In this document: positions 1 through 64,000 of the stretch, one piece after another
How the letters are laid out: every line of letters starts with the position of its first letter
How positions within the stretch are numbered: the first letter of the stretch is position 1
Origin: an uncultured bacterium
GTDB lineage: Bacteria; Bacteroidota; Rhodothermia; Balneolales; DATFMH01
Reading direction: 5' to 3'
Assembly (NCBI GenBank): GCA_963712305.1
Contig: CAVQHI010000002.1
Location: 1,212,836-1,276,835 of the forward strand
DNA: 64,000 nucleotides
Notes under the pieces: generated by a model
What the model was told of the DNA's origin: nothing
Databases searched by the model: none
Seen by the model: only the letters and a program-made list of their open reading frames with translations
Program-made: the position numbers and the translations under genes

Positions 1-540
1 AATGATCATTATAATGATTATGCTGAGTTATTTTTATATGATCATGAAAAAGCGCTTTCTAGACTTTATGGTCATTACTATGATACTCTTATGAGATATG
101 GTTTAAAAATCTTGCCAGACTGCGAGATTGTCGAGGATGCGATACAGGAACTATTCTTGTATTTGTGGGAACACAAAAGATGCATAGAGAATGTAAATTC
201 TGTAGAATCATATCTTTTGCTATCGCTTCGTCATCGTATTTACAGGCAGATTAAGACACTGAAGGCGATTCATGACAGGAATAGGATATACGTAAACGAT
301 TGCATGCCGGAACACAGTGAAAATTCGGGTAATTTTGAAAAAGAGAAGGAAGCGCTTTTTAAGGAATCTATTAAGGTTTTAAGTGATCGGCAGAAACAAA
401 TAATTCAGTTGAAATTCTTTGAAGGATTATCAACGAGTGAAATTGCTTCCTTTCTGGGCATCAAGCGACAAAGTGTGTATAACTGCATTTCTACAGCATT
501 GAGCAGGCTTAATAATCATATTGCTGGTCAATTATGCTGA
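1..540 (+). CDS. ECF-type sigma-70 family RNA polymerase sigma factor (5' end off the window)
   Basis: Frame 1 is open from nt 1 (NDHYNDYAELFLYDHEKALSRLYGHYYDTL precedes the tracked Met at 91). It has a region-2-like VEDAIQELFLYLWEH and a region-4 HTH RQKQIIQLKFFEGLSTSEIASFLGIKRQSVYNCISTALSRL. Confidence 0.85.
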   Translation, partial: NDHYNDYAELFLYDHEKALSRLYGHYYDTLMRYGLKILPDCEIVEDAIQELFLYLWEHKRCIENVNSVESYLLLSLRHRIYRQIKTLKAIHDRNRIYVNDCMPEHSENSGNFEKEKEALFKESIKVLSDRQKQIIQLKFFEGLSTSEIASFLGIKRQSVYNCISTALSRLNNHIAGQLC

Positions 541-721
541 TCCAGGAAGATATTAATCAGATGAAATTTCCTAAAAGCTTAGTTCGAATTTCAAATGAAC
601 TACAGTAGATAAGTTTACCCGTTGGCTCTATGATTTGAACACAATGTTGTCAGTGGAGATACCCCTGCTGATTAGACTCATGTAGCGGAAGTCTATAAAG
701 CAGGGGATCATCCCCTCATCT

Positions 722-861
722 GAAAAACAACCAATACCAGTCGATGGAAGGGTTATTTTTCTATATGATAACATTTTGAGAAATACGATCCGCTGTCAGA
801 ATCGGGATTATTAGGTCACGTGCTATTAATAACGGCCGTAGGGAAATCAGTTATGACGTAA
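722..861 (+). pseudogene. Decayed 3' relic of a GH106-like hydrolase gene
   Basis: Frame 1 at 772-861 reads HFEKYDPLSESGLLGHVLLITAVGKSVMT*. This aligns 16/29 with the C-terminus of the ORF at 913-4965 (HFDKDDPLLESGLLGPVRLRKAVVHTITV*), with the stop at the same position. Upstream, frame 2 reads EKQPIPVDGRVIF against QGKPKPPGGRVTF in the intact gene. A 1-nt frameshift separates the two pieces, and no start codon or N-terminal part is present. Confidence 0.6.
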
Positions 862-912
862 CGAAGAGTCTGGGAGAAATAAATATCCATCTATACTGAA
901 AGGGCTTTAAAA

Positions 913-3900
913 ATGAAAAGAAGGACTTTTATTAAGATCGGCGTGGCAGGTGCGGCTACCTTACTTATGCCGATGTCATTTTTGCAGGCTTGCCAAGATA
1001 AAATGGCCAGCGCTTCATTGGATTCAGAATTTTTAAACCCTCCTCATTCTGTAAAGCCTTTTACCTGGTGGCATTGGATGAATGGAAATATTACCGCCGA
1101 TGGTATTACCCGCGACCTGGAATTTCTTCAGAAATCCGGTATCGGTGGGTTCCAGATATTTCAGGTTGGTACCGGCATTCCCAAAGGTCCGGTTGACTTT
1201 GGTGGATCGGAATGGGTACAACTGCTTCAGCATGCTGCAAAAGAGGCAGATCGTCTGGGATTGGAATATGACATGATGAATGCAGGAGGCTGGTCATCAA
1301 GCGGGGGGCCATGGATTACTCCTGAACTATCCATGCAACAACTAACATGGAGTGAAACGTACGTTAAAGGTGGAAAAACAGTCAATGTTACGTTGCCGGA
1401 GCCTTACAAAAAGCTAGATTTCTATCGTGATGCGTTTGTAGTTGCATTTCCGTCGCTGAAAGGAGAAACAAGCTCGATTAAGGACCTGTTGAAAAGTGTT
1501 ACTTCAAGCAAGGGAAAAGAGAATGCTGATTTGATTACTGATAATGACCTTTCTAAGGGAATTGAAGTTCAGGACAGTACAGATGACAAACCGGTGTATT
1601 TACAGCTCGAATTTAAGAAAGTCTATGAGGCACAGTCTGTTACTGCATATATTGAACCGATTAAAGGGCGTTTCGGACGGGGGCCTCAATCAAAGATTAC
1701 ATTACAGGCGTCAGACGACGGGGATCATTTTAGGGATATAAGTGAAATCAATCAACCAAGATGGAGACGTAATTCAATCGAAGTTCCGGGAACGGCCCGG
1801 TTTTCACCTGTAAAAGCAAAATATTTTCGTATCAATGCACCTATAGGAAGCCGGTTTCTCCAGGTCGGGTTATCAGGTGCTTCAAGAATTGTGGACTGGC
1901 CGGTTAAAGCGAATTTTACTCCTCGTGGAAAGATAACTGCCGGTGAACAATTGCTGCCAACGGATACTGTACCAGAAGGCTCAGTGGTTGATCCTGATCA
2001 GGTTATCGATATAACCAAACATATGAACGATCAGGGACAGCTAAACTGGGAGGCTCCGGAAGGTAACTGGACCATATTACGCATGGGTCATACTGCGGTT
2101 GGCATTGAAAACCATCCATCACCGGATGGAGGCGGTGGTCTCGAGTGCGATAAGTACAGCGAGAAGGCCTATGATTTTCATTTCAATAAGTTTTTTGGAA
2201 AATTACTTCCTTTCCTTGAATCACTGGGTTCTAAAGGAATGTCTGGTTCTGTTATCGATAGTTATGAAGTAGGAATGCAGACCTGGACAGCAGATTATCC
2301 AAAACAGTTCAAAAATTACAGGGGATACGACATTACGAAATATCTCCCGGCTCTGACAGGAAGAGTTGTGGGAAGCGGTGACATTTCCGACCGTTTCTTG
2401 TGGGACATACGCCGGACAGATGCCGATCTGATGGATGACAAATACTATGGCCGCTTCGCTGAATTATGCCGTAAACACAACATGAAGGCTTATTCAGAAA
2501 CATACAACAACGGGCCATTCGATGAGATCCAGGCCGGGTCGCGAATGGATGTTCCCATGGGGGAATTTTGGGCTGGTCTTGGACAAACCAACGGCGTTTA
2601 TTACAGCATTAAACTATCAAGCTCAATTGGGCACGTTTATGGAAAACCGGTTGTCGCGGCCGAATCATACACCGGCGTTCCCTGGGAAACGAAGTGGCAG
2701 CAGTATCCCTATGCGATGAAAGGAGAAGGGGACTGGATGTATACCCAGGGACTCAACAAGTTTATCTTCCACGTTTACGCCATGCAGCCGCATCCAACTG
2801 CAAAACCTGGCATGACCATGGGGCCGTGGGGCTGGATGCACAGCCGGAATAATACGTGGGCCGACCGGGAAGAGGACTGGCTGGCTTATGTTCAGCGCTG
2901 TCAGTATCTGCTACAGAAAGGTACGGTTGTAGCTGATATCGTTTATTCTGCCGGTGTAGAGATTCCCTCAGATGCACCGGTCTTGCCGGAACAACTGAAC
3001 CCGAGGCCGCCTAAAGGCTATTATTACGATGTCTCGGATGAGAAAGGAATTGTGGATCGAATGAAACCGGATAACGGGCGCATCATGCTGCCTGACGGTA
3101 TGAATTATAAGGTGATTGTACTACCGGATTCCGATAAAATTTCTCTGGAATTACTCCGGAAGGTGCGGGATTTGGTTAACGGTGGTGCGGCGGTTGTCGG
3201 GCCGAGACCGAAACGTACTCCGGGTCTCATGAATTACCAGAAGAACGATGTCGAGATTGGTAAGATAGCCAATGAATTATGGGCCGATCTGGACGGAAAA
3301 AACAAGACGATGCGCAGTTATGGCAGTGGTCATGTTTTCTGGGGCCTTTCGATGGCAGACGTGATGAAGCAGCTGAATATTCTCCCTGATTTCGAATTTA
3401 CTTCCCGTTCAGGTGATGCTCCCATCAATTATATCCATAAGACCATCGATAAGTCCGATGTGTATTTTATAGCCAATCGCCGCCGGCAAACGGAAGACCT
3501 GGTCTGTGCTTTTCGTGTGAAAGGAAAGAAACCGGAATTCTGGGATGCTGAGACTGGCAGGAGGATTCCTGTTGCTGTCTTTGAGACGAGTAATGGCCGG
3601 ACGAAAATACCGGTCAGACTTGGACCGGCAGGCTCGGTTTTTGTTGTATTTCGATCCAAAGCTACTAATAATAGTTTGCGGTCAGTCAGCAAAGATGGTA
3701 AAACTCTTCTTACAACTACAGCATATCCCCAGCCGGAAAAGGGCCGGTACAGCAATGTAAAGAATGATTTTTCAGTTAGCATGTGGGGTAAACCGGACAC
3801 CGAGATTATAATCGGAGACAATGGGGTTAGTAGTTTTACTGCTCCAACGGGGTTTGTTTTCTATCCACCTGATGGGTCAAAACTGTACGGTAAAGGTCAT

Positions 3901-4965
3901 GCTGCAGCCGGATTAATTGTAGGCCGCAATGGTGTTGCAATCTATGAACGTGGAAGCGATGGCTTTAAAAATGTATTGCCTGTTGAAGTTGCGATAGCAG
4001 GTTGGACCCACCTTACAATGGTTTATCGCAACGGGGTTCCCAGCCTCTATTTGGATGGCAAGCTGGTTAAGAAAGGTAATAAGTCCGAATATATTGTCCA
4101 TCCCGGTCTACACGAAGCTTACCAGGATGACGGTGCCAATTATTTCCATGGGGAACTGAGCAATCTGGACCTGTCTAATAATGCACTAAGTGGGTCCGAA
4201 ATTCGGGAACTGGCATCGGCAGTGCGGCCGGAACCGGAAGGACCGTCAACTCTGGAATTAACAGGCGGGAAAAAACCTGCCCTGATAATCTGGGAAAATG
4301 GCAAGTACTCAATGCAGGGAAGCAATGGCAAAGGTTCATCAATTCAGGTTACCGAGATCACAAAACCGGTGGAAGTTGAGGGCTCATGGCAGGTTTCATT
4401 TCCACCGAACCTGGGGGCACCCGATCAGATCAAACTGGATACGCTTATCTCATTGAAAGATCATCCTCAGGACGGTGTAAAATATTTCTCAGGTACTGCT
4501 ACGTACAGTAAACAGATAAGCATACCGTCAGATTCTCTCTCGGAAGGTAAACGGTTGTATCTGGATCTGGGCCATGTAGAAGTATTTGCGAAAGTCCGGC
4601 TAAACGGAAAAGACATACAAACACTCTGGAAACCACCTTTCAGATTAGATATTACGGATGTCGCAAAAGCAGGCAGCAATAATCTTGAAGTTATCGTCAC
4701 TAATTTATGGCCGAATCGCCTGATCGGAGATGAACATCTGCCCGCGGAGAATGAATATGGTACAGGCGAAGGCCCCCGATCTGAGTTTAGCGCCAGAATT
4801 AAAAAATTACCGGACTGGTATGTGCAGGGAAAACCCAAACCGCCGGGTGGCCGGGTCACCTTTGCGACATGGAAACATTTTGACAAGGACGATCCCTTGC
4901 TTGAATCCGGATTACTCGGCCCGGTTCGCCTGCGAAAAGCAGTAGTTCATACAATTACTGTATAG
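913..4965 (+). CDS. GH106-like (PF17132-type) putative alpha-L-rhamnosidase with an inserted LamG/ConA-like domain
   Basis: 1350-aa ORF with a Tat-like plus lipobox leader MKRRTFIKIGVAGAATLLMPMSFLQAC. The N-terminal FLNPPHSVKPFTWWHWMNGNIT..DLEFLQKSGIGGFQIF and the C-terminal galactose-binding-like KYFSGTATYSK..LNGKD..WKPPFRLDIT..VTNLWPNRLIGDE are motifs I associate with GH106-type enzymes. It is a paralog of 20113-23523. The extra ~220 aa (nt ~3712-4375) carries the LamG-like signature WTHLTMVYRNGVPSLYLDGKLV..FHGELSNLDLSNNALSGSEIRELA. Confidence 0.6.
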   Translation: MKRRTFIKIGVAGAATLLMPMSFLQACQDKMASASLDSEFLNPPHSVKPFTWWHWMNGNITADGITRDLEFLQKSGIGGFQIFQVGTGIPKGPVDFGGSEWVQLLQHAAKEADRLGLEYDMMNAGGWSSSGGPWITPELSMQQLTWSETYVKGGKTVNVTLPEPYKKLDFYRDAFVVAFPSLKGETSSIKDLLKSVTSSKGKENADLITDNDLSKGIEVQDSTDDKPVYLQLEFKKVYEAQSVTAYIEPIKGRFGRGPQSKITLQASDDGDHFRDISEINQPRWRRNSIEVPGTARFSPVKAKYFRINAPIGSRFLQVGLSGASRIVDWPVKANFTPRGKITAGEQLLPTDTVPEGSVVDPDQVIDITKHMNDQGQLNWEAPEGNWTILRMGHTAVGIENHPSPDGGGGLECDKYSEKAYDFHFNKFFGKLLPFLESLGSKGMSGSVIDSYEVGMQTWTADYPKQFKNYRGYDITKYLPALTGRVVGSGDISDRFLWDIRRTDADLMDDKYYGRFAELCRKHNMKAYSETYNNGPFDEIQAGSRMDVPMGEFWAGLGQTNGVYYSIKLSSSIGHVYGKPVVAAESYTGVPWETKWQQYPYAMKGEGDWMYTQGLNKFIFHVYAMQPHPTAKPGMTMGPWGWMHSRNNTWADREEDWLAYVQRCQYLLQKGTVVADIVYSAGVEIPSDAPVLPEQLNPRPPKGYYYDVSDEKGIVDRMKPDNGRIMLPDGMNYKVIVLPDSDKISLELLRKVRDLVNGGAAVVGPRPKRTPGLMNYQKNDVEIGKIANELWADLDGKNKTMRSYGSGHVFWGLSMADVMKQLNILPDFEFTSRSGDAPINYIHKTIDKSDVYFIANRRRQTEDLVCAFRVKGKKPEFWDAETGRRIPVAVFETSNGRTKIPVRLGPAGSVFVVFRSKATNNSLRSVSKDGKTLLTTTAYPQPEKGRYSNVKNDFSVSMWGKPDTEIIIGDNGVSSFTAPTGFVFYPPDGSKLYGKGHAAAGLIVGRNGVAIYERGSDGFKNVLPVEVAIAGWTHLTMVYRNGVPSLYLDGKLVKKGNKSEYIVHPGLHEAYQDDGANYFHGELSNLDLSNNALSGSEIRELASAVRPEPEGPSTLELTGGKKPALIIWENGKYSMQGSNGKGSSIQVTEITKPVEVEGSWQVSFPPNLGAPDQIKLDTLISLKDHPQDGVKYFSGTATYSKQISIPSDSLSEGKRLYLDLGHVEVFAKVRLNGKDIQTLWKPPFRLDITDVAKAGSNNLEVIVTNLWPNRLIGDEHLPAENEYGTGEGPRSEFSARIKKLPDWYVQGKPKPPGGRVTFATWKHFDKDDPLLESGLLGPVRLRKAVVHTITV

Positions 4966-4996
4966 GATACAATCACTGATTAATTAACTGGTTGAA

Positions 4997-6337
4997 ATGG
5001 TGAGAGATATCTCCTCAGGAAAACCTGATAGCGTATTCAGATACCATTGTTCTATGGTTGTAGGGGCGATATTACTGCTCATTTGCTCATTTAACACTTA
5101 TGGGCAAGGCAATGCACCGCCTGACACAATTGCAGGCATATCGGTTAATTATAATGAGTCCAAAGTCGGTTCTTACACTCTTCCAAATCCCCTGAAGTTT
5201 GATACAGGGAAACGAATAACAACAGCAAAAGAGTGGTACCAGATACGGCGTCCCCAAATTCTTGAATGGTATAAAGAAGATCAGTTTGGCCATGCGCCGG
5301 GACGTCCTTCTGACATGAGTTTCGATGTTTTTGATGAAGGGACCCCAGCTTTTGGCGGGGAAGCGATCCGAAGGCAGGTAACGGTTTATTTTTCGAAAGA
5401 TGAGAATGGTCCGAAGATGGATCTCCTGATTTATACACCCGCGAACGCCAAAAAGCCAGTCCCACTTCTTCTTACCCCGAACTTTTATCCTAATTCGAGT
5501 ATGGTTGATGATCCGGGTGTCAAGCGTGGGGAAATATGGGATCGACAGCATAAGAGAGTTGCCGCACCTAAGAGTGCAAAGTTCGGGAAAATAGATGTAC
5601 CCATGTTGCTATCTCATGGGATAGGGGTAGCCTTGGTATATTACGGGGATATAGAGCCGGATTTTCCGGGTGGCTTCAAATATGGAGTCGAAGGTTTATA
5701 TCTGAAGAAGGGACAAACAAAACCTGTTCCGGATCAATGGGGAGCCATTGGCGCCTGGGCATGGGGACTTAGCCGTGCCATGGATTATTTGGAAACGGAC
5801 AGCCGTGTAGATCAGAAACGCGTCGGGCTAATGGGCATATCCCGTTTGGGGAAAACCGTACTCTGGGCTGCCGCACGTGATCAGCGTTTTGCACTTGTAA
5901 TAGCGAGTTGCTCCGGAGAGGGCGGTGCGGCCCTTAGCAGACGGGATTATGGGGAGACCATTGCACATCTGACAGCACCGTCAAGATTCCCTTATCAATT
6001 CTGTAGCAACTACCAAAAATTTGCCCATAATGCTGATCAGCTTCCTGTTGATGGGAATATGTTGCTTTCCTTAATTGCACCACGTCCGGTACTGCTTCAA
6101 ACCGGGGATCAGGATTTGTGGTCTGATCCCAAAGGAGAGTTTTTAGCCGCCGTTGCCGCTGGTCCCGTATATAAGTTGCTTGGCAAAACGGGCTTGGGTA
6201 CCGATCAATGGCCACCTGCCGGTCAGCCGATACTGCATACAATTGGTTATTACATGCATCACGGTGGGCATGGGACGGTACCGTCTGATTGGAATATCTT
6301 TTTGAAATTCATGCAGATAAATCTTGTGAAAAATTGA
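4997..6337 (+). CDS. CE15-like glucuronoyl esterase
   Basis: It has the motif GISRLGKTVLWAAARDQRFALVIASCSGEGGAALSRR (G-x-S-R-x-GK nucleophile elbow of CE15), LIAPRPVLLQTGDQDLWSDPKGEF, and a C-terminal HHGGHG. The signal peptide begins at the internal Met at 5054 (MVVGAILLLICSFNTYGQG), which may be the true start. Confidence 0.6.
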   Translation: MVRDISSGKPDSVFRYHCSMVVGAILLLICSFNTYGQGNAPPDTIAGISVNYNESKVGSYTLPNPLKFDTGKRITTAKEWYQIRRPQILEWYKEDQFGHAPGRPSDMSFDVFDEGTPAFGGEAIRRQVTVYFSKDENGPKMDLLIYTPANAKKPVPLLLTPNFYPNSSMVDDPGVKRGEIWDRQHKRVAAPKSAKFGKIDVPMLLSHGIGVALVYYGDIEPDFPGGFKYGVEGLYLKKGQTKPVPDQWGAIGAWAWGLSRAMDYLETDSRVDQKRVGLMGISRLGKTVLWAAARDQRFALVIASCSGEGGAALSRRDYGETIAHLTAPSRFPYQFCSNYQKFAHNADQLPVDGNMLLSLIAPRPVLLQTGDQDLWSDPKGEFLAAVAAGPVYKLLGKTGLGTDQWPPAGQPILHTIGYYMHHGGHGTVPSDWNIFLKFMQINLVKN

Positions 6338-6439
6338 ACGCGAGCGTAAGTTTTACTCTAATTGAGCAGGTGTCATCCAGGGTCCTCCTCAAATTTTTTA
6401 AGAATCTGATTTATAATTTGTAACGATGGAAACAACATC

Positions 6440-8137
6440 ATGAAATCAATCAGTAGAAAAGAATTCATCAACCGAATGTCGCTATCTGCAGTTGGGGTGT
6501 TCGGTTTGTCCCAATTAGGCTATAAACCTTTTCCAGGTACTCTTCTGGATAAGGATACATATGTTCATGCTGAAACCACCCATGGAAAACTGCGCGGCAT
6601 TCGAATAGATGGAGTGAATATATATAAGGGCATCCCTTATGCCGGAAGTATATCCGGAGACAGGAGATTTCGCCGGCCGGCGCCCCTGAAACCATGGACA
6701 GGCGTACGTGACGCACTGAAATTGGGCGCTCCATCCATCCAGCCTCCCAGAAGGAACGAACCGGCCCCCGCAGAGGATTGTCTTTTCCTTAACGTCTGGA
6801 CACCGGCTAATGATAACAAGAAGAGGCCGGTGATGTTTTACAATCACGGGGGAGGTTATGTTACCGGCTCGGGCGGGGCTAGCTATCAGGATGGGGCAAA
6901 CCTGGCCAGAAAATATGACGTTGTTGTGGTTGAGACCAATCATCGGTTAGGTTTGTTGGGTTTTCTCTACCTGGATGAGATTGGCGGAATTGAATATGCC
7001 GGATCGGGTAATAACGGAATGCTGGATATAATAGACGGACTTAAATGGGTGAATGAAAATATCGCTGAATTTGGTGGAGACCCGTATAATGTCATGATTT
7101 TTGGTGAATCCGGAGGGGGTGGCAAAACAACATGCCTCTACGCAATGCCCGGTGCGGATCGCTATTTTAACAAAGCCTCTATCGAAAGTGGTCCTGGTGT
7201 ACGTATGTTAAGGGAGGAATGGGCGGTTGAAACGACTGCCATGGTTTTAAAGGAATTGAACATCTCCAAAAATAACTGGCGCAAGTTGCTTGATGTGCCT
7301 GCTGACCAATTGTTGAAAATCCAGCAGTCAAAATTTGCTCCCGTGCCTCCATATCAGGTCAGGAGAAAATCCGAAGGGGGACCAGGAAGAAAATACATTG
7401 GTTTTGGCCCTGTCGTAGATGATGTTGCTCTTTTACGCAATCCTTTTGATCCGGCTGCCCCTAAAATATCACATCGTAAACCTCTTATGACAGGCTGGAA
7501 TGAGGATGAATGGATTTTCTTTGCCATGCAAAGTCATGATACAGCCTTTGCCAAATATACTTTCGATGAATTGCCGGAAAAACTTTCGCAGAAGGCGAAA
7601 TTTGAGCGTCAGTTTAGTGCGGAAAATGCTAAAAAACTTGTAGATACTTACCGGAAAGCCAGACCAAATGCATCGGCAGCGAACATTTATGTAGCCATTA
7701 AATCAATTGCGATGATGGGATTAGGCGCTGTTGCAATAGCAGAGCGGAAGGTAGAGCAAAATGACGCTCCTGTATATCTATATAACTTCGGTTATAAATC
7801 AGATATGAAAGTTCCGGGAACAGATTATCAGGTAGGGACTCCGCATGCGATGGAAATTGTATTCAAATTCGATAACATGGTTCATGCCCAAAAAGGGATA
7901 AAACAACATATGGGCATGGCAGGCGATAACCCGAACCGTTTTATCGCAGCACAGCATATGTCTGAATTATGGACCACATTTGCCCGGACCGGTAAACCTG
8001 CAGCGAAAGGAGTGCCTGAATGGCCCGCCTATGATCTGAAAGACCGGCCGACTATGCGCATCGATACGAACTGCAGGGTCATCGACAACCGGTTCCATGA
8101 AGAGTTGGATACATGGAGATCAATTGGATGGTTATAA
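6440..8137 (+). CDS. Type-B carboxylesterase/lipase family protein (secreted)
   Basis: COesterase hallmarks are present: GIPYAG..RF, EDCLFLNVWTP, NHGGGY, NHRLGLLGF, and the nucleophile motif FGESGGG. The leader is MKSISRKEFINRMSLSAVGVFG. Confidence 0.85.
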   Translation: MKSISRKEFINRMSLSAVGVFGLSQLGYKPFPGTLLDKDTYVHAETTHGKLRGIRIDGVNIYKGIPYAGSISGDRRFRRPAPLKPWTGVRDALKLGAPSIQPPRRNEPAPAEDCLFLNVWTPANDNKKRPVMFYNHGGGYVTGSGGASYQDGANLARKYDVVVVETNHRLGLLGFLYLDEIGGIEYAGSGNNGMLDIIDGLKWVNENIAEFGGDPYNVMIFGESGGGGKTTCLYAMPGADRYFNKASIESGPGVRMLREEWAVETTAMVLKELNISKNNWRKLLDVPADQLLKIQQSKFAPVPPYQVRRKSEGGPGRKYIGFGPVVDDVALLRNPFDPAAPKISHRKPLMTGWNEDEWIFFAMQSHDTAFAKYTFDELPEKLSQKAKFERQFSAENAKKLVDTYRKARPNASAANIYVAIKSIAMMGLGAVAIAERKVEQNDAPVYLYNFGYKSDMKVPGTDYQVGTPHAMEIVFKFDNMVHAQKGIKQHMGMAGDNPNRFIAAQHMSELWTTFARTGKPAAKGVPEWPAYDLKDRPTMRIDTNCRVIDNRFHEELDTWRSIGWL

Positions 8138-8196
8138 AATTTAGCGATAACGATTAATCTCAAAAACCGATTAACGGACAAAAAGGGACACTTACA

Positions 8197-10506
8197 ATGC
8201 GACCAAATGATTATAAACGATTCGGAAAAGGTTCAATAGCCATTATAATTCTTTGTTTTATGGCAAGTAATGCATTAGCACAAAAGGCACCGCAATTGGG
8301 CAAAGCCCCTGTCAAAGATGTTGTTCAAGCTATGACTTTACAGGAAAAGGCGCAGTTGGTCGTTGGAATGGGCTGGAATCCGCCCAAAGTGCCCGGGGCA
8401 GCAGGACAGACGCATCCAATTCAACGCCTGGGAATACCCTCGTTGGTTCTTTCAGATGGCCCTGCAGGTGTGCGAATTCACCCAATTCGGAATCAAGATA
8501 GCAGTAAGACCTATTACGCCACGGCTTTTCCGGTAGCCCGGCTGCAGGCTTCTACGTGGGATCCATCCGTTGTGAAAGAGGTCGGAGAGGCTTACGGGGC
8601 AGAAGCCCACGAATACGGAGTGGATATTGCCCTGACTCCGGCCCTGAATATCCACCGGAACCCACTGAATGGTCGTAACTTTGAGTATTATTCAGAAGAT
8701 CCGTTGATAGCTGGCGATATGGCTGCCGCTTCGGTGGAGGGCATACAGTCTCAAGGTGTGGGGACCTCTATCAAGCATTTTGTGGCTAACAATCAGGAGG
8801 CTAACCGTCACAATGTTAATACGATTGTCAGTGAAAGGGCCCTGCGGGAAATTTATCTGAGAGGCTTTGAAATTGCAGTGAAGAAAGCCCATCCGTGGAC
8901 GGTTATGTCGTCCTATAATAAGGTAAACGGTACCTATACATCGCAACGTTATGATCTACTGACAACGGTGCTTCGTGATGAGTGGGGATTCAGGGGTTTT
9001 GTAATGACCGACTGGACCGGCGGGGATAATCCGGTCGCCCAAATGAAAGCGGGCAATGATTTGATTCAGCCGGGTACACAGAAGAAAATGGAAAGCATTA
9101 TTAACGCGGTCAAATCCGGAAAACTGGACGAAAAGATATTGGATCAGAATGTGGAACGCATCCTGAATATTATACTGAAGTCGCCGGTTTTCAAGGGATA
9201 TAACTACTCCAACAAACCGGATTTAAAGGCTGATGCCAAAGTTTCCAGGGATGCGGCCGCTCAGGGTATGATCTTGCTGAAAAATGATGATAAGACTTTG
9301 CCTGCCAATACAAAAGATAAGGTTGCCGCCTTTGGCAATACCTCCTATGACATCTACATAGGCGGCTGGGGAAGTGGTGAAGTAAATGAAGCCTACAAAG
9401 TACAACTCGACCAGGGATTGTCGGACGCCGGTTATAATCTGGATAAGAATTTGCAGGATAGTTATCACAAGTATATCGAGGGCGTGAAGGCAAAACGCGG
9501 TAACAAGAAAATGAATCATCGTCAGCGTCCGAAACCCGTTCCTGAGATGCCTGTAGATGATGCATTGGCCCAAAAGGAAGCAAGAGCTAATGATGTGGCT
9601 ATTATCACAATTGGGAAAAACGCCGGCGAAGGATCCGACCGTCCGGAAAGTGACTTTTATCTTACCGATAGTCGAAAAGCATTGATCAAGACGGTATCAA
9701 ATGCTTTCCATAAACAGGGTAAAAAGGTGATCCTGGTATTGAATATCGCCGGTGCGATGGACGTAGCGAGTTGGAGAGACGAGGTTGATGCTATTTTGCT
9801 GGCCTGGCTGCCGGGACAGGAAGCTGGTCACGCTATCACCGATATACTAAGCGGTAAGGTAAATCCATCCGGTCGACTGGCCACCACTTTTCCTGTTAAG
9901 TATTCGGATGTTCCGTCTTCAAAATCTTTTCCTGGTGCACCCGCAAAAGATCCTAAATATGTCGTCTATACAGAAGGCATTTATACTGGCTATCGTTACT
10001 ACGATACCTTCGGTGTGAAACCAGCCTATGAATTCGGATATGGCCTGTCTTACACAACCTTCTCGTTTGATAATACTAAGTTAAGCTCTACCGATTTTAA
10101 TGGTAAGCTTACGGTTACCACCCAGGTGACGAACAGTGGCGATGTTGCCGGAAAAGAAGTGGTTCAGCTATATCTAAGTGCGCCTTCCAAAACGCTGGAT
10201 AAACCGGTACAAGAATTAAAAGGGTTTGTCAAAACGAAGATGTTGAAACCAGGCGAAACACAAATCGTTACCTTCGAAATTATGCCGAAAGATTTGGCTT
10301 CATTCAATCCGAAGACAGTTTCCTGGGAAGCAGAAGCCGGAACGTATACTGTACGTATTGGGGCATCATCACGTGACATCCGGCAAACGGAATCGTTCAA
10401 GTTGGATAATGCAATTACGGTAGAGAAGGATCATGATGTTCTTCATCCGGGAATTGATGAATTGAAACCACAAAAGAGTGAATTCAGTTCTAAAGCACTT
10501 TACTAA
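8197..10506 (+). CDS. GH3 beta-glucosidase/exo-glycosidase (BglX-like)
   Basis: It has SDGPAGVR, NIHRNPLNGRNFEYYSEDP, KHFVANNQE, the nucleophile context GFVMTDW, and a C-terminal Fn3-like EVVQLYLSAP..ELKGF. A signal peptide is present. Confidence 0.9.
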   Translation: MRPNDYKRFGKGSIAIIILCFMASNALAQKAPQLGKAPVKDVVQAMTLQEKAQLVVGMGWNPPKVPGAAGQTHPIQRLGIPSLVLSDGPAGVRIHPIRNQDSSKTYYATAFPVARLQASTWDPSVVKEVGEAYGAEAHEYGVDIALTPALNIHRNPLNGRNFEYYSEDPLIAGDMAAASVEGIQSQGVGTSIKHFVANNQEANRHNVNTIVSERALREIYLRGFEIAVKKAHPWTVMSSYNKVNGTYTSQRYDLLTTVLRDEWGFRGFVMTDWTGGDNPVAQMKAGNDLIQPGTQKKMESIINAVKSGKLDEKILDQNVERILNIILKSPVFKGYNYSNKPDLKADAKVSRDAAAQGMILLKNDDKTLPANTKDKVAAFGNTSYDIYIGGWGSGEVNEAYKVQLDQGLSDAGYNLDKNLQDSYHKYIEGVKAKRGNKKMNHRQRPKPVPEMPVDDALAQKEARANDVAIITIGKNAGEGSDRPESDFYLTDSRKALIKTVSNAFHKQGKKVILVLNIAGAMDVASWRDEVDAILLAWLPGQEAGHAITDILSGKVNPSGRLATTFPVKYSDVPSSKSFPGAPAKDPKYVVYTEGIYTGYRYYDTFGVKPAYEFGYGLSYTTFSFDNTKLSSTDFNGKLTVTTQVTNSGDVAGKEVVQLYLSAPSKTLDKPVQELKGFVKTKMLKPGETQIVTFEIMPKDLASFNPKTVSWEAEAGTYTVRIGASSRDIRQTESFKLDNAITVEKDHDVLHPGIDELKPQKSEFSSKALY

Positions 10507-10540
10507 TAGTAGGTGGTATAACATGATATCTGGTAGTTGG

Positions 10541-10574
10541 TTCATGTATACCCCTTGGCGGGGGAATACATGAA
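10541..10574 (+). terminator. Hairpin downstream of the GH3 gene
   Basis: TTCATGTATACCCC-TTGGC-GGGGGAATACATGAA gives 9 + 4 bp of stem with a small bulge, 35 nt after the stop at 10506. No clear U-tract follows. Confidence 0.45.
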
Positions 10575-10704
10575 ATATTGCAACACGGAATTAGAGTAGA
10601 ATCTATCGTAAGACAAAGACTAATCTTTGAACGTCATCATGATGAAAAATAGATTTATAGGTATGATTGGCAACTCAAAATAACAACCCGATATAACATC
10701 AATT

Positions 10705-12843
10705 ATGACAAGGAATGTCTTCAGCAACTGGGGGCTTTTATTCTCGTTCTTATTTATAATGTTGGGTTGTTTTGCATGCTCGAACAAATCTGCGGATTCG
10801 GAAAACGAGATTAATGCCGAAGCGGCTAAAATTGCCCCATCATTTAAGTCGGGAAAATTTAAGGACGGCAACGGTAATGTTCTTCCCTATCGTTTTTTCG
10901 ACCCAACCGGTCAAGGCAAGCAGGCCAAATATCCTCTTGTCTTATACTTGCACGGAGAGAAGGGATTCGGAACGGACAATAAGGCGCAGTTAACTGCTAC
11001 CGAATGCGCAGCCATATGGGTGGAACCCGACCACCTGGCCAAAAACCCAACCTATGTGTTGGCCCCGCAGGCTCCGCCGGGAAGTGACTGGACCAAAGAT
11101 CCTGTGTACACCGACGTGCTTAGTTTACTACATCAGTTTGTTAAAAATCATCCCAGTGTAGACCCGAACCGTATTTATATCGTTGGGTTTTCAGCAGGTG
11201 CCACCGGGCTATGGAATATGGTTCTGAAGAATCCGGACATGTTTGCGGCGGCTATGCCCATCAGTGGGAATGCCAATAAGTTCCTGGGAGACACCAAGGC
11301 CTATGACGCCATCAAAAACCTGCCGGTATTGGTCATCCATTCGTATGATGACCCCATTAGTCCTATTAGCAATGCCGAAAATGTAATTGCTGCGTTACAG
11401 CTGGCGGGTAATCGGACGGTCAATTATGCTACAAGCCTCTGGGCCATGGGGAGTGTACACCCACCCCATGCGGCATGGAAGCCGGCCTTTCATCACTATG
11501 AGGTGATCAACAACTGGATGTTTCAGCAAAGTCTAACCCGAACAGAGCACGGCAAGGTGGATCCATCGACCCTGTATACCACCCATGACCTGGGGAACGG
11601 TGTAAAAGTAGTATGGGATCTTGCCCTGGATACCTCTTACATACTTGAAAGTCCTAAGAAAGCGGTGATCATAGATGCTACAATGGGTAATGGAAGCATT
11701 TATAAATTTATCAGGGATAGCGTCCTGGTAAACAAAAATGTTCCTATCGATGTACTGATTACCCACAAGCATTTTGACCACATTCTTGGTTTACGCAGTT
11801 TTATAGGTACTTCTCAGTTGAAAGCAGTCTATGTCAGCAAAGAGGATAGCGAACCTGTAAAAGGCATGATGGGGCCGGATGCGGGAAAAGTCAAATACCT
11901 AAAGGATGGGGATAAAATTCCATTCGACGGTAAGGAGATCAATGTGATTGGTGTTCCAGGCCATACCCTGGGTTCGCTTGTGTATTGGTATGGGAACGAT
12001 CTGTTTACCGGTGATGCAGTGGGATCCGGTGATTTATGGATGGGTTTTTCTCCGATGTCTATCCAAAGCTATATCCCCTCTGTTCAGCATCTGCTGGACA
12101 AGATAGGAGATCAGAAACACCGTGTATTGGGTGGACATATTGGGGAATACCGCTCTCCGATGACGGTGAACTATATCCATCAAATACTGGCTTGCGCCCA
12201 GGGTTTGGTGAATGGTTCCATTAAGTGGGGACCCTATCGCAGGACTATAGGAGGTCGAAGTTTCCTGGGCTATTCAGCCACCATCGGCAGGGCAACGATC
12301 GTGTATAACCTGAATAATGTTCATACCATTAAAGGAGCATTGAGCAACCTGACCATCAGTTCGGGCAATCTTACTCCACGTTTTGCCACTTACACGACCT
12401 ATTATTCCGCGACGGTTGCTCCCGATGTGGCAACGGTTCAGATCACCCCTACGGTCCTTACCAATCAGATCACACCGGCCACTCTTACCGACAGGTATAA
12501 GAGCCTGAGCATCAATGGGAATCCCATAGTTTCCGGGGCCTTTTATAAGGCGAGTCTGAAAAAGGGGGAAAATTTATTTTCCATAGTTGTGACAGCATCT
12601 GACGGAACGGTGAAAAAATATACACTAACCATAACCAAGGTGAAACCTCCCCAACCCGTTAATGGGAAATTCCTGTTACCTAATAGTTCTGACGGAAATA
12701 TTTCTACAAGTGTGCCCGGGCTTCACCATCCGGATCGTTCTTTACTTCACAGTGGTCATTTAATATCATCGTCTCCCCATTGCCAGGCGTGTAAGCAGGC
12801 CAATAAGGGAGTTCCTTGGTATTTGGATTGCCGCTCCTCATAA
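10705..12843 (+). CDS. Tri-domain lipoprotein: alpha/beta-hydrolase esterase + MBL-fold metallo-hydrolase + cadherin-like beta-sandwich
   Basis: The lipoprotein leader is LFIMLGCFAC. The esterase part (~nt 10855-11530) has YPLVLYLHG, RIYIVGFSAGATG (GxSxG) and VLVIHSYDDPISP. The MBL part (~11575-12220) has LITHKHFDHILG (HxHxDH), GVPGHTLGS and TGDAVGSGD. The cadherin-like part (~12340-12655) reads LSNLTISSGNLTPRF..YSATV..SLSINGNPI..FSIVVTASDGTVKKYTLTITK. The last ~60 codons have no recognisable domain and overlap the convergent gene. Confidence 0.7.
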   Translation: MTRNVFSNWGLLFSFLFIMLGCFACSNKSADSENEINAEAAKIAPSFKSGKFKDGNGNVLPYRFFDPTGQGKQAKYPLVLYLHGEKGFGTDNKAQLTATECAAIWVEPDHLAKNPTYVLAPQAPPGSDWTKDPVYTDVLSLLHQFVKNHPSVDPNRIYIVGFSAGATGLWNMVLKNPDMFAAAMPISGNANKFLGDTKAYDAIKNLPVLVIHSYDDPISPISNAENVIAALQLAGNRTVNYATSLWAMGSVHPPHAAWKPAFHHYEVINNWMFQQSLTRTEHGKVDPSTLYTTHDLGNGVKVVWDLALDTSYILESPKKAVIIDATMGNGSIYKFIRDSVLVNKNVPIDVLITHKHFDHILGLRSFIGTSQLKAVYVSKEDSEPVKGMMGPDAGKVKYLKDGDKIPFDGKEINVIGVPGHTLGSLVYWYGNDLFTGDAVGSGDLWMGFSPMSIQSYIPSVQHLLDKIGDQKHRVLGGHIGEYRSPMTVNYIHQILACAQGLVNGSIKWGPYRRTIGGRSFLGYSATIGRATIVYNLNNVHTIKGALSNLTISSGNLTPRFATYTTYYSATVAPDVATVQITPTVLTNQITPATLTDRYKSLSINGNPIVSGAFYKASLKKGENLFSIVVTASDGTVKKYTLTITKVKPPQPVNGKFLLPNSSDGNISTSVPGLHHPDRSLLHSGHLISSSPHCQACKQANKGVPWYLDCRSS

Positions 12844-14419
12844 ATTGTAACAATGCGGACGACATTTTTTCAGACAGGGCCCGAGGACGCTCGCCGCCTC
12901 CGGTGTGAGATAGCATGTGGTTTGTATTGTAAAACCAGAAACAGATATCAAGGGTATGAAAAGCTCCCAGGCGGCCATTAAACATTGGGGGTCTCCATCC
13001 GAACCAATCCACATAAACCGGTGCTTTTTGTTTGACCTTTGCATTGGCCGTTTTTATGACTCCCTGTCTCATAAACCCACTCTGAACGAGGACCATTACA
13101 TCATACGGTGTTTTAGCCTGGGGCAATGCCGTATCATTGGACTCGGCGAATGTCTTCGCATAGCTTTCATAAGCTGCAGCGGCTTTATCTCCAAGTCCTC
13201 CAAAGAACCCGGCTCGTTTCTGAAGACTCTTTATCACTTCGTCTTTAGTAATATTTTCAATTTTCGGATTCCCCAGGCTGGATGCGAATTCATCAAAAGT
13301 ACTGCTTATGATCAAGGGAACGTCGGATGAAAGGCCATTTGGATTATTGAAAAATTCTCCCTTCAAAATATTCCTACCATCGGCTATCGGCGAAAATCCA
13401 CCCCTGAAGCCATTGATACCCATTTTCTTAGCATAGGCATGCGAAGCTTTGTCGGCTAACTTCAGGTAATCCAGCCATGGCATTTCCTGAAGTTTATCGA
13501 TTTGACCGGGGTTTAAATTGGCTTCTTTTAAGATATATTGTCCGACACCCTGAGAGGCTTTCTGATCTTTGGCTTCTAATTCATTCCCACTCAAAGCAAC
13601 CGCTTTATGAAACAAGCCTTTCGCCTGGGGCATATTCATCAAAATACATACTTTGGCACCGCCACCCGATTGACCTATAATGGTTACGTTATCGGGATCG
13701 CCGCCGAAATTGGATATGTTTTCTTTAATCCACTGGAGAGCTGCAACCATATCCAGCGCCCCTACATTGCCGGAATCGGCATATTTACTGCCCCCCACAC
13801 CCGAAAGATCGGAAAAACCAATCGGACCTAATCGGTGATTGATTGATACGAAAACGATATCACCCTTACGACTTAAGTTTTCTCCCTTATAACCATCTTG
13901 CTCAATGCTATTCCCATTTGTAAAACCACCGCCATGCAGCCACACGATAACCGGGCGTTTTTTATTATCATTAATTTCAGGGGTCCACACATTCAGATTC
14001 AGACAATTTTCACTGAGATCATAATAGTTCCAGTGATCCCGATACGAATAATAGGGATTAGCATATCGCCCTTCCATAATTTGCGGAGCGTCGTCTCCCC
14101 ACCAGATAGCCGGAAAGACATGATTCCATGGTTTCGGTTTCTGAGGAGGCATAAATCGATTCTTTCCGCTGGTATCAGCCCCATATGGGATTCCGCGAAA
14201 AACATAAATATCCCGTAAAAGAAGTCCTTCTACTTTACCATACTGTGTGTCTGCAATGGCAGTTTTATCTCCCGCATATAGCTGTTGTTCATCGTTAAAG
14301 ACTGGATTTAACGAATTAAACAGTCTGTTTTCACCATTGGCGGACAAAAAAGGTGTTAAACTGAATCCGGCAAATCCAGTGGCTAATGTCTGAATAAATT
14401 GGCGTCTGTTCGTTTTCAT
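12704..14419 (-). CDS. Type-B carboxylesterase/lipase family protein with Tat signal
   Basis: The twin-arginine leader is MKTNRRQFIQTLATGFAGFSL. It has GIPYGA..RF, ENCLNLNVWTPEINDNKKRPV, LHGGGF, NHRLGPIGF, and the nucleophile GQSGGG. It is a paralog of 6440-8137. Confidence 0.85.
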   Translation of the reverse strand: MKTNRRQFIQTLATGFAGFSLTPFLSANGENRLFNSLNPVFNDEQQLYAGDKTAIADTQYGKVEGLLLRDIYVFRGIPYGADTSGKNRFMPPQKPKPWNHVFPAIWWGDDAPQIMEGRYANPYYSYRDHWNYYDLSENCLNLNVWTPEINDNKKRPVIVWLHGGGFTNGNSIEQDGYKGENLSRKGDIVFVSINHRLGPIGFSDLSGVGGSKYADSGNVGALDMVAALQWIKENISNFGGDPDNVTIIGQSGGGAKVCILMNMPQAKGLFHKAVALSGNELEAKDQKASQGVGQYILKEANLNPGQIDKLQEMPWLDYLKLADKASHAYAKKMGINGFRGGFSPIADGRNILKGEFFNNPNGLSSDVPLIISSTFDEFASSLGNPKIENITKDEVIKSLQKRAGFFGGLGDKAAAAYESYAKTFAESNDTALPQAKTPYDVMVLVQSGFMRQGVIKTANAKVKQKAPVYVDWFGWRPPMFNGRLGAFHTLDICFWFYNTNHMLSHTGGGERPRALSEKMSSALLQFMRSGNPNTKELPYWPAYTPGNGETMILNDHCEVKNDPDGEARAHL

Positions 14420-14992
14420 GGCAGGAATATTTAGTTATTAAGAATGGAATCTACGAAACGAAACATGAGGGGCAAATGCATTTTGATAATATCTATAAGT
14501 CATCCTTTTTTTGATAGATGCAACTCAATCGAAAATTTACTGTGAGTGAGGCTCTTTAAAATCTTAATAACTATTCACAAAACTAATTTATTAAACGTTA
14601 TTAAAATTCTGTCAATGTACCGGAAGTTTATCATAAATAAACGTTATGTCTGAATAAGACAAAAACGCTTAAACTCCTATCCACTAGTGTCGTCCCGAAA
14701 GCATTTTGTACCCAGGGATCTGTAGTTATGTCAATATATATAGCTTTTTAGACTCTCACTAAGAGCCTTCTATGGAGTCTTTTATAGAAAAGAGGTAATC
14801 GCATTTTAGTTTAACCAATAACTTTGAATATGCGTGTCACTCTTGTCAGCTCTAAAGGTATATTTAGATGTATTTTTAGTGAACAAATGTTCAATAAAGA
14901 AAAAAATTACAACTCTGTTGAGTAGAAGATTATGATTGTTGGCTCTTCTAATTGAACACAAACCAAGATCCAAACAAAACCGGGTTAATAAA

Positions 14993-17900
14993 ATGCGAAG
15001 TGTGATACGAAATATGTGCAAGATTACTCTGTTTTTGAGTAGTCTGCTTTTTGTAGTCTGTTTCCAATCATTAGCTATTGGACATGAAACTGCAGTACAT
15101 GTGTTTAAAAAAATGCATGCAGCTGCCCAGGATACTGTTCGAGGTGTTATAACTGACAAGACAACTGGTAAACCGTTGCCAGGTGCCAACGTGTTTGTAA
15201 AAGGGACCGAGAATGGAACCGCTACCAATCCCGATGGACGTTATAAACTTGCTGTGCCTTCTCTATCAGATACCCTGGAGTTCTCCTATATAGGATACCA
15301 ACAAACGGAAGTAGCCATTAATAACAGAACTACTATTAATGTATCACTGGTATCTGAGGCCGTTCAAGGTAATCAATTAGTTGTTGTCGGATATGGAGTA
15401 CAAAAAGAGCAAGATGTAACCGGATCCGTTGGCACAGTAAAGATGGAAGCTGTGGCCAACCAACCAATAGTTGGAGCCAATGAGGCCTTGGCCGGTCAGA
15501 TAGCCGGGGTAAAGGTTAGTACGACAAATGGTGTTCCAGGTGGTGGTCCTCAAGTCAACATCCGTGGTGTTGGTGCTATTGGCGCAGGTCAGACTCCGCT
15601 GTATGTTGTCGATGGTTATCCGCTGCCGGAATCAAGTTTTGATCAGGTTTCTAATCCACTGAATAATATACCTGCTACAGATATTGCTTCCATAAATGTT
15701 TTAAAGGGTCCATCGGCTACAGCTATATACGGTTCTCGGGCTTCTAATGGTGTTGTCATTATTACAACGAAACAAGGGAGTACAGGAAAACTTCAGTTCA
15801 ATTTTAATGCTTATACAGGCTGGGCGAGTGTACCCAACCAGGAAAAAACACCGCTGATGAATGCCCAACAGTTTGCAACGTTCCAAAAACAAAGGTTTGA
15901 AGATAATGGCGCTGCAGTTCCTGCTATATTCCAAAACCCATCGAAATATGGAAAGGGAACAGACTGGTTTGCCGCTATAACAAGAGTTGCACCTGTTCAG
16001 AATATTAATTTTAGTGCCTCCGGAGGTACAGACAAGGTTACGGCTTATTTCTCTGGTAGTGTGTTACGACAAGAAGGAGTTATCATACAATCCAACTACC
16101 ACAGGATAGCATTCAGAGCAAATGTTGCTGCTAACATTAGTCCAAAATTAAAGGTAGGGTTAAATTTTGCCCCTAATTATTCTTTCGGTGATAATAAATC
16201 CTCCGGCGCGGTTGGAAGAGGATATTTCGCCGGTGGCTTTAGTAGTGATCTTGGAGCACAACCAGGATATTCAGGTGAATGGTATTCGTTGAGTCCGATG
16301 TACCCTGTAAGACAGTCTGACGGCTCGTATACGCCTATGATTGGTAGCATTTCTAATGGTGTATTTCCACTTCCCAATCCTGTACTAGCGTTGAATGAAA
16401 TAACCTATCACAAGACTTCAACAGATGTCATTGGGACTGCTTATGCACAATTAGATTTGTTAAAAGAGTTGAGTTTTAAATCCACTCTTGATATGGAAAC
16501 GAATTCAACAAATCAAAAAAGTTTCATCCCATCAACGGTAGGGGCTCCCTTTTCGCCACCACCGCGAATACCAACCGGAAGTTATGGTACACATAAGTTT
16601 GTAAACTGGAATAATGATAACACGGTGACCTTTAATCACAGCTTCAGTGACGGACAGACCATTAACCTGATGGCCGACTTCTCTGCACAGCAACAGCAAG
16701 ATGATAACGGGTTATATAATGGATCTCAGTTTCCGGATAACTCCATCAAAACGTTAAACGCCGCTGCCGTTGTTACCGCTGATCCGACCTATACTTATGC
16801 TCAAAGCTGGACCCTTTTATCTTATTTGGGACGATTGAATTATTCATATAAAGATAGATATCTGCTTACTGCAGGAGTAAGAAGGGATGGTTCTTCCAGA
16901 TTTGGCCCAGCCACTCGATGGGGGACGTTCCCAAGTGCAGCCATTGCCTGGCGTGTTACCAATGAACCCTGGATGAGTAAATATTCATCGTGGCTAAGTA
17001 ACCTCAAAATCAGGGCCTCGTGGGGCATTACCGGTAATAATCAGATTGGTAATTATTCCTATGCAAGCCAGTTACTGCCAAATAATTATGTATTTAATAA
17101 TAATTTGGCTCAAGGTAAAACGGTTGAATCCATGAGTAATGTGAATCTGGCATGGGAGAAAACAAACGAGATTAACTTAGGTTTAAATGCCGGGTTTATG
17201 CACAACCGGATTACGGTGACTGCCGATGTTTACAGACAGAATACGAAAGACCTCTTATTAAACTTACAGGTCCCCGAGGCATCCGGTTTCACAAATTCTA
17301 TTAAGAATATCGGTGAAGTTCAGAACAAAGGTTTTGAATTAGAGGTGTCAACTCAAAATGTTGTTAAAGAAGGTTTTTCCTGGAGCAGCCATTTTACATT
17401 TTCGATGAATCGAAATAAAGTCTTGTCTCTGGGTCCTGATGGTGCACCTATTTTCGGTGGTAGAAGTGGGGAAAGTCATCCCACAAACATCACTCAAATT
17501 GGTCAACCTGTAGGTATGTTCTATGGATACCTATTTGACGGTCTTTATACGACATCGGACATCAACGCAATCAACCAGGGTGCCAGCAATGCTCCAGCTT
17601 ATCTGTCAGGCGTGCCACCGATTGCGGGCGATATGAAAGCGGCTGATATTAATGGTGACGGTGTCATTACACCAGTTACAGATTTTACTACTCTTGGTAG
17701 TCCGTATCCAAAATTTGAATATGGTATAACAAATACGTTGAACTATAAAGGCCTGAGCTTAAATTTCGTCTTTACAGGTTCATATGGCGCAAAGCGAATG
17801 AAAGCGAACTATGAAACCTTCCACAACATTGATGGTATCTTTAATCTCCCACTTGAATATGTCAACAACAGGTACAGGTCACCGTCACAACCTGGAGATG

Positions 17901-18235
17901 GAAGACATCCGACTACAGCAGGACCTTCTCAATATCGTGTAATGTATCGGGACGTCAGTTCTCTCAACGTATTTGATGCTTCCTATCTCTGGCTAAAAAA
18001 TGTTACGCTGGGTTATACACTGCCAAGCAGTATAACAAAAGGATATTTCCGGAGTGTGTTCCTGTATACAAGCATACAAAATGCGTTTATTATCACTCCT
18101 TATCCGAATGGAAACCCGGCAGTCACAGATTATACGAGTAGTCAGAGTTATGGTGGTTCGTTATCACCTGGTATCGATTTTACTCCTTATCCAACTCCAC
18201 GGGTAATAACCGTTGGTATTAAAATCAATTACTAA
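14993..18235 (+). CDS. SusC/RagA-family TonB-dependent outer-membrane transporter
   Basis: The ORF is tracked from 14936, but Met 14993 (MRSVIRNMCKITLFLSSLLFVVCF) gives a proper signal peptide. It has a CarboxypepD_reg-like VRGVITDKTTGKPLPGANVFVKGTENGTATNPDGRYKL, a plug region (NVLKGPSATAIYGSRASNGVVIITTK) and a C-terminal beta-barrel ending ..VGIKINY. There is no STN domain before the CarboxypepD_reg domain. Confidence 0.92.
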   Translation: MRSVIRNMCKITLFLSSLLFVVCFQSLAIGHETAVHVFKKMHAAAQDTVRGVITDKTTGKPLPGANVFVKGTENGTATNPDGRYKLAVPSLSDTLEFSYIGYQQTEVAINNRTTINVSLVSEAVQGNQLVVVGYGVQKEQDVTGSVGTVKMEAVANQPIVGANEALAGQIAGVKVSTTNGVPGGGPQVNIRGVGAIGAGQTPLYVVDGYPLPESSFDQVSNPLNNIPATDIASINVLKGPSATAIYGSRASNGVVIITTKQGSTGKLQFNFNAYTGWASVPNQEKTPLMNAQQFATFQKQRFEDNGAAVPAIFQNPSKYGKGTDWFAAITRVAPVQNINFSASGGTDKVTAYFSGSVLRQEGVIIQSNYHRIAFRANVAANISPKLKVGLNFAPNYSFGDNKSSGAVGRGYFAGGFSSDLGAQPGYSGEWYSLSPMYPVRQSDGSYTPMIGSISNGVFPLPNPVLALNEITYHKTSTDVIGTAYAQLDLLKELSFKSTLDMETNSTNQKSFIPSTVGAPFSPPPRIPTGSYGTHKFVNWNNDNTVTFNHSFSDGQTINLMADFSAQQQQDDNGLYNGSQFPDNSIKTLNAAAVVTADPTYTYAQSWTLLSYLGRLNYSYKDRYLLTAGVRRDGSSRFGPATRWGTFPSAAIAWRVTNEPWMSKYSSWLSNLKIRASWGITGNNQIGNYSYASQLLPNNYVFNNNLAQGKTVESMSNVNLAWEKTNEINLGLNAGFMHNRITVTADVYRQNTKDLLLNLQVPEASGFTNSIKNIGEVQNKGFELEVSTQNVVKEGFSWSSHFTFSMNRNKVLSLGPDGAPIFGGRSGESHPTNITQIGQPVGMFYGYLFDGLYTTSDINAINQGASNAPAYLSGVPPIAGDMKAADINGDGVITPVTDFTTLGSPYPKFEYGITNTLNYKGLSLNFVFTGSYGAKRMKANYETFHNIDGIFNLPLEYVNNRYRSPSQPGDGRHPTTAGPSQYRVMYRDVSSLNVFDASYLWLKNVTLGYTLPSSITKGYFRSVFLYTSIQNAFIITPYPNGNPAVTDYTSSQSYGGSLSPGIDFTPYPTPRVITVGIKINY

Positions 18236-18279
18236 GGAGGGGTGATATGAAATTTTCAATAATTAAACAAAGTAGTGTA

Positions 18280-19779
18280 ATGAAAAAAACAAAGGTAATT
18301 GGTTTAATTTTGATTGCACTCGCACTATCTGGGTGTAATGGGTTTTTGAATCAAAAACCACAGTCATTTGTATCTTCAGATACCTTTTACCAGACACCTG
18401 ATCAAGTCAATGAAGGCTTAAATGGTGTATATCATGGTTTGGCTGTATTATATAACGCTGGAAGTTCGTACTGGGCGATGACTGAGATGAGGTCGGATAA
18501 CACCACCTTTCAGTATAATGAAGGTAATCGTGGTGCCCTGATGCGGGAACAGATGGATTACTTTTTGGTAACCGTTGATAATACGTACTCGCAAGGAGTA
18601 TGGAGGGATATGTACCATACGATAGCGCAGGCTAACTTGCTGCTCAACAAAATAAACGATGTTACATATACAGATGCGACTGTAAAAAATCAGATCATTG
18701 GACAGGCAGAATACATTCGCGCTCTGCTATATTTTAATCTTGTGAGATTGTATGGTAATGTTCCACTCGTTTTGGATCCTGTTTCTTCTCCGGATCAAAC
18801 AAAGAGTATAAAACAGGCCAAGCCGGCTGATGTATATGCTCAGATTATCAAGGATGCCAAGGATGCGGCAAGTAAGCTTCCTGCTACGTGGACGGGAAGT
18901 GATTTAGGAAGGGCCACACAAGGTGCTGCCAATACCTTATTGGGTGACGTTTATATGACTCAGAAGAACTATAAGACAGCACATACATACTTCCAGAAGG
19001 TAATATCATCTGGTGATTATTCATTAATAGCCAATTATGCTGATCTATGGGATACCCAACATAAAAATAGCGCGGAGTCAGTATTTGAGATACAGTATAG
19101 CGGAGCTACCACTAATGAGTATAGTAATTATATATACACATTTGCGCCAATAAATGGTGTAACACCTATAACCGGTTTTCCAGGTGGTTCAAATTCCGGC
19201 AGGAATATGCCAACGCGTGATATGGAGAAAGCATATGAAAGTGGAGATGCACGGTATCCTGCATCCATTGCATTCTTTGTTGATCCAACTAATACGCAGT
19301 GGGCGGAAGCTCAACATGATTCTGTACCATACGTAAACAAGTATGCGACTCCATATTCTGTACCTAATAAGCAGGATAATGACTTTTATGTTTATAGGTA
19401 TGCCCAGGTCTTATTATGGGACGCTGAAGCGCAGAATGAAGTTAATGGTGGTCCGTCATCACAAGCGTATCAATATGTGAATATGGTACGTCAACGTGCC
19501 GGTCTGGGTGATTTGGCTACCGGGATGAGTAAAGCTCAATTCGAAACAGCGGTCTGGCACGAGGAACGTGTGGAAGGAGCTTTTGAAGATCACCGTTGGT
19601 TCCAGTTATTACGTACAGGTGAGGCAATTAAAGTTATGACGGCCAATGGTGCTGAACAGAAAGCATATCAGACATGGCTGTCGTCAGGGTCTTACAACAT
19701 AGATTCTCACAAGCTTTTATTCCCTATACCGCAACATGATTTATTACTGCAGGGCTATACACAAAATCCTGGTTGGTAA
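18280..19779 (+). CDS. SusD/RagB-family outer-membrane glycan-binding lipoprotein
   Basis: It lies immediately downstream of the SusC-like gene. The lipoprotein leader is MKKTKVIGLILIALALSGCNG (the ORF is tracked from 18247). SusD-like motifs include RALLYFNLVRLYGNVPL, VRQRAGL and ERVEGAFEDHRWFQLLRTG. Confidence 0.9.
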   Translation: MKKTKVIGLILIALALSGCNGFLNQKPQSFVSSDTFYQTPDQVNEGLNGVYHGLAVLYNAGSSYWAMTEMRSDNTTFQYNEGNRGALMREQMDYFLVTVDNTYSQGVWRDMYHTIAQANLLLNKINDVTYTDATVKNQIIGQAEYIRALLYFNLVRLYGNVPLVLDPVSSPDQTKSIKQAKPADVYAQIIKDAKDAASKLPATWTGSDLGRATQGAANTLLGDVYMTQKNYKTAHTYFQKVISSGDYSLIANYADLWDTQHKNSAESVFEIQYSGATTNEYSNYIYTFAPINGVTPITGFPGGSNSGRNMPTRDMEKAYESGDARYPASIAFFVDPTNTQWAEAQHDSVPYVNKYATPYSVPNKQDNDFYVYRYAQVLLWDAEAQNEVNGGPSSQAYQYVNMVRQRAGLGDLATGMSKAQFETAVWHEERVEGAFEDHRWFQLLRTGEAIKVMTANGAEQKAYQTWLSSGSYNIDSHKLLFPIPQHDLLLQGYTQNPGW

Positions 19780-19801
19780 ATAAATAGGTTGGCCAATTTC
19801 A

Positions 19802-19953
19802 TGAATACAATTGAGTGCCTGAATGATATCGATTATTGCATCTATAGCAAGCAGAAGTAGCTGTGTAAAATCATAGTTCTCTCGAATCCGATTTTTGCAG
19901 CGATTTCCAACTATCACTTAACCTGAAGATATCAAAGGCACTCATTGTATTCA
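19802..19953. repeat. 18/19-nt inverted repeat bracketing a 115-bp segment
   Basis: The left arm is TGAATACAATTGAGTGCCT (19802-19820). The right arm is AGGCACTCATTGTATTCA (19936-19953), the reverse complement with a single-nt indel. TTCA abuts both outer ends. The element is intergenic, between susD and the GH106-like gene. Confidence 0.6.
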
Positions 19954-20112
19954 TTCAATTCAACGTATTCTGATTAACAAGAAACACATATACGATTTGA
20001 GCAAAATGATTGATACGATAAAGCCACCATTGTCTTTATGAACACAAAAGTTTTTGCTCCGAACCCGATCTCTTTTATAGCTAATTCAAAGATTAAAAAG
20101 GATGAGAACAGT

Positions 20113-23100
20113 ATGAAAATCGGTTCCAAGTTTCTCCATTCCCGAGGTGTTTTACTCATATTAAGCATAGGTTTTATTCTTTTTACCGTCACGAATTGCC
20201 GTAGACAGACTGATAGCAAACAAGAGGTAAATTTGGTTGAGGGGTTCAAAAACCCGCCTAAGAAGTCACGTCCACGGGTGTGGTGGCATTGGATGAATGG
20301 AAACATCACTAAAAAAGGGATCAGGGAAGATCTTGACTGGATGCATAGTGTGGGCATCGCCGGATTCCAGACATTTAATGCTGCTTTGATGACTCCAAAT
20401 GTAGTGAAGCACCGGCTGGCATATATGACGCCAGGGTGGAAGGATGCATTCCGGTTTGCAACCAGGTTGGCCGATTCTCTGAATATGGAGATGGGTATTG
20501 CCGGTTCGCCGGGATGGAGCGAAAGTGGAGGGCCGTGGGTCAAACCGTCCCAGGGGATGAAGAAGTACACATGGAGTAAGATAAGAATAAAGGGTGGTCA
20601 GTTATTCAATGGCAAACTGCCCCAACCACCTGCTACAACCGGACCCTTTCAGAACATTCCTTTTCAGGGAAGGCGCTCTTCTAACGCCAATCCGAATGAA
20701 AAAAAACCGGAATATTATAAGGATGTTGCCGTTGTCGCTTTTAAGCTGCCGGATGTAGACAAGACACTCCGGTCATTGAACCCAAAAGTTACGTCGAGCG
20801 GAGGCAAATTTAGTCTAACTTCTTTAACCAATGGAAGTTTCGCAGACACTACATTATTACCATCAGCTGAAGTTGGCAAAAAAGCGTGGATTCAGTACGA
20901 ATTTTCCCAACCACAGACTTTCCAGTCTCTAACGATTGGTACGATCGGCGGTGGTCGCAGATTTGGAAGAAGTGCCGGCAGTAACTGGGCAATTGAGGTG
21001 AGTAATGACGGTGCATCGTTTCGAACCGTCCAGGAAATACCTGAAGGCGGGGTTGGGCAACGTACGATTTCATTTGAACCTGTTACCGCAAAATACGTTC
21101 GTTTTTCGATCAAAACATCACCGCCTCCCCCGGCCAACGAGCTGGCCAGAATGTTCGGTAACTCGTCCTCACCAAAAGGGACGGAGGTTTCCGAATTTAA
21201 CCTGCATACTGGTGTAAGGGTGAATAGATTTGCAGATAAGGCGGCATTTACGACAGCCTCGAATATCTATAGCATGAATACCAGGGCGATTCCGGCATCC
21301 GACGCCGTCAAAAAAAGTGATGTGATAGATCTTACCTCAAAAATGAAAGAGGACGGAACGCTTTCATGGACACCTCCTCCGGGTAACTGGATGGTGCTAC
21401 GCATGGGATATTCCCTGCTTGGCATCACCAATCATCCTGCATCGGCCGAGGCTACCGGACTGGAAGTGGACAAAATGAGTGCTGCAGATGTTAAAGCGTA
21501 TTTTACGCATTATCTGGATATGTACGAGAGTGCAACCGGTGGTATGATGGGTAAGAAAGGTATTCAGTATATCGTGACCGATAGCTGGGAGGCTGGTGCG
21601 GAAAACTGGACTGAAAAGATGATGGAAGATTTCAAAAATCGGCGGGGATACAGCATGGTGCCCTGGTTGCCGGTATTGGCAGGCTACGTCGTTCAGAGTT
21701 CGGAAGCAAGTGATCGTTTTCTGTGGGATTTCCGTCAAACGATTGCAGATCTGATTACCGAAAATCACTACAATCAACTCACGAAGATGCTTCACGAGCG
21801 TGGAATGGGGCGCTATTCCGAGTCACACGAGAGCGGACGAGCGCTTATTGCCGACGGCATGGCAGTCAAGGAAAAAGCCGACATCCCCATGAGCGCCATG
21901 TGGACGCCTGGTGGATTTTTTGGAGGTTCACAAATTCGTGTAGACAATAAGGCTGATGTACGCGAATCGGCTTCTGTGGCGCATATTTACGGCCAGAATA
22001 TTGTCGCTGCAGAGTCAATGACCTCCGCAGGCAACTTATGGGCCTGGTCACCACAGACACTCAAATTTACAGCTGACATGGAGCTGGCCAGTGGTTTAAA
22101 TCGGTTCGTCATCCATGAGTCGGCTCATCAGCCGGTGGATGACAAAGTCCCCGGATTCACACTCGGTCCCTTCGGTCAGACATTCAACCGTCACGAAACA
22201 TGGGCCAAAGAAGCCGGTCCGTGGATAACCTACCTGGCACGGAGCAGCTACATGCTTCAACAGGGAAAATTTGTGGCTGATATAGCCTATTACTATGGAC
22301 AGGATAGTAATATTACGTCTCTGTTTGAGAATAAGCTTCCAACTATTCCCGAGGGATATAATTACGATTTCGTAAATGCAGATGCTTTGATAAATCAGCT
22401 TTCGGTAAGTAAAGGCAACATTGTTACTCCCACAGGCATGAGTTATAAAGTTCTGGCCCTGGATCCCAACAGCCGTTACATGACATTACCGGTGTTGCAT
22501 AAGATCCAGAAGCTGGTGAATGACGGTGCAATTATTGTGGGTAACAAACCGATAGGGACGCCAAGCCTCAGTGATGACGAACAGGAATTCAAGGCTCTTG
22601 CCGGAAAGTTATGGTCGAATGAGAATGGAGTAAACAATATCGGGAAGGGTAAAATCTATGCCGGATATAGCATCGGAAAAGCGTTAACTTCCCTGAATAT
22701 TATGCCCGATTTTCAATACACCAAACCGAAGGATGATAGCAAACTTTTATATGTCCACAGAAGATTGGGGGACAAAGATATTTACTGGGTCGACAGCCGG
22801 AATGACAGTGTTCAAAATGTTGAGGCCACGTTTCGCGTAAGCGGTAAAGAGGCTGAGCTTTGGAACCCGGTGACAGGCAATATTAAAGAGGCCTCATACA
22901 GCATAAATGGCGGCTCTACCAAGGTTCCGCTTCATCTCGAGCCACATGGAGCTGTGTTTGTTGTATTCCAAAATCAGGCTAAAGAAAACTCACGTACCGT
23001 TCCGGATCCAATGGAACAGCAACTTACTACTATCGATGGGCCATGGGATGTACATTTTCAGGCAGACCGAGGGGCTCCGGCCGAAGCCAGTTTTAAAACA

Positions 23101-23523
23101 CTGCAAGCCTGGAATAAAAGTTCTAATAAGGGCATAAAATATTTTTCCGGAACAGGAACCTACACGAAGACCATCAATGCTAAGGCGAGTTGGTTTGATC
23201 AGGGAGGACAAATCTGGATAGATTTAGGTACCGTTAAAGATTTGGCTCAGGTTATTGTTAATGGACAACCTATGGGTATCGTATGGAAAGAGCCTTTCCA
23301 TTTAAATATAACAGGCGCGCTGAAACAAGGTTCAAACACCATAAAAATAAAGGTTACCAACTTATGGGTAAACCGTCTGATCGGCGATCAGCAACCGAAT
23401 GTTTCTAAGACTTACACCTGGACCAGTTTCCCAGTGAATAGGTTTTATCCTGCTGATACCCCGCTGAAACCGTCAGGATTGTTGGGCCCTGTTAGAGTTA
23501 TAAAGGTGAAAAAAGAGATATAA
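20113..23523 (+). CDS. GH106-like (PF17132-type) putative alpha-L-rhamnosidase
   Basis: The ORF is tracked from 20038, but Met 20113 (MKIGSKFLHSRGVLLILSIGFILFTVTNC) gives a lipoprotein-like leader. It has FKNPPKKSRPRVWWHWMNGNITKKGIREDLDWMHSVGIAGFQTFN and a C-terminal KYFSGTGTYTK..VNGQPMGIVWKEPFHLNIT..VTNLWVNRLIGD..SGLLGPVRV. It is a paralog of 913-4965 without the LamG insert. Confidence 0.6.
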   Translation: MKIGSKFLHSRGVLLILSIGFILFTVTNCRRQTDSKQEVNLVEGFKNPPKKSRPRVWWHWMNGNITKKGIREDLDWMHSVGIAGFQTFNAALMTPNVVKHRLAYMTPGWKDAFRFATRLADSLNMEMGIAGSPGWSESGGPWVKPSQGMKKYTWSKIRIKGGQLFNGKLPQPPATTGPFQNIPFQGRRSSNANPNEKKPEYYKDVAVVAFKLPDVDKTLRSLNPKVTSSGGKFSLTSLTNGSFADTTLLPSAEVGKKAWIQYEFSQPQTFQSLTIGTIGGGRRFGRSAGSNWAIEVSNDGASFRTVQEIPEGGVGQRTISFEPVTAKYVRFSIKTSPPPPANELARMFGNSSSPKGTEVSEFNLHTGVRVNRFADKAAFTTASNIYSMNTRAIPASDAVKKSDVIDLTSKMKEDGTLSWTPPPGNWMVLRMGYSLLGITNHPASAEATGLEVDKMSAADVKAYFTHYLDMYESATGGMMGKKGIQYIVTDSWEAGAENWTEKMMEDFKNRRGYSMVPWLPVLAGYVVQSSEASDRFLWDFRQTIADLITENHYNQLTKMLHERGMGRYSESHESGRALIADGMAVKEKADIPMSAMWTPGGFFGGSQIRVDNKADVRESASVAHIYGQNIVAAESMTSAGNLWAWSPQTLKFTADMELASGLNRFVIHESAHQPVDDKVPGFTLGPFGQTFNRHETWAKEAGPWITYLARSSYMLQQGKFVADIAYYYGQDSNITSLFENKLPTIPEGYNYDFVNADALINQLSVSKGNIVTPTGMSYKVLALDPNSRYMTLPVLHKIQKLVNDGAIIVGNKPIGTPSLSDDEQEFKALAGKLWSNENGVNNIGKGKIYAGYSIGKALTSLNIMPDFQYTKPKDDSKLLYVHRRLGDKDIYWVDSRNDSVQNVEATFRVSGKEAELWNPVTGNIKEASYSINGGSTKVPLHLEPHGAVFVVFQNQAKENSRTVPDPMEQQLTTIDGPWDVHFQADRGAPAEASFKTLQAWNKSSNKGIKYFSGTGTYTKTINAKASWFDQGGQIWIDLGTVKDLAQVIVNGQPMGIVWKEPFHLNITGALKQGSNTIKIKVTNLWVNRLIGDQQPNVSKTYTWTSFPVNRFYPADTPLKPSGLLGPVRVIKVKKEI

Positions 23524-23681
23524 ATAACCATGGCAAAAATCGAATTACCTTTTATTACAGGTTTATGATCAATCGAGAAAAATTTTATGATGGCGATATG
23601 GGAAACTATACATTTTGGTCTGTTGGGCCCCGTAAAGCTGATACCCATGAAATTCAAAACAGTTAATTAAAATATCATCTA

Positions 23682-26507
23682 ATGGAGCTACGAATGACGA
23701 ATATTATGACGATGCCCAGAAATATGGGAACTATCTTCATATTATTATTAATGATTTGTTTTTTGGCTATACAGACATTAAACGCACAATCCCCATCAGT
23801 AACAACAAAAGAACTGCGCACCGAATACCTGCATAATCCATTAGGTGTCGATGTACCGCATCCCCGGTTTTCGTGGATCGTTGATGGAAATCAGCGTGGC
23901 GTCGAACAGAAGGGATACCAGATCCTGGTGGCTTCAGAAGCCAGTGGATTGACTCCAGATAATGCTGATATGTGGGATTCACAGCAGAAGATGTCGGACA
24001 AGTCCATCAACATAGCATATGCCGGCAAGAAACTGGAAAGCGATCAAACATATTACTGGAAAGTGCGCGTTCAGGATCAGAATAACCAGTGGAGCGACTG
24101 GAGCAAGATCCAGATGTTTCATACTGGCCTGATGAATAAATCCGACTGGCAGGGCGAATGGATCGGATCGCCCGATACGACGATTTCCTCACCATTGCTT
24201 AGAAAAGATTTCAATGTCGGCAAAACAGTTAAAAGCGCCCATGTGTTTATCAGTGGACTGGGGTACTACGAGCTTTATCTGAATGGGAAAAAAGTTGGGA
24301 ATCATAAACTCGATCCTGGAACATCAGATTTTGACAAACGGGCATTATATGTAGCCTACGACGTGACCAGTTATCTCAATTCCGGTGATAATGCGATTGG
24401 AGTATGGCTGGGCAACGGTTACTTCAGGATGAGCCGCAAACGTCCGTTCCGGAATTATGGCGATCGTCCGCAAATGATCCTTCAGATGAATATTACGTAT
24501 ACGGACGGATCGACGGCCCACATTGTTTCCAATACTTCATGGAAAACATCGGCCAGTCCTATTGTAGAGAACAGCGTTTATGATGGTGAAGTCTACGACG
24601 CCCGCAAAGAGAAAGATGGCTGGGATATGCCCGGTTATGAAGATCAAAGCTGGTCGGGCGCTGTACGTCTGAAAATACCTGAAACACGGAAACTGTCAGC
24701 TCAGCTAATGCCGCCGATTCGTGTCACGAAGACCATCTATCCGATCAGCATGCGCGAGCCGGTAAAGGGCGTATATGTCTATGATTTTGGGCAAAATCTG
24801 ACCGGATGGCCCGAATTGTTTGTCAATGGGGCACAGGGACAAAAGGTGGTCATGAAAACAGCCGAAGTCACGCGGAAAGACATGCTGCAGATGATGGACA
24901 AGGACACCGATGGAATTGTAGATACTATCGATGCCAGTCCGGACCGGTCAGCCAAGGCAAGAGACATTTATATCTTGTCAGGCAAGCCAGGGACAGTTAG
25001 GTACAAGCCAAGATTTACCTATCACGGTTTCCGTTATATTCAGCTCGAAGGATTTCCCGGTACACCGACACTGAGCAGCGTTGCCATCCAGGTTGCTCAC
25101 ACGGATGTTAAACAGGTAGGTACTTTTAAAAGCTCTAATGCTCTCTTCAACAGGATTCACGAAAATACGGTATGGGGACAAAAGAGCAATCTCATGAGCA
25201 TGCCTACCGATTGCCCGCAACGTGATGAACGTATGGGATGGATGGGCGATGCGCATCTCTCGGCGGAAGAAGCCATGCATAATTTCGATATGGCTGCTTT
25301 TTATACTAATTGGCTCCATGAAGTACAGGACGCCCAGAACCCGAATGGCAGTGTACCCGATATCGTGCCGCTTCATAAATGGGTTCAGAATACGCGTGTC
25401 GGGACCCCGGCCTGGGAGGTTGCTTATCCGCTCCTCGTATGGTACGTGCATGAATATTACAATGACGATCATGTGATTGCGGAGCATTACAACAGCCTGA
25501 AGAAATGGATGGATTATATGAAGTCCATTTCACACAATTACATCATTACCAAAGGGCGTGGCGACTGGGTTCCCCCGAAGATTGGATATGCTCCCATTGA
25601 CGGATCAGTACCTCTTACCTCAACAGGTTACTATTACCAAAGTGCTCAACTGATGTCACAGATGGCTGGTATCCTGGGTAGAAGTCAGGATAAGACCATG
25701 TATTCGCAACTGGCCCGGAATATTGACAATGCATTTCAAAAACGCTTCTGGAATCAACAGAAACAGCAGTACGGGACAGGCTCGCAAATGAGTAATGTAT
25801 TTCCGCTTTACCTGGGGATTGTGCCCAAAGACAGGCAGGAAACAGTTGTCAATGACTTGGTTCATAATATTCGGGCCAAACATGATAATCACTTATGGGT
25901 TGGAATTCTTGGAACGAAAGCTTTGGTTGAGGCTCTTCCGAAATATCATAAGTCAGATGTTATGTATGATATCACAAACCAGACGACCTTTCCCGGCTGG
26001 GGCTATATGGTTTCAAAAGGTTCCACAACTTTGTGGGAAAGATGGGGAGGATATCGGTATTTTGGACCGGCAATGAACTCTCTTAATCACATCATGTTTG
26101 GTAGCATCGATGAGTTTTTCTACAAGGATATCGCCGGTATTCGCTCGCAGGCTCCTGGCTTCAAAAAAATCCTCATTCGACCACATGTGCTTGGTGATAT
26201 GAAGTATGCCAATGCTTCTGTGAAAACGATTCGTGGAACAGTGGCTTCGAAATGGAATAAAGATGGGAATGGTATAACACTCGAAGTAACCATCCCGGGA
26301 AATAGCACCGCAGTGATTGATATTCCAAAGACTGACGGAAATGCTCACTATCTTCTTACCGAAGGTGGTCAGATAATATGGTCGAGTAAGGGTTCACAGA
26401 AAAGTGATGCAGGTATCACCAATGTATCCGAGGCGGGAAAATATGTAGAAGTGAGTGCCGGATCAGGGAAATATATATTTAATTTAAGTGGTCAACCCAC
26501 TGAATAA
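23682..26507 (+). CDS. GH78 alpha-L-rhamnosidase
   Basis: The N-terminal rhamnosidase domain reads LRTEYLHNPLGVDVPHPRFSW. It has YYWKVRV, YYELYLNGKKVG, and the catalytic-domain hallmark MPTDCPQRDERMGWMGDA. Several in-frame Mets (23682-23724) precede the signal peptide, so the exact start is uncertain. Confidence 0.93.
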   Translation: MELRMTNIMTMPRNMGTIFILLLMICFLAIQTLNAQSPSVTTKELRTEYLHNPLGVDVPHPRFSWIVDGNQRGVEQKGYQILVASEASGLTPDNADMWDSQQKMSDKSINIAYAGKKLESDQTYYWKVRVQDQNNQWSDWSKIQMFHTGLMNKSDWQGEWIGSPDTTISSPLLRKDFNVGKTVKSAHVFISGLGYYELYLNGKKVGNHKLDPGTSDFDKRALYVAYDVTSYLNSGDNAIGVWLGNGYFRMSRKRPFRNYGDRPQMILQMNITYTDGSTAHIVSNTSWKTSASPIVENSVYDGEVYDARKEKDGWDMPGYEDQSWSGAVRLKIPETRKLSAQLMPPIRVTKTIYPISMREPVKGVYVYDFGQNLTGWPELFVNGAQGQKVVMKTAEVTRKDMLQMMDKDTDGIVDTIDASPDRSAKARDIYILSGKPGTVRYKPRFTYHGFRYIQLEGFPGTPTLSSVAIQVAHTDVKQVGTFKSSNALFNRIHENTVWGQKSNLMSMPTDCPQRDERMGWMGDAHLSAEEAMHNFDMAAFYTNWLHEVQDAQNPNGSVPDIVPLHKWVQNTRVGTPAWEVAYPLLVWYVHEYYNDDHVIAEHYNSLKKWMDYMKSISHNYIITKGRGDWVPPKIGYAPIDGSVPLTSTGYYYQSAQLMSQMAGILGRSQDKTMYSQLARNIDNAFQKRFWNQQKQQYGTGSQMSNVFPLYLGIVPKDRQETVVNDLVHNIRAKHDNHLWVGILGTKALVEALPKYHKSDVMYDITNQTTFPGWGYMVSKGSTTLWERWGGYRYFGPAMNSLNHIMFGSIDEFFYKDIAGIRSQAPGFKKILIRPHVLGDMKYANASVKTIRGTVASKWNKDGNGITLEVTIPGNSTAVIDIPKTDGNAHYLLTEGGQIIWSSKGSQKSDAGITNVSEAGKYVEVSAGSGKYIFNLSGQPTE

Positions 26508-26731
26508 TATATTTTTAAAACCGAATCAATAATTTAATCAACAAATATAGTAGTAGATATTAAAAATGAACCTCTCTTATTCATCGAATTTTGCTCAATC
26601 TATTAAAAGGTTTTTTCCATATTGGCATTGGGCATTTGAGGTCTTGGTTAGAGCCATTAAAAAGTTCTACTGCGTGTTATCAGTAATGTTATTTATATAC
26701 AGCAGTCCCGAAAAAATGGGAAAGGAGTGTA

Positions 26732-28156
26732 ATGCAGGCTAAGGAGTCTTTCTTCAAACGATTAAATCGTCGGTTGGATACAATTGACGAGTACGAACGA
26801 GAACCCGTACCGAAGTCCAAATTGAAAGGATGGAAGGGTTTCATCGGGATGTATATCGGTGAAAATACTGCCGGTACTGAGTTTGTGATCGGAACCCTTT
26901 TTGTCGCTCATGGCGTATCGGCATCAGACTTGGTCCTTGGATTGATGGTAGGTAATACACTTGCCGTTTTAACCTGGGCATTTTTATGTGCACCGGTTGC
27001 AGTAAAGAAGCGCCTTACACTGTATTGGCAGTTGAGGAAAATCTGCGGACCCAACCTTGCTCTTATATATAATATCGTGAATGCCGTCATGTTCTGCTTT
27101 CTTGCGGGATCGATGATTGCGGTGTCGGCGACGGCTGTCGGCCTGCCTTTCCACATCACGATGCCGACACTCAACGACTGGCTGCCCACGGGTGTCGGTT
27201 GGGTGATAGCAGTTCTTGCCGTTGGAACGGTTATAACAATCGTAGCTATCCTTGGATACGACCAGGTGTCACATTTTGCGAATGTCGCATCTCCCTGGAT
27301 GATTCTCGTCTTTTTGGCTGCAGGAGTGGCAGTCTTGCCAGAATTGGGAGTGCACTCATTATCAGATTTCTGGAGTGTTGCTAATCACAAAATATGGACG
27401 GGGGTACCGCATGCCGGACAAACAAAATTTACCTTTTGGCATGTGATGTTCTTTGCCTGGTTCACAAACCTGGCCATGAATGCCGGAATGTCGGATATGT
27501 CCATTCTGCGATACGCTGAAGAATGGTATCACGGTTTCTCACCCGGTCCGGGTATCTTCCTGGGACACGTAATGGCCTGGATGGCCTCGGGTATCATGAC
27601 CGCTGCGGCAGTAGGTGCTATTGCTCCCGGCATCATTGCCTATCACAGCGCCGGAGTGGCAGGTGCCATTTGTGTGATCATCGCCGGCTGGACAACTGCT
27701 AATCCAACGATCTACAGGGCTGGACTGGCGTTCCAATCGGTGACACCGAACTGGAAGCGCTGGAAGGTGACGCTATTCACAGGACTTGTAACGACGATAG
27801 CAGCATTATTCCCGGCATTGGTGATGAAGCTTCTCGATTTTGTTGCCTTGTATGGTCTGATACTGATGCCGATGGGCGTTGTTATTCTGCTGGATGTCTT
27901 CCTCTTTCCAAAACTCGGACTCAAAAGCAATCTTGCAGAATTGGTAAATATGAAATTCAACTGGGCTGCGGGCCTTACATGGTTTGTCACGCTGACTATC
28001 TGCCTGTTTTTAAATTTTTGGGGTGGTGTGGAAATATTTTTCCTAAGCCTGCCGGGATGGTTTATCGCAGCAATTCTTTATATCGGATTGAGCTACGTAT
28101 TTCAGAAAAAATTTAAGGGCACTGAAGAAACGGTGGCCCAAACAGCAATCAGCTGA
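26732..28156 (+). CDS. NCS1 (cytosine/purine permease, CodB-like) family membrane transporter; candidate deoxyhexose importer
   Basis: It is a polytopic membrane protein with about 12 hydrophobic segments. EREPVPKSKLKGWKG resembles the CodB N-terminal PVPQSARKG, and GWTTANPTIYRAGLAFQSV resembles the CodB NIWTTNDNALYASGLGF. It is the first gene of the rhamnose catabolic block. Confidence 0.55.
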   Translation: MQAKESFFKRLNRRLDTIDEYEREPVPKSKLKGWKGFIGMYIGENTAGTEFVIGTLFVAHGVSASDLVLGLMVGNTLAVLTWAFLCAPVAVKKRLTLYWQLRKICGPNLALIYNIVNAVMFCFLAGSMIAVSATAVGLPFHITMPTLNDWLPTGVGWVIAVLAVGTVITIVAILGYDQVSHFANVASPWMILVFLAAGVAVLPELGVHSLSDFWSVANHKIWTGVPHAGQTKFTFWHVMFFAWFTNLAMNAGMSDMSILRYAEEWYHGFSPGPGIFLGHVMAWMASGIMTAAAVGAIAPGIIAYHSAGVAGAICVIIAGWTTANPTIYRAGLAFQSVTPNWKRWKVTLFTGLVTTIAALFPALVMKLLDFVALYGLILMPMGVVILLDVFLFPKLGLKSNLAELVNMKFNWAAGLTWFVTLTICLFLNFWGGVEIFFLSLPGWFIAAILYIGLSYVFQKKFKGTEETVAQTAIS

Positions 28157-28217
28157 AATCAATGGAAAAGAACCAACAGACAAGTTTATTAATTATTAAA
28201 ACTGAAGATAGATCGCT

Positions 28218-30395
28218 ATGTATTTTAGAAAAGTAGACAGTAAATGGGACGACGATAAAGCAAAGGGGCTTGATCTGCAGGATCGGTTGGTGTACAGATC
28301 AAATCTGATTGGTAGTGATTCCTACATTAATAATACTGGCGGTGGAAATACGTCCAGTAAAATCGTAGAAAAGGATCCTGTAACAAATGAAGAAGTTGAA
28401 GTCCTTTGGGTGAAGGGATCCGGTGGCGATCTCAGAACGGCAAAGAGGCCAAATTTTGCGTCTCTTTACCAAGAGAAGCTTATTAAACTCAAGGATGTAT
28501 ACGATGGGTTTGAGCAAAAGGGCCCAAAGACACCTGCTGAGGATAAGATGGTGAGCTATTATCCACACTGCACCTTCAATCTGAATCCGAGAGCTCCATC
28601 GATCGACACACCGCTTCACAGTTTCATTCCATATAAATATGTTGATCACACTCACCCTGTGCCCTGCATCGCCATTGCGACGGCGGATAACGGGAAAGAG
28701 TTGACGAAAAAAATTTACGGCGACGAAGTAGTATGGGTAGATTGGCTGCGTCCGGGGTTTGAGCTTGGTTTGGAACTACAGGAAGCGGTCAAAAACAACC
28801 CGGGGATTCGTGGAATTATCCTTGGGGGTCATGGCCTGATTAACTGGGCGAATGATGACAAGGAATGTTACCTGACCAGTCTCGAACTGATCAACAGGGC
28901 AGCTGAATATCTTGCAAAGCATGAAAAAGGCGATGACACTTTCGGAGGCGCCCAATATCAGTCTCTGCCGCAGGAAAAAAGAGATGAGGTCCTTTTCGAT
29001 ATCATGCCGTTTATACGCGGTCAAATTAGCCAGGACAAGCGCCTGATCGGTACCGTGCAGTATGATGATACCGTTCTGCAGTTCATCAATTCAAACGATG
29101 CTGAACGACTGGCGGAATTAGGAACATCATGTCCCGATCACTTCCTTCGTACCAAGATCAAACCGTTGTATGTTGATTGGAATCCGCAAAAAAACTCTGT
29201 AGATGTCCTGAAAGAACGGATAACCTCCGGTCTGGACCAATATCGTAAAGATTACCAGGCGTATTATGAAAATCATAAAAGGGAAGATTCGCCTGCAATC
29301 AGAAATCCGAACCCGTCAGTTATTCTTGTTCCGGGTATCGGAATGATTACGTGGGGAAAGAATAAAAGTGAATCGCGCGTCACTGCTGAATTCTACAACG
29401 CAGCAATTGGTGTCATGCGCGGGGCTGAGTCTGTTGGAAAATACACTGCTCTGCCAAAGCAAGAGGCATTCGATATTGAGTACTGGGCTTTGGAAGAAGC
29501 CAAACTGAGGAGAATGCCACCTGAAAAAGAACTTTCCCGAAAGATCGTAGCCGTATTTGGTGCAGGCAGTGGCATCGGTAAAGCTGCAGTACCCCGTTTT
29601 GTTAAAGAAGGGGCTACTGTCGTGGCTGTGGATCTGAATGAAGACGCCGCCAAAGAAACCGCAGATGAAGTGCTTGGTCAAGTTGGAATGGGTATTGGCG
29701 TAGCCGGTTCAGGCCTCAGCGGATCCGGTGATATCATTGGCATGGGTTGCGATATAACCAGCAGAGACTCAATTAAAAAGGCACTCAGTAAAATCGTGCT
29801 TGCCTATGGCGGACTCGATAATATCGTTGTAACCGCTGGTATCTATGCGACTCCCGGTGGTAACGGCAAAGTAAAAGATGATGACTGGGACAAGAGTTTT
29901 TCCGTAAATGTTAAGGGAAGTTACCTGATAGCGGATGAAACCAAAGTGCTATGGCAAAAGCAAAATCTCAGCGGAAGCATGGTGATAACTACCAGTGTGA
30001 ATGGTGTTGTTGCCAAGAAGGGAAGCCTGGCTTATGATACCAGTAAGGCAGCAGCCAATCATCTGATTCGTGAAATGGCGATCGAACATGCACCCCTGAT
30101 TAGAATAAACGGCGTTGCACCGGCTACCGTCGTAGAGGGAAGCGGCATGTTTCCACGCGATCGTGTAATCGCCTCATTGACGAAATATGGCATTAATTTC
30201 AAGGACGATGATGATACGGAAACACTTCGTGACCATCTGATGGAATTCTACGCGAGCCGAACCCTTACCAATCGTCCCATAACCCTGGAGCAGCAGGTTG
30301 AAGCATTGTACCTGTTGTTAAGTTCACGACTGGAGAATACCACCGGTCATATCATACCGGTCGACGGTGGAATAATTGAAGCCTTCATGAGATGA
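28218..30395 (+). CDS. rhaEW: Bifunctional L-rhamnulose-1-phosphate aldolase / L-lactaldehyde dehydrogenase (RhaEW-type fusion)
   Basis: 725 aa. The N-terminal part is a class II aldolase/adducin-like domain (GGGNTSSK..LWVKGSGGDL..VDHTHP..GGHGLINW). The C-terminal part is an SDR domain (VAVFGAGSGIGKA, NNAG-like VVTAGI, YDTSKAA). It is flanked by rhaI and rhaB. Confidence 0.88.
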   Translation: MYFRKVDSKWDDDKAKGLDLQDRLVYRSNLIGSDSYINNTGGGNTSSKIVEKDPVTNEEVEVLWVKGSGGDLRTAKRPNFASLYQEKLIKLKDVYDGFEQKGPKTPAEDKMVSYYPHCTFNLNPRAPSIDTPLHSFIPYKYVDHTHPVPCIAIATADNGKELTKKIYGDEVVWVDWLRPGFELGLELQEAVKNNPGIRGIILGGHGLINWANDDKECYLTSLELINRAAEYLAKHEKGDDTFGGAQYQSLPQEKRDEVLFDIMPFIRGQISQDKRLIGTVQYDDTVLQFINSNDAERLAELGTSCPDHFLRTKIKPLYVDWNPQKNSVDVLKERITSGLDQYRKDYQAYYENHKREDSPAIRNPNPSVILVPGIGMITWGKNKSESRVTAEFYNAAIGVMRGAESVGKYTALPKQEAFDIEYWALEEAKLRRMPPEKELSRKIVAVFGAGSGIGKAAVPRFVKEGATVVAVDLNEDAAKETADEVLGQVGMGIGVAGSGLSGSGDIIGMGCDITSRDSIKKALSKIVLAYGGLDNIVVTAGIYATPGGNGKVKDDDWDKSFSVNVKGSYLIADETKVLWQKQNLSGSMVITTSVNGVVAKKGSLAYDTSKAAANHLIREMAIEHAPLIRINGVAPATVVEGSGMFPRDRVIASLTKYGINFKDDDDTETLRDHLMEFYASRTLTNRPITLEQQVEALYLLLSSRLENTTGHIIPVDGGIIEAFMR

Positions 30396-30679
30396 CTCAT
30401 GGGGGCTTCAACCCCTTGCCTCATTCAGTTAAATACGGTTACTTAACAGATAACAGACCAAATATTATGAAATCACCACTTCGGACATTATATATTATTT
30501 TATCGATGATCGGTCTGGGTCTAACCGTTATACCATCATTTTTGGTGTTTAACGGGGTGATCTCGTTGCATACCCACAAGCAACTCATGTTTGCGGGAAC
30601 CGTGTTGTGGTTCATTACCGCTCCATTTTGGGTTGGCAAAAAGAATAAAGATCAATCAACAGTTACTGATAATCAATAA
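30392..30679 (+). CDS. Small hypothetical membrane protein (2 TM)
   Basis: Its ATG overlaps the rhaEW stop (ATGA at 30392-30395). The alternative start at 30467 gives MKSPLRTLYIILSMIGLGLTVIPSFLVFNG..LMFAGTVLWFITAPFWVGKK. I recognise no family. Confidence 0.45.
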   Translation: MTHGGFNPLPHSVKYGYLTDNRPNIMKSPLRTLYIILSMIGLGLTVIPSFLVFNGVISLHTHKQLMFAGTVLWFITAPFWVGKKNKDQSTVTDNQ

Positions 30680-30725
30680 TTAGCTATCAGAAATTATAAA
30701 GAAGTCCGGGGTTTTGGTGAAACGC

Positions 30726-30736
30726 ATGAATTAGTT
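30726..30736 (+). promoter_or_regulatory. ATGAATTAGTT element upstream of rhaI
   Basis: The same 11-mer occurs at 57577-57587 (upstream of lutA), and the 10-mer occurs at 58479-58488 (upstream of lutB). This copy lies 50 nt before the rhaI ATG. Confidence 0.3.
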
Positions 30737-30785
30737 GATACTGTTCATCTCTCAAGACCCATGACTCAAGACTATAAGTTAAGCG

Positions 30786-32069
30786 ATGAAACTTGAACAA
30801 CAGCAGATTGCAGATCAGAACAAATCTTTAGGACAAAGTCATAAAGAAGAATTTTCAATCCTTTCCAACAAACTGATCGGGAAGGGCTTCGATGTCGAAG
30901 AGATCATTACAAAAATAAACGAGTTACAAATAGCGATACCGAGTTGGGCCCTTGGTTCGGGTGGGACACGGTTTGCCCGATTCCCAACTGGTGGAGAACC
31001 CGGCAACCTGGATGAGAAGATCGAAGATGTCGGTCTGTTGCATGCACTGTCTGCATCATGCGACTCCATTTCATTGCATATACCCTGGGATATTCCAGAC
31101 GACAATGAGCGTGTAAGGGAGTTAGCCCGTTCATACGGACTGGAGTTTGATGCTGTTAATTCAAACACTTTCCAGGATCAAAAGGACCAGGAATACTCAT
31201 ACAAATATGGTTCTCTTTCGCATACGGATCGGAATGTGAGAAAGCAGGCGATTGAGCATAACAAGGAAGTTATCGATTATGGTGTAGCGCTTGGCTCGAA
31301 GGCTTTGACTGTCTGGCTCGCCGACGGGGCTTGTTTTCCCGGACAGAGTCACTTTAAAAGGGCTTTTCAGCGGACCCTGGAATCGCTTCACGAGATTTAT
31401 GATCATCTGCCGTCTGATTGGAAGGTGTATATCGAATACAAACCGTACGAACCCAATTTTTACTCAACGGTTATACAGGACTGGGGTACATCTTTTCTTC
31501 TTGCAAACAAGCTGGGCGAAAAAGCCTACACACTGGTCGATTTGGGACATCATCTCCCAAATACAAATATCGAGCAGATTGTCGCCACCTTGTTGATGGA
31601 AGGGAAGTTGGGTGGATTTCATTTTAACGATTCGAAATACGGTGATGACGATTTAACGGTAGGGGCTATCAAGCCTTTCCAGTTGTTCCTGATTTTCAAT
31701 GAGCTCGTGGATGGAATGGAATCGCCTGATTCGAAGAATCCACCGTTGGCCTGGATGATCGATGCCAGTCATAATGTGAAAGACCCGCTGGAAGATCTGT
31801 TGCAGTCGGTTGAGTCTATTAATATCGCCTATACCCAGGCTCTGTTGGTCGACCGGAAGGAGCTTCGTGCTCATCAGGAATCGAACGATGTGGTAAGGGC
31901 TCAGGATTTGCTTCAGGATGTTTACCGTACAGATGTGAGACCCTTGGTTCGGGAAGCCAGAAGAAGGGCTGGTGGAGCACTAAATCCAATCGATGCCTAT
32001 CGTTCATTTGATTGCAGGAAACATCTGATAGAGATACGTGGTATCCATACTGTAGCCACCGGTTTATAA
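30786..32069 (+). CDS. rhaI: L-rhamnose isomerase, Pseudomonas stutzeri/Rhizobium type (xylose-isomerase-like TIM barrel)
   Basis: It matches my memory of P. stutzeri L-RhI closely: PSW..G.GGTRFARFP, SLHIPWD, NSNTF, YKYGSLSH, GSKALTVW, YEPNFYSTVIQDWGT, VDLGHH.PNTNIE, KLGGFHFNDSKYGDDDL and YRTDV.P...EARRR.GGA. Confidence 0.9.
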   Translation: MKLEQQQIADQNKSLGQSHKEEFSILSNKLIGKGFDVEEIITKINELQIAIPSWALGSGGTRFARFPTGGEPGNLDEKIEDVGLLHALSASCDSISLHIPWDIPDDNERVRELARSYGLEFDAVNSNTFQDQKDQEYSYKYGSLSHTDRNVRKQAIEHNKEVIDYGVALGSKALTVWLADGACFPGQSHFKRAFQRTLESLHEIYDHLPSDWKVYIEYKPYEPNFYSTVIQDWGTSFLLANKLGEKAYTLVDLGHHLPNTNIEQIVATLLMEGKLGGFHFNDSKYGDDDLTVGAIKPFQLFLIFNELVDGMESPDSKNPPLAWMIDASHNVKDPLEDLLQSVESINIAYTQALLVDRKELRAHQESNDVVRAQDLLQDVYRTDVRPLVREARRRAGGALNPIDAYRSFDCRKHLIEIRGIHTVATGL

Positions 32070-32086
32070 TTCGGGAATGTGGCGAT

Positions 32087-32149
32087 AGGGAAATAAGGGA
32101 ATAGGGGTGTAGTTACAAATCCACACCACCGGTCACCCTATTTCCTTAG
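32087..32149 (+). other. Long imperfect hairpin with tandem TAGGGAA-like octamers between rhaI and rhaB
   Basis: The tandem octamers TAGGGAAA TAAGGGAA TAGGGGTG span 32087-32110. The arm TAAGGGAATAGGGGTG (32095-32110) pairs with CACCCTATTTCCTTA (32135-32149), and there is an inner GGTGT/ACACC stem. Confidence 0.5.
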
Positions 32150-32214
32150 TACGTATATCCTTATACCCTGAACCGTTTCACATTAATTTATGATTGCAGC
32201 CTATTAAAATTAGT

Positions 32215-33636
32215 ATGTCAAGTAACACTGTACCCGTAACGGCCATCTTCGATATTGGGAAGACAAACAAGAAATTCCTGCTGTTCGACGAGTCGTATAA
32301 TGTGATTCATCGAAGCCAGGCTGCTATTCCATTAACTGTTGATGACGATGGAGATTCATGTGACGATTTACAAGTGGTAATCGACTGGATGTATGAGACC
32401 TTTGAAAGGATTATTGATGATGAGCGTTTTACGATCAAAGCAGTGAATTTCACTACCTATGGAGCCAGCTTGGTACACCTCGACGATGACGGAAACGTAG
32501 TCACTCCACTCTATGATTATCTGAAGGCTTATCCAGAAGATTTGATAAAAGAATTTTATGCAAAGTATGGAGGGAAAGAAGCTTTTTCATTAGCCACGGC
32601 CTCCCCATCACTTGGAATGTTGAATTCGGGGCTCCAATTATATTGGCTCAAAAATGAAAAACCGGATGCCTTTAAAAAGATTACCCACTCACTTCACCTC
32701 CCACAATTTGCAAGTTATCTGTTTACAAAATATCTCTGTTCGGAATTAACAAGCATTGGCTGCCACACCGCATTGTGGGACTTCAGAGATGGTACATATC
32801 ACAAATGGGTAAGGCAGGAGGGAATTGAGCCATTATTACCGCCTATAGTTTCTGCAACAGAACACAGGTCAATCAACTATAAAGGCAATGATATTGTTTC
32901 CGGTGTCGGGGTACACGACAGTTCCGCCTCGCTGGCACCTTACCTGATGGCACTGGATGAACCGTTTCTGCTCGTTTCAACCGGTACTTGGAGCATCACG
33001 CTGAATCCATTTAACAAAGCACTTTTGAGTAATGAAGAGCTGGACAGGGATTGTCTGAATTTTATGAACGTTTACGGGGAACAAGTGAGAGCATCACGGT
33101 TTCTGCTTGGTAAAGAATATGAGCACCAGAAAGAGAGACTGAAGAAACAATTTGGTGTCTCATCATATGAACAGGATCTCTCCCCCGATGTGTCATTAAT
33201 AGAAAAAGTGATTGAAGGTGTGAACAAAAGCAAGCTGATTCTTGAGACGGTTGGCGGTTCAGGGCCCTATCCACAAGCTTCTGAAGCTACCTGGGATATT
33301 AACGCTTTCGACTCCTATGAAGAAGCATATCATCAACTGATGATAGATCTCGTCAGCATACAGGCAGATTCTATCAAATTAACCATGGACGGTAAAGATA
33401 TCCGCAAGATTATTGTAACGGGAGGATTCAGCAATAATCGCATGTTTATGCAGCTGCTGGCTTCCATGTTTCCCGACAAACACGTGTACACGGCGAACCT
33501 GTCCGATTCAACAGCTTTGGGTGCGGCCCTTCTAATGAAAGACGCGAAAGAGATTAATCCTAACGATTTTCTGGAGCTTAAGAAAACCAATCCACTAGCT
33601 AATACTCGTTTAGCTGATTATGAATGGCATGATTAG
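32215..33636 (+). CDS. rhaB: FGGY-family carbohydrate kinase, rhamnulokinase by context
   Basis: The ORF is tracked from TTG 32194, and the ATG at 32215 gives MSSNTVPVTAIFDIGKTNKKFLLFD (FGGY N-terminal motif). It has GVHDSSASL, the C-terminal VTGGFSNN and ALGAAL, and sits in the rhaEW-rhaI-rhaB context. Confidence 0.8.
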   Translation: MSSNTVPVTAIFDIGKTNKKFLLFDESYNVIHRSQAAIPLTVDDDGDSCDDLQVVIDWMYETFERIIDDERFTIKAVNFTTYGASLVHLDDDGNVVTPLYDYLKAYPEDLIKEFYAKYGGKEAFSLATASPSLGMLNSGLQLYWLKNEKPDAFKKITHSLHLPQFASYLFTKYLCSELTSIGCHTALWDFRDGTYHKWVRQEGIEPLLPPIVSATEHRSINYKGNDIVSGVGVHDSSASLAPYLMALDEPFLLVSTGTWSITLNPFNKALLSNEELDRDCLNFMNVYGEQVRASRFLLGKEYEHQKERLKKQFGVSSYEQDLSPDVSLIEKVIEGVNKSKLILETVGGSGPYPQASEATWDINAFDSYEEAYHQLMIDLVSIQADSIKLTMDGKDIRKIIVTGGFSNNRMFMQLLASMFPDKHVYTANLSDSTALGAALLMKDAKEINPNDFLELKKTNPLANTRLADYEWHD

Positions 33637-33686
33637 GCGGAAAGTATCCGACGTTAAGTTGTTAACCTATTTTAGACTAACGACAT

Positions 33687-34655
33687 TTACTTCTTCACAA
33701 GAGTGCTCGCTGTAATGATATCTGTGATAAGCACATCAATATAACCACCACGCAATGCTCCTTTAATCGCTTCAATCTTACTCTTACCGCCTGCGATAGC
33801 AACAACGTTCTTTATGTTTTTAAGTTGGTTCAGATCAATCCCGATTAACCGTTCTTCTAATGTGGTCTTCACAGGTTTACCATTCTTATCGAAAAAGCGC
33901 AGGCTAATGTCTCCAACCGCTTTATTCTCTAATAGTTTGTCTCTCGTCTCAGGATCGACCAATCCGTTTTCAGTTTCAAGAACCGGATTCGTTGAGAGCG
34001 AACCAATACCAATAAAAGCTTTTGTAACTTTCGGGAAAAGATCATAGGCACTTTTCACCTGGTTATCTGACAGGAGAGCTTTCCGGGACTCGGGATTACT
34101 CGCTATCCCGGGTGCCGGTAACAAGGTAAGACTGCCATAAAATAAATGTGCAACGCGCCGCGACAGATCGGCAGCATGCGCCTTTGCTTCAGGAGGTCCG
34201 ACGCCGCCGAGTAGTTGTACAATGTGCAGATCTTCAATCTGCTGAGGTCGAATGGATTCTACCATTTCCTGAAGAGTCGTTCCCCAGGTAACACCTAAGA
34301 CATCACCTTTAGTAATGATCCGTTGCAAGTAGCTTGCAGCTTCAGCACCCATTTGACGCTTCAAAAAAGGACTCTCTTCGGAATATGAATCTGAATCAAT
34401 GTCAACGATTACAACCTCTTTCAGATGATATTTTTCTTCAAGCTTGACTTCAAGGTTTACGTAGTTTTTATCTGAATAATTTACAGTGATTCTAACTACG
34501 CCTCGTTCCCGTGCTTCCTTGAGCAGGCGTGAAACTTTGGGACGAGACAAACTTAATTTATTTGCGATCTCCAGTTGACTGTAATTCTGATGGTAGTAAA
34601 GAGAAGCAACCTTGCTGAGCAGGCGAAAATCAATAGCATTAATCGTTCGAGGCAT
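33687..34655 (-). CDS. SorC/DeoR-family sugar-binding transcriptional regulator
   Basis: The N-terminal HTH reads LLSKVASLYYHQNYSQLEIANKLSLSRPKVSRLLKEARERGVVRITV. A C-terminal SorC-type sugar-phosphate-binding domain follows (LGVTWGTTL, GIGS, DVLITD). It is convergent with rhaB. Confidence 0.88.
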   Translation of the reverse strand: MPRTINAIDFRLLSKVASLYYHQNYSQLEIANKLSLSRPKVSRLLKEARERGVVRITVNYSDKNYVNLEVKLEEKYHLKEVVIVDIDSDSYSEESPFLKRQMGAEAASYLQRIITKGDVLGVTWGTTLQEMVESIRPQQIEDLHIVQLLGGVGPPEAKAHAADLSRRVAHLFYGSLTLLPAPGIASNPESRKALLSDNQVKSAYDLFPKVTKAFIGIGSLSTNPVLETENGLVDPETRDKLLENKAVGDISLRFFDKNGKPVKTTLEERLIGIDLNQLKNIKNVVAIAGGKSKIEAIKGALRGGYIDVLITDIITASTLVKK

Positions 34656-35181
34656 TAATCCGCTCTTACCTAATTATTTAATGTAATTAAAGTTCATCAG
34701 TGGAAAGTTATTTTCGTATACATTCCAGGTAGCCTGCTCATCGCATCATAAATAAAAGTAATTCCGTTAATTTCCACAAAAGGATTAACCAACTCCTTAT
34801 GTAAGCAAATAAGAGTACGCCCCAAATAGACGAAACAACTCAACAAATCGACAGAGAAATAATACGTTATAATTGGCTATTTGACAATTATATTCATGCC
34901 ATCTGAGTCCTTTTTTTTAACTATTATGTACAGGGATATTTGGTACTTACAACCAAATGAATAAGATAAAGAATTCAGATGTCTTCTTGTTATTTTTTTA
35001 TAGACCTTGTCAAAGGATCTGCAAAAAGAAGATGAGAGTAATTTGATGATTACATCAAAAAAGTGAATGATGAAGAGTTACTAATAACGTTGATCTTTTA
35101 CTCATTTGTGAGTAGCGTTTCTTCATATTTGACACTCTATATAGTATCGCGCGCCTTTCATTTAACAACCAGGGTATATGT

Positions 35182-36954
35182 ATGAAAACAAGTCAATTGT
35201 TTATCCTGTTCGCGGCAATTTTCTTATGGCAGGGTTGCCGGTCGAACGAGAAGAGCAATCTGAATAGCATGGAACAGCCTGATTCAACACACGCATGGTG
35301 GAAAGAAGCAGTCGTTTATGAGGTATATCCGAGGAGTTTCAAGGATAGCAATGGAGATGGGATAGGCGACTTGAAAGGTATTGAGCAGAAGCTCGATTAT
35401 CTGAAAGATCTTGGTGTTGATGTCATATGGCTATGTCCCATATACCGTTCGCCGAATGTCGACAACGGATATGATATCAGCGATTATTACCACATAATGA
35501 AGGATTTTGGTACAATGGCTGATTTTGACAGCCTGTTGGCCGGCGTGAAAAAGCGGAATATGAAGCTCATCATGGACTTGGTTGTCAATCATACTTCCGA
35601 TCAGCATCATTGGTTTCAGGAATCGAGAAAGTCTAAAGATAATCCGTATCGTGATTACTACTTCTGGCGCGATCCGGCCCCAAATGACGGTCCTCCCAAT
35701 AATTGGGTTTCTTACTTTGGGGGAAGCGCATGGACCCTTGATAAGACCACAAATCAGTATTACCTGCATCTGTTTGCAGTAGAGCAGCCGGATCTGAACT
35801 GGGATAACTCAGCCGTTCGTGACAGCGTCTTTAAGATGATGAGGTATTGGCTTGACAAAGGGATTGACGGTTTTCGAATGGATGTCGTTTCGCTCTATTC
35901 AAAGAAGAAAGGACTGCCGGACTTTCCTCAAAATTTTGATGGCGATTTCCCGCATTTCTATGCGAACGGTCCGCACGAGCACGAGTATTTGAGAGAAATG
36001 AATCGTCTCGTGCTTAGTAAATATGATATCATGACGGTAGGAGAGGCTTCAGGTGTAAAATTGGACGAGGCACCATTGTACGTATCTCCGGATCGTCATG
36101 AACTTGACATGATTTTTCAGTTCGAGCTAATGAGATTAGGTCGAAGTCGAAGCAGTAAGAATGGAAATAGGGGATGGACACTTCCAGAGTTTAAAAATGT
36201 TTTTGCTCGATGGGATAGTGCCCTGGCCGGCAGAGGCTGGAATAGTATCTTTCTCGGAAATCACGATGTGCCACGAGTAGTTTCCCGTTTTGGAAATGAC
36301 AAGGGATATCGTGTCCAGTCTGCCAAACTGTTTGCGACATTGCTAATGACCATGAGGGGAACTCCCTATATCTATCAGGGCGACGAACTTGGAATGACCA
36401 ATGCGCCCTTTAAGACTATCCGCGACTTCCGGGATATTGCAACTATTAACGGATATAATGAAGTGAAAGCTAAAGGCGGCGATTTAAACGCATTCATTGA
36501 AAATCAACGGAAGTTTGGCCGGGATAACTCACGGACTCCATTACAGTGGACTGGACAAAAGAATGCAGGATTCACAACTGGCAAACCATGGATCATGGTG
36601 AATCCCAATGATTCGGTTATTAACGCTGCCGCTGAAGCCGAAGATTCTACGTCCGTGCTCAATTACTACAAGCTTATCATAAGGTTACGTCACGAACATC
36701 CAACACTCGTTTATGGTGATTTTAATATCATAGCCCGGGATAATCCTGATGTTTTTGCCTACACGCGATCTGAAGGGGATGATCAGTACCTTGTGCTGCT
36801 TAACATGTCCGACAGTACTAATGTTTTTCGACCGCCGGTTGAAATAAGCAGCATGTCTCGTCATCTGTTGATGGATAACTACATCGACATCCAGGATCTC
36901 TCCGGTCCCACAATCAAAATGCGGCCCTGGGAATCGCTGGTGTTTAAAATGTAA
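35182..36954 (+). CDS. GH13 alpha-glucosidase / oligo-1,6-glucosidase-like lipoprotein
   Basis: It has WWKEAVVYEVYPRSFKDSNGDGIGDLKG and the GH13 conserved regions DLVVNHTS, GFRMDVV, MTVGEA and FLGNHDVPR. The leader is FLWQGC. Confidence 0.9.
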   Translation: MKTSQLFILFAAIFLWQGCRSNEKSNLNSMEQPDSTHAWWKEAVVYEVYPRSFKDSNGDGIGDLKGIEQKLDYLKDLGVDVIWLCPIYRSPNVDNGYDISDYYHIMKDFGTMADFDSLLAGVKKRNMKLIMDLVVNHTSDQHHWFQESRKSKDNPYRDYYFWRDPAPNDGPPNNWVSYFGGSAWTLDKTTNQYYLHLFAVEQPDLNWDNSAVRDSVFKMMRYWLDKGIDGFRMDVVSLYSKKKGLPDFPQNFDGDFPHFYANGPHEHEYLREMNRLVLSKYDIMTVGEASGVKLDEAPLYVSPDRHELDMIFQFELMRLGRSRSSKNGNRGWTLPEFKNVFARWDSALAGRGWNSIFLGNHDVPRVVSRFGNDKGYRVQSAKLFATLLMTMRGTPYIYQGDELGMTNAPFKTIRDFRDIATINGYNEVKAKGGDLNAFIENQRKFGRDNSRTPLQWTGQKNAGFTTGKPWIMVNPNDSVINAAAEAEDSTSVLNYYKLIIRLRHEHPTLVYGDFNIIARDNPDVFAYTRSEGDDQYLVLLNMSDSTNVFRPPVEISSMSRHLLMDNYIDIQDLSGPTIKMRPWESLVFKM

Positions 36955-36973
36955 GCTTTTACCAGTGAAAACA

Positions 36974-37020
36974 GTTGTTAGTTGTTAGTTGATAGATCGT
37001 GGTTTCTAACAACTAACAAC
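36974..37020. terminator. Bidirectional terminator hairpin built from GTTGTTA heptads
   Basis: GTTGTTAGTTGTTAG (36974-36988) pairs perfectly with CTAACAACTAACAAC (37006-37020), giving a 15-bp stem and a 17-nt loop. It lies between the convergent GH13 and GH29 genes. Confidence 0.7.
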
Positions 37021-37045
37021 TATCAATCTCACTACAGATTTCTGT

Positions 37046-38404
37046 TCAATTCACATCTACTTCTACAACTGATGCAATTCCGTCCGGTGCGTTGCCGGGA
37101 AGAGTTACTATGAGATGGCCTTGTTTTTTTTCGGCAGTTACACCGCTTCGTGATGGATCTGAGAGAAGGTGGGCTCCCGAAATATTCCCATCTATAGATG
37201 GCAATTTAAGCGTTCCATCCTTAGGCCATGAAAAGACTTCCAAATACAATTTGCCTGGTTTTGACGTCACACGTCCCCATGAGAATTGTTGTTTGAACGG
37301 ACTTGCCGTGGTGCCGTAAATCGCTTTAGCATTTACATCCAGCCATTTTCCCATCTCTTCCAGGCGTGTAACTTCCGGCTGTGGAATAATGCCTTCAGCC
37401 GTCGGTCCGACATTCAAAAGATAATTTCCGCCTTTTGACGCAATATCGATCAGGTTTCGAATAAGAGTCGTATCCGACTTGAAATCAAAGTCGTCTTTAT
37501 TATATCCCCAATCGTTGTTTATCGTCATACATGTTTCCCAGTCAGTTCCAGGGATACCGTTTGGCGGGATGTTTTGTTCCGGCGTGCCAAAATCACCAAC
37601 GGCATCTTTCATCTGTATCCCTTTCATACCACCGGGGCGTTTTCCAATACGGTTATTTATGATCAGGTTTGGATCCATTTTACGGAGATAATTGTACAAA
37701 TTTTTGCCGTCAGTATAGGTCCACCAATCGGGCCATTCACCATCGAACCAAAGTACTGCCGGATGATACTGAGTAATCAATTCCTTCAGTTGTGTCTTCA
37801 TATATGTTTTGTAGTCATCCTTTTTGCCTGGTCTAATTTTGGTGGGATTATAGGTCGGATGCTCAGGATCAGAATTATCATGCGCCATTTGATCGGGACT
37901 ATGCCAATCCATGATTGAGTAATAAACGCCAAATTTAATGCCTCGTTCTCTGCACGCCTTACTTAGAGCCTTGATAGGATCCTTGCCCCATGGAGTGTCG
38001 TCTACCACGTTATAGTTAGTCGTTTTGGTGTTAAACATGACAAAGCCATCATGGTGCTTAGACGTGATGATCATATATTTCATACCAGCTTTCTTTGCAA
38101 CGCTGACCCACTGATCAGCATTGAATTTCACCGGGTCAAATTGTTTTGCGTATTTTTCGTATTCCTTTCGTGGTACATGACCGTTAGTCATATACCATTC
38201 ACCATGCGCCGGTACGGCATAGATTCCCCAGTGAATAAACATGCCAAAACGGGCATCCTTCCACCAGTCCATCCTGTCATTCTTGTTTGTTGGGTTTGTG
38301 TTATCTGCCCCGGAATTGTTAGGTGAGAAAGACGAGAATGCAGCGAAAAGCGTAATAAATATCAACACGGAAAGGCTTGTGAGATAAAATCTGTGATTTT
38401 GCAT
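37046..38404 (-). CDS. GH29 alpha-L-fucosidase
   Basis: It has WWKDARFGMFIHWGIYAVPA, MIITSKHHDGFVMFNT, YYSIMDW and LWFDGEW, plus a signal peptide. Confidence 0.9.
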   Translation of the reverse strand: MQNHRFYLTSLSVLIFITLFAAFSSFSPNNSGADNTNPTNKNDRMDWWKDARFGMFIHWGIYAVPAHGEWYMTNGHVPRKEYEKYAKQFDPVKFNADQWVSVAKKAGMKYMIITSKHHDGFVMFNTKTTNYNVVDDTPWGKDPIKALSKACRERGIKFGVYYSIMDWHSPDQMAHDNSDPEHPTYNPTKIRPGKKDDYKTYMKTQLKELITQYHPAVLWFDGEWPDWWTYTDGKNLYNYLRKMDPNLIINNRIGKRPGGMKGIQMKDAVGDFGTPEQNIPPNGIPGTDWETCMTINNDWGYNKDDFDFKSDTTLIRNLIDIASKGGNYLLNVGPTAEGIIPQPEVTRLEEMGKWLDVNAKAIYGTTASPFKQQFSWGRVTSKPGKLYLEVFSWPKDGTLKLPSIDGNISGAHLLSDPSRSGVTAEKKQGHLIVTLPGNAPDGIASVVEVDVN

Positions 38405-38428
38405 GGCACAACCTATGGAATTTTTGAA

Positions 38429-38444
38429 ATGTTACCGTTAATAT
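38429..38444 (+). promoter_or_regulatory. LacI-type operator candidate (ATGTTACCGTTAATAT)
   Basis: It is one of five intergenic copies of ATGTTACCG and lies 25-40 nt upstream of the GH29 start on the opposite strand. Confidence 0.45.
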
Positions 38445-38563
38445 GATCAAAGTAATATTCTAAATTGAAAATAAAACTTATTATTTCATTCAATTTCTAT
38501 TACTTATGAAATGTGGTGTTATTGAGATAGGAAAGATTTGGTGAAAGAAATAAGGGGATAAAG

Positions 38564-38576
38564 TGTTACTGTAACA
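38564..38576. promoter_or_regulatory. Palindrome TGTTAC-T-GTAACA upstream of the LacI gene
   Basis: It is a perfect 6+1+6 palindrome with the same half-site as the ATGTTACCG sites, about 100 nt upstream of the LacI start at 38675. Confidence 0.45.
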
Positions 38577-38674
38577 TGTCATAAGCCAGACACCATAAAT
38601 TTCCGGAATTACAAGCTCCATTCCACTCACTGAGGTCCAAATTTCTCTGTATTTATTAATTATATCTGAAAAAA

Positions 38675-39694
38675 TTGAATAACCGTATTACAATCCGACA
38701 GATAGCCCGCGAACTTGGTATCTCGGCGATGACCGTATCAAGAGCGTTAAACAATCGATCCAATGTGGATGAAAATACGCGAAAACGTGTTCTCGAGACT
38801 GCAAAGAGTATGGGGTACAGGCCTAACCACATTGCACGTAGTCTTACGACCAAAAGGACATTTACAATTGGCGTGGTTCTTCCAAAAGTATCACATTCCT
38901 TCTTTCCTGATGCTATCAGGGGGATTGAAGAGGTTGCATACCAAAAAGACTATCAGCTGATTCTGACCCACTCATCTGAAGATGCGACGCGTGAGATAAA
39001 AGTTATTGAATCTCTGGTCTCCAAACGGGTTGACGGAATACTCATATCTTCGGCCCGAAATGTCAGGGATCTCAAACATTATAATGAGTTGTTGGAGTCG
39101 AGTTACCCGGTTGTGTTTTTTGACCGCTGGATACCTGGATTGGCCGCCAGTTCCGTGCGCACAAATGATGAGGAATGCGCCCGGCTGATTACGAACCACC
39201 TGATAGAAAAGCATGGCTATCAGAAAATAGCGCACATCAGTGGTCCGGGCAATGTATCTATTGGTGCAGAACGTTTACGGGGATTCAGACGTGCCATGGA
39301 AGAACATCAGCTGGCTATTAATGAAAGCTGGATTGTCGAAGCCGCATTTGATGAAAATACCGGATATGAGGCTACCAAAAAGCTATTGAATCTACCCAAA
39401 GAGGAGCTTCCCCGCGCCATATTTGCAGTAAATGACTCTACCGCTTTTGGAGCCATGGAAGCGATTTATGATGACGAGTTAAGAATACCTGAAGATGTTG
39501 CACTCGTAGGATTTTCTGATGATAAACAAGATAAATTACTCAATCCGCCACTAACGACAGTCCATCAGCCTGCCTACGAAGAAGGGAAGAGAGCAACGCA
39601 GATTCTCATCGACATGATCGAAGGAAAATCAACTACGATTGAGGATGTAATCGTCAAGAGTCATCTTGTAATCCGCAAGTCGTGTGGATGCTAA
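38675..39694 (+). CDS. LacI/GalR-family transcriptional regulator
   Basis: The N-terminal HTH reads ITIRQIARELGISAMTVSRALNN and is followed by a periplasmic-binding-protein-like domain (GVVLP.., DGILIS, FAVNDSTAFGA, VGFSD). The start is apparently TTG, because no in-frame ATG follows the upstream stop at 38657-38659. Confidence 0.9.
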   Translation: MNNRITIRQIARELGISAMTVSRALNNRSNVDENTRKRVLETAKSMGYRPNHIARSLTTKRTFTIGVVLPKVSHSFFPDAIRGIEEVAYQKDYQLILTHSSEDATREIKVIESLVSKRVDGILISSARNVRDLKHYNELLESSYPVVFFDRWIPGLAASSVRTNDEECARLITNHLIEKHGYQKIAHISGPGNVSIGAERLRGFRRAMEEHQLAINESWIVEAAFDENTGYEATKKLLNLPKEELPRAIFAVNDSTAFGAMEAIYDDELRIPEDVALVGFSDDKQDKLLNPPLTTVHQPAYEEGKRATQILIDMIEGKSTTIEDVIVKSHLVIRKSCGC

Positions 39695-39818
39695 TGCCTC
39701 TGTGAGAATATTGAAGTAGTGATAAGTCGGAAGTGTTGATCAGGATCTATTCAAAGTGAACAGTGTATCACTCTTTCAGTTTGAATTTCCCTACGTGAGT
39801 TCAAATATCAGCAGGCAT

Positions 39819-41222
39819 TCAAAAATCAAAATACTGTTCTGCATTGTTGTGACAAATATCGGTTATCATAGAACCGACGAGCTCCATGTCTGCCGGAATC
39901 AATCCCTTTTCAATGTCTTCACCAATCATATTACATAATACGCGCCGGAAGTATTCATGGCGTGGGTATGAAAGAAAGCTCCTGGAATCTGTCAGCATCC
40001 CCACAAAATGGCTTAACAACCCCATATTCGCGAGCGTACGCAGTTGGTCTTCTATACCATCCTTTTGATCGAGGAACCACCATGCACTGCCGAATTGCAT
40101 TTTGCCGGGTACGGAACCATCCTGGAAATTGCCGATCATGGTTGCAAAAAGGGCATTATGGACTGGATTTACATTGTAAAGTATAGTCTTAGCCAGCTGA
40201 TCATTGGTATCAAGACGATTCAGGAATTTGGAGAGAGAACGCGCCTGACTGAAATCACCCATCGAATCAAAACCTGTATCAGGACCAAGTGTCCGATACA
40301 TTCGTGTGTTGTTATTCCGAATAGCACCGAGATGGTACTGCTGTACCCATCCACTCGCATGGTCCATTTTTCCCATCTCATAAAGTACAGCACTACTGAA
40401 TTTTCTATGTTCCTGTGGATCTATGATTTCTCCCTTTAAAGCTTTTGAAAAAATATCGTCTACTTCACTCTCGGTATATTCATCTGCATAAACAGTCTCC
40501 ATACCGTGATCAGAAAGGCGGCAACCGTGGTCATGGAAGAAATCGTGACGTTGTTTTAAAGCGGCAATCAGGTCTTTGTACCTTTTTACCGTAATGCTTG
40601 ATGCGAGCGATAACTTAGTCAGCCATTTTTGATACTCTTCAGGATTGTCGATTCCCAATGCTTTGTCTGGGCGGAATGCAGGTAAAACCTTAACATCGAA
40701 GGAAGCATCTTCAGCGATTTGTTGATGAAATTCCAAGCTGTCGACCGGATCATCAGTAGTACACACAACCTGTACATTCATTTTTTTAATAATCCCCCGT
40801 GCAGACAGTTCAGACTTGGAAAGAAGTTCATTGCAATGTTTCCAGATCCGCTCTGCACTTTTTTCGTTGAGCAGTTCATGTACATCGAAATAACGGAGAA
40901 GCTCCAGATGGGTCCAGTGAAAAAGAGGATTTCCAAGAGTCTTGGGTACGACTTTTGCCCATTCAAGAAATTTTTCCCAGTCGGTGGCATTACCGGTTAT
41001 ATATTTTTCATCGACTCCTGCAGTACGCATTGCACGCCATTTGTAATGGTCGCCATAGAGCCATATGTGCGTCAGGTTCTTGAACTGCGTGTTTTTGGCA
41101 ATATCCTCGACGGGAATGTGACAGTGATAGTCTATGATGGGAAGCCCTTCTGCATAGTCATTATACAGAGCTTTAGCAGTATCATTATGTAATAAAAAAT
41201 CATCGGTAATAAATGCGGACAT
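39819..41222 (-). CDS. uxaC: Glucuronate (uronate) isomerase
   Basis: It begins MSAFITDDFLLHNDTAKALYNDYAEGLPIIDYHCHI, the classic UxaC N-terminus, and also has YGDHYKWRAMR and WWFLDQKDG. The tracked ORF starts 12 codons earlier, at 41258. Confidence 0.92.
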   Translation of the reverse strand: MSAFITDDFLLHNDTAKALYNDYAEGLPIIDYHCHIPVEDIAKNTQFKNLTHIWLYGDHYKWRAMRTAGVDEKYITGNATDWEKFLEWAKVVPKTLGNPLFHWTHLELLRYFDVHELLNEKSAERIWKHCNELLSKSELSARGIIKKMNVQVVCTTDDPVDSLEFHQQIAEDASFDVKVLPAFRPDKALGIDNPEEYQKWLTKLSLASSITVKRYKDLIAALKQRHDFFHDHGCRLSDHGMETVYADEYTESEVDDIFSKALKGEIIDPQEHRKFSSAVLYEMGKMDHASGWVQQYHLGAIRNNNTRMYRTLGPDTGFDSMGDFSQARSLSKFLNRLDTNDQLAKTILYNVNPVHNALFATMIGNFQDGSVPGKMQFGSAWWFLDQKDGIEDQLRTLANMGLLSHFVGMLTDSRSFLSYPRHEYFRRVLCNMIGEDIEKGLIPADMELVGSMITDICHNNAEQYFDF

Positions 41223-41383
41223 GATACCCTTCTTTTCGTGTGATGTTACTGATAACATAATTTTTGGAATATAATAAGCTTGATGATGTAATTTGTAAAG
41301 CTTATCAAAGATAAGAATTGCTTTAAATCCTAATCATGATAATATTCCGGTTGAATTTGACCCAATCTAGTTAATAAAAAAAC

Positions 41384-41399
41384 ATGTTACCGCAAACAT
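41384..41399 (+). promoter_or_regulatory. LacI-type operator candidate (ATGTTACCGCAAACAT)
   Basis: The outer ATGTT/AACAT pair is perfectly palindromic around a central CG. It lies in the divergent uxaC/GH92 intergenic region. Confidence 0.45.
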
Positions 41400-41692
41400 A
41401 AAAAGTGCATTTCTAATCTGATTTCCTTGTCGGTTCTTTCCCTTTGGAAGTCTATGTATCTGTCCGTATATCAAATCATTCTGGTGTATCAGATACTTTA
41501 CCATAAAAGGGATGTATTATTGCTTTCAACCAAGCCCGGAGTAATCAATCGATATTAAGATAAATAAGTGCTTTCGGGTCTGGTAAAAGATAAGATGCAT
41601 CGTTAGTTTATACCATAGGTTAGCAGAAAATAGGTTATGGTATAATATGAAGAAATTGCTTTTTTGGGAATAATCGTTAAACAGGTGAAATA

Positions 41693-43999
41693 TTGAAAGT
41701 CGTCCTTGGTTTGATTGGGGTGCTGCTGATAGTAATAATCAGCACCTATGTATTTCAGAAAGGATCTGATGCCGTCGATTTTGCGGATCCGATGATTGGA
41801 ACGACTATGGATGGCAACGTGGCCCCAAACGTTGGAGTGCCGTTTGGAATGACACAGTGGACAGCACAAACGATGCCTCCGAAAAAGAAAGGTGTTCCTC
41901 CGTACAGATATTTTGATCCCATGATTCAGGGTTTCCGTGCCTCACACTGGTTAAGTGGTGGAGCTACTCAGGATTATGGCAGTATGACCCTTATGCCTGC
42001 GGTTGGCCCGCTAAAAGTAAATCCGGAGGACCGGGCATCGGCTTTCAGCCACGAAGAGGAGATATCTACACCCTATTATTACAAGGTCAATCTCCAGGAT
42101 TATAATATCGAGGCAGAAATGACAGCCACATCTCACGCTGGATTTCTGCGTTTTACATTCCCCGAATCGGATTCTTCTTATGTCATTATCGATGCAAATG
42201 CGGGATATCAACCGACACAAAAAAACACAAAAGGAGATGGATATATCCGCATTATCCCCGAAAAAAATGAAATTGTTGGATTTAATCCCGTCTATCGAAT
42301 GTATCAGGGATGGGGAGATCCGGCCGGTTTTTCAGGGTATTTTGTTGTCCAATTCAGACAGCATTTTGATAGTTTCGGCATTTGGAATCCTGGTAACTTT
42401 GCTGAAGATGATTCTACGGAATCCCATGACCGCCCCATAGCATATGTCCGTTTTTCAACAGGTTATAACGACGCCGTCGACATTAAAGTTGGTACATCAT
42501 TCACAAGCATTGGGGCTGCAGAAAAAAATCTGAATGATGAAATCCCATCCTGGAGTTTTAATCAAACGAGATTCGCGGCGAAACAAACATGGAATGATCA
42601 GTTAAGTAAAGTTGAAGTATCCGGTGGGACTCAGGAAGAGAAGAAGATATTCTATTCAGCTCTATACCATGCATTCCAATTGCCGCGGGTCATCAGCGAT
42701 GATGATGGTTCGTACATGAGTTTTGGCAGCCATCATGTGATAAAAAAGGCTGACGGATATACTCAGTATGGCGATTTTTCTCTTTGGGATACATTCAGGG
42801 CAGAACAGCCTTTGATCACTCTGCTGGATCCTGATAAAGCAAGGGATATGATCGTTTCTTTAATCAAAAAAGGGGAGGAAGGTGGCTTTTTGCCGATCTT
42901 TCCGGCCTGGAATAACTACACTTCGGAAATGATTGGTGATCATGCAATTTCCGTTATTGCCGATGCATATATTAAGGGTATTCATGGTTTTGATGCGGAT
43001 TCTGCCTATGTGATGATGAAAAAGAATGCAACGGAATTGCCGGCATCAGACTCAGCATATGCAAAGGGCATGGGAAGACGTGCGCTTGACGCCTATTTAA
43101 AATATGGATACATCCCACTCGAAGATTCTGTTAAGTACGCCTTCCATATGGGAGAACAGGTATCACGAACGCTGGAATATGCCTACGACGACTGGGTGCT
43201 TGGACAGATGGCGCGAGCACTGGGAAATCAAAAAGATTACGAAGAGTTTAATAAGCGTGGCCAGAATTTCAGGAATGTGTTTGACTCGACCACCGGATTT
43301 GTTCGAGGCAAATATGCTAATGGATCCTGGGTCAAACCGTTTGAACCTGATGTCCCATATCCTTATATCACAGAAGGGACTTCATGGCAATATAGTTGGT
43401 ATGTTCCCCAAGACGTCCCTGCGCTAATAAAACTTATGGGAGGACGTCAGAAATTCACTGATAAGTTGGATACTCTTTTTGAGCAAGCCATCAGTGATAA
43501 CCCCTCGTTTCGTAAGAACCCGTATTATTGGCATGGAAACGAACCGGATCAACTTGCTCCGTATCTTTATGATTATGCCGGCAGACCATGGAAGACGCAG
43601 TACTGGGTACGACAGATCATAAAACGATCATACCAGGATAATGCAGGTGGTTTGCCCGGAAATGATGATGCCGGACAAATGTCGGCCTGGTACGTTTTTA
43701 GTGCCATGGGATTTTATCCGGTATGTCCGGGAAAACCTGAGTACGCCATCGGAAGTCCGCTGTTTGATAAGGTAGTGTTACATCTCAAAGGAAATAAAAC
43801 ATTTACAATTATTGCCAGAGATAATTCGAATACGAATATGTATATCCAGTCTGCGAAACTAAATGGAAATACGTTAAACAAACCATGGATATCGCACTAT
43901 GATATCATTAATGGAGGAACTCTCGAGCTGCAAATGGGTAATAAACCGAATACAGACTGGGGAAAGCAACAAAGTGAAAGAATAAATAAATCTCGATAG
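41693..43999 (+). CDS. GH92 alpha-mannosidase
   Basis: It has DFADPMIGTT..GNVAPNVGVPFGMTQWT and GNEPDQLAPYLYDYAGRPWKTQYWVRQI..GLPGNDDAGQMSAWYVFSAMGFYPV. The start is apparently TTG, the only start-like codon after the in-frame stop at 41678, followed by a hydrophobic anchor. Confidence 0.92.
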   Translation: MKVVLGLIGVLLIVIISTYVFQKGSDAVDFADPMIGTTMDGNVAPNVGVPFGMTQWTAQTMPPKKKGVPPYRYFDPMIQGFRASHWLSGGATQDYGSMTLMPAVGPLKVNPEDRASAFSHEEEISTPYYYKVNLQDYNIEAEMTATSHAGFLRFTFPESDSSYVIIDANAGYQPTQKNTKGDGYIRIIPEKNEIVGFNPVYRMYQGWGDPAGFSGYFVVQFRQHFDSFGIWNPGNFAEDDSTESHDRPIAYVRFSTGYNDAVDIKVGTSFTSIGAAEKNLNDEIPSWSFNQTRFAAKQTWNDQLSKVEVSGGTQEEKKIFYSALYHAFQLPRVISDDDGSYMSFGSHHVIKKADGYTQYGDFSLWDTFRAEQPLITLLDPDKARDMIVSLIKKGEEGGFLPIFPAWNNYTSEMIGDHAISVIADAYIKGIHGFDADSAYVMMKKNATELPASDSAYAKGMGRRALDAYLKYGYIPLEDSVKYAFHMGEQVSRTLEYAYDDWVLGQMARALGNQKDYEEFNKRGQNFRNVFDSTTGFVRGKYANGSWVKPFEPDVPYPYITEGTSWQYSWYVPQDVPALIKLMGGRQKFTDKLDTLFEQAISDNPSFRKNPYYWHGNEPDQLAPYLYDYAGRPWKTQYWVRQIIKRSYQDNAGGLPGNDDAGQMSAWYVFSAMGFYPVCPGKPEYAIGSPLFDKVVLHLKGNKTFTIIARDNSNTNMYIQSAKLNGNTLNKPWISHYDIINGGTLELQMGNKPNTDWGKQQSERINKSR

Positions 44000-44140
44000 T
44001 GTGAATAAGAACAGAATCCTTAAGTTTTAGCTGATTTTATGCTGTGTGTTGACTTATTAAATTAAATATTCTAACTGATAGCAGGATTCACAACTTTCAC
44101 AAAGTTCTTTTATAGATTAAAACGGCTGAAACGCCATTTG

Positions 44141-44155
44141 ATGTTACCGATAACT
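44141..44155 (+). promoter_or_regulatory. LacI-type operator candidate (ATGTTACCGATAACT)
   Basis: GTTAC-CG-ATAAC is a perfect GTTAnCGnTAAC palindrome, 96 nt upstream of the GH28 start. Confidence 0.5.
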
Positions 44156-44250
44156 CCTGTGATTTTTCTGTATCTGTGGAATTAGATCAAAAAGGTTTAT
44201 GAGATTGGTTTAAAATAAAATCGTAAAACCGAATAAAATATAAGGTAAGT

Positions 44251-45813
44251 ATGGACATCACTCGAAAATCAGCCCTCAGAAAGATGGGTGCACTCGTTGG
44301 AACGACGGCTTTAATGGGATTTACCAGGCCGCGGATAGCATCAGGTGATCAACGCAACAGTGACTATAATGTCAAAGACTACGGTGCGAAAGGTGATGGA
44401 CAGACCAGCGATACCAATGCAATAAATGATACAATAGCTGCAGCGGCAAAGGCCGGCGGCGGACGAGTGTATTTCCCATCCGGTACCTATCTTACGGGCT
44501 CTATTCATTTAAAAAGCAATGTCTCCTTGTATCTTGAGCAGGCGGCAGTTCTGGAGGCAATAAGTGATTCGGGTTCATATGATCCTGCCGAACCATTTTC
44601 CGGCAAACAGTACCAGGATTTTGGCCATAGTCACTGGCATAATAGTTTGATATGGGGCGAAGACTTGCAAAATATTTCGATATTAGGTCCGGGGATGATT
44701 TATGGAAAAGGCCTGTTGCGGAATGTTGCAAAGAATGCATCAGAGAAAGGATTAGGAAACAAATCGATCGCGTTGAAGAATTGCCGCAATGTGATTTTGA
44801 AGGATTTCATCATCAAACATGGTGGCTGGTTTGGGATTTTGGCAACGGGCGTAGATAATTTTACCATAGACAATTTAAAAATCGATACCAATCGCGACGG
44901 GATGGATATCGATGCCTGCCGGAACGTCCGGGTATCAAACTGCAGTGTAAATTCCCCGTATGATGATGCTATTTGTCCCAAGAGTTCCTACGCCCTGGGT
45001 TATGCCAGGTCCACGGAAGATGTTACAATCACCAACTGCATGGTTTCAGGATTCCAGGAAGGAACGTTGCTTGATGGTACATTCAAGCCCTACACTGATA
45101 AGGAAAGGAGTAATCCGACAGGGCGAATTAAGTTCGGAACCGAGTCAAATGGCGGGTTTAAGAATATCACGATTTCTAACTGCGTGTTTAACCACTGCCG
45201 TGGACTGGCCCTGGAGACTGTAGACGGTGCATTATTGGAAGATGTGTCGATTTCCAATATTACGATGCGCAATGTGGGTAACGCCCCGATATTCATGAGA
45301 CTGGGAAGCCGTATGCGCGGCCCGAGCAGTATACCAATTGGGCAGATCAGAAGAGTCAATATCGACAACGTTGTTGTGAGCAATGCCGACAATAAGACCG
45401 GAGTATTGATAAGTGGAATTCCAAATCACCCTATCAAGGACATCAAGATCAGCAATGTGAGAATTGAATACGAAGGCGGAGGCACCAAAGAAGATGCCGG
45501 CATAGAACCGCCTGAAAAAGCGGATGGTTACCCGGAACCGGGTATGTTTGGTAAAATGCCGTCCTACGGATTCTATTTGCGTCATGTCGAAGGGATAGAA
45601 ATCACAAACGTAAAACTGAGTTATCAAAAAGATGACGCCCGGCCTGCTTTTGTGCTCCATGACGTGAAAGATGCAGATTTTCGTTTTATTAAAGTTCAGC
45701 GTGGTCCGAATTCACACGCCTTCTCCTTAAACAATGTTGAAGATTTCAGTATCTATGATTCGGAATCAATGTCTGATACCAAAATCAGTAAAGCTGATCA
45801 CAAACTGTTATAG
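44251..45813 (+). CDS. GH28 polygalacturonase/rhamnogalacturonase-family pectin hydrolase
   Basis: The N-terminus reads YNVKDYGAKGDGQTSDTNAINDTIAAAAKAGGGRVYFPSGTYLTGSIHL. Parallel beta-helix motifs NRDGMDI, DDAICPKS and GRIKFGTE are present. Confidence 0.85.
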   Translation: MDITRKSALRKMGALVGTTALMGFTRPRIASGDQRNSDYNVKDYGAKGDGQTSDTNAINDTIAAAAKAGGGRVYFPSGTYLTGSIHLKSNVSLYLEQAAVLEAISDSGSYDPAEPFSGKQYQDFGHSHWHNSLIWGEDLQNISILGPGMIYGKGLLRNVAKNASEKGLGNKSIALKNCRNVILKDFIIKHGGWFGILATGVDNFTIDNLKIDTNRDGMDIDACRNVRVSNCSVNSPYDDAICPKSSYALGYARSTEDVTITNCMVSGFQEGTLLDGTFKPYTDKERSNPTGRIKFGTESNGGFKNITISNCVFNHCRGLALETVDGALLEDVSISNITMRNVGNAPIFMRLGSRMRGPSSIPIGQIRRVNIDNVVVSNADNKTGVLISGIPNHPIKDIKISNVRIEYEGGGTKEDAGIEPPEKADGYPEPGMFGKMPSYGFYLRHVEGIEITNVKLSYQKDDARPAFVLHDVKDADFRFIKVQRGPNSHAFSLNNVEDFSIYDSESMSDTKISKADHKLL

Positions 45814-45931
45814 TCCTTTTGGGCCGTTTTGTTGAAAATCCCATAGGTTTCTGTAGGCAGTAAGATTCGACAGTCAATCTAACGTGAAACGAAGAGTAAT
45901 GTCGGTATACCTGTAACTATGATTTTTATTT

Positions 45932-45946
45932 ATGTTACCGATACCA
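45932..45946 (+). promoter_or_regulatory. LacI-type operator candidate (ATGTTACCGATACCA)
   Basis: It shares the 11-mer ATGTTACCGAT with the sites at 44141 and 58516 (minus strand) and lies 32 nt upstream of the GH31 start. Confidence 0.45.
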
Positions 45947-45977
45947 GGTACCATGATTAATTGTAAAAGGATATAAT

Positions 45978-47990
45978 ATGTTCCGGAAAATTTGTTACGT
46001 ATGCTCGGTATTGATTGTATTTTTTTGTTTTAAATGGACCCCTGATGCCTCGGCAAAACCAAATAAACCTGTCAAAGTTGATATTTGGTCTGGCAAAGCA
46101 TCGATTAATAATGGAATTGTCCAGGTTCAGTACCATAGCAATCCGTTAGAACTGATCGTCAGGAAGGGGAATAAAACAGTTTTCAAATCGGCGAGTGACG
46201 GATTCCTGTCATTTAAATCCAATAATAAAACTCATGACCTGCAGGGTTCAGATGAAATTCATCGGTTGTTCCAGGGATTTCGAACCGAATTGAAGACAAA
46301 GGATGGTCAGAAGGCTCAACTGCAAGTAACCCTGGATTCCAAAGGACAACTTCGAATTGAATTTACTCCGGAGGTGGATCATGTTGATGGAGTTACGGTG
46401 AATCTAAATCAGACGTCTGGCGAACATTACTATGGGTTAGGTGATGTCTGGCACACGAAACACGTCGACCTTAAGGGAAGCAGGGTCGTACTCTGGGATG
46501 AATCGGGGACTCCAGACCAGTGCAGTTACGTGCCTTTTTTCATGTCTACTGCCGGATACGGCATCTTTATGGATAATTCCTACTATGATTATGTAGATTT
46601 CAGCAAGGCAAATCAAAGTGAAACATCTATTCATTTTGATGCTTCATCATTGTCGATGCATTTATGGGTTGGAGACACCATGAAGGAAATTCTGCCACAA
46701 TACCTGAACCTGACCGGTCATCCTCCAATGCCACCCAAATGGACGTTTCTGCCCCAGCAATGGCGGGACGAAGGTACGTGGGATGATGTCTTCAAGGACG
46801 TTCACATGATGCAGCAAAATGATATGCCGCTTGGAGCCGTCTGGCTGGACCGACCCTGGATGCGCGGCGGATATGGAAGTGATGATTTCATTTTTGACGA
46901 GAAACGATATCCGGATGCAGAAAAACACATAAAAGAGCTTCATTCAATGGGGGTCCATCTGATTGTGTGGGGCTGCGATTTCCTGACCAGGGATTCCAAA
47001 TACTACAAAGAGGGCAAGAAGGATCATTATTTTGTAGGTGGATTTGGGGTCCATAATGAAGGCGTGGATAATGGGTTGCAGAGACATCTGATCGATTTTG
47101 CCAATCCGGCTGCCCGTGAGTGGTTTAAGGGCATCATCAAAAATGTTCTGAAAATGGGCGTGGACGGCATCAAGCTGGACAGGGGACAGAACTACCCGGT
47201 AAACGTGACCCCGCCAAGCGGACGAGATCCCAAAGCCATGCACAACTACCATGCGTATCTGATGGATAAAACCTATGCCGAAGCATTGCAGGAAGTTCGG
47301 GGCAATGATTACCAGTTTACTCCGCGCGCCGGATGGGCAGGCACACAGGCGTGGTCGATGAAGTGGCCTGGTGATATGGAAAGCAACTTTAGCAATGATC
47401 AGGGACTTCCTGCCGTTGTGCGGGCACAACAGACGGCGGCATTGACGGGTTTTGCATTCTGGGGTTCGGATATTGGGGGGTACGGAAGCAATCTGTCCAA
47501 AAACGTGTTCATCAGATGGCTGGAATTTGGCACGTTTAGTCCACTGATGGAAACCGCTGGTAAAGGTGATCATAATGATTCTCCATTTTCCTGGGACAAA
47601 ACGACAGTGACGATCTATAAATTTTATTCTCAATTACGGAAGAATATGATTCCCTACATCGAGGCCCAGGCTAAGAAAGCTCACGAAGAAGGAACCCCAA
47701 TTGTCCGGCCTCTTGCATGGGACTGGCCGGATGATTCAAAAGTTTTTTCTCTGGATTATGAGTATATGTTTGGACAAGATCTGTTGGTGGCACCGGTAGT
47801 TAACAAGACGAATAGCCGTGAAGTCTATCTTCCAAAAGGAAAGTGGATTGATTTTTGGGATCGTGATCGTGTAATTGAAGGGCCAATAATGTTGAATGAA
47901 AAGGTTCCCCTATGGAAGATCCCTCTCTTTATTCGGGCAGAATCACCGTTTAAGTTACCGTTGCCTGATGTGAGTTTATCCGGAAAGTAA
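45978..47990 (+). CDS. GH31 alpha-glycosidase (alpha-glucosidase/alpha-xylosidase-like)
   Basis: It has VWLDRPWM, GVDGIKLDRGQ (nucleophile region), WPGDMESNF, WGSDIGGY and VRPL..DWP, plus a signal peptide. Confidence 0.8.
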   Translation: MFRKICYVCSVLIVFFCFKWTPDASAKPNKPVKVDIWSGKASINNGIVQVQYHSNPLELIVRKGNKTVFKSASDGFLSFKSNNKTHDLQGSDEIHRLFQGFRTELKTKDGQKAQLQVTLDSKGQLRIEFTPEVDHVDGVTVNLNQTSGEHYYGLGDVWHTKHVDLKGSRVVLWDESGTPDQCSYVPFFMSTAGYGIFMDNSYYDYVDFSKANQSETSIHFDASSLSMHLWVGDTMKEILPQYLNLTGHPPMPPKWTFLPQQWRDEGTWDDVFKDVHMMQQNDMPLGAVWLDRPWMRGGYGSDDFIFDEKRYPDAEKHIKELHSMGVHLIVWGCDFLTRDSKYYKEGKKDHYFVGGFGVHNEGVDNGLQRHLIDFANPAAREWFKGIIKNVLKMGVDGIKLDRGQNYPVNVTPPSGRDPKAMHNYHAYLMDKTYAEALQEVRGNDYQFTPRAGWAGTQAWSMKWPGDMESNFSNDQGLPAVVRAQQTAALTGFAFWGSDIGGYGSNLSKNVFIRWLEFGTFSPLMETAGKGDHNDSPFSWDKTTVTIYKFYSQLRKNMIPYIEAQAKKAHEEGTPIVRPLAWDWPDDSKVFSLDYEYMFGQDLLVAPVVNKTNSREVYLPKGKWIDFWDRDRVIEGPIMLNEKVPLWKIPLFIRAESPFKLPLPDVSLSGK

Positions 47991-48215
47991 GTTATTGTCT
48001 GCGATAGAACATCTTGATCTTACCGCTTTTTTATTCATTATGGAGAGGCTGTAGTACACTGGAGATCATCGTGAAGGATAATTCCATTTAGAATATGTAC
48101 ATTCAATTCACACTATAAATAGTACATCTTGTATCAAGCTCTGGATTCCGGTTTAATCTATGATGGCTATTAAGATGTTAACCTGATAACCTATATACAG
48201 GGTGAGGGAACAAGG

Positions 48216-50210
48216 ATGATGATGTCGCGATTCAATGTATTAACCATATCCATACTATTGATCGCAGTTATTAGCCAACCAGCTGATGCGCAGGAAAATA
48301 ATGGCTGGATACCTTTAGCTAAAAAGTATTCATTGCGTGATTTGTCGTCAATTATCATCCCAAGAGAACAATGGCACCCCTATCCATCGGTTCAAGATCC
48401 GGCTGGCTTTGGTAAAGTTCCGGAGGATGTCAAACAAGAATACATAAAAGAAGGGGAGTCGTTGTTAAACGCAAAATGGCCAAGACTGCCGGCAACCACC
48501 TTCCTTGAGTTCAAAAGAAACGGCAACAGATCTAATTATGAGAGATTGTCCTTTCAGCGACGCCAAATGTTGGCCAAACTTGTTCTGGCGGAGTCTTTTG
48601 AAAGGAAAGGCCGGTTTGTAGACCAGATTATTAACGGAATATGGGCGATTTGCGAAGAGTCGTTTTGGGGAGTTCCTGCTCATTTGTCGTTGCAGAAAGA
48701 AGGACCCGGCCTGCCTGATGTTGAACATCCTGTAGTCGATCTTTTCGCGGCCGAAACGGCTCAGGAGATGGCCTGGACCTATTACCTTCTTAAACCTGAA
48801 CTGGATAGTGTGAATCCTCTCGTAGCTGTCAGGATAGAATACGAAACACAAAGGAGGATTTTTATCCCGTACCTCGAACATAATGACTGGGGATATCTCG
48901 GGTTTGAATGGCGAAGCAATCCTGAAAAGTATAACCGAGTCAATAACTGGAACCCGTGGATTAATTCGAATGTGTTGTCAGCTGCGTTAGTGCTCGCTAA
49001 AGATCCGGATACGCGGTTGAAGCTTGTGTACAAGACTATGGACAGCATCGATAATTTCGTCATTCCATATCCGGCAGATGGCGGAAGTGACGAAGGACCC
49101 GAATACTGGGGAAGAGCGGCCGGCAGCTTGCTCGATTACCTGGAAATTCTAAAAAGCGCTTCTGGTGGAAAGATTGATTATTTCAATCAGTCTGTCATTA
49201 AGAAGATGGGTGAATATATCTATAAGACGAATATCAGTTATCCCTATTACGTCAACTATGGAGACGCCGATGCAAAGATGGAAATGGATCCAACCTTGCT
49301 TTACAGGTTTGGCAAATCGTCGCATGATTCATTGCTCACCCATTTTGCAGCATTTGAGTACGGAAAACAGACGCGGAATGGATTGTCCTCGGTCCTGGAT
49401 TATCCTTTCGGTGCATTGAACAGGGCACTTCCCGCTTTAATGTGTCTTGCTGATCTGCAGGATATCAAACCCGAAGAGCCTTTGATCAGAGACAGTTGGT
49501 TTCCCGAAATTCAGATCATGACAGCACGTTCGAAACAGGGAACATCAGATGGTTTTTATGTGATGGCAAAGGCTGGAAATAACGGTGTGAGTCACAATCA
49601 CAATGATGCCGGTAATTACATTGTCTACTACAATGGAAATCCTTTGCTGATTGATGCAGGGGCACAAGACTATACCGCTAAAACATTCAGCAGCAGGCGC
49701 TATGAACTTTGGAACAACCAATCCCGATATCATAATTTGCCCGATATAAACGGAATTATGCAGCACAATGGAAAACAGTTTAAGGCAACAGATATTTCAT
49801 ACACCGAAAATAACAGGAAGGCCACGCTAAAGTTAAATATTGCAGGAGCTTATCCTGATTCTGCATTTATAGATAAATGGGTTCGTACTATTACCCTGAA
49901 TCGCAATAAGAATGTTGAGGTAAGCGAGAATTATTCTCTTGGCAAATTTATCAAACCTGTTGCAGAAAACTTTCTGACTCCATGCAAGCCGGATATCAGT
50001 ACGGCCGGGAAAATTGCTTTGCCTGATCCTGATAGTGGTCATACCTGCTACATTGAATATGACAGCCATAAGTTTACTCCCAGTGTAGATGTCCGTACGA
50101 TTAATGATCATCGCATGAGACGTAATTGGGGAAGCACTTTATACCATATCGTGTTGCATTCTGTAAGTCGTAGTTCGCATGATCGTTTTACGTTAAAAAT
50201 TACGAGTTAG
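48216..50210 (+). CDS. Heparinase II/III-like protein (polysaccharide-lyase-like)
   Basis: The C-terminal Hepar_II_III signature is GVSHNHNDAGNYIVYYNGNPLLIDAG, preceded by an N-terminal alpha/alpha-toroid-like region. A signal peptide is present. Confidence 0.65.
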   Translation: MMMSRFNVLTISILLIAVISQPADAQENNGWIPLAKKYSLRDLSSIIIPREQWHPYPSVQDPAGFGKVPEDVKQEYIKEGESLLNAKWPRLPATTFLEFKRNGNRSNYERLSFQRRQMLAKLVLAESFERKGRFVDQIINGIWAICEESFWGVPAHLSLQKEGPGLPDVEHPVVDLFAAETAQEMAWTYYLLKPELDSVNPLVAVRIEYETQRRIFIPYLEHNDWGYLGFEWRSNPEKYNRVNNWNPWINSNVLSAALVLAKDPDTRLKLVYKTMDSIDNFVIPYPADGGSDEGPEYWGRAAGSLLDYLEILKSASGGKIDYFNQSVIKKMGEYIYKTNISYPYYVNYGDADAKMEMDPTLLYRFGKSSHDSLLTHFAAFEYGKQTRNGLSSVLDYPFGALNRALPALMCLADLQDIKPEEPLIRDSWFPEIQIMTARSKQGTSDGFYVMAKAGNNGVSHNHNDAGNYIVYYNGNPLLIDAGAQDYTAKTFSSRRYELWNNQSRYHNLPDINGIMQHNGKQFKATDISYTENNRKATLKLNIAGAYPDSAFIDKWVRTITLNRNKNVEVSENYSLGKFIKPVAENFLTPCKPDISTAGKIALPDPDSGHTCYIEYDSHKFTPSVDVRTINDHRMRRNWGSTLYHIVLHSVSRSSHDRFTLKITS

Positions 50211-50337
50211 GCATGGGAGTGAGATTCCATTTATTTCTACGCAAATGATTTATGGTACTTTGCCATGATCAGGTTGAATCTCGTAGAACAATTGTAAATT
50301 TTCATTTGATGATATCAATACAAAAGCTGGAGTTAAT

Positions 50338-52791
50338 GTGATAAGATTAATAATACTGTTGTTTGCGTTACCGGTAACCACTTTTATTGGTCACTCTGCC
50401 AATCACAATTCATCGATTAAGAATTTGCTGATCAGTAAGCCTGATTCTATCTATCACAAGGGCTGGATTGATTTGAACAAGAACGGAAAGATGGATCCTT
50501 ATGAAAATCAATCGTTGCCTATTGAAAAAAGGATCGATGATCTGGTCTCGCGAATGAATGTAAACGAAAAAACAGCGCAGATGGTGACGCTGTATGGTTA
50601 CGGTCGTGTTTTGAAGGATGAGCTTCCCAATGATCTCTGGCTTGGGGAACCATGGTCGGATGGAATTGGAAACATCGACGAGCAGTTGAACAGCGTGGCT
50701 TACCACCCGAATGCGCAGACCAAATTGTCATGGCCGCCGTCCCGCCACGCCAAAGCGATGAACGAGATCCAAAAGTTCTTCATCGAACAGACCAGGCTTG
50801 GTATTCCAGCTGATTTTACGAATGAAGGCATCCGGGGACTGGCGAGTGAAAAAGCCACGAGTTTTCCCGCGGAGATTGGTGTGGGAAGTTCATGGGATGT
50901 AGATCTTGTTAATAAGATCGGTCATGTTGTTGGTAAGGAAGCCCACGCACTGGGATATACGAATATTTATTCACCGATCCTTGGTGTATCCCGTGATCCG
51001 CGCTGGGGGCGTGTTGTCGAAACATTTGGTGAAGATCCGTATCTGAACGCGCAGTATGGTGTCGCGACAGTCACCGGAATCCAGGATGAAGGCGTGGCAT
51101 CAACACTCAAACACTTTGCGGTGTATAGTGAACCCAAAGGCGGGAGAGACGGCGATGCACGTACCGATCCACATGTGACGCCCCGCGATGTCTATACCAT
51201 ATTTTTGCCGCCGTTCGAAGCAGCAGTCAAGGCCGGTGCGCTCGGCATCATGAGCTCGTACAATGATTATAATGGGATTCCAATAACAGGCAGCTATCAT
51301 TTCCTGACCCAGATACTTAGGCAACAATGGGGTTTTAAAGGATATATCGTTACTGACAGCGGCGCTCTCCAATACATTTATGAGAAGCATCATGTGGCAT
51401 CTGACTTCAAAGGAGCTATTAAACAGGCTGTCGAAGCCGGGGTGAATGTGCGAACCAACTTCCAGCCGCCCTCGGTTTATCTCGATCCGTTGCGTGAGTT
51501 AGTGAATGATGGCGAAATCCCTATGAGTGTCATCAATGAACGCGTCCGTCAGATTCTGTATGTGAAATTTAAACTCGGACTTTTCGATCATCCCTACGTG
51601 GATGTTCAGGGAGCAGACAGCCTGGTCCGCACAAAACAATCAGAGACCCTGGCGCTTAGGGCTGCTCATGAATCGCTCGTGTTGCTCAAGAATCAGAATA
51701 ATGTATTGCCGCTGAATAAAAATAAGATTCGCTCCATTCTGGTAACGGGTGCTAATGCAACGGAAACAGACCATTCGGTGAGCCGATACGGACCTTCCCA
51801 TATTAATGTTATCTCAACTCTGGATGGCATAAAAAGCGAAGTGGGAAAAAATGTCAGGGTAACCTACGTGAAAGGACCCGAAGTGACCGACAAAGACTGG
51901 CCGGTCAGTGATATCGAAGAGACTCCTTTAAGCAAGGAAGAAAAGAGTGAGATTGCCAAAGCTGTAGCCGCTGCCCGTAAATCAGATGTTGCCATTGTTG
52001 TGGTTGGCGAGAATCGAAAAACGGTCGGCGAAGGACACTCCCGTGTCAGTCTTAATTTGCCGGGACATCAGCTCCAACTGGTTCAGTCCTTGTATAATAC
52101 GGGTACACCAACTGTTGTTGTGCTGTTGAACGGACGCCCGTTGTCTATTAATTGGATAAACGACCATGTGCCGGGTATTCTCGAAGCATGGTTCCCGGGT
52201 GAGAAAGAAGGGGAGGCCATTGCCGACGCCTTGTTTGGCGACTACAATCCGGGAGGGAAACTCCCGATCACGTTTCCCAAAACAGTGGGCCAGGTTCCGC
52301 TTAATTTTCCCTACATGCCGGCAAGCCAGGAAGAATCCAATGCCAAACCTGCCGCGGCCCGTGTCACTGGTCCGCTCTATCCGTTTGGTTATGGGTTGAG
52401 TTACACGTCATTCCAGTACAGCGACCTGAAAATTAGTCCTGAGAAACAGAATACGGGTGGAAGAATACAGGTAAGCCTGAATGTAAAAAACACCGGGCGA
52501 CGGAAGGGAGATGAAGTTGTGCAGCTCTATTTGCATGAACAGACAGCCCCGGTTATCGTGCCCGTTAAGGTATTGCGCGGTTTCGATCGCATCACACTTG
52601 ACCCGGGCGAGACTAAACAGGTCACCTTCAATTTAACACCTCACGATTTTCAGCTTCTCGATAAAAATATGAATTGGGAAGTGGTGCCCGGCACATTTGA
52701 CGTTATGGTAGGCAGCTCCTCAGAAGATATCCGTGCGAAAGGACAGTTAACGATTACTGGTTCTGTTTCAAATAAAGCTTATGGGATGTAA
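50338..52791 (+). CDS. GH3 beta-glucosidase/beta-xylosidase (BglX-like)
   Basis: It has GVSRDPRWGRVVETFGEDP, KHFAVYSEP, the nucleophile context YIVTDSGAL, and a C-terminal Fn3-like EVVQLYLHE..VLRGF. The start is GTG. Confidence 0.9.
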   Translation: MIRLIILLFALPVTTFIGHSANHNSSIKNLLISKPDSIYHKGWIDLNKNGKMDPYENQSLPIEKRIDDLVSRMNVNEKTAQMVTLYGYGRVLKDELPNDLWLGEPWSDGIGNIDEQLNSVAYHPNAQTKLSWPPSRHAKAMNEIQKFFIEQTRLGIPADFTNEGIRGLASEKATSFPAEIGVGSSWDVDLVNKIGHVVGKEAHALGYTNIYSPILGVSRDPRWGRVVETFGEDPYLNAQYGVATVTGIQDEGVASTLKHFAVYSEPKGGRDGDARTDPHVTPRDVYTIFLPPFEAAVKAGALGIMSSYNDYNGIPITGSYHFLTQILRQQWGFKGYIVTDSGALQYIYEKHHVASDFKGAIKQAVEAGVNVRTNFQPPSVYLDPLRELVNDGEIPMSVINERVRQILYVKFKLGLFDHPYVDVQGADSLVRTKQSETLALRAAHESLVLLKNQNNVLPLNKNKIRSILVTGANATETDHSVSRYGPSHINVISTLDGIKSEVGKNVRVTYVKGPEVTDKDWPVSDIEETPLSKEEKSEIAKAVAAARKSDVAIVVVGENRKTVGEGHSRVSLNLPGHQLQLVQSLYNTGTPTVVVLLNGRPLSINWINDHVPGILEAWFPGEKEGEAIADALFGDYNPGGKLPITFPKTVGQVPLNFPYMPASQEESNAKPAAARVTGPLYPFGYGLSYTSFQYSDLKISPEKQNTGGRIQVSLNVKNTGRRKGDEVVQLYLHEQTAPVIVPVKVLRGFDRITLDPGETKQVTFNLTPHDFQLLDKNMNWEVVPGTFDVMVGSSSEDIRAKGQLTITGSVSNKAYGM
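50367..50378. promoter_or_regulatory. Perfect palindrome GTTACCGGTAAC inside the first 14 codons of the GH3 gene
   Basis: It matches the idealised core of the ATGTTACCG sites. It lies 30 nt downstream of the GTG start, so it may be coincidental. Confidence 0.25.
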
Positions 52792-52804
52792 AACTCTTAC
52801 CCCT

Positions 52805-52824
52805 AAATCCCCTTAAGGGGATTT
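52805..52824 (+). terminator. Hairpin AAATCCCC-TTAA-GGGGATTT followed by TTGTTGTTG
   Basis: It is a perfect 8-bp stem located 14 nt after the GH3 stop, with a T-rich tail. Confidence 0.65.
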
Positions 52825-52851
52825 TTGTTGTTGAATTTTTCCACGTTTCCT

Positions 52852-52898
52852 CGTTCCCAAGCTCTGCCTGGGAACGCAACTCGGGAAGCTCTGCTTCC
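52852..52898 (+). repeat. Twin GC-rich hairpins sharing AAGCTCTGC
   Basis: One hairpin is CGTTCCCA-agctctgcc-TGGGAACG (52852-52876) and the other is GGAAGC-tct-GCTTCC (52884-52898). The 9-mer AAGCTCTGC occurs in both. Confidence 0.5.
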
Positions 52899-53060
52899 TT
52901 GTTTCTTAGGGGAAAATAAATGAAGCAGTTATGTTGAAATGATAATTGGTATCGATTATCAAAACCCCCTTTATGTGATTTAGGGGTAAAAAAACAGGTA
53001 GCATTGAGAACCGAGCGTCTCTTATTTAAAAGAATGTAGAATTAAAGAATTGATTATATC

Positions 53061-54320
53061 ATGGACCGCAAAGACTTTATCAAAAAAGCCGGCCTCTTTG
53101 GGGTTGGAAGCACAGTATCATTAGGCTCTATAACAAGAAAAGGCAGCTTTGGAATTCTGTCTGAAAAGGATTCGCAGTCGGACAGGGAGTACTGGATCAG
53201 CGTCATGCGAAAAATATCAGATCCCGTTCTTAATGCATTGTCACAAAGAAAACTGAGAAAGCTGATGCCGGTTGAAACGGTGCCGGGTTCCCATGACGAC
53301 CGAAGGGTGTTTACTCACCTTGAGGCTTTTGGCAGACTTATGACCGGTATCGCTCCATGGCTTGAATTAGGCGTTGACGATTCTGAAGAAGGAAAAATCA
53401 GGACAAAATATATTGATCTCGCGCGGAAGTCTCTGGAAGCCTCTGTTGATCCGAAATCACCGGATTTTCTCAATTTTGATAAAGGCCGCCAGCCGCTGGT
53501 GGATGCCGCATTCCTTGCCCATGCGTTAATTAAAGCACCAAAAGTGCTTTGGGAGAAGTCATCAGATACGACACGCGATAATCTTGTCAAAGCGTTAAAA
53601 TCGAGCCGGACGATTGTTCCCTATCACAGCAACTGGATCCTGTTCAGCGCTATGGTAGAAGCAGCTTTGATGAAGTTTGATGCAGGAGGTGATAAAGTCC
53701 GCATGGATCTGGCGGTTAAACAAATGGATGCCTGGTATCTTGGCGATGGCGTTTATGGCGATGGACCTATGTTCCATTGGGATTATTACAACAGCTATGT
53801 GATTCAGCCCTTCATGCTTGATATTTTGGATGTCATGCGTAATCATGATCATTCATATAATGGGTTATACCAGAAAAACAGGAAAATCAGCCAGCGATAT
53901 GCCGAGCAATTGCTCGGAGTAATCGCTCCGGATGGCACTTACCCGCCGATTGGCAGATCTATTACCTATCGGTTCGGAGCTTTCCAATTACTGGCCCAGG
54001 TGGCGTGGGAACAATTTCTTCCCGAAAGAATGTCTCCCGCTCAGGTTCGGTCTGCTTTGACGGCTGTCATCAAAAAAATTATGGAAGCACCGGACAATTT
54101 TGATAAAAACGGATGGCTCCAACTTGGCGTTTACGGTCACCAGCCCCACCTGGCCGAGACCTACATTTCAACAGGAAGTTTGTATTTATGTTCAGCTGCT
54201 TTTCTGCCACTTGGTTTAAAACCCGATGATGTGTTTTGGGCCGGGAAAGAATCCGACTGGAGAACGAAGGAAATATGGAAAGGAAAGGATATCCCTGCAG
54301 ATCATCACCTGAATGTGTAG
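53061..54320 (+). CDS. DUF2264-like protein (uncharacterised PUL-associated; possibly a glycoside hydrolase)
   Basis: The leader MDRKDFIKKAGLFGVGS is Tat-like. REYWISVMRKISDPVL, DGTYPPIGRSITYRFGAF and YISTGSLYLC resemble what I recall of DUF2264 (PF10022) proteins. This is not verified. Confidence 0.5.
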   Translation: MDRKDFIKKAGLFGVGSTVSLGSITRKGSFGILSEKDSQSDREYWISVMRKISDPVLNALSQRKLRKLMPVETVPGSHDDRRVFTHLEAFGRLMTGIAPWLELGVDDSEEGKIRTKYIDLARKSLEASVDPKSPDFLNFDKGRQPLVDAAFLAHALIKAPKVLWEKSSDTTRDNLVKALKSSRTIVPYHSNWILFSAMVEAALMKFDAGGDKVRMDLAVKQMDAWYLGDGVYGDGPMFHWDYYNSYVIQPFMLDILDVMRNHDHSYNGLYQKNRKISQRYAEQLLGVIAPDGTYPPIGRSITYRFGAFQLLAQVAWEQFLPERMSPAQVRSALTAVIKKIMEAPDNFDKNGWLQLGVYGHQPHLAETYISTGSLYLCSAAFLPLGLKPDDVFWAGKESDWRTKEIWKGKDIPADHHLNV

Positions 54321-54494
54321 ATCGGTTGAGAGCCGATTCCTATTAAATGATTGAGCACTCCGGTTTCAATTATATCTCGATATCGCTTTGTCTATGTTAG
54401 CGTTAAAAAGTAAATTCGGGTTAGTTCTCGCAGAGTAACGCGGATGACACGCTGAGTTTCTCAGATATTAGAGATTAATGAATCCATTTACAGA

Positions 54495-55820
54495 ATGCCT
54501 GATATCCTGAAAGATGATTTTGTTATTACAGATGTCCATGTAAAGGATATCCGCTTTCCAACATCCAGGAACCTGGATGGATCGGATGCCATGAACCCGG
54601 AGCCGGACTATTCGGCGACTTATGTCATTCTTCAGACGAATAGGGATGATCATTTGGAAGGGCATGGCCTGGCTTTCACCGTTGGCAGGGGGAATGAAAT
54701 CTGTGTGAAAGCGGTCGAGGCCCTGATACCGTTTGTGAAGGGCCGGTCGATGAAATCCATCCTGTTGGATATGGCAGGGTTTTGGCATACGCTTACAGGC
54801 GATAGCCAGATACGGTGGCTGGGACCGGAGAAAGGAGCGGTTCACATGGCCGCTGCGGCCGTCATCAATGCTGTCTGGGACTTGTATGCTAAAATCTTGG
54901 GTAAGCCACTTTGGAAGGTACTGGTGGATATGACGCCGGAGGAATTGATCTCTTGTATCGATTTCAGTTATATCAGGGATGCCCTCGATGAAGATGAAGC
55001 CCTCGAAATCCTGAAGAAGAACACCGCTTCGAAAGCTGCAAGGGAAAAAAATATCCGCGAGAAAGGATACCCGGCCTATACTACTTCCATCGGCTGGCTA
55101 GGATATTCTGATGATAAGGTCCGCCGTTTATGCAGGGAAGCACTAGCTGAGGGCTGGACCAGTTTCAAGATGAAAGTGGGCAGTAATGTAGACGACGATA
55201 TCCGGCGTGCGAAAATCATCAGGGAAGAAATTGGCTATGATCATAAACTGATGATGGATGCCAACCAGAAATGGGGAATTGAAGAGGCGATCTCTTACAT
55301 GAAGCAGCTTGCCGAATTCAAACCTCACTGGATTGAAGAACCCACCAGTCCAGACGAAATACTTGGACATGCCGCGATAAGAAAGGCCCTGTCACCTATC
55401 GGAGTGGCTACGGGCGAGCATGTGCACAACCGTATCATGTTCAAGCAGTTGTTTCAGGCCAATGCCATAGATTTTTGTCAGATCGATAGCTGCCGTCTTG
55501 CCGGTGTTAATGAAGTTGTAGCCGTTCTGCTGATGGCAGCGAAATTTGGCATTCCGGTGTGTCCGCATGCCGGTGGTGTGGGACTCTGCGAGTATGTGCA
55601 GCATCTCTCCATATTTGACTACATTGCAGTAAGTGGTTCACTTGAGAACCGCATGATCGAATATGTGGATCATCTGCATGAACATTTTTTTGATCCGGTA
55701 GATATTGAACAAGGTCATTATATGGCTCCTGATAAACCCGGATACAGTATCACCATGAAAACTGAAACATTGAAAGCCTACGAATTTCCAGTAGGTAAAA
55801 TCTGGAAGGAAGAAAAATAA
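54495..55820 (+). CDS. fucD: L-fuconate dehydratase (enolase superfamily)
   Basis: There is a near-continuous match to my memory of Xanthomonas FucD: DVRFPTSR.LDGSDAMNP.PDYSA.YV, LRWLGPEKG, GYPAYTTS.GWLGYSD, FK.KVG, DANQ.W, WIEEPTSPD..LGHA, STGEH and HAGGVGLCE.VQHL. Confidence 0.92.
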   Translation: MPDILKDDFVITDVHVKDIRFPTSRNLDGSDAMNPEPDYSATYVILQTNRDDHLEGHGLAFTVGRGNEICVKAVEALIPFVKGRSMKSILLDMAGFWHTLTGDSQIRWLGPEKGAVHMAAAAVINAVWDLYAKILGKPLWKVLVDMTPEELISCIDFSYIRDALDEDEALEILKKNTASKAAREKNIREKGYPAYTTSIGWLGYSDDKVRRLCREALAEGWTSFKMKVGSNVDDDIRRAKIIREEIGYDHKLMMDANQKWGIEEAISYMKQLAEFKPHWIEEPTSPDEILGHAAIRKALSPIGVATGEHVHNRIMFKQLFQANAIDFCQIDSCRLAGVNEVVAVLLMAAKFGIPVCPHAGGVGLCEYVQHLSIFDYIAVSGSLENRMIEYVDHLHEHFFDPVDIEQGHYMAPDKPGYSITMKTETLKAYEFPVGKIWKEEK

Positions 55821-56662
55821 TGAAGCTTGCCACTCTGAAGGACGGCCGGTTGGTTGCTGTTTCAGATAATCAATTTGTAGCACTCGAAAAAGTTGGTTTT
55901 GAAGGAACCATGCTTGACCTCATTCGCGCCGGCAACGGGAAATTAGAGAGTATGGCAGATTTCCTCAGATACGTCACGGAAATGGAATCACTGGAAATTG
56001 AGGAACTGGATGCTCCACTGCAAAATCCTTCTAAAATTGTGGCGATCGGACTGAACTATGTCGATCATGCCTCAGAGTCAAAGATGGAACTACCGAAGTC
56101 GCCCCTGGTCTTTACCAAGTTTCCAAGCTCAATAACATCACCATTCGGACCGATTCTGATACCGATGAATCTTACCAATGAAGTTGATTATGAGGCTGAA
56201 TTGGGTGTTGTTGTTGGCAAAGGAGCTAAGAATATATCTCTGAAGGATGCTCTATCCTATGTATTTGGATATACCGTACTGAATGATGTGTCGGCACGTG
56301 ATCTGCAGTTTGGTGATCAGCAGTGGGTGCGGGGTAAATCTCTTGACACGTTTTGTCCAATGGGTCCGTACGTGGTTACTGCTGATGAAATTCCGGATCC
56401 TCAGAATCTTGAAATAGGATGCAGCGTCAATGGAGAAACGCTTCAAGATGCTAACACACGTGATATGATCTTCAAAGTTGCAGATCTCATATCTCAGTTA
56501 TCTCACTCCTTCACACTCGAGCCGGGTGATATAATAGCCACAGGTACACCGAGCGGCGTTGGATTCAGCAGGAAACCGCCAGTGTTACTCAAACCGGGTG
56601 ATATTGTTAAAACCTGGGTTAAAGGAATCGGTGAATTAGTTAATCCTGTTAAGAAAGCGTAA
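55820..56662 (+). CDS. Fumarylacetoacetate hydrolase-family protein; 2,4-diketo-3-deoxy-L-fuconate hydrolase by context
   Basis: FAH motifs are present: NYVDHA, PLVFTKF, DYEAELGVVVGK, GYTVLNDVSARDLQ, KSLDTFCPMGP and GDIIATGTPSGVG. Its start overlaps the fucD stop (TAATG). Confidence 0.8.
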   Translation: MKLATLKDGRLVAVSDNQFVALEKVGFEGTMLDLIRAGNGKLESMADFLRYVTEMESLEIEELDAPLQNPSKIVAIGLNYVDHASESKMELPKSPLVFTKFPSSITSPFGPILIPMNLTNEVDYEAELGVVVGKGAKNISLKDALSYVFGYTVLNDVSARDLQFGDQQWVRGKSLDTFCPMGPYVVTADEIPDPQNLEIGCSVNGETLQDANTRDMIFKVADLISQLSHSFTLEPGDIIATGTPSGVGFSRKPPVLLKPGDIVKTWVKGIGELVNPVKKA

Positions 56663-56667
56663 ATGAT

Positions 56668-57423
56668 ATGGACAGATTAAAAGGAAAACGTACGATTGTA
56701 ACAGGTGCGGCATCGGGCATCGGCAAAGCGATCGCCAAACGGTTTATTGAAGAAGGAGCGAAAGTTCTGGTTCTTGATGTTAATCCGGACACAGCCGCGC
56801 AGACGGCAAAAGAACTTGGTAGTAACGCTACTGCTATGTCGGTCGATGTCACGAATGCAAGCCAGGTAGAAGCTGCTGTCAAGAAGGCAAATGAAGAATG
56901 GGGAGGTATCGACGTCATTGTTAATAATGCGGGTGTGGGCGTTGCAGCAAAAACCGCCGAAACATCTGAGAACGACTGGCAACGAGTGATCGATGTGTGT
57001 ATGAAAGGGACCTTCCTTGGAATGAAGTACGTCATTCCCGTTATGCAAAAGCAGAAAAGCGGTTCTATAATCAACATGTCGTCTGTTGCGGCGCTTGTAG
57101 GTGTCGGTGACCGCGCAGCTTACTGTGCAGCGAAGGGCGGAGTCATGGCCTTAACAAGAGCGGCAGCTGTCGATCATGCCGGCGATGGTATTCGCGTGAA
57201 CTGTATTGCACCAGGTACAGTCGATACACCCTGGGTTCAGCGAATTACACAGGGGTATGATGATCCGGAAGCGGCGCGCACGGCAATGAAGGCGCGTCAG
57301 CCCCACGGACGCCTTGTCAAACCCGAGGAAGTAGCTGCCATGGCCGTATACCTGGCATCCGATGAAGCCGGCTCAACAAACGGTGCCGTAATGGTGGTAG
57401 ATGGTGGCTGGACCGCGAGGTAA
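56668..57423 (+). CDS. SDR oxidoreductase; 2-keto-3-deoxy-L-fuconate 4-dehydrogenase by context
   Basis: It has TGAASGIGKA, NNAG, the S..YCAAKGG catalytic motif, and PGTVDTP. Confidence 0.7.
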   Translation: MDRLKGKRTIVTGAASGIGKAIAKRFIEEGAKVLVLDVNPDTAAQTAKELGSNATAMSVDVTNASQVEAAVKKANEEWGGIDVIVNNAGVGVAAKTAETSENDWQRVIDVCMKGTFLGMKYVIPVMQKQKSGSIINMSSVAALVGVGDRAAYCAAKGGVMALTRAAAVDHAGDGIRVNCIAPGTVDTPWVQRITQGYDDPEAARTAMKARQPHGRLVKPEEVAAMAVYLASDEAGSTNGAVMVVDGGWTAR

Positions 57424-57576
57424 GATTTGGGAAGCGGTCAGTCGGTTGCTACATAGGAGCCCCCCGGACAAACCGTCAGGCCGCCATCTGAATGTTAGAT
57501 TTCACTTTTTGGTCTCTCTTTTAGATGGAATAGGTTCCCATTATTCCATGAATTCTGGGTTAAACAGCAAGTTCTA

Positions 57577-57599
57577 ATGAATTAGTTCTAAAGCAGATT
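57577..57599 (+). promoter_or_regulatory. 23-nt element ATGAATTAGTTCTAAAGCAGATT immediately upstream of lutA
   Basis: About 20/23 positions repeat at 58479-58500 upstream of lutB (ATGAATTAGT-CTAATGAAGATT). Its first 11 nt also occur upstream of rhaI. Confidence 0.35.
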
Positions 57600-57604
57600 T
57601 AATA

Positions 57605-58336
57605 ATGCGCATATCCCTTTTTATCACGTGTTTCAACGACACCATGTTTCCGGAGACGGGCAAGGCCACAGTTAAACTACTGGAGCGACTTGGTCATGAA
57701 GTAGATTTCCCGCTTGAGCAGACCTGCTGCGGACAAATGCACTTCAATACGGGTTATCAACAGGAAACAATCCCGCTTGTACGCCACTTTGTAGATGTCT
57801 TTGCAGACGCCGAAGTGGTTGTCGCTCCATCGGCTTCCTGTGTTGGAATGGTTCGTGAGTTTTACCCGCGTGTCGCAGAATTATCCAATGATGAGGAATT
57901 GCAGATAGCAGTGTCCAAATTGATTCCAAAAGTGTATGAATTATCGGAATTCCTGATTAACAAACTTGGAATCGAAGATGTCGGCGCCTACTATCCACAC
58001 AGGGTTACCTACCATCCGACGTGTCATTCTCTTCGCGTGCTTCATGTTGGGGATGCCCCGCTACGTTTGCTTAAACATGTGAAAGGCATCGATCTCATAG
58101 AATTGCCTGCAGCAGAAGAGTGCTGTGGATTTGGTGGCACGTTTGCTGTGAAGAATGCCGAGACGTCCATGGCAATGCTCGGTGATAAAATTTGCCATGT
58201 TAGAGAAACGGAAGCTGAGAAATGCACAGCATGTGATAATTCGTGCCTAATGCACATTGGTGGTGGACTAAGCCGACAGCGAGCGGGTGTTGAACCTGTA
58301 CATCTGGCTGAAATACTGGCCTCGACTGAGGAGTGA
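57605..58336 (+). CDS. lutA: Lactate utilisation protein A (CCG-domain Fe-S oxidoreductase)
   Basis: It has two cysteine-rich CCG motifs (EQTCCGQ, ECCGFGG), starts with MRISLFITCFND as LutA/YkgE proteins do, and is followed by lutB and lutC. Confidence 0.88.
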   Translation: MRISLFITCFNDTMFPETGKATVKLLERLGHEVDFPLEQTCCGQMHFNTGYQQETIPLVRHFVDVFADAEVVVAPSASCVGMVREFYPRVAELSNDEELQIAVSKLIPKVYELSEFLINKLGIEDVGAYYPHRVTYHPTCHSLRVLHVGDAPLRLLKHVKGIDLIELPAAEECCGFGGTFAVKNAETSMAMLGDKICHVRETEAEKCTACDNSCLMHIGGGLSRQRAGVEPVHLAEILASTEE

Positions 58337-58382
58337 TGACGACTAATAGTTTGTTTTTGCAAAACTGGAGTTCTTGTCATGC

Positions 58383-58423
58383 GGGGGCCAATCCCCCTAA
58401 CCCCCTTCGCCAGGGGGGAATTT
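58383..58423 (+). repeat. Twin G5/C5 hairpin element in the lutA-lutB spacer
   Basis: The sequence is GGGGGccaatCCCCCtaaCCCCCttcgccaGGGGGGaattt. The segment CCCCTAA-CCCCCTT..GGGG.ATTT parallels the 52801-52824 hairpin (CCCCTAAATCCCCTTAAGGGGATTT). Confidence 0.55.
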
Positions 58424-58501
58424 CGGCATTGAGACAAGTTTTGATCGGTTTTTTCCTTAGAAAATTTTAAATCATTTCATGAATTAGTCTAATGAAGATT
58501 G

Positions 58502-58516
58502 TTCCATCGGTAACAT
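58502..58516 (-). promoter_or_regulatory. LacI-type operator candidate (minus-strand ATGTTACCGATGGAA)
   Basis: The plus strand reads TTCCATCGGTAACAT. This is the fifth intergenic ATGTTACCG copy, about 90 nt upstream of lutB. Confidence 0.4.
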
Positions 58517-58604
58517 CTTGGATCTTTTACTCCCCATTAGAAAAGGGGGCTGGGGAGATTGAAAAGCGTAATCATAGTATCTCAGCGGTGAAAAAGGAGA
58601 TTAA

Positions 58605-60035
58605 ATGAGCACTCAGAACAACGGAAACATTACTTTTGAAGAATCGGCTCAGTCGTACCTGTCGAATACACAGCTCCGGCGGAATATCGGTCATGCTACA
58701 CACACTATCCGTATGAAGCGGGCTACGGTTGTCGGTGAAATGACCGATTGGGAAGAGTTGCGTGAAGCCGGCAGGTCGATTAAAAGCCATACTCTCAGAC
58801 ATCTGGATCATTACCTCCTGAAACTGGAAGAGTCGGTGATAGGTGCAGGTGGTCAGGTGCATTGGGCTCGCAACGGTGCAGAGGCAAATCAAATTGTAAC
58901 ATCGCTGGTGAAAGAGCATAACGTTTCAGAAGTGGTGAAAATGAAATCCATAACCACTGATGAGATTGGTCTTAATGATGCGCTTGAAAAAGAAGGTATC
59001 AAACCCATCGAAACTGATCTGGCAGAGCTCATTGTTCAGTTAGCCGAAGATACACCGTCACATATCCTGGTCCCTGCCATTCATAAAAACCGGGCGGAAA
59101 TCAGAGAGTTATTTCGTCGCACGATCGGTAGTAAAGATCTAACCGATCAGCCGGCCGAGCTTGCTGAAACGGCACGAAAGTATCTGCGTCAAAAATTTCT
59201 GAGTGCGAAAGTTGGAATCAGCGGAGCTAATTTTGCAGTAGCTGAAACGGGAACAGTGTCGGTTGTTGAATCAGAGGGCAACGGACGCATGTGTACGACG
59301 CTTCCGGAAGTGCTGATAAGTATTATGGGGATTGAAAAAATCATCCCTTCATGGCGTGATTTTGAAGTTTTTATGCAATTGCTTCCAAGATCATCGACCG
59401 CTGAACGAATGAATCCGTATAACTCATTTTGGACAGGCGTTACGAAAGGTGACGGACCCCAGGAGTTTCATCTTGTTTTGATGGATAATGGAAGAACAAA
59501 TGTGCTTGCCGATGAAATTGGGCGACAAACATTACAATGTATTCGCTGCAGCGCTTGCCTGAATGTTTGTCCGGTATATGAACGAACGGGTGGACATGCC
59601 TATCATTCAGTTTATCCGGGACCCATTGGTGCTATACTGACACCGCAGCTGAAGGGTCTTGATAAAAAAGGTCCGGCATCATTGCCTTATGCATCGAGCT
59701 TATGTGGAGCCTGTTATGAGGTTTGCCCGGTTAAGATCAATATCCCGGAAGTCCTGGTCCATCTCAGGGGGAAGATCGTTGATAGAAAAGAAAAAGAGGG
59801 AACAATAGGAGAAAAGCTGGATCCGGAACATGTTGCACTCAAGTATCTTTCGAGAGCTTTCACAAACCGTAAGAAATATGAACGTGTACAAAGGCTTGCG
59901 CAGAAAGGCCAGATGCTTTTTGTTAAAAATGGAACAATCTCACATTTGCCTGGCAAGTTGTCAGGTTGGTCGGCCATGCGTGATTTGAAACCCATCCCCA
60001 AAGAATCATTTCGTGACTGGTGGAGGAACCGATGA
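58605..60035 (+). CDS. lutB: Lactate utilisation protein B (LUD domain + 2x[4Fe-4S])
   Basis: It has the ferredoxin motifs CIRCSACLNVCPVY and CGACYEVCPVKI and a LUD/DUF162 region (ISGANFAVAETGTV..ESEGNGR). Confidence 0.9.
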   Translation: MSTQNNGNITFEESAQSYLSNTQLRRNIGHATHTIRMKRATVVGEMTDWEELREAGRSIKSHTLRHLDHYLLKLEESVIGAGGQVHWARNGAEANQIVTSLVKEHNVSEVVKMKSITTDEIGLNDALEKEGIKPIETDLAELIVQLAEDTPSHILVPAIHKNRAEIRELFRRTIGSKDLTDQPAELAETARKYLRQKFLSAKVGISGANFAVAETGTVSVVESEGNGRMCTTLPEVLISIMGIEKIIPSWRDFEVFMQLLPRSSTAERMNPYNSFWTGVTKGDGPQEFHLVLMDNGRTNVLADEIGRQTLQCIRCSACLNVCPVYERTGGHAYHSVYPGPIGAILTPQLKGLDKKGPASLPYASSLCGACYEVCPVKINIPEVLVHLRGKIVDRKEKEGTIGEKLDPEHVALKYLSRAFTNRKKYERVQRLAQKGQMLFVKNGTISHLPGKLSGWSAMRDLKPIPKESFRDWWRNR

Positions 60036-60697
60036 TGAATGCTGCAAAAGAAGAAATACTCACCAGGATTCGATTGGCACTAAAGGATGTGCCGCAGGAT
60101 GAAAATCCGGACGAATTACCCGAATTGCGTAGTTATCGAACGACTAGTAATGCGCCGCAGGAGAATCTCTGGTTGTTTGCTGAACGGGTTGGTGATTACA
60201 AGGCGGAAGTCACAAAAGTCAGTGCTGACCAATTGCCTGCTATCATTAAGGATCATCTGAGACTGCATGACATTAAGAGACTGGTTGTGCCCGACGGTAT
60301 TTCAGATGAGTGGTTGCCTGAAGATGTCGATTTGCTTAGGGACAATAAAGACAATCCACTGACACATTCCCAATTGGATAACAGCGATGGGGTTTTAACG
60401 GGTTGTGCCATAGCCGTCGCTCAGACCGGTTCGATTGTGTTAGACAGCGGAAAAGGTCAGGGACGCAGGGTCTTAACATTGCTTCCCGATTATCACTTGT
60501 GTGTAGTTTTTGAAGAACAAATTGTAGGCATCGTGCCGGAAGCCTTTGAGAAATTAAATGACGAGATGACAACAGATGGCCCCCCGGTAACATTTATTTC
60601 CGGTCCATCGGCAACCTCCGATATCGAGCTGAATCGGGTTGAGGGTGTTCATGGTCCGCGACAGCTGGATGTGATTATTGTTGGTAAAAGTACTTAG
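60032..60697 (+). CDS. lutC: Lactate utilisation protein C (LUD domain)
   Basis: The ATG at 60032 overlaps the lutB stop (ATGA); the ORF is tracked from GTG 60020. It has ILTRIR.., GVLTGCAIAVAQTGSIVL and HLCVV....IV, which are typical of LutC/YkgG. Confidence 0.85.
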   Translation: MMNAAKEEILTRIRLALKDVPQDENPDELPELRSYRTTSNAPQENLWLFAERVGDYKAEVTKVSADQLPAIIKDHLRLHDIKRLVVPDGISDEWLPEDVDLLRDNKDNPLTHSQLDNSDGVLTGCAIAVAQTGSIVLDSGKGQGRRVLTLLPDYHLCVVFEEQIVGIVPEAFEKLNDEMTTDGPPVTFISGPSATSDIELNRVEGVHGPRQLDVIIVGKST

Positions 60698-60751
60698 GGG
60701 TGCCTAAAGTACTTAAAGTTGATTAGTAAACATGGGTAACAGAGACGAAAT

Positions 60752-61588
60752 ATGCCGAAGGTAGATGCCCATCAACATTTCTGGAAATATAGTCCGGATA
60801 ATTATGGATGGATAAACAATGATATGTCCATTCTCAAAGAAGACTATCTTCCGGATAAATTGCAGGTTCATTTAGAGAAAAATGGTTTCGACGGTTGTGT
60901 TGCTGTTCAGGCTCGCCAGAATGAAGAAGAGAATGATTTTCTATTGGGACTTGCTGATGAATTTCCATTTATTAAAGGCGTTGTCGGCTGGGTAGATTTG
61001 CAGGCTGATAATGTCGAAGAGCGATTAGAGGCATTGTCCCAAAATCCGAAGATATGTGGACTAAGACACCTTGTTCAGGATGAACGGGATGACAGGTTTT
61101 TGTTGAGGAAGAAATTCGTGCGAGGAGTTAAAAGCCTGAAGAAGTTCAATCTTTGTTACGATATCCTGATTTTCCCAAAGCACCTCTCGGTTGCTAAAGA
61201 GTTAGTAAAGCAGTGTCCCGATCAAAAATTTGTAGTTGATCACATAGCCAAACCTATTGTTAAAGATGGGATAATTGAACCTTGGGCAAGAGGAATCAGA
61301 AGGATTGCGCTGCATCCGAATATATGCTGCAAGATATCCGGTATGGTTACCGAAGCGAGATGGCATCAATGGAAGAAAGAGGATTTCAGGCCTTACTTAG
61401 ATGTGATTTTTGATGCATTCGGTACAGAGAGGATAATGATAGGATCAGACTGGCCGGTCTGCAAGTTGTCGGCCGAATATGACGATGTGATTGGAATAGT
61501 GACGGAATACATATCGCAATTGTCTTTCGACGAACAGGAGAATATTATGGGAGGCAATGCCGTACGGTTTTACAATCTTAAGGTTTGA
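60752..61588 (+). CDS. Amidohydrolase-2 family protein; L-fucono-1,5-lactonase by context
   Basis: It has the N-terminal metal motif VDAHQHFW, VDHIAKP and MIGSDWPV. The ~280-aa length is typical of sugar-lactonase members of the amidohydrolase superfamily. Confidence 0.75.
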   Translation: MPKVDAHQHFWKYSPDNYGWINNDMSILKEDYLPDKLQVHLEKNGFDGCVAVQARQNEEENDFLLGLADEFPFIKGVVGWVDLQADNVEERLEALSQNPKICGLRHLVQDERDDRFLLRKKFVRGVKSLKKFNLCYDILIFPKHLSVAKELVKQCPDQKFVVDHIAKPIVKDGIIEPWARGIRRIALHPNICCKISGMVTEARWHQWKKEDFRPYLDVIFDAFGTERIMIGSDWPVCKLSAEYDDVIGIVTEYISQLSFDEQENIMGGNAVRFYNLKV

Positions 61589-61610
61589 ATTTATAAAGGC
61601 TGATTTGAAT

Positions 61611-61632
61611 GGATAAATCCCCGTGTTTATCC
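61611..61632 (+). terminator. Hairpin GGATAAA-tccccgtg-TTTATCC after the lactonase gene
   Basis: It has a 7-bp stem and lies 23 nt after the stop at 61588. It is weak and lacks a strong U-tract. Confidence 0.3.
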
Positions 61633-61696
61633 TACCGCGTATTTAGTAAGTTTCTGAACACCGTAAGCATCCAACAAAATTAAGAGGAAAATCACA

Positions 61697-62482
61697 ATGG
61701 ATCTTCATCTTAAAGACAAGATCATAATCGTAACCGGCGGTGCAGGGTTGCCTGGAAGTATTGGGGAAACAATCGTACGAAGCATTGCCGGTGAAGGTGG
61801 TATCCCTGTGATTATCGATAAAGACCAGCGTGGTGAATCATTTGCGGCATCACTTAAGGATGAGGACAAGGATTGCCTTTTTGTTCAGGCGGATCTTACC
61901 GAGGCCTACGATTGCAAGAGAAGTGTTGAAAAAACAATTTCGACTTACGGCAGGATTGATGGCTTGGTAAATAATCTCGGAGTGAATGATGGGATCGGAC
62001 TGAATCGCAGCTGCGAGGATTTTATCGATTCACTCAAGCTCAACCTGGTCCATTTTTTTGCCATGACCAAATATAGTGCAGACGCACTGGAAAAATCGAA
62101 AGGGTCTATTGTGAATATAGCATCTAAGGTCGCTGTGACCGGTCAGGGTGGGACCTCAGGATATGCTGCAGCAAAGGGTGGGGTGTTGGCGCTGACCCGT
62201 GAATGGGCCGTTGATCTTCATGAAGCTGGCATCAGGGTGAATGCGATGGTCATCAGCGAGTCATGGACACCGGGATACAGGGAGTGGATTCAGAAATTTG
62301 ACGAGCCGGAAGGAAAGCTTATCTCAATAACAAAGAAGATTCCGCTTGAACACCGAATGACAAAACCGGAAGAAATTGCGGATGCCGTTTTGTTTTTACT
62401 CTCCGATCGCTCTTCACATACAACCGGGCAACATGTTTACGTGGATGGCGGGTATGTCCATTTGGATCGGGCCATTTCCTGA
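61697..62482 (+). CDS. SDR oxidoreductase; L-fucose 1-dehydrogenase by context
   Basis: It has VTGGAGLPGSIG (a Rossmann motif with an insertion), NNLG, S..YAAAKGG, and adjacency to the lactonase gene. Confidence 0.6.
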   Translation: MDLHLKDKIIIVTGGAGLPGSIGETIVRSIAGEGGIPVIIDKDQRGESFAASLKDEDKDCLFVQADLTEAYDCKRSVEKTISTYGRIDGLVNNLGVNDGIGLNRSCEDFIDSLKLNLVHFFAMTKYSADALEKSKGSIVNIASKVAVTGQGGTSGYAAAKGGVLALTREWAVDLHEAGIRVNAMVISESWTPGYREWIQKFDEPEGKLISITKKIPLEHRMTKPEEIADAVLFLLSDRSSHTTGQHVYVDGGYVHLDRAIS

Positions 62483-62486
62483 TATC

Positions 62487-63824
62487 TTATTTTATTTCGA
62501 GCATCATCCACTTGCCGGTAAAAGCGCCTTGAAGCATATCTTCAGCCAGTAAATCCCACCCGACAAATCCCATAAATTTACCGCCTGATTGTTCGGCTGT
62601 TGGCGCCAGGGGAGCACCTGTTTCGGCATTGTAATCTTCATGCAAGGAACCATTTGCCTGAGCATCCTTTAAAACAAGTGTTCCGATCATGTAAGACAGT
62701 TCCCTTGCCTGTGATTTAAAACCATACCTCACGAGCATAATGGAATAAAGATAGTTTGCATTAATCCAAATAGGACCACGCCAATTCGAGTAGGGAACAA
62801 TAATATTCCGATTATTATAATCCGGATCCTGTTTAGAAAGACTCCTGAGGCCGAATCCTGATAACATATAGTCTGTGTTCCAAAGATATTTTTTAATCAT
62901 TGCACGTCCTTCACCAAGAGGGAGCAACCCTTGGAATAGCGGAATAAAATTCTGGAAACTGACCCGTTTAATAGGTTCGCCCCCATCCCTTCGAATATTC
63001 CAGAAAGAATGATCCTGGGGAAACCACAGATAATGCAACATGGCCTTTTTGAGATTTTGCGCTTTTTTACTGAAATAGGTCGCATCTTTAATATGTCCCA
63101 AATGTCGGGCAATTAAAGACATGCTCAGGTACTCTCTGAGTTGCCAGGTATTCATATCAGCTGCGATGATAGCTCCGCGGTCGTTGGGGGCATTTGTTAG
63201 CACAACACTGTTATCCGCACCCGATTCGCCGGCATTATCCCAATAGAAGAGTCCATAGTGTGGGTCCAACTGTGTTTTTTCCCTATATGCAAGAACTTCC
63301 TTTAACTTCAGATATATACTTTCAATCCACTGAAAAGTACCAAGCCGGCGCGATGCTATAAGTGCACCCTGAGATAGAAAAGGCTTCATTGCAAATTTGC
63401 CAAAGACAGGTCTTGGTCCCTTGGGTGTAATGCAACCAGAGACGTATCCGCTGTCATCAATGGCCTTGGCAAAATTCAATACCCACCATTTCAGGTATTT
63501 AGCCCTTTGAGGGTTTTCAGCAGCAAGATGACAACCGATGAAAAAACCGTCCCAATCCCACATTTGAGTATAGTATCCGGCAGGAATCAGATAATCGTGT
63601 GGGATGTAACCATTTGCTTTTTTGATAGACTGTGGTTCGAGTTTCTGAAATTGCTGATGAACTTGTTTATAGAGGTGTTGTATTTGTTCCTGTGTGATGC
63701 TGGAAGCTTGTTCGAGAGGAGTCCGGGATTTCTCATTTTGTGCTGCTGATCCATCCGGCCAAATAAATAGAATTCCTGACAGGATGAGCAGGGGTAAAAG
63801 ATGGTTAGTATTTTGTGTTTTCAT
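62487..63824 (-). CDS. (alpha/alpha)6-barrel glycoside hydrolase, GH63/GH37 (trehalase/MGH1)-like
   Basis: It has MWDWDGFF, YWDNAGESGADNS, GFGLRSLS, NWRGPIWINANYL and HEDYNAETG, which resemble the GH63/GH37 fold family. A signal peptide is present. Its stop is only 4 nt from the convergent SDR stop. Confidence 0.5.
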   Translation of the reverse strand: MKTQNTNHLLPLLILSGILFIWPDGSAAQNEKSRTPLEQASSITQEQIQHLYKQVHQQFQKLEPQSIKKANGYIPHDYLIPAGYYTQMWDWDGFFIGCHLAAENPQRAKYLKWWVLNFAKAIDDSGYVSGCITPKGPRPVFGKFAMKPFLSQGALIASRRLGTFQWIESIYLKLKEVLAYREKTQLDPHYGLFYWDNAGESGADNSVVLTNAPNDRGAIIAADMNTWQLREYLSMSLIARHLGHIKDATYFSKKAQNLKKAMLHYLWFPQDHSFWNIRRDGGEPIKRVSFQNFIPLFQGLLPLGEGRAMIKKYLWNTDYMLSGFGLRSLSKQDPDYNNRNIIVPYSNWRGPIWINANYLYSIMLVRYGFKSQARELSYMIGTLVLKDAQANGSLHEDYNAETGAPLAPTAEQSGGKFMGFVGWDLLAEDMLQGAFTGKWMMLEIK

Positions 63825-63854
63825 ATCCCTAATTGGAATGCTTTAATACAGTCT

Positions 63855-64000
63855 TAATCAACGAAGCTGTTTCTATTCCACCATATGTAAAAGAGTCCAA
63901 CTGCAGTAATGAGGCTACCCCACCACAAATCGGGATGAACGTGACCCACAACTGATGTTTCAGGTAGCGTAATGTACAGATTCAGAAATCCGGCAAGCAC
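63855..64000 (-). CDS. 3' end of an unidentified membrane protein gene (continues beyond the window)
   Basis: The reverse frame is open from the window edge to TAA (complement of 63855-63857). It reads VLAGFLNLYITLPETSVVGHVHPDLWWGSLITAVGLFYIWWNRNSFVD*, which has a hydrophobic segment. The ORF is too short to appear in the ORF track. Confidence 0.35.

What the first reader, a model, noticed from the sequence alone, without database searches (positions are those of the whole stretch)
38429..45946. ATGTTAC-CG operator-like motif found only in intergenic DNA around the LacI gene: a candidate local regulon
The 9-mer ATGTTACCG occurs five times in the window: on the plus strand at 38429, 41384, 44141 and 45932, and on the minus strand at 58516-58508. 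Every copy is intergenic, although intergenic DNA is only about 9% of the window, and roughly 0.5 chance hits are expected overall. Three copies share ATGTTACCGAT. The sites are imperfect palindromes around a central CG, the classic LacI/GalR operator layout. For example, 44143-44154 is a perfect GTTAnCGnTAAC, and 41384-41399 is a perfect ATGTTnnCGnnAACAT. A 6+1+6 perfect palindrome with the same half-site (TGTTAC-T-GTAACA, 38564-38576) lies about 100 nt upstream of the LacI gene itself, which suggests autoregulation. The predicted targets are GH29 fucosidase, uxaC and/or GH92, GH28, GH31 and lutB. These mix fucose, uronate and mannose functions.
Basis: partly seen in the sequence, partly recalled or inferred. 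Interest (0 to 1): 0.6.

Follow-up and report, generated by a model that had tools for sequence, protein, structure and literature searches.

The report
LacI-family repressor operators in a sugar-use gene cluster
The repeated ATGTTACCG words are half-sites of 16-bp CG-centred palindromes that almost certainly serve as binding sites for the neighbouring LacI-type sugar repressor; this is a well-supported but ordinary local regulon in an uncultured Balneolales bacterium.

Summary
The motif is real, but it was described imperfectly. ATGTTACCG occurs 7 times, not 5, against 0.34 expected; two copies lie in coding DNA. The functional unit is a 16-bp palindrome, ATGTTACCGGTAACAT.

A matrix trained only on related genomes gives six window hits of at least 14 bits:
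- 38429, 24 nt upstream of GH29
- 41384, in the uxaC/GH92 spacer
- 44141, upstream of GH28
- 45932, upstream of GH31
- 50365, in GH3 codons 10-15

Five of the six are intergenic. The lutB copy scores 7.5 bits, which is noise.

Sites at 38429, 41243 and 41384 persist, with symmetric substitutions, in relatives whose LacI is 84-94% identical while the flanking DNA diverges. A 68% ortholog carries four near-perfect TGTTACCGGTAACA sites. A hinge-helix residue (Thr versus Val after the conserved Leu) tracks operator position 7 (C versus A/T/G).

The 13-bp TGTTAC-N-GTAACA upstream of lacI is conserved in four relatives' loci, and its central base varies.

Verdict: a new member of a known kind. The nearest analogue is the predicted Bacteroides UxaR, which also sits next to uxaC. 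Protein binding, the effector, and GH28/GH31 membership remain inferred.

The parts
38675..39694 (+). LacI-family regulator gene (339 aa, TTG start). It is the only LacI-family gene among the window proteins scanned (SusC/SusD were not scanned).
   Evidence: Pfam LacI HTH plus Peripla_BP_1/3/4 domains. The DNA-binding domain aligns without gaps to CcpA 1RZR/1ZVV, including the TVSR and ARxL hinge motifs.
38429..38444 (.). Operator A, ATGTTACCGTTAATAT, 24 nt upstream of the GH29 fucosidase ATG and 230 nt upstream of lacI.
   Evidence: 20.5 bits. It sits at a matching position next to GH29 in L002 and L099 (24-25 nt upstream of the ATG), and in the same spacer in L014/L017. In L099 it has changed to the better palindrome CTGTTATCGATAACAT. 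L003, which lacks GH29, keeps it.
38564..38576 (.). 13-bp perfect palindrome TGTTAC-T-GTAACA, 98 nt upstream of lacI. Its half-sites match the operators but are spaced 1 bp closer. It is a candidate autoregulatory site.
   Evidence: Present at the same place in L002/L018 and L099 (centre base A) and in L014 and L017 (centre base T), with diverged flanks. It is absent from L003 and from more distant orthologs.
41243..41258 (.). Operator B, ATGTTACTGATAACAT, in the uxaC leader. It lies 20 nt upstream of the probable true start (ATG at 41222) and about +6 to +22 relative to the conserved promoter.
   Evidence: 21.2 bits, the top hit in the window. It is nearly invariant (15 of 16 positions) in the L001, L003 and L017 alignment and identical in L002 and L014, but absent from L099.
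41271..41299 (-). Sigma-70-like uxaC promoter, TTTACA-17-TATTAT.
   Evidence: 10 of 12 consensus matches. Both hexamers are invariant in the four-genome alignment and are recognisable in L099.
41384..41399 (.). Operator C, ATGTTACCGCAAACAT, in the uxaC/GH92 divergent spacer. It probably heads the rightward glycosidase genes.
   Evidence: 18.1 bits. It is present in every close relative that covers this spacer, with sequence variation: ATGTTACCGGAAACAT, ATGTTATCGGTAACGT, GTGTTACCGTGAACAT, GTGTTACCGGAAACAT. L099 keeps it although B is lost.
44141..44156 (.). Operator D, ATGTTACCGATAACTC, 94 nt upstream of the GH28-type rhamnogalacturonidase gene.
   Evidence: 19.7 bits from a matrix that contained no homologue of this site. 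It is identical in L014, but the spacer there is 94% identical overall, so that conservation is uninformative.
45932..45947 (.). Candidate operator E, ATGTTACCGATACCAG, 30 nt upstream of GH31.
   Evidence: 14.5 bits. GH31 and this site are absent from the 94% relative L014. The nearest GH31 homologues (67-68% identity) carry no such motif.
50365..50380 (.). Candidate operator F, GCGTTACCGGTAACCA, within codons 10-15 (signal peptide) of GH3.
   Evidence: 14.6 bits. L001 has a palindrome at the same codon position, GCATTATCGATAACAT, with a symmetric C7:G10 to T7:A10 change. L003 and L099 have none.
54394..54409 (.). Weak candidate ATGTTAGCGTTAAAAA, 85 nt upstream of the enolase-superfamily sugar-acid dehydratase gene.
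   Evidence: 11.1 bits. No orthologous spacer was available: L003 lacks this gene.
58501..58516 (.). Single half-site copy (GTTCCATCGGTAACAT) in the lutA-lutB gap. It is not supported as an operator.
   Evidence: 7.5 bits, within the noise range. It lies between G+C-rich hairpin-like sequences.
37046..38404 (-). GH29 alpha-L-fucosidase gene, predicted target of operator A.
   Evidence: Pfam Alpha_L_fucos. The site-to-ATG distance is conserved at 24-25 nt in L002 and L099.
39819..41222 (-). uxaC (uronate isomerase), predicted target of operator B. It is linked to the regulator in every ortholog at 84% identity or above.
   Evidence: Pfam UxaC, 714 bits. Synteny. Start revised from 41258 to 41222.
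41693..54320 (+). Rightward genes that are predicted or possible targets: GH92, GH28-type rhamnogalacturonidase, GH31, heparinase II/III-like, GH3, DUF2264.
   Evidence: Pfam and NCBIfam annotations. In relatives the block after operator C is a 750-aa GH31-like protein, GH92 and GH3 in L099 (L001 is similar and adds DUF2264), or GH3-DUF2264 in L003.

Best explanation
The ATGTTACCG words are the better-conserved half of 16-bp, CG-centred, imperfect palindromes with consensus ATGTTACCGGTAACAT. These are operators for the LacI-family repressor encoded at 38675-39694. The proposed mechanism is as follows. A dimer binds each operator through its helix-turn-helix domains, with the hinge helices inserted at the central CpG. 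This blocks transcription of GH29 (operator A, 24 nt upstream of the ATG), of uxaC (operator B, about +6 to +22 from a conserved TTTACA-17-TATTAT promoter), and of the rightward glycosidase genes (operator C; probably D for GH28; possibly E for GH31 and F for GH3). A sugar-derived effector then releases the repressor. The effector is most likely an intermediate of hexuronate catabolism, because uxaC is the invariant neighbour and a 68% ortholog sits beside KduI, a KduD-like SDR and GH88. What is shown: the sites exist, are far above chance, are intergenic, and are conserved with symmetric turnover next to orthologous regulators; and the regulator has a complete LacI-type architecture. What is inferred: physical binding, repression rather than activation, the identity of the effector, and membership of GH28, GH31 and GH3.
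For: 1. The 9-mer occurs 7 times against 0.34 expected.
2. A matrix built only from sites in other genomes gives six window hits of at least 14 bits. Five are in the 9.5% of the window that is intergenic, and all lie within 12 kb of lacI. Markov shuffles give about 1 hit at 12 bits or more, against 7 observed. Unrelated loci give 0.48 hits at 14 bits or more per 64 kb.
3. Sites A, B and C and the uxaC -35/-10 hexamers are islands of conservation in alignments that are 58-70% identical overall.
4. Site A has turned over to a different, better palindrome in L099, and site C has several variants that keep the CG centre.
5. The 68% ortholog locus L012/L021 has four sites within 1-2 mismatches of ATGTTACCGGTAACAT beside KduI, a KduD-like SDR, GH88 and the regulator gene itself.
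6. Across 58 loci carrying homologous regulators there are 77 hits in 139 kb of non-coding DNA and 21 hits in 507 kb of coding DNA.
7. Regulators with ARSLT have C at operator position 7. Paralogs, which almost all carry A(K/R)SLV, have A, T or G there.
8. Domain architecture and the ungapped match to the CcpA DNA-binding domain.
9. [quoted passage not shown]
Against: - No binding or expression data exist.
- Paralogous regulators (53-55% identical) in the same two MAGs as L002 and L003 have almost the same motif near them (L004, L005). The sites could therefore be shared with, or belong to, a paralog.
- Operator B is missing in L099.
- Operator C lies 190-340 nt from the first rightward gene, and no conserved rightward promoter was found.
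- D and E could not be tested by comparison.
- The matrix is not independent of sites A-C, because it was trained on their homologues; only D, E and F are new predictions.
- No classical operator lies directly in front of lacI in this clade.
- The rest of the genome could not be scanned.
Confidence: 0.8

Rival explanations
1. The sites are real LacI-type operators, but they are bound mainly by a paralogous or global LacI-family regulator encoded elsewhere in the genome. The neighbouring regulator would be incidental, or would share the sites through cross-talk.
For: Regulators only 50-60% identical, from many lineages, have ATGTTAnCGnTAACAT sites beside unrelated sugar genes such as SSF transporters, GH2 and 3-keto-disaccharide hydrolase. 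Paralogs with such sites occur in the same MAGs as L002 and L003 (L004, L005). The degenerate right halves of the window sites (T, A or G at position 7) resemble the paralog motif.
Against: The sites cluster within 12 kb of this regulator in every relative. The ATGTTAC-CG half-site with C at position 7 is specific to the ARSLT ortholog group. The 68% ortholog carries a site 21 nt before its own start codon.
Confidence: 0.1
2. The recurrence of ATGTTACCG is a by-product of something other than a transcription-factor site, such as a dispersed repeat (REP or MITE fragment), a promoter element, or a compositional accident.
For: Two copies lie in coding DNA with no palindromic partner. The lutB copy sits among hairpin-like G+C-rich sequences in an unusually long intra-operon gap.
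Against: The flanks of the copies share no similarity. The intergenic copies upstream of GH29, uxaC/GH92, GH28 and GH31 have a partner half-site at the fixed 16-bp register; the lutB copy does not. The sites are conserved while the flanks diverge, and they change symmetrically. No Rfam family matches. The hairpin-rich sequence near lutB is unique in the window.
Confidence: 0.03
3. The 13-bp palindrome TGTTAC-N-GTAACA upstream of lacI is the site of a different DNA-binding protein, not of this regulator, so there is no autoregulation.
For: Its half-site spacing is 1 bp shorter than in all 16-bp sites, and it lacks the central CpG into which LacI-family hinge helices insert. Scored in the 16-bp register it falls below 6 bits. 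It is absent from L003 and from more distant orthologs.
Against: Its half-sites are identical to the operator consensus. All 12 half-site bases are invariant in loci from four relatives while the central base and the flanks vary. More distant relatives carry a normal operator directly upstream of the regulator gene (L012, L006, L047). Odd-length or flexible spacing is documented for a minority of LacI-family factors (PMC4052901).
Confidence: 0.35

Closest known systems
Predicted LacI-family hexuronate regulators of Bacteroides: UxaR BT0824, with KdgR BT0487, UxuR BT1434 and UxmR BT3613 (Ravcheev et al. 2013, PMC3878776; 2014, PMC4052901)
   Same: A LacI-family regulator is encoded next to uxaC (BT0823-BT0824 in B. 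thetaiotaomicron). It is predicted to control a small local regulon. Some of those regulons (KdgR, UxmR) also reach a few extracytoplasmic enzymes.
   Different: Orthology to BT0824 was not tested here, and no operator sequences were available for comparison. In Bacteroides the UxaR targets are cytoplasmic catabolic genes (uxaC, uxaB). Here most predicted targets are glycoside hydrolases (GH29, GH92, GH28, possibly GH31 and GH3), and no uxaB, uxaA, kdgK or kdgA lies in the window. The organism is an uncultured Balneolales bacterium, not a Bacteroides.
CcpA-cre complex of Bacillus (PDB 1RZR, 1ZVV, 3OQM)
   Same: It is the closest solved structure (E = 7e-59). The DNA-binding domain aligns without gaps, and TVSR and the hinge Leu are conserved. 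From my own knowledge, cre is likewise a 14-16 bp pseudo-palindrome with a central CG (TGTAAGCGCTTACA against TGTTACCGGTAACA here).
   Different: From my own knowledge, CcpA is a global regulator that needs the HPr-Ser-P corepressor. Here the sites cluster locally around the regulator gene, and there is no indication of a protein corepressor.
E. coli LacI, GalR and PurR operator systems (own knowledge)
   Same: Dimeric binding to palindromes, with operators overlapping or just downstream of the promoter. There is precedent for auxiliary operators flanking a promoter (lac O1/O3, gal OE/OI) and for a 1-bp difference in central spacing (natural lac O1 versus the symmetric operator).
   Different: The protein ends at residue 339 without a LacI-type tetramerisation helix. 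Looping between operators B and C (141 bp apart) is therefore not expected from the sequence alone and is untested.

Membership tests
LacI/GalR-family repressor-operator system | The regulator has an N-terminal LacI-type HTH with a hinge helix, and a C-terminal periplasmic-binding-protein-like sugar-binding domain. | tested here: met
   Pfam PF00356 (residues 6-51) plus PF00532/PF13377/PF13407. Ungapped alignment to the CcpA DNA-binding domain, with TVSR and the ARSL hinge.
LacI/GalR-family repressor-operator system | The operator is an even palindrome (16-22 bp) with a central CG. | tested here: met
   The consensus ATGTTACCGGTAACAT was derived from orthologous loci. Window sites have 2-3 mismatches and a central CG (TG in site B). 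The 13-bp element at 38564 does not meet this criterion.
LacI/GalR-family repressor-operator system | Sites lie in non-coding DNA a short distance upstream of target genes, typically 30-140 bp from the start codon. | tested here: met
   Gaps to the start codons are A 24 nt, B 20 nt, D 94 nt and E 30 nt. C lies further away (293 nt to GH92), and F lies inside GH3 codons 10-15.
LacI/GalR-family repressor-operator system | Sites are conserved upstream of orthologous genes in related genomes. | tested here: met
   A, B and C are conserved in L001, L002, L003, L014, L017 and L018. L099 keeps A and C but has lost B. D and E were not testable. The sites near lutB and the rhamnose operon did not pass.
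LacI/GalR-family repressor-operator system | Specific binding of the protein to the sites, relieved by a small-molecule effector. | not testable with these tools
   There is only indirect support: co-variation of the residue after the hinge Leu (Thr versus Val) with operator position 7.
LacI/GalR-family repressor-operator system | Autoregulation, meaning a site upstream of the regulator's own gene (72% of studied family members). | tested here: inconclusive
   Site A is 230 nt upstream of lacI, and the non-canonical 13-bp palindrome is 98 nt upstream. The 68% ortholog has a canonical site 21 nt upstream of its own start.
Bacteroides-type UxaR/KdgR hexuronate regulators | The regulator gene is adjacent to uronate-catabolism genes and carries sites upstream of them. 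| tested here: met
   uxaC is the convergent neighbour in the window and in every ortholog at 84% identity or above. Operator B lies in its leader. The 68% ortholog sits beside KduI, a KduD-like SDR and GH88.
Bacteroides-type UxaR/KdgR hexuronate regulators | Orthology (reciprocal best hit or tree position) with BT0824, BT0487 or BT1434. | not tested
   The Bacteroides sequences were not retrievable with the tools used. No NCBIfam equivalog reached its cut-off; the best was RbsR at 238 bits against a cut-off of 382.
Bacteroides-type UxaR/KdgR hexuronate regulators | The regulon contains the remaining pathway genes (uxaB/uxaA or uxuB/uxuA, kdgK, kdgA). | tested here: inconclusive
   None of these genes is in the 64-kb window. 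The rest of the genome could not be scanned.
Dispersed repeat (REP/MITE) | Copies share extended flanking similarity, and the copy number is unrelated to gene function. | tested here: not met
   The flanks are dissimilar. Only the 16-bp core is conserved between genomes.

The most novel reading that the evidence does not exclude
The same repressor recognises two operator geometries. One is the canonical 6+CG+6 core used at its target promoters. The other is a 6+1+6 core (TGTTAC-N-GTAACA) kept for autoregulation in its own upstream region. It may also use an operator embedded in the signal-peptide codons of GH3 as a roadblock. That would make this clade a natural test case for how spacing tolerance of the LacI hinge sets graded affinities within one regulon. 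It would also show a LacI-type factor, rather than the usual hybrid two-component, SusR or ECF systems, coordinating exo-glycosidases for fucose, mannose, rhamnogalacturonan and uronate in a Bacteroidota-like polysaccharide locus.
Probability: 0.25. Interest if true: 0.45.

Novelty: new member of a known kind. Interest (0 to 1): 0.27.

Why it matters
This gives a concrete, testable regulon for an uncultured Balneolales lineage. It provides a regulator, a 16-bp consensus operator, four strong operators and a mapped promoter-operator arrangement at uxaC. It links uronate catabolism to fucosidase, mannosidase and rhamnogalacturonidase genes, which helps assign a substrate to a large and otherwise opaque carbohydrate-use region. 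It also corrects the uxaC start codon. The pairing of Thr/Val after the hinge Leu with C versus non-C at operator position 7 is a small addition to the specificity code of LacI-family factors. None of this changes how the family is understood. It is a good annotation rather than a discovery.

Tried and rejected
1. lutB as a target was rejected. The site has one half only, scores 7.5 bits, and sits at a level where 8-20 chance hits are expected.
2. A site upstream of the rhamnose operon (26674, 11.5 bits) is not conserved in L003. The 73% ortholog L010 does have a strong site (18.2 bits) between its regulator and the rhamnose operon, so this is recorded as weak rather than dismissed.
3. GH31 homologues were fetched to test sites D and E. 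The nearest are only 67-68% identical. They lie in SusC/D pectin-type loci where the GH28-GH31 pair is conserved, but they carry no motif, so they are uninformative.
4. L014 was tried as a footprinting partner for site D. The spacer is 94% identical throughout, so it has no resolving power.
5. The dispersed-repeat or hairpin-element explanation for the lutA-lutB copy was checked. The G+C-rich sequence there is unique in the window.
6. An Rfam scan of the whole window found nothing.
7. I looked for a conserved rightward promoter next to operator C and found no convincing shared -35/-10.
8. Bacteroidetes-type TAnnTTTG promoter boxes were looked for by eye near sites A and lacI. There was no exact match. 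The uxaC promoter is of the sigma-70 type instead.
9. The supplement of PMC3878776 was searched for Bacteroides UxaR/KdgR operator sequences. It holds gene lists only.


Full report
**Observation.** An exact search finds ATGTTACCG seven times in the window, against 0.34 expected from dinucleotide-preserving shuffles; no shuffle reaches 7. Two more were missed. One is 6858(+), inside ORF 6440-8137. The other is 60585(-), inside the lutC ORF. Neither has a second half-site. Intergenic DNA is 9.5% of the window on a simple ORF map.

**What the unit is.** I scored every 16-mer against the idealised palindrome ATGTTACCGGTAACAT. It also found a better site that was missed: ATGTTACTGATAACAT at 41243-41258. 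Two further candidates are GCGTTACCGGTAACCA at 50365 and a weak site at 54394. The 9-mer is simply the better-conserved left half. The right halves are degenerate (GTTAATAT, GATAACAT, GCAAACAT, GATAACTC, GATACCAG).

**Gene context**. The window is a large carbohydrate-use region containing:
- GH106 and GH78 rhamnosidases, a CE15-like esterase, and a 1099-aa/510-aa gene pair read as SusC/SusD by size only (not scanned);
- a rhamnose catabolic operon with a SorC-type regulator, and an amylase;
- GH29 fucosidase (37046-38404, minus strand);
- the LacI-family gene (38675-39694);
- uxaC (minus strand);
- GH92, a GH28-type rhamnogalacturonidase (NCBIfam BT4146-type, 722 bits), GH31, a heparinase II/III-like protein, GH3 and DUF2264;
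- a non-phosphorylative fucose/rhamnose-type pathway with lutABC.

The listed uxaC ORF starts at an ATG that lies inside the 41243 site. Orthologs align only from residue 8-12 onward, and relatives call a 467-aa protein. The true start is therefore almost certainly the ATG at 41222 (MSAFITDDFLL), and the site is in the leader.

**Source and relatives.** The regulator is 100% identical to a protein on a 2.03-Mb contig. Its nearest named relatives are Balneolales and Balneolaceae MAGs. I fetched orthologous loci at these identities:
- 94%: L014, L017
- 88%: L001, L002, L018
- 84-85%: L003, L099
- 73%: L010
- 68%: L012 = L021, L020

I also fetched about 50 loci with 50-60% homologues and 30 loci with distant homologues (38-43%).

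**Independent matrix test.** A weight matrix built only from sites in other genomes gave these top window hits:

| Position | Bits | Location |
|---|---|---|
| 41243 | 21.2 | uxaC leader |
| 38429 | 20.5 | upstream of GH29 |
| 44141 | 19.7 | upstream of GH28 |
| 41384 | 18.1 | uxaC/GH92 spacer |
| 50365 | 14.6 | GH3 codons 10-15 |
| 45932 | 14.5 | upstream of GH31 |

Five of these six are intergenic, and all lie within 12 kb of the regulator gene. Seven hits reach 12 bits or more, against about 1.0 in Markov shuffles. With a slightly enlarged matrix (two window sites added), the 398 kb of distant-homologue loci gave 0.48 hits of at least 14 bits per 64 kb. One caveat applies: the training sites are homologues of A, B and C, so only 44141, 45932 and 50365 are truly new predictions. 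The lutB copy scores 7.5 bits, which is indistinguishable from background.

**Phylogenetic footprints.** The GH29-lacI spacer was aligned for four genomes and is 70% identical overall. In it, the 16-bp site A and the 13-bp palindrome stand out as conserved blocks. The spacer beyond uxaC is 58% identical overall. Its invariant blocks are site B, a -10-like TATTAT and a -35-like TTTACA with 17-bp spacing, and site C. The promoter scan independently reports this promoter as a 10/12 match. That places site B at about +6 to +22, a classical repressing position.

The sites also turn over in the way binding sites do:
- Site A is ATGTTACCGTTAATAT in the window and CTGTTATCGATAACAT in L099. The L099 version is a better palindrome, and both lie 24-25 nt from the GH29 ATG.
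- Site C appears as ATGTTACCGCAAACAT, ATGTTACCGGAAACAT, ATGTTATCGGTAACGT, GTGTTACCGTGAACAT and GTGTTACCGGAAACAT.
- L099 has lost site B but keeps site C. In different relatives the first rightward gene after C is a 750-aa GH31-like protein, GH92 or GH3. C is therefore best read as the operator of the rightward glycosidase genes. Its distance to them is 190-340 nt, and I could not find a conserved rightward promoter.
- The B-C centre spacing is 141, 141, 140 and 144 bp in four genomes, while the DNA beyond C varies widely in length. This is noted but not explained.

**Wider family.** The 68% ortholog has four sites within 1-2 mismatches of ATGTTACCGGTAACAT. They lie beside DUF4861, KduI, a KduD-like SDR and GH88, and one lies 21 nt before its own start codon. 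Across 58 loci with regulators at least 50% identical, hits of 12 bits or more number 77 in 139 kb of non-coding DNA and 21 in 507 kb of coding DNA. Some loci overlap, so these counts are approximate. The 50-60% homologues sit next to unrelated sugar genes such as SSF transporters, GH2 and 3-keto-disaccharide hydrolase, so they are paralogous groups that share nearly the same motif.

A tabulation of DNA-binding domains against nearby sites shows a pattern. All regulators in the ortholog group read ARSLT after the hinge Leu and have TGTTAC-CG half-sites. Paralogs, almost all of which read A(K/R)SLV, have TGTTA(A/T/G)-CG. This co-variation supports assigning the C7 sites to this regulator. It is effectively one clade against the rest, so it is not independent replication. 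It also shows that cross-talk with paralogs is a real alternative. Paralogs with such sites exist in the same MAGs as L002 and L003 (L004, L005).

**The 13-bp element.** TGTTAC-N-GTAACA occurs once in the window at zero mismatches. It occurs at the same position upstream of lacI in L002/L018, L014, L017, L066 and L099. Its central base is T or A and its flanks have diverged. L003 and more distant orthologs lack it. More distant relatives instead carry a normal operator directly upstream of the regulator gene. Its half-sites match the operator exactly, but they are 1 bp closer together and there is no central CpG. Published surveys report odd or flexible spacing for only about 4% of LacI-family factors (PMC4052901). 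I rate binding by this regulator as somewhat more likely than not, but unproven.

**Sites D, E and F.**
- D (44141) is a strong hit 94 nt upstream of the rhamnogalacturonidase gene. The only relative that carries this gene (L014) is 94% identical across the whole spacer, so its conservation tells us nothing.
- E (45932) is moderate. GH31 and E are missing from L014, so this is an accessory gene. Its nearest homologues (67-68%) keep the GH28-GH31 pairing in SusC/D pectin-type loci but have no motif.
- F lies in codons 10-15 of GH3. L001 has a palindrome at the same codon position with a symmetric C7:G10 to T7:A10 change, but L003 and L099 have none. This is suggestive only.

**Comparison with what is known.** The protein has the full LacI/GalR architecture. 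Its closest solved relatives are CcpA and PurR. The DNA-binding domain aligns without gaps to CcpA, including TVSR and the hinge Leu. No NCBIfam equivalog reaches its cut-off. The site layout matches the family norms compiled by Ravcheev et al. 2014 (PMC4052901). The nearest functional analogue is the predicted Bacteroides UxaR (BT0824), encoded next to uxaC (BT0823), together with KdgR, UxuR and UxmR (PMC3878776). The predicted target set here consists mostly of glycoside hydrolases rather than cytoplasmic pathway enzymes.

**Mechanism and confidence.** The most likely mechanism (about 0.8) is this. A dimeric LacI-type repressor binds operators A-D, and possibly E and F. It blocks the GH29, uxaC and rightward glycosidase promoters. 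It is released by a sugar-derived effector, probably from hexuronate catabolism. The effector guess rests on two points: uxaC is linked to the regulator in every ortholog at 84% identity or above, and the 68% ortholog is linked to KduI, a KduD-like SDR and GH88. What is shown is the sites, their statistics, their conservation and the protein family. What is inferred is binding, the sign of regulation, the effector, and membership of GH28, GH31 and GH3.

**Verdict.** This is a correct, well-supported but ordinary finding: a new member of the known class of local LacI-family sugar regulons. Minor points of interest are the odd-spaced element upstream of the regulator, the possible intragenic site in GH3, and the Thr/Val-position 7 correlation.

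Noticed in passing
window 41220-41258 (minus strand): The longest uxaC ORF begins at an ATG that is part of operator B. Orthologs align only from residue 8-12, and relatives call a 467-aa protein. The true start is probably the ATG at 41222 (MSAFITDDFLL), preceded by AAGAAGGG.
   Followed up: yes
window 45814-48215; L014 17040-17535: GH31 (45978-47990), together with its upstream candidate operator, is absent from the 94% relative L014, where GH28 is followed directly by the heparinase II/III-like gene. This is an accessory-gene presence/absence difference. GH31's nearest homologues are only 67-68% identical.
   Followed up: partly
window 41243-41399; L001 2588-2744; L003 12596-12751; L017 12564-12723: The centre-to-centre distance between operators B and C is 141, 141, 140 and 144 bp in four genomes, although the intervening sequence is poorly conserved and the DNA beyond C varies in length by more than 100 bp. 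This may reflect a spacing constraint such as looping, even though the protein lacks a LacI-type tetramerisation tail.
   Followed up: no
L004, L005, L006 and L023-L065 (regulators 50-60% identical): Many paralogous LacI-family groups in Balneolales, Ignavibacteria and Bacteroidota-type contigs share almost the same operator, ATGTTAnCGnTAACAT. It usually lies just downstream of the regulator gene, in front of SSF transporters, GH2, M24-like or 3-keto-disaccharide hydrolase genes. The residue after the hinge Leu (Thr versus Val) tracks operator position 7.
   Followed up: partly
window 58337-58604: There is an unusually long 268-bp gap between lutA and lutB. It contains G+C-rich hairpin-like sequences (CCCCTAACCCCCTTCGCCAGGGGGGA; CTCCCCA-14-TGGGGAG) that are unique in the window. 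The lone half-site copy of the motif sits between them.
   Followed up: partly
window 54495-62482: This gene cluster looks like a non-phosphorylative L-fucose/L-rhamnose pathway joined to lactate utilisation. It encodes an enolase-superfamily sugar-acid dehydratase, an FAH-family hydrolase (didehydro-deoxy-rhamnonate hydrolase-like, below cut-off), SDRs, an L-fucono-1,5-lactonase-like amidohydrolase (299 bits, below cut-off) and lutABC.
   Followed up: no
L010 12025-12040; window 26674-26689: In the 73% ortholog locus the regulator lies next to the rhamnose catabolic operon, with a strong site (AAGTTACCGGTAAAAT) between them. In the window the matching position has only a weak site (GTGTTATCAGTAATGT, 11.5 bits), which is not conserved in L003.
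   Followed up: partly
window 35075-35090; L017 6432-6447: A palindrome-like sequence, GAGTTACTAATAACGT, lies in the SorC-amylase divergent spacer. It has a central TA instead of CG. L017 has GAGTTACTAATAACAT (12.7 bits). Its status is unknown.
   Followed up: no
window 6858-6866 and 60585-60593; 16122-16137: Two exact 9-mer copies lie inside coding DNA with no partner half-site. A 13.3-bit palindrome-like hit (ATGTTGCTGCTAACAT) lies inside the 1099-aa SusC-like ORF (14936-18235). All three are probably chance.
   Followed up: partly

Follow-up and report, generated by a model that had tools for sequence, protein, structure and literature searches.

Non-phosphorylative L-fucose degradation ("route III") is encoded by XCC4067-4070 in X. 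campestris (Yew et al. 2006) and by a set including BmulJ_04915 and BmulJ_04919 in Burkholderia multivorans (Hobbs et al. 2013). A route III pathway is also described from Herbaspirillum huttiense, and the FAH step gives pyruvate and L-lactate (PMC6336799, PMC11199699). L-lactate oxidases with three subunits (LutABC, LldEFG or YkgEFG) are known from Bacillus subtilis, Shewanella oneidensis and Campylobacter jejuni. The lldEFG genes have already been found in RhaEW regulons (PMC3870299), and in RhaEW operons carrying them the oxidase is joined to a deoxyhexose operon and turns lactate into pyruvate (Rodionova et al. 2013, PMC3870299).

In this study, we analyzed a 64-kb stretch of DNA, hereafter the window, from a Balneolaceae bacterium. 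Its fucose cluster, which belongs to a large rhamnose/fucose/uronate polysaccharide-utilisation locus, shares with route III systems the same five enzyme families in the same reaction order (cog3618 lactonase included), but lutABC is embedded in it and the whole lies inside a SusC/D polysaccharide-utilisation locus.

Results

Eight intact ORFs on the + strand span exactly positions 54495-62482 (441, 280, 251, 243, 476, 225, 278 and 261 aa), in the order fucD, FAH, SDR, lutA, lutB, lutC, Amidohydro_2 lactonase and SDR. The order and outer coordinates given in the initial annotation match the ORF list and the Pfam/NCBIfam profiles, which are, in turn, MR_MLE enolase-superfamily dehydratase, FAA_hydrolase, SDR, LutA, LutB, LutC, Amidohydro_2 and SDR. 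The fucose genes (fucD-FAH-SDR...lactonase-SDR) depart from the order usual in Bacteroidota, fucD-SDR-FAH-lactonase-SDR. The same eight genes, all intact and in the same order, are present in two diverged relatives (L084 and L085), with protein identities to the window of 69-95%. The order is thus common to three related Balneolaceae genomes, and the arrangement is not due to chance. When the three fucD upstream regions are aligned, strong conservation is confined to one non-coding block (54377..54428, unstranded) ~70-115 bp before fucD, a candidate promoter/operator of the fucose unit.

The first gene, fucD (54495..55820, +; Pfam MR_MLE_N and MR_MLE_C), is predicted to encode L-fuconate dehydratase. 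PDB matches were human ENOSF1 (4a35, 2e-180) and X. campestris FucD (2hxt/1yey, 1.7e-170). All six FucD catalytic residues are kept (K225-x-K227, D255, E281, E308, D331 and H358). They align, at a constant offset of 7, with K220, D248, E274, E301, D324 and H351 of the X. campestris enzyme (numbering reported by Yew et al. 2006).

The FAH-family gene (55820..56662, +; Pfam FAA_hydrolase, 6.8e-78), whose start overlaps the fucD stop (TAATG), is proposed to encode L-2,4-diketo-3-deoxyfuconate hydrolase. It matches L-2,4-diketo-3-deoxyrhamnonate hydrolase (PDB 8gsr, 6.4e-58) and the corresponding model NF053535 (2,4-didehydro-3-deoxy-L-rhamnonate hydrolase; 231 bits, under the cutoff of 500). The Amidohydrolase_2 gene (60752..61588, +) is proposed to encode L-fucono-1,5-lactonase, from model NF052480 (299 bits, under the cutoff of 400) and from its sole PDB match, BmulJ_04915 (4dlf/4dnm, 5.2e-57). 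That both proteins score under their NCBIfam equivalog cutoffs counts against the pathway call.

The 3' SDR (61697..62482, +) is predicted to be L-fucose 1-dehydrogenase: it passes the equivalog model NF052481 (380.5 bits, cutoff 300) and matches BmulJ_04919 (4gkb/4glo, 5e-82). The 5' SDR (56668..57423, +), a proposed L-2-keto-3-deoxyfuconate (L-KDF) 4-dehydrogenase, has 4DQX as its best PDB match (2.9e-63), followed by BDH2 (2AG5, 3.1e-49) and the H. huttiense KDFDH (8XWK, 4.1e-45). 4DQX has been placed beside type-2 L-KDF dehydrogenases, with Arg170 and Arg231 as ligands (PMC11199699). In the alignment these residues correspond to R149 and R210 of the 5' SDR and are missing from 3-hydroxybutyrate dehydrogenase matches. 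By sequence, the 5' SDR is in the L-KDF dehydrogenase/BDH2 branch and type-2-like, not type 1 or type 4, with both arginine ligands kept. The roles of the two SDRs had earlier been assigned by adjacency only; given these matches to characterised enzymes, the assignment no longer rests on it. Each of the five non-lut genes thus matches a characterised enzyme of the oxidative route to pyruvate and L-lactate, as had been claimed.

From these homologies we infer each enzymatic step. The SDR at 61697 would convert L-fucose to L-fucono-1,5-lactone, which the lactonase at 60752 would open to L-fuconate. FucD at 54495 would dehydrate the latter to 2-keto-3-deoxy-L-fuconate, the SDR at 56668 would oxidize this to 2,4-diketo-3-deoxy-L-fuconate, and the FAH protein at 55820 would cleave the product into pyruvate and L-lactate. 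LutABC (57605-60697) would then turn L-lactate into a second pyruvate.

The initial annotation had allowed that the SDR, FAH and lactonase genes might instead form the oxidative L-rhamnose diketo-hydrolase pathway (LRA1, 2, 5, 6). The locus is rich in rhamnosidases, the best named NCBIfam match of the FAH protein is the L-rhamnonate-pathway hydrolase, and both pathways pass through one and the same diketo compound (PMC11199699). The other enzymes disfavour this alternative: the dehydratase is of FucD type and scores 73.6 bits against the L-rhamnonate dehydratase model NF011968 (cutoff 393), the 3' SDR passes the fucose dehydrogenase model, and the 5' SDR falls in the KDFDH branch along with 4DQX and BDH2. 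The closest structure to L-KDR dehydrogenase, 6D9Y (PMC11199699), is absent from the top 60 PDB matches of the 5' SDR. Furthermore, the window already encodes the full phosphorylative route for rhamnose, and we regard the rhamnose assignment as very improbable.

The enzymes could also be as assigned and act on L-galactose, D-arabinose or a methylated fucose from the targeted polysaccharide. Many glycosidases of the locus have no assigned target. FucD is a promiscuous enzyme (Yew et al. 2006), and FucD-type pathways also take L-galactose and D-arabinose. Characterised L-fucose and KDF dehydrogenases likewise take D-arabinose or L-galactose derivatives (PMC6336799, PMC11199699). However, L-lactate arises only from a 6-deoxy substrate, D-arabinose giving glycolate (PMC6336799), so that recruitment of an oxidase for L-lactate speaks for fucose. 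The locus' own GH29 alpha-L-fucosidase gene (37046..38404, -; Pfam Alpha_L_fucos, 3.6e-100), a likely source of free L-fucose, and the L-fucose dehydrogenase equivalog match of the 3' SDR also make another sugar an unlikely substrate.

Unlike route III systems, the eight-gene cluster holds no ABC or FucP transporter, mutarotase or regulator. The earlier remark that neither fucose transporter nor mutarotase is visible holds for the 64-kb window, where no ORF has the size of a mutarotase and none is recognisable as a fucose permease. It has to be corrected at the edge, since a sodium:solute symporter gene lies just beyond the window end in the identical contig L081 (~64205-65866, -), so that the apparent lack of a transporter partly reflects where the window ends.

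The lut genes encode the three subunits of known LutABC systems with the same domains. LutA (lldE; 57605..58336, +) has two CCG domains (Pfam CCG x2, 8.4e-33). LutB (lldF; 58605..60035, +) has LUD, 4Fe-4S and LutB_C domains (Pfam LUD_dom, Fer4_8, LutB_C) and scores 481.8 bits against TIGR00273 (cutoff 444.8), and LutC (lldG; 60032..60697, +) is a LUD-domain subunit (Pfam LUD_dom, 6.7e-25). The longest lutC ORF begins at GTG 60020, and the gene call in L081 starts at ATG 60032, overlapping the lutB stop (ATGA); lutB and lutC are translationally coupled, as in LutABC systems. Unlike in these systems, 268 bp containing a mobile-element remnant come between lutA and lutB, and, compared with a stand-alone lactate operon, a lactate permease and a LutR/LldR regulator are lacking.

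The SDR-lutA spacer (181 bp, 57424-57604) contains a block conserved in the window, L084 and L085 (57468..57527, unstranded), which has no Rfam match and may be an internal promoter or mRNA element. The lutA-lutB spacer contains an ORF-less repeat element (58380..58570, unstranded) with 31-nt imperfect inverted repeats at 58389-58419 and 58531-58561 and no RNA-structure signal (z = 0.07). A 24-nt motif of this element occurs in 101 metagenome stretches. At the equivalent site of L085, a 160-aa DUF559 ORF lies between copies of the repeat motif, and near-identical extra copies surround lutA; the element is a remnant of a DUF559-associated mobile element. While we infer co-expression of the eight genes, they may not form one transcript, lutA lying between these two spacers.

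In a sister Balneolaceae locus (L193), FAH, SDR, lactonase and fucose dehydrogenase genes are contiguous without lut genes, 11 bp separating the SDR gene (product 82% identical) from the lactonase gene where the window has lutABC. The L194 fucose locus, which also carries the FAH + SDR pair, likewise has no lut genes. LutABC is thus read as a non-original member whose insertion, in the clade's ancestor, took place between the genes for the KDF dehydrogenase and the lactonase. The word "cassette" used in the initial annotation overstates the unity of the cluster, since lutABC came in secondarily and has long spacers at its borders. L193 has both the fucose and the rhamnose route and no lutABC within 10 kb; the genes therefore need not be adjacent.

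The window also encodes the rhamnose route announced earlier at 28-34 kb, ending in L-lactate: RhaEW, a small membrane ORF, RhaI and RhaB at 28218..33636 (+; RhaEW, 1054 bits against NF006189, cutoff 634; RhaI, TIGR02629, 1.5e-157; FGGY kinase). This operon has no lutABC, the next gene being a SorC/DeoR-type regulator (33687-34655, -), and the window's lutABC is detached from it, ~24 kb downstream. The orthologous rha operon runs straight into lutABC in Fodinibius, Rhodohalobacter and L089. Outside the clade, the nearest LutA relatives adjoin RhaEW genes in five of six sampled loci (L086 to L090), and the sixth (L091) has no sugar link. The window LutA is 76-81% identical to these relatives, within the range found among themselves (73-85%), and 77-81% identical to the rha-linked copies from other Balneolaceae and from Chloroflexota. 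For the same genome pairs, RhaEW and RhaI are 62-75% and 66-74% identical, LutA identity being as high or higher. These levels fit orthology with rha-linked LutA, and lutABC was probably relocated from a rhamnose operon; the window's rha operon either lost its copy or never had one.

A different LutA lineage follows fucose clusters in 3 of 80 FucD loci, L007 (Saprospiraceae), L008 (Cyclobacteriaceae) and L047 (Ignavibacteriaceae), with 38-43% identity to the window LutA and 63-66% among the three. As in the window, oxidative fucose and lut genes stand side by side on a single strand, but lutAB(C) is appended at the 3' end. A literature search found no publication on these loci, which we read from their LutA sequences as independent recruitment.

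Discussion

LutABC might be a passenger, brought in by rearrangement at a mobile-element hotspot and acting on its own in exogenous or general L-lactate use, with no specific tie to fucose. The long spacers flanking lutA, the repeat element and its extra copies in L085, the occurrence of these fuc genes in L193 and L194 with no lut genes close by, and the LutA relative of L091 with no sugar link would all fit. Against this, three diverged genomes retain the arrangement with no ORF disrupted, an unrelated LutA lineage has come to adjoin fucose clusters in three other lineages, the LutABC substrate is the end product of the cluster itself, and no lactate permease accompanies the lut genes. We therefore find a passenger role improbable.

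The proposal that one LutABC serves both the fucose and RhaEW routes gains support, as its LutA lineage is usually rha-attached and the joining of fucose and lut genes recurs independently. Since the window's lutABC is of this lineage and its rha operon has none, the single lutABC of the 64-kb window is likely the lactate sink for both deoxyhexose routes, RhaEW being its proposed second feeder. Earlier publications cover the pathway, LutABC and the link between rhamnose and lactate; what is new is an arrangement of known parts, of modest interest. Overall, we consider it probable that the region combines a non-phosphorylative L-fucose pathway with an inserted L-lactate oxidase shared by both routes.

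Gene content and layout of the cluster

Eight ORFs, all on the plus strand, occupy 54495-62482, and match exactly the coordinates and order of the fucose/lut cluster put forward in the initial annotation. Pfam and NCBIfam models identify them, in order, as fucD, encoding a dehydratase of the MR_MLE enolase superfamily (54495-55820); a FAA_hydrolase (FAH) gene (55820-56662); a first SDR gene, hereafter 5' SDR (56668-57423); lutA, with two CCG domains (57605-58336); lutB, with TIGR00273 (481.8 bits for a cutoff of 444.8), LUD, Fer4_8 and LutB_C, in keeping with a subunit of LUD plus 4Fe-4S dicluster type (58605-60035); lutC, with a LUD domain (LUD_dom, 6.7e-25; longest ORF 60020-60697); an Amidohydro_2 gene, for a proposed lactonase (60752-61588); and a second SDR gene, the 3' SDR (61697-62482). 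LutABC is a known system, and its subunit set is thus complete here. The fucD, FAH and 5' SDR genes are close-set, with a TAATG overlap and then a 5-bp gap. lutA stands apart from its neighbours, 181 bp after the 5' SDR gene (57424-57604) and 268 bp before lutB (58337-58604). The end of lutB and the start of lutC share 4 nt (ATGA) if lutC begins at 60032, as called in L081, a contig identical to the window; gaps of 54 and 108 bp precede the lactonase and 3' SDR genes. The identical sequence is also recorded as ENA contig_50172 (L081), and the nearest named relatives of LutA, of the SDR and of a neighbouring membrane protein are from Balneolaceae or Balneolales.

Proposed fucose-pathway enzymes

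The functions proposed for this cluster come from homology and synteny. We consider it probable that the cluster encodes the non-phosphorylative L-fucose pathway (route III) together with a LutABC oxidising the lactate from both deoxyhexose routes of the window; within this reading, we are more confident than that of the fucose pathway itself, and less so of the role of LutABC as a shared hub and of its relocation history.

In a PDB search, FucD gave full-length matches to human ENOSF1 (2e-180) and to the L-fuconate dehydratase of X. campestris (1.7e-170). It has the features of a route III dehydratase, namely the KxK base of the FucD subgroup (K225/K227), three Mg ligands and the His-Asp dyad: residues K220, D248, E274, E301, D324 and H351 of the X. 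campestris enzyme, numbers that we take to be those of Yew et al. 2006, fall on K227, D255, E281, E308, D331 and H358, at a constant offset of 7. The 3' SDR passes the L-fucose 1-dehydrogenase equivalog NF052481 (380.5 bits for a cutoff of 300) and matches the characterised BmulJ_04919 (5e-82). For the amidohydrolase, the sole solved relative is the L-fucono-1,5-lactonase BmulJ_04915 (5.2e-57, cog3618 type); its score on NF052480, 299 bits, lies under the cutoff of 400, and the synteny of lactonase and fucose dehydrogenase genes is kept in many loci.

The 5' SDR seems generic on first inspection, but its best PDB match is 4DQX (2.9e-63), followed in the ranking by human BDH2 (3.1e-49) and the L-KDF dehydrogenase of H. 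huttiense (8XWK, 4.1e-45). Four types of L-KDF 4-dehydrogenase have been described, and 4DQX was placed beside type 2, with Arg170 and Arg231 as substrate ligands (PMC11199699). These two arginines align, in HMMER alignments, to R149 and R210 of the 5' SDR, positions at which two 3-hydroxybutyrate-dehydrogenase-like matches have other residues. The third position of the type-2 pattern, a Tyr, seems to be Trp189 in the 5' SDR, with the caveat that we did not succeed in reproducing the alignment of that paper. The 5' SDR has the features of an L-KDF 4-dehydrogenase, that is, membership of the KDFDH/BDH2 branch of SDRs and arginine ligands for the C1 carboxylate. Which SDR performs which step had been deduced from adjacency only; that basis is now superseded, as both roles are set by homology, because the 3' SDR passes the equivalog and the 5' SDR matches 4DQX and carries the arginine ligands.

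The FAH protein matches the L-2,4-diketo-3-deoxyrhamnonate hydrolase 8gsr (6.4e-58), with HpcE slightly higher, and scores 231 bits on NF053535, under the cutoff of 500. The substrate of that hydrolase is the same compound as the diketo acid of the fucose pathway (PMC11199699), and the FAH gene is tightly paired with the SDR gene in the window, in two clade relatives with the same eight-gene order (L084 and L085), and in two loci that have fucose-pathway genes and lack lut (L193 and L194). Mainly on this constant pairing, we propose that it is a 2,4-diketo-3-deoxyfuconate hydrolase.

Two other substrates have to be weighed. The SDR, FAH and lactonase genes had been thought compatible with the diketo-hydrolase variant of L-rhamnose oxidation (LRA1, 2, 3, 5, 6), a pathway with which the NF053535 match of the FAH protein would agree. 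Two of its defining features are absent here, and we hold this variant to be very improbable. The dehydratase is of the FucD type and, on the L-rhamnonate dehydratase model NF011968 (LRA3/RhmD type), reaches just 73.6 bits for a cutoff of 393. The structure closest to L-KDR 4-dehydrogenase is 6D9Y (PMC11199699), and this entry is outside the top 60 PDB matches of the 5' SDR, on top of which stand 4DQX and BDH2. The physiological sugar might also be another one, such as L-galactose or D-arabinose; this is weakened because lactate comes only from a 6-deoxy sugar (PMC6336799), and we think it unlikely. L-fucose remains the substrate that we favour.

Candidate control regions and the repeat element between lutA and lutB

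Alignment of the three clade members (the window, L084 and L085) revealed a conserved block of about 50 bp 5' of fucD (54377-54428), the best candidate for a promoter or operator of the cluster; the spacer between the SDR gene and lutA is also partly conserved (57468-57527). Scans for sigma-70 promoters and intrinsic terminators stayed at or below shuffle expectation, and were uninformative on operon breaks. No Rfam family was found at gathering threshold in the whole window, nor at E ≤ 1 on 54300-62600, and folding of the lutA-lutB spacer (z = 0.07) gave no sign of a structured RNA.

The 10-mer ATGAATTAGT has exactly three sites in the window (30726-30735, 57577-57586 and 58479-58488), each intergenic and upstream of rhaI, lutA and lutB respectively, all plus-strand genes, for about 0.1 exact matches expected for a fixed 10-mer in 64 kb. 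It looked at first like a shared operator, but the orthologous positions of L084 and L085 do not keep it, and we make no claim of a regulatory role for it.

The 268-bp spacer that splits lutA from lutB contains a 190-bp element devoid of ORFs (58380-58570), with 31-nt imperfect inverted repeats. All three clade members have the element, with G/C hairpin ends CCCCNTTAGAAAAGGGGGCNGGGG, in this spacer, and all three keep the split. In L085, the site contains a 160-aa DUF559 endonuclease-like ORF with copies of the hairpin motif on either side; the motif encodes the N-terminus of this ORF (SPLEKGAGG). L085 also carries a further, near-identical copy of the element upstream of lutA (element-related coordinates in L085: 9730-9898, 10883-11365 and 11319-11487). 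The 24-nt motif turned up in 101 metagenome stretches of very diverse origin, in many cases next to a second hairpin, ACAACCCCCTGAATCCCCCTTTATTAAGGGGGA; a DUF559 homologue was within 1.5 kb of it in just 4 of the 80 stretches fetched. The element has the look of a MITE-like family that is widespread and associated with DUF559 genes. A mobile-element remnant in the spacer explains the odd split of lutA and lutB. That it flanked the whole lutABC insert was rejected, as the 54-bp lutC-lactonase spacer has no copy and there is none 5' of lutA in the window.

Insertion of lutABC into the fucose cluster

A FucD scan of 185,579 species genomes yielded 80 loci, the best of them just 70% identical, among which the usual Bacteroidota order is fucD-SDR-FAH-lactonase-fucose dehydrogenase. 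L084 and L085, whose LutA proteins are 95% and 93% identical to that of the window, share its order, embedded lutABC and lutA/lutB split included. All eight proteins are intact in both (69-95% identity), so that we regard the arrangement as a stable one, maintained by selection. L193, another Balneolaceae genome from the same sample (SDR 82% identical), has the order FAH-SDR-lactonase-fucose dehydrogenase, with a gap of just 11 bp between the SDR and lactonase genes and no lut genes; these are likewise missing from L194 (SDR 69% identical). From the lack of lut genes there in L193 and L194, we conclude that lutABC entered the cluster by insertion in the clade of the window, between the genes for the KDF dehydrogenase and the lactonase. 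Outside this clade, six contexts were sampled for LutA and two for the SDR, and the host genome was covered over 64 kb.

Such an insert might be a passenger unrelated to fucose, which we judge improbable. In Saprospiraceae (L007), Cyclobacteriaceae (L008) and Ignavibacteriaceae (L047), lut genes of a different LutA lineage follow a fucose cluster; these LutA proteins are 38-43% identical to that of the window and 63-66% to one another. Here a lactate oxidase was recruited to this pathway independently, and this is the strongest indirect evidence for a functional association of lut genes with fucose.

Proposed origin of lutABC from rhamnose operons

Six LutA relatives from outside the clade, 76-81% identical to the LutA of the window, were examined. 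Three lie in the order RhaEW-RhaI-RhaB-lutABC (Fodinibius sediminis, L086; Rhodohalobacter sp. 614A, L087; and L089), one in rhaM-rhaA-RhaEW-lutABC (Herpetosiphonaceae, L088), and one in a locus with lutABC, an ABC transporter, then RhaEW (L090); L091 is the sole one without a link to a sugar. The identities of the window LutA fall inside the 73-85% range of these relatives among themselves, and LutA identities are at least as high as those of RhaEW (62-75%) and RhaI (66-74%) between the same genomes. These levels fit vertical descent of one relocated lutABC.

The initial annotation had placed a RhaEW route at 28-34 kb, and a complete RhaEW-RhaI-RhaB set is indeed found at 28218-33636 (RhaEW on NF006189, 1054 bits for a cutoff of 634). 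What follows rhaB in the window is a SorC/DeoR-type regulator gene on the minus strand, not lutABC. As a tentative scenario, and a rather doubtful one in its full form, the L-lactate oxidase of this Balneolaceae clade would have moved from the end of the rhamnose operon to the middle of the fucose operon and gained its own flanking control regions, and would now serve, under separate regulation, as a hub on which two deoxyhexose routes of different chemistry converge; the DUF559-associated repeat may have helped the move.

LutA is also 78-83% identical between Balneolaceae and Chloroflexota (L088, of Herpetosiphonaceae, and L090, with matches in Roseiflexaceae too), and Roseiflexaceae are also among the best FucD matches (L003 and L019, 68-69%). 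This suggests that deoxyhexose catabolic modules have been exchanged between the phylum of Balneolaceae and Chloroflexota.

Surrounding locus and candidate transporters

The window is one large polysaccharide-utilisation locus with SusC/SusD. For a locus of this kind it is unusually large (913-54320), with two GH106 and one GH78 rhamnosidases, a GH29 fucosidase, GH92, GH28, GH31 and two GH3 enzymes, a heparinase II/III-like protein, a DUF2264 protein (BcGHD), a CE15-like glucuronyl esterase, two carboxylesterases, an esterase/metallo-beta-lactamase fusion, UxaC, an ECF sigma factor, and LacI- and SorC/DeoR-type regulators. Its target would be a glycan rich in rhamnose, fucose and uronate. No candidate mutarotase was found among the intergenic ORFs of the window, in agreement with the initial reading.

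Past the end of the window, a 553-aa sodium:solute symporter gene on the minus strand (L081 16601-18262, about 64205-65866 in window coordinates; TIGR00813, 220 bits for a cutoff of 184) is accompanied by a 74-aa minus-strand ORF without family (L081 16250-16474, about 63854-64078). This pair converges on the fucose cluster after a GH63-like gene, and is kept in L084 and L085; the symporter is a candidate fucose transporter cut off by the window edge. The protein encoded at 26732-28156 (plus strand), of 474 aa, is predicted to have 11-12 membrane helices and has no Pfam or NCBIfam match; we see in it a candidate transporter for L-rhamnose, from an NCS1-like subfamily as yet uncharacterised. 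It is conserved directly 5' of RhaEW in L086, L087 and L089 (75-83% identity), and its homologues are in some sources called 'purine-cytosine permease family protein'. Another membrane protein, of 57-70 aa, with two helices and no Pfam match, is encoded at 30392-30679 (plus strand, likely start ATG near 30467). It is conserved, at 47-71% identity, between the RhaEW and RhaI genes of the window and of L086, L087, L089 and L193, all five being Balneolaceae loci, and might serve the transporter next to it as an accessory subunit.

Proposed pathway and significance

L-fucose would be released by the GH29 fucosidase and taken up, the symporter beyond the window end being a guess as transporter. It would then be oxidised to the lactone, which on hydrolysis would give L-fuconate; dehydration of the latter would yield L-KDF, whose oxidation would produce a 2,4-diketo acid to be hydrolysed to pyruvate and L-lactate. 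LutABC would convert this L-lactate to a second pyruvate, passing electrons to an acceptor, and would also oxidise the L-lactate that the RhaEW route is expected to form along with DHAP.

The fucose pathway reportedly goes back to Yew 2006 and Hobbs 2013. It has been described (PMC6336799; PMC11199699), and lldEFG has already been reported as attached to RhaEW rhamnose regulons (PMC3870299). In the open-access literature, we found no description of lutABC/lldEFG inside or beside oxidative fucose clusters. What is new here is the gene content and order and the traceable insertion; the chemistry and the kind of system are not new, and a specialist would find the arrangement sensible rather than surprising.

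For this organism, the fucose carbon balance would be closed, one fucose giving two pyruvate. In Balneolaceae polysaccharide-utilisation loci, otherwise generic SDR, FAH and amidohydrolase genes gain an identity. Two independent recruitments of lut genes would be genomic evidence that L-lactate is indeed the end product of the pathway in vivo in Bacteroidota-like bacteria. The insertion would also offer a comparative and dated example of how a catabolic module changes place between operons with a shared intermediate. If the relocation scenario is true, it would be a natural and traceable case in which operons were re-wired around the intermediate that they have in common.

Follow-up and report, generated by a model that had tools for sequence, protein, structure and literature searches.

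The lutA-lutB spacer of a Balneolales bacterium as the probable scar of a DUF559 nuclease cassette

In E. coli, the intercistronic REP hairpins between malE and malF tune operon expression. The function of DUF559, a very large protein family, is unknown, and its members are usually annotated as 'very short patch repair endonuclease'. The REP, BIME and REPIN elements and the RAYT genes have been described previously (Nunvar 2010; Bertels and Rainey 2011; PMC3116915, PMC3337134), and a survey of the PD-(D/E)XK enzymes gives the DUF559 clade only as Vsr repair and one intron homing endonuclease. Here, we analysed a 64-kb stretch of DNA (the window), in which lutA and lutB are separated by a spacer with two hairpin regions, H1 and H2. 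A first-pass annotation had read this spacer either as an inserted repeat element that brought or duplicated a promoter-operator cassette, or as an internal regulatory node that lets lutBC be expressed independently of lutA. We found that the same site carries a DUF559 gene in several relatives, between related repeats where both sides could be read, and we consider the spacer to be probably the scar of a selfish DUF559 (Vsr-like PD-(D/E)XK endonuclease) cassette, not a duplicated promoter-operator unit.

A derived insertion between lutA and lutB

The lut operon sits within a non-phosphorylative L-fucose cluster (Table 1). The best family matches of lutA are LdhH C-terminal and GlpC-like, and the LutA homologues place the organism in the Balneolales, with Fodinibius and Rhodohalobacter as the closest named relatives at about 80% identity. 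The operon layout first reported for this locus was borne out: lutC starts at 60032 and overlaps lutB (ATGA), while 268 bp (58337-58604) lie between lutA and lutB. The lutA stop codon forms the left border of the insertion and lutB its right border, and an identical spacer sequence was found in two metagenome contigs (L001 and L002).

Table 1. Coordinates of the lutA-lutB spacer, its parts and the neighbouring genes in the window.
Feature	Coordinates	Strand	Description or basis
Fuconate-dehydratase-like enolase	54495-55820		Fucose cluster
FAH-family hydrolase	55820-56662		Fucose cluster
SDR	56668-57423		Fucose cluster
lutA	57605-58336	+	243 aa, CCG-domain Fe-S subunit; ORF list, PF02754 on gene call
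lutA-lutB spacer	58337-58604	+	268 bp; lineage-specific insertion, almost entirely one repeat module
Inner arm of right inverted repeat, AAAACTGGAGTTCTTGTCATGC	58361-58382	+	Homologous to DUF559 last codons in relatives
H1, twin G5/C5 hairpins, GGGGGCCAATCCCCC / CCCCCTTCGCCAGGGGGG	58383-58418	+	Matches TIR_R of DUF559 cassette
AT-rich linker	58419-58491	+	Holds first 13 nt of the 23-nt near-copy; about 35% identity, not conserved
Relic leader ORF, MKIVPSVTSWIFYSPLEKGAGEIEKRNH...	58492-58608	+	38 aa; homologous to DUF559 ORF 5' end
LacI-type half-site, ATGTTACCGATGGAAC	58501-58516	-	Left half exact, symmetric half poor
H2, CTCCCCATTAGAAAAGGGGGCTGGGGAGATTG	58530-58561	+	Matches TIR_L of DUF559 cassette; reverse-complement relative of H1
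TIR_L inner arm, AAAAGCGTAATCATAG	58562-58577	+	Matches first codons past H2 in DUF559 genes (IE.RNH)
lutB Shine-Dalgarno AAGGAG and start codon	58594-58607	+	Alignment of window, L003, L004 and L020 junctions
lutB	58605-60035	+	476 aa; TIGR00273 LutB/LldF, 481.8 bits, exceeds curated cut-off
L-fucono-1,5-lactonase	60752-61588		Fucose cluster
L-fucose dehydrogenase	61697-62482		Fucose cluster

The lutA-lutB gap was read at the loci of close LutA homologues. It measures 2 bp in L086/L087, 3 bp in L085 (Rhodohalobacter sp. 614A), 13 bp in L005/L006 (LutA 92%) and 52 bp in L007 (Fodinibius sediminis), in each case with no content. The gap widens to 266 bp in L003 (LutA 95%) and 268 bp in the window, L001 and L002, all of which hold a solo module, and to 827 bp in L004 (LutA 93%), which has the arrangement module-DUF559-module; the contigs of three further DUF559-bearing lineages (L020/L074, L075 and L084) end before the whole gap becomes measurable. 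Since the more distant Balneolales relatives have only 2-52 bp at this position, the insertion in the window is derived. The 'inserted repeat element' part of the first-pass reading was therefore right, as the gaps are short in distant relatives and the module recurs in sister genomes, up to four times within an 8.7-kb or 2.7-kb stretch. When the empty site of L005 is set against the filled sites, the lutB start region differs too, and neither the element ends nor a target-site duplication is definable.

The repeat module and the DUF559 genes of relatives

A module of about 200 bp was defined by aligning the window spacer with that of L003 and with three copies from L004. It consists, in order, of an inner arm, H1, the AT-rich linker, an ATG leader (58492), H2 and a second inner arm. 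An nhmmer profile of five copies, including that of the window, matched the window at 58357-58579 with E = 7e-50. No second full module appeared in the 64-kb window in the profile search, and no second full copy was found there with the exact twin-hairpin sequence or with looser G5/C5 patterns; the end of a GH3 gene (52799-52830) carries a short sequence related to the motif, with a T-run behind it.

All four spacer features listed in the first-pass annotation are present at the coordinates it gave, and they differ in evidential weight. The twin hairpins of H1 and the inverted repeat around them, CTTGTCATGC (58373-58382) and GCATTGAGACAAG (58426-58438), both exist; the inner hairpins are conserved, whereas the outer repeat is not kept in relatives. 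The CTCCCC (58530-58535) and GGGGAG (58552-58557) arms likewise form the hairpin described, and they belong to a strongly conserved motif, the pattern CCCCNTTAGAAAANGGGGCNGGGG, which matches H2 at 58532-58555. One motif, CAATCCCCC..CCCCCTT-loop-GGGGG, underlies both H1 and H2, which are related as reverse complements, and positions 58389-58419 are 74% complementary to 58531-58561 over 31 nt, with 111 nt between them. The twin hairpins and the CTCCCC/GGGGAG hairpin can therefore be read as the two ends of a DUF559 cassette, facing each other across an inter-cassette linker.

Such a cassette is present at this very site in four closer lineages (L004, L020/L074, L075 and L084), which carry a DUF559 (Vsr-like) gene of 160-167 aa between lutA and lutB; L020/L074 is a Balneolales MAG. 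The identity of the gene product was supported by matches to PF04480 (100-109 bits), to PDB 3hrl (9e-12) and to the homing endonuclease I-Bth0305I (3r3p, 0.005). H2 immediately precedes the gene, and the last codons of the gene are read from H1, so that terminal inverted repeats enclose it. Where both sides could be read (L004 and L020), the whole module of about 200 bp flanks the gene on either side. No transposase domain was found in the cassette, of which DUF559 is the sole gene.

The window and L003 hold a single module without the nuclease gene, and the window module is homologous to those that flank DUF559 at the same site. Read as an ORF, H1 of the window gives NPPNPLRQGG. A tblastn search with the C-terminus of the L004 DUF559 protein matched the window at 58353-58421 (52% identity over 23 aa, E = 0.036), and the right inner arm is also backed by the module alignment and by an extension of the inverted repeat in L084b. 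At the other end, the TIR_L inner arm is 88% identical to the 5' coding sequence of the L075 DUF559 gene, and L003 shares this TIR_L breakpoint, as does the L004 spacer at its end; the relic leader ORF was compared with DUF559 N-termini of the form MITTVSLITTRVFFSPLEKGAGGIEGRNQ... The window, L003 and L004 have the 5' junction past the stop codon of lutA in common, and likewise the 3' breakpoint (...CGTAATCATAG); both junction sequences are shared with L084 as well. Beyond these gene ends, no DUF559 coding remnant was detected in the 64-kb window. Two small ORFs of the spacer, of 45 aa (58333-58470) and 38 aa (58492-58608), were considered as genes and rejected, as neither belongs to a Pfam family.

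The DUF559 genes at the lutA-lutB junction show dN/dS values of 0.05-0.11, and their dS between L004 and L020 (1.40) is comparable to that of lutB (1.03). The low dN/dS together with a dS similar to that of lutB indicates that DUF559 has been a long-standing, vertically inherited and functional resident of the junction under purifying selection. In the lutBC tree, the solo locus L003 is nested inside the DUF559-bearing clade of L004 and L020 with 92-94% bootstrap support, and in the lutA tree the window is sister to the DUF559-bearing L075 (88.5%). L005, which lacks the insertion, is poorly placed (at most 62% bootstrap) and does not fall cleanly as an outgroup. The two modules flanking the L004 gene are only about 67% identical, so these repeats were neither created identical at insertion nor duplicated recently.

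The most economical reading of these data is a single old insertion with later losses of the core. A DUF559 cassette would have entered the lutA-lutB junction in an ancestor of the Balneolales lineage of the window, and the nuclease core would then have been lost in the window lineage and, separately, in L003. We infer that the loss probably proceeded through recombination or single-strand annealing between the directly repeated modules, which would leave exactly one module behind, much as a solo LTR arises. Repeated gains at a hot spot, instead of one gain and several losses, are possible, and the two histories are not strictly separable given the poor resolution of L005 and the divergence of the L004 modules.

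We also considered that the module came alone, as a non-autonomous REPIN/MITE-like element, that no DUF559 gene was ever present at this site in the lineage of the window, and that in other lineages DUF559 genes moved later into pre-existing modules. In keeping with this, the module is a pair of inverted repeats like a REPIN, solo copies of the H2 motif outnumber DUF559-linked ones by about 10:1 across phyla, and solo modules occur elsewhere, for example in L004 between the SDR gene and lutA (3709-3898), where no more than the solo module is present. However, the corresponding site of L084 holds an intact cassette with a second DUF559 gene, and the lutA-lutB DUF559 gene diverges in step with lutB under purifying selection. 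Moreover, the sister of the window, L075, has both the DUF559 gene and a nearly identical H1, and the inner arms kept in the window module overlap the DUF559 ORF at its two ends. We therefore regard an arrival of the module on its own as improbable, and favour the loss of a nuclease core from a complete cassette.

Hairpin conservation and expression across the spacer

H1 of the window shows a mean identity of 79% to ten other modules and 92% to H1 of L075, while the full-length H2 copies of relatives are 81-91% identical to that of the window; the overall range for H1 and H2 is 77-92%. Synonymous sites of lutB are saturated between the window and its relatives (pS 0.74-0.75). By this comparison, both hairpins are conserved well above the neutral expectation, and their retention next to a linker of about 35% identity and saturated synonymous sites indicates that something preserves them. 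Their upkeep could reflect either selection at the level of the host or gene conversion with other copies. The hairpins may still serve a DUF559 nuclease encoded elsewhere, or they may serve the host as REP-like hairpins in the mRNA.

The predicted folding energies are -20.9 kcal/mol for H1, -29.2 kcal/mol for H1 with its flanks and -11.2 kcal/mol for H2. The hairpin folds have z-scores of -0.5 to -1.6 against dinucleotide shuffles and are not exceptional for their composition, and we judged the hairpins to be real because they are conserved in homologous modules, not because of their folding energy. The fold of the whole spacer has z = -0.24 and gives no evidence of a single large structured RNA. 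An Rfam scan of 57300-58800 at E-values up to 10 returned only noise far under the gathering scores (SCARNA7, CRISPR-DR47, snoRNA and miRNA models) and no known RNA family.

If the host keeps the hairpins as REP-like RNA elements, the 3' hairpin could protect or partly terminate the lutA message and set the LutA:LutBC ratio, in the manner of the malE-malF REP hairpins of E. coli. Such a role does not conflict with a DUF559 scar as the source of the spacer. H1 lies 47 nt past the end of lutA, its predicted fold has -21 to -29 kcal/mol, the two hairpins persist despite the lost nuclease gene and the saturated synonymous sites, and the short motif relative with its T-run sits at the end of the GH3 gene. 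On the other hand, no T-tract follows H1 or H2, and H1 is succeeded by AATTTCGG, so it is not an intrinsic terminator; no terminator-like site was found in the spacer. In addition, the fold z-scores are unremarkable, relatives without the spacer manage with tight lutA-lutB coupling, and gene conversion could equally account for the conservation of the hairpins. Taken together, such a host function seems unlikely, whatever the origin of the spacer.

The 'promoter-operator cassette' of the first-pass annotation found no support. The 23-nt near-copy at 58479-58500 does match the element at 57577-57599, in 20 of 23 positions with one gap. Its local-alignment score of 16, however, is reached by 4.9% of dinucleotide shuffles, alignment of the spacer with four other intergenic regions of the window gives scores of 17-19, and part of the match (CTAATGAAGATT) aligns with the ATG-leader of other modules. 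The near-copy was therefore rejected as evidence of duplication, being indistinguishable from chance.

Operators of LacI-family regulators are palindromes of about 16 bp with a central CG. The 11-mer of the inverted LacI-type site, ATGTTACCGAT, is indeed present at 58506-58516 on the minus strand and is identical to intergenic sites at 44141 and 45932, and its left half, ATGTTACC, agrees exactly with that of the strong sites in the local regulon. With a symmetrised matrix, the strong sites (38429, 41243, 41384, 44141 and 45932) score 19-20 bits against 7.9 bits for the spacer site, which has 3 of 8 symmetric positions. It comes about 23rd among the sites of the window, and some coding-sequence matches score as high. 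The site is absent from the modules of L003, L004, L020, L075 and L084; the homologous box in the relatives, as read from the module alignment, is GTCACTGATAAC, which is identical to the 11-mer at 7 of 11 positions. What had been described as a LacI-type site is thus a lone half-site, and we regard it as a chance or very recent one. A weaker site of 12.6 bits, AATGTTAnCGTTAAAAAG, lies at 54394 upstream of the fuconate dehydratase gene and is conserved at this position across genomes (window 54394, L003 753, L004 504, L005 1883). It is likely to be the operator of the fucose-lut operon, and its place there further opposes a cassette within the spacer.

Scanning 58337-58604 revealed no sigma-70-type promoter and no terminator-like site on the plus strand, and the sole promoter-like match in the spacer is on the minus strand. 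The Bacteroidetes-type -7 motif TAnnTTTG is absent from both strands of the spacer; this motif is not clearly enriched in the intergenic DNA of the organism, and, with the promoter type of the phylum not established, the promoter search is a weak test. The strong AAGGAG and the start region of lutB are retained across all module-bearing relatives. Given that neither a promoter nor a terminator consensus was found and that lutB keeps its Shine-Dalgarno sequence, lutABC transcription probably still crosses the spacer. The relic leader ORF runs through H2, and its TGA stop overlaps the lutB ATG (ATGA); the same arrangement occurs in L004 and L020 and is absent from L003 owing to a 2-nt deletion. 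By ending on the lutB ATG, the leader ORF may bring ribosomes to lutB. Since a stop at the lutB start occurs in two of the three reading frames in any case, the arrangement is suggestive of translational coupling and does not prove it.

The remaining possibility, a working internal node in which a promoter and the LacI-type operator at 58506-58516 let lutBC be expressed apart from lutA, could draw on the identity of the 11-mer to two intergenic sites upstream of glycoside-hydrolase genes, on a LacI-family regulator encoded at 38675-39694, on the intergenic enrichment of ATGTTACCG (five occurrences in 6.5 kb of intergenic DNA) and on the homology of the linker to a region that must drive DUF559 in relatives, from which an outward promoter is conceivable; but with half an operator that the relatives lack, a conserved operator ahead of the fuconate dehydratase gene, a 'promoter copy' at chance level and neither a plus-strand sigma-70-type promoter nor TAnnTTTG in the spacer, nothing in the sequence specifically supports it and we consider it very improbable. 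We advise against taking the spacer for a regulatory innovation of the lut operon; in annotation and modelling, lutABC is best treated here as a single operon with an element scar.

DUF559 and hairpin repeats in other genomes, and comparison with known systems

The H2 pattern CCCCNTTAGAAAANGGGGCNGGGG has 66 matches in GTDB, taking one genome per species, and these spread over many phyla and lineages (Planctomycetota, Bacteroidota, Nitrospirota, Desulfobacterota-like MAGs, Calditrichota, Ignavibacteria and Balneolales). The majority of the loci are solo hairpins, and 17 of them belong to one MAG of Anammoxibacter (anammox, Planctomycetota). A DUF559 gene is present at 7 of the 66 loci and abuts the motif in five or six, which is far above chance placement. 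When the DUF559 genes themselves were tested (13 genes, 35-100% amino-acid identity, several phyla), inverted repeats of 25-66 nt were found to flank ten of them, with z from 4.7 to 13.6 and 0/300 shuffles. The sequence of the repeat differs among lineages, yet it matches between the left and right sides of each DUF559 gene, and the stems co-vary by lineage (CCCCCTT/AAGGGGG, CCCCCCTCTTAT/ATAAGAGGGGG and CCCTCCCCG/CGGGGAGGG). Many of 120 database DUF559 proteins end in tails like PLTPPSPRKRGEGD or SPRPPSPRGS, and these Pro/Gly-rich tails are hairpin read-through. A metagenome scan with the DUF559 protein yielded 7 loci, a number too small for a census. Around a DUF559 gene in a Fodinibius MAG, copies of the motif alternate in arrays that resemble BIMEs.

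Full-text literature searches for DUF559, COG2852, PF04480 and the motif strings returned no description of this repeat association. We tentatively suggest that DUF559 genes might supply the coding partner to a family of REP-like hairpins that is widespread and as yet undescribed, with the lutA-lutB spacer as a non-autonomous member whose hairpins would be maintained since DUF559 proteins encoded elsewhere act on them; we hold this as a possible but still doubtful extension of the scar reading. Such a family would include the tails ..SPLEKGAGG.. and ..NPPxPLxxGG.. seen in protein databases, would extend over Balneolales, Bacteroidota, Planctomycetota, Nitrospirota, Alphaproteobacteria and others, and would be a functional analogue of RAYT/REPIN with a Vsr-fold nuclease. 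The bracketing by hairpins, the filled/solo/empty polymorphism, the purifying selection and the surrounding solo repeats make DUF559 look like a selfish or domesticated repeat-associated nuclease, not a repair enzyme. Filled, solo and empty alleles occur naturally at the lutA-lutB site and would allow this idea to be put to the test. In itself the spacer is modestly interesting; what deserves following up is the association of DUF559 with hairpins.

Among described systems, several resemble this locus in part. The solo-LTR and MITE scars share with it the filled, solo and empty polymorphism at one chromosomal site and a solo copy that is one of two direct repeats around a coding part; as in a MITE, H1 and H2 match the terminal inverted repeats of a coding partner, here the DUF559 cassette. 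The locus differs from them in having no transposase or reverse transcriptase and no definable target-site duplication, and in the divergence between the direct repeats on the two sides of the gene (about 67% identity in L004). Free-standing homing endonucleases of the Vsr-like EDxHD type, such as I-Bth0305I (PDB 3r3p), are also small nucleases with presence/absence polymorphism at one site, and I-Bth0305I has distant sequence similarity to DUF559 and the same fold, cleavage by DUF559 being putative. However, the DUF559 gene is placed between hairpin repeats in intergenic DNA rather than within an intron, intein or conserved target gene, and a gene that stays vertically resident for so long, with dN/dS near 0.1, does not resemble one in a fast homing cycle.

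At the level of single features, the stable hairpins right behind the upstream cistron of an operon recall, by their position, the REP elements of malE-malF. The spacer shares the left half ATGTTACC with LacI-family operators, whereas its right half fits at 3/8 positions and is not conserved in relatives.

By analogy, the arrangement appears to work most like REP/REPIN elements with their RAYT genes. In both, short G+C-rich imperfect palindromes (here H1 and H2) lie in intergenic DNA, form hairpins and occur as inverted doublets separated by a linker; in both, one gene is flanked by inverted repeats, inherited vertically and kept under purifying selection, and solo copies far exceed the gene-linked ones. 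The differences concern the gene and the details of the repeats. The gene here encodes a Vsr-fold PD-(D/E)XK protein of the DUF559 family (PF04480) and not an IS200/IS605-type HUH tyrosine transposase, the ends of H1 and H2 carry the conserved tag CAATC / GATTG in place of GTAG/CGTC, and the doublet spacing of about 110 nt is above that of a typical REPIN. Because both the HUH tyrosine transposase and the GTAG/CGTC tag are missing, we set the spacer apart from REP/REPIN-RAYT proper and class it as an intra-operon scar of a repeat element whose partner gene is unusual.

Inverted repeats on both sides of DUF559 genes

We found that hairpin-containing inverted repeats of 25-66 nt lie on both sides of 10 of 13 DUF559 genes, which come from several phyla (loci L004, L020, L022, L026, L076-L080 and L084; z 4.7 to 13.6). 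The sequence of these flanking repeats varies by lineage, yet it co-varies between both ends of each gene. Two DUF559 paralogues were observed on the single 2.7-kb contig of L084, at 516-1010 and 2101-2595, on either side of lutA. This pair showed a dS of 0.54 and a dN/dS of 0.10, and each paralogue carries the module at both of its sides. A DUF559 gene amid arrays of alternating motif variants was also observed in a Fodinibius sp. MAG (L081, 2200-3400), at an unrelated site, between the genes for prephenate dehydratase and exonuclease VII. The motif variants there show compensatory stem changes, with CTTCCTT/AAGGAAG replacing CCCCCTT/AAGGGGG.

Pro/Gly-rich extensions were found at the N- or C-terminus of many of the 120 database homologues of DUF559 proteins (P0121-P0240), for example EKWPLTPPSPRKRGEGD, DNMPSPSPSRRREGSLW and TPTPDPSPQGGGE. 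These extensions are most likely translated flanking hairpins, and would therefore be annotation artefacts.

Spread and variants of the hairpin motif

The 24-nt motif of H2, the inverted copy in the module, was near-identical among distant phyla in the 66 loci (L008-L073) of the GTDB scan, where solo copies stood to DUF559-linked copies at about 10:1. In the same scan, one Candidatus Anammoxibacter MAG contained 17 such loci, with the motif placed within a longer repeated element. Seven tandem 39-bp units of the motif were observed immediately before a DUF559 ORF in a Bacteroidales MAG (L026, 2177-2434), and they translate as SPLEKGAGGIDSS repeats inside a single long open frame. In the related lut locus L003, the H1 copy holds within its second hairpin a nested perfect palindrome with an 8-bp stem (4790-4815, TCCCGAATGTATTCGGGA), suggestive of another small palindromic insertion.

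Directly 3′ of the GH3 gene in the window lies a short sequence related to the hairpin motif, ACCCCTAAATCCCCTTAAGGGGATTTTTG; since a T-run comes after it, it resembles an intrinsic terminator.

Fucose cluster and candidate LacI-family regulon

The fucosidase/lacI, uxaC, GH92, GH28-like, GH31 and fuconate dehydratase genes have candidate 16-bp sites of the ATGTTACCGnTAACAT type, either in the upstream DNA or across the gene start; together with the regulator gene, these sites probably constitute a LacI-family regulon. The fuconate dehydratase site, AATGTTAnCGTTAAAAAG, is kept in the related lut loci L003 (753), L004 (504) and L005 (1883).

Coordinates of features in the window
Feature	Position
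LacI-family regulator gene	38675-39694
Candidate LacI-type sites	38429-38444, 41243-41258, 41384-41399, 44141-44156, 45932-45947, 54394-54409 (fuconate dehydratase)
Short hairpin relative	52799-52830
Non-phosphorylative L-fucose catabolic cluster, including lutABC	53061-62482

Besides lutABC, the L-fucose cluster encodes an enolase-type dehydratase, an FAH-family hydrolase, an SDR, a lactonase and a fucose dehydrogenase. Since the hydrolase step of the non-phosphorylative pathway releases L-lactate, the substrate that LutABC would oxidise is one that the pathway itself produces. The gene order of this cluster was also found in L003, L004 and L005.
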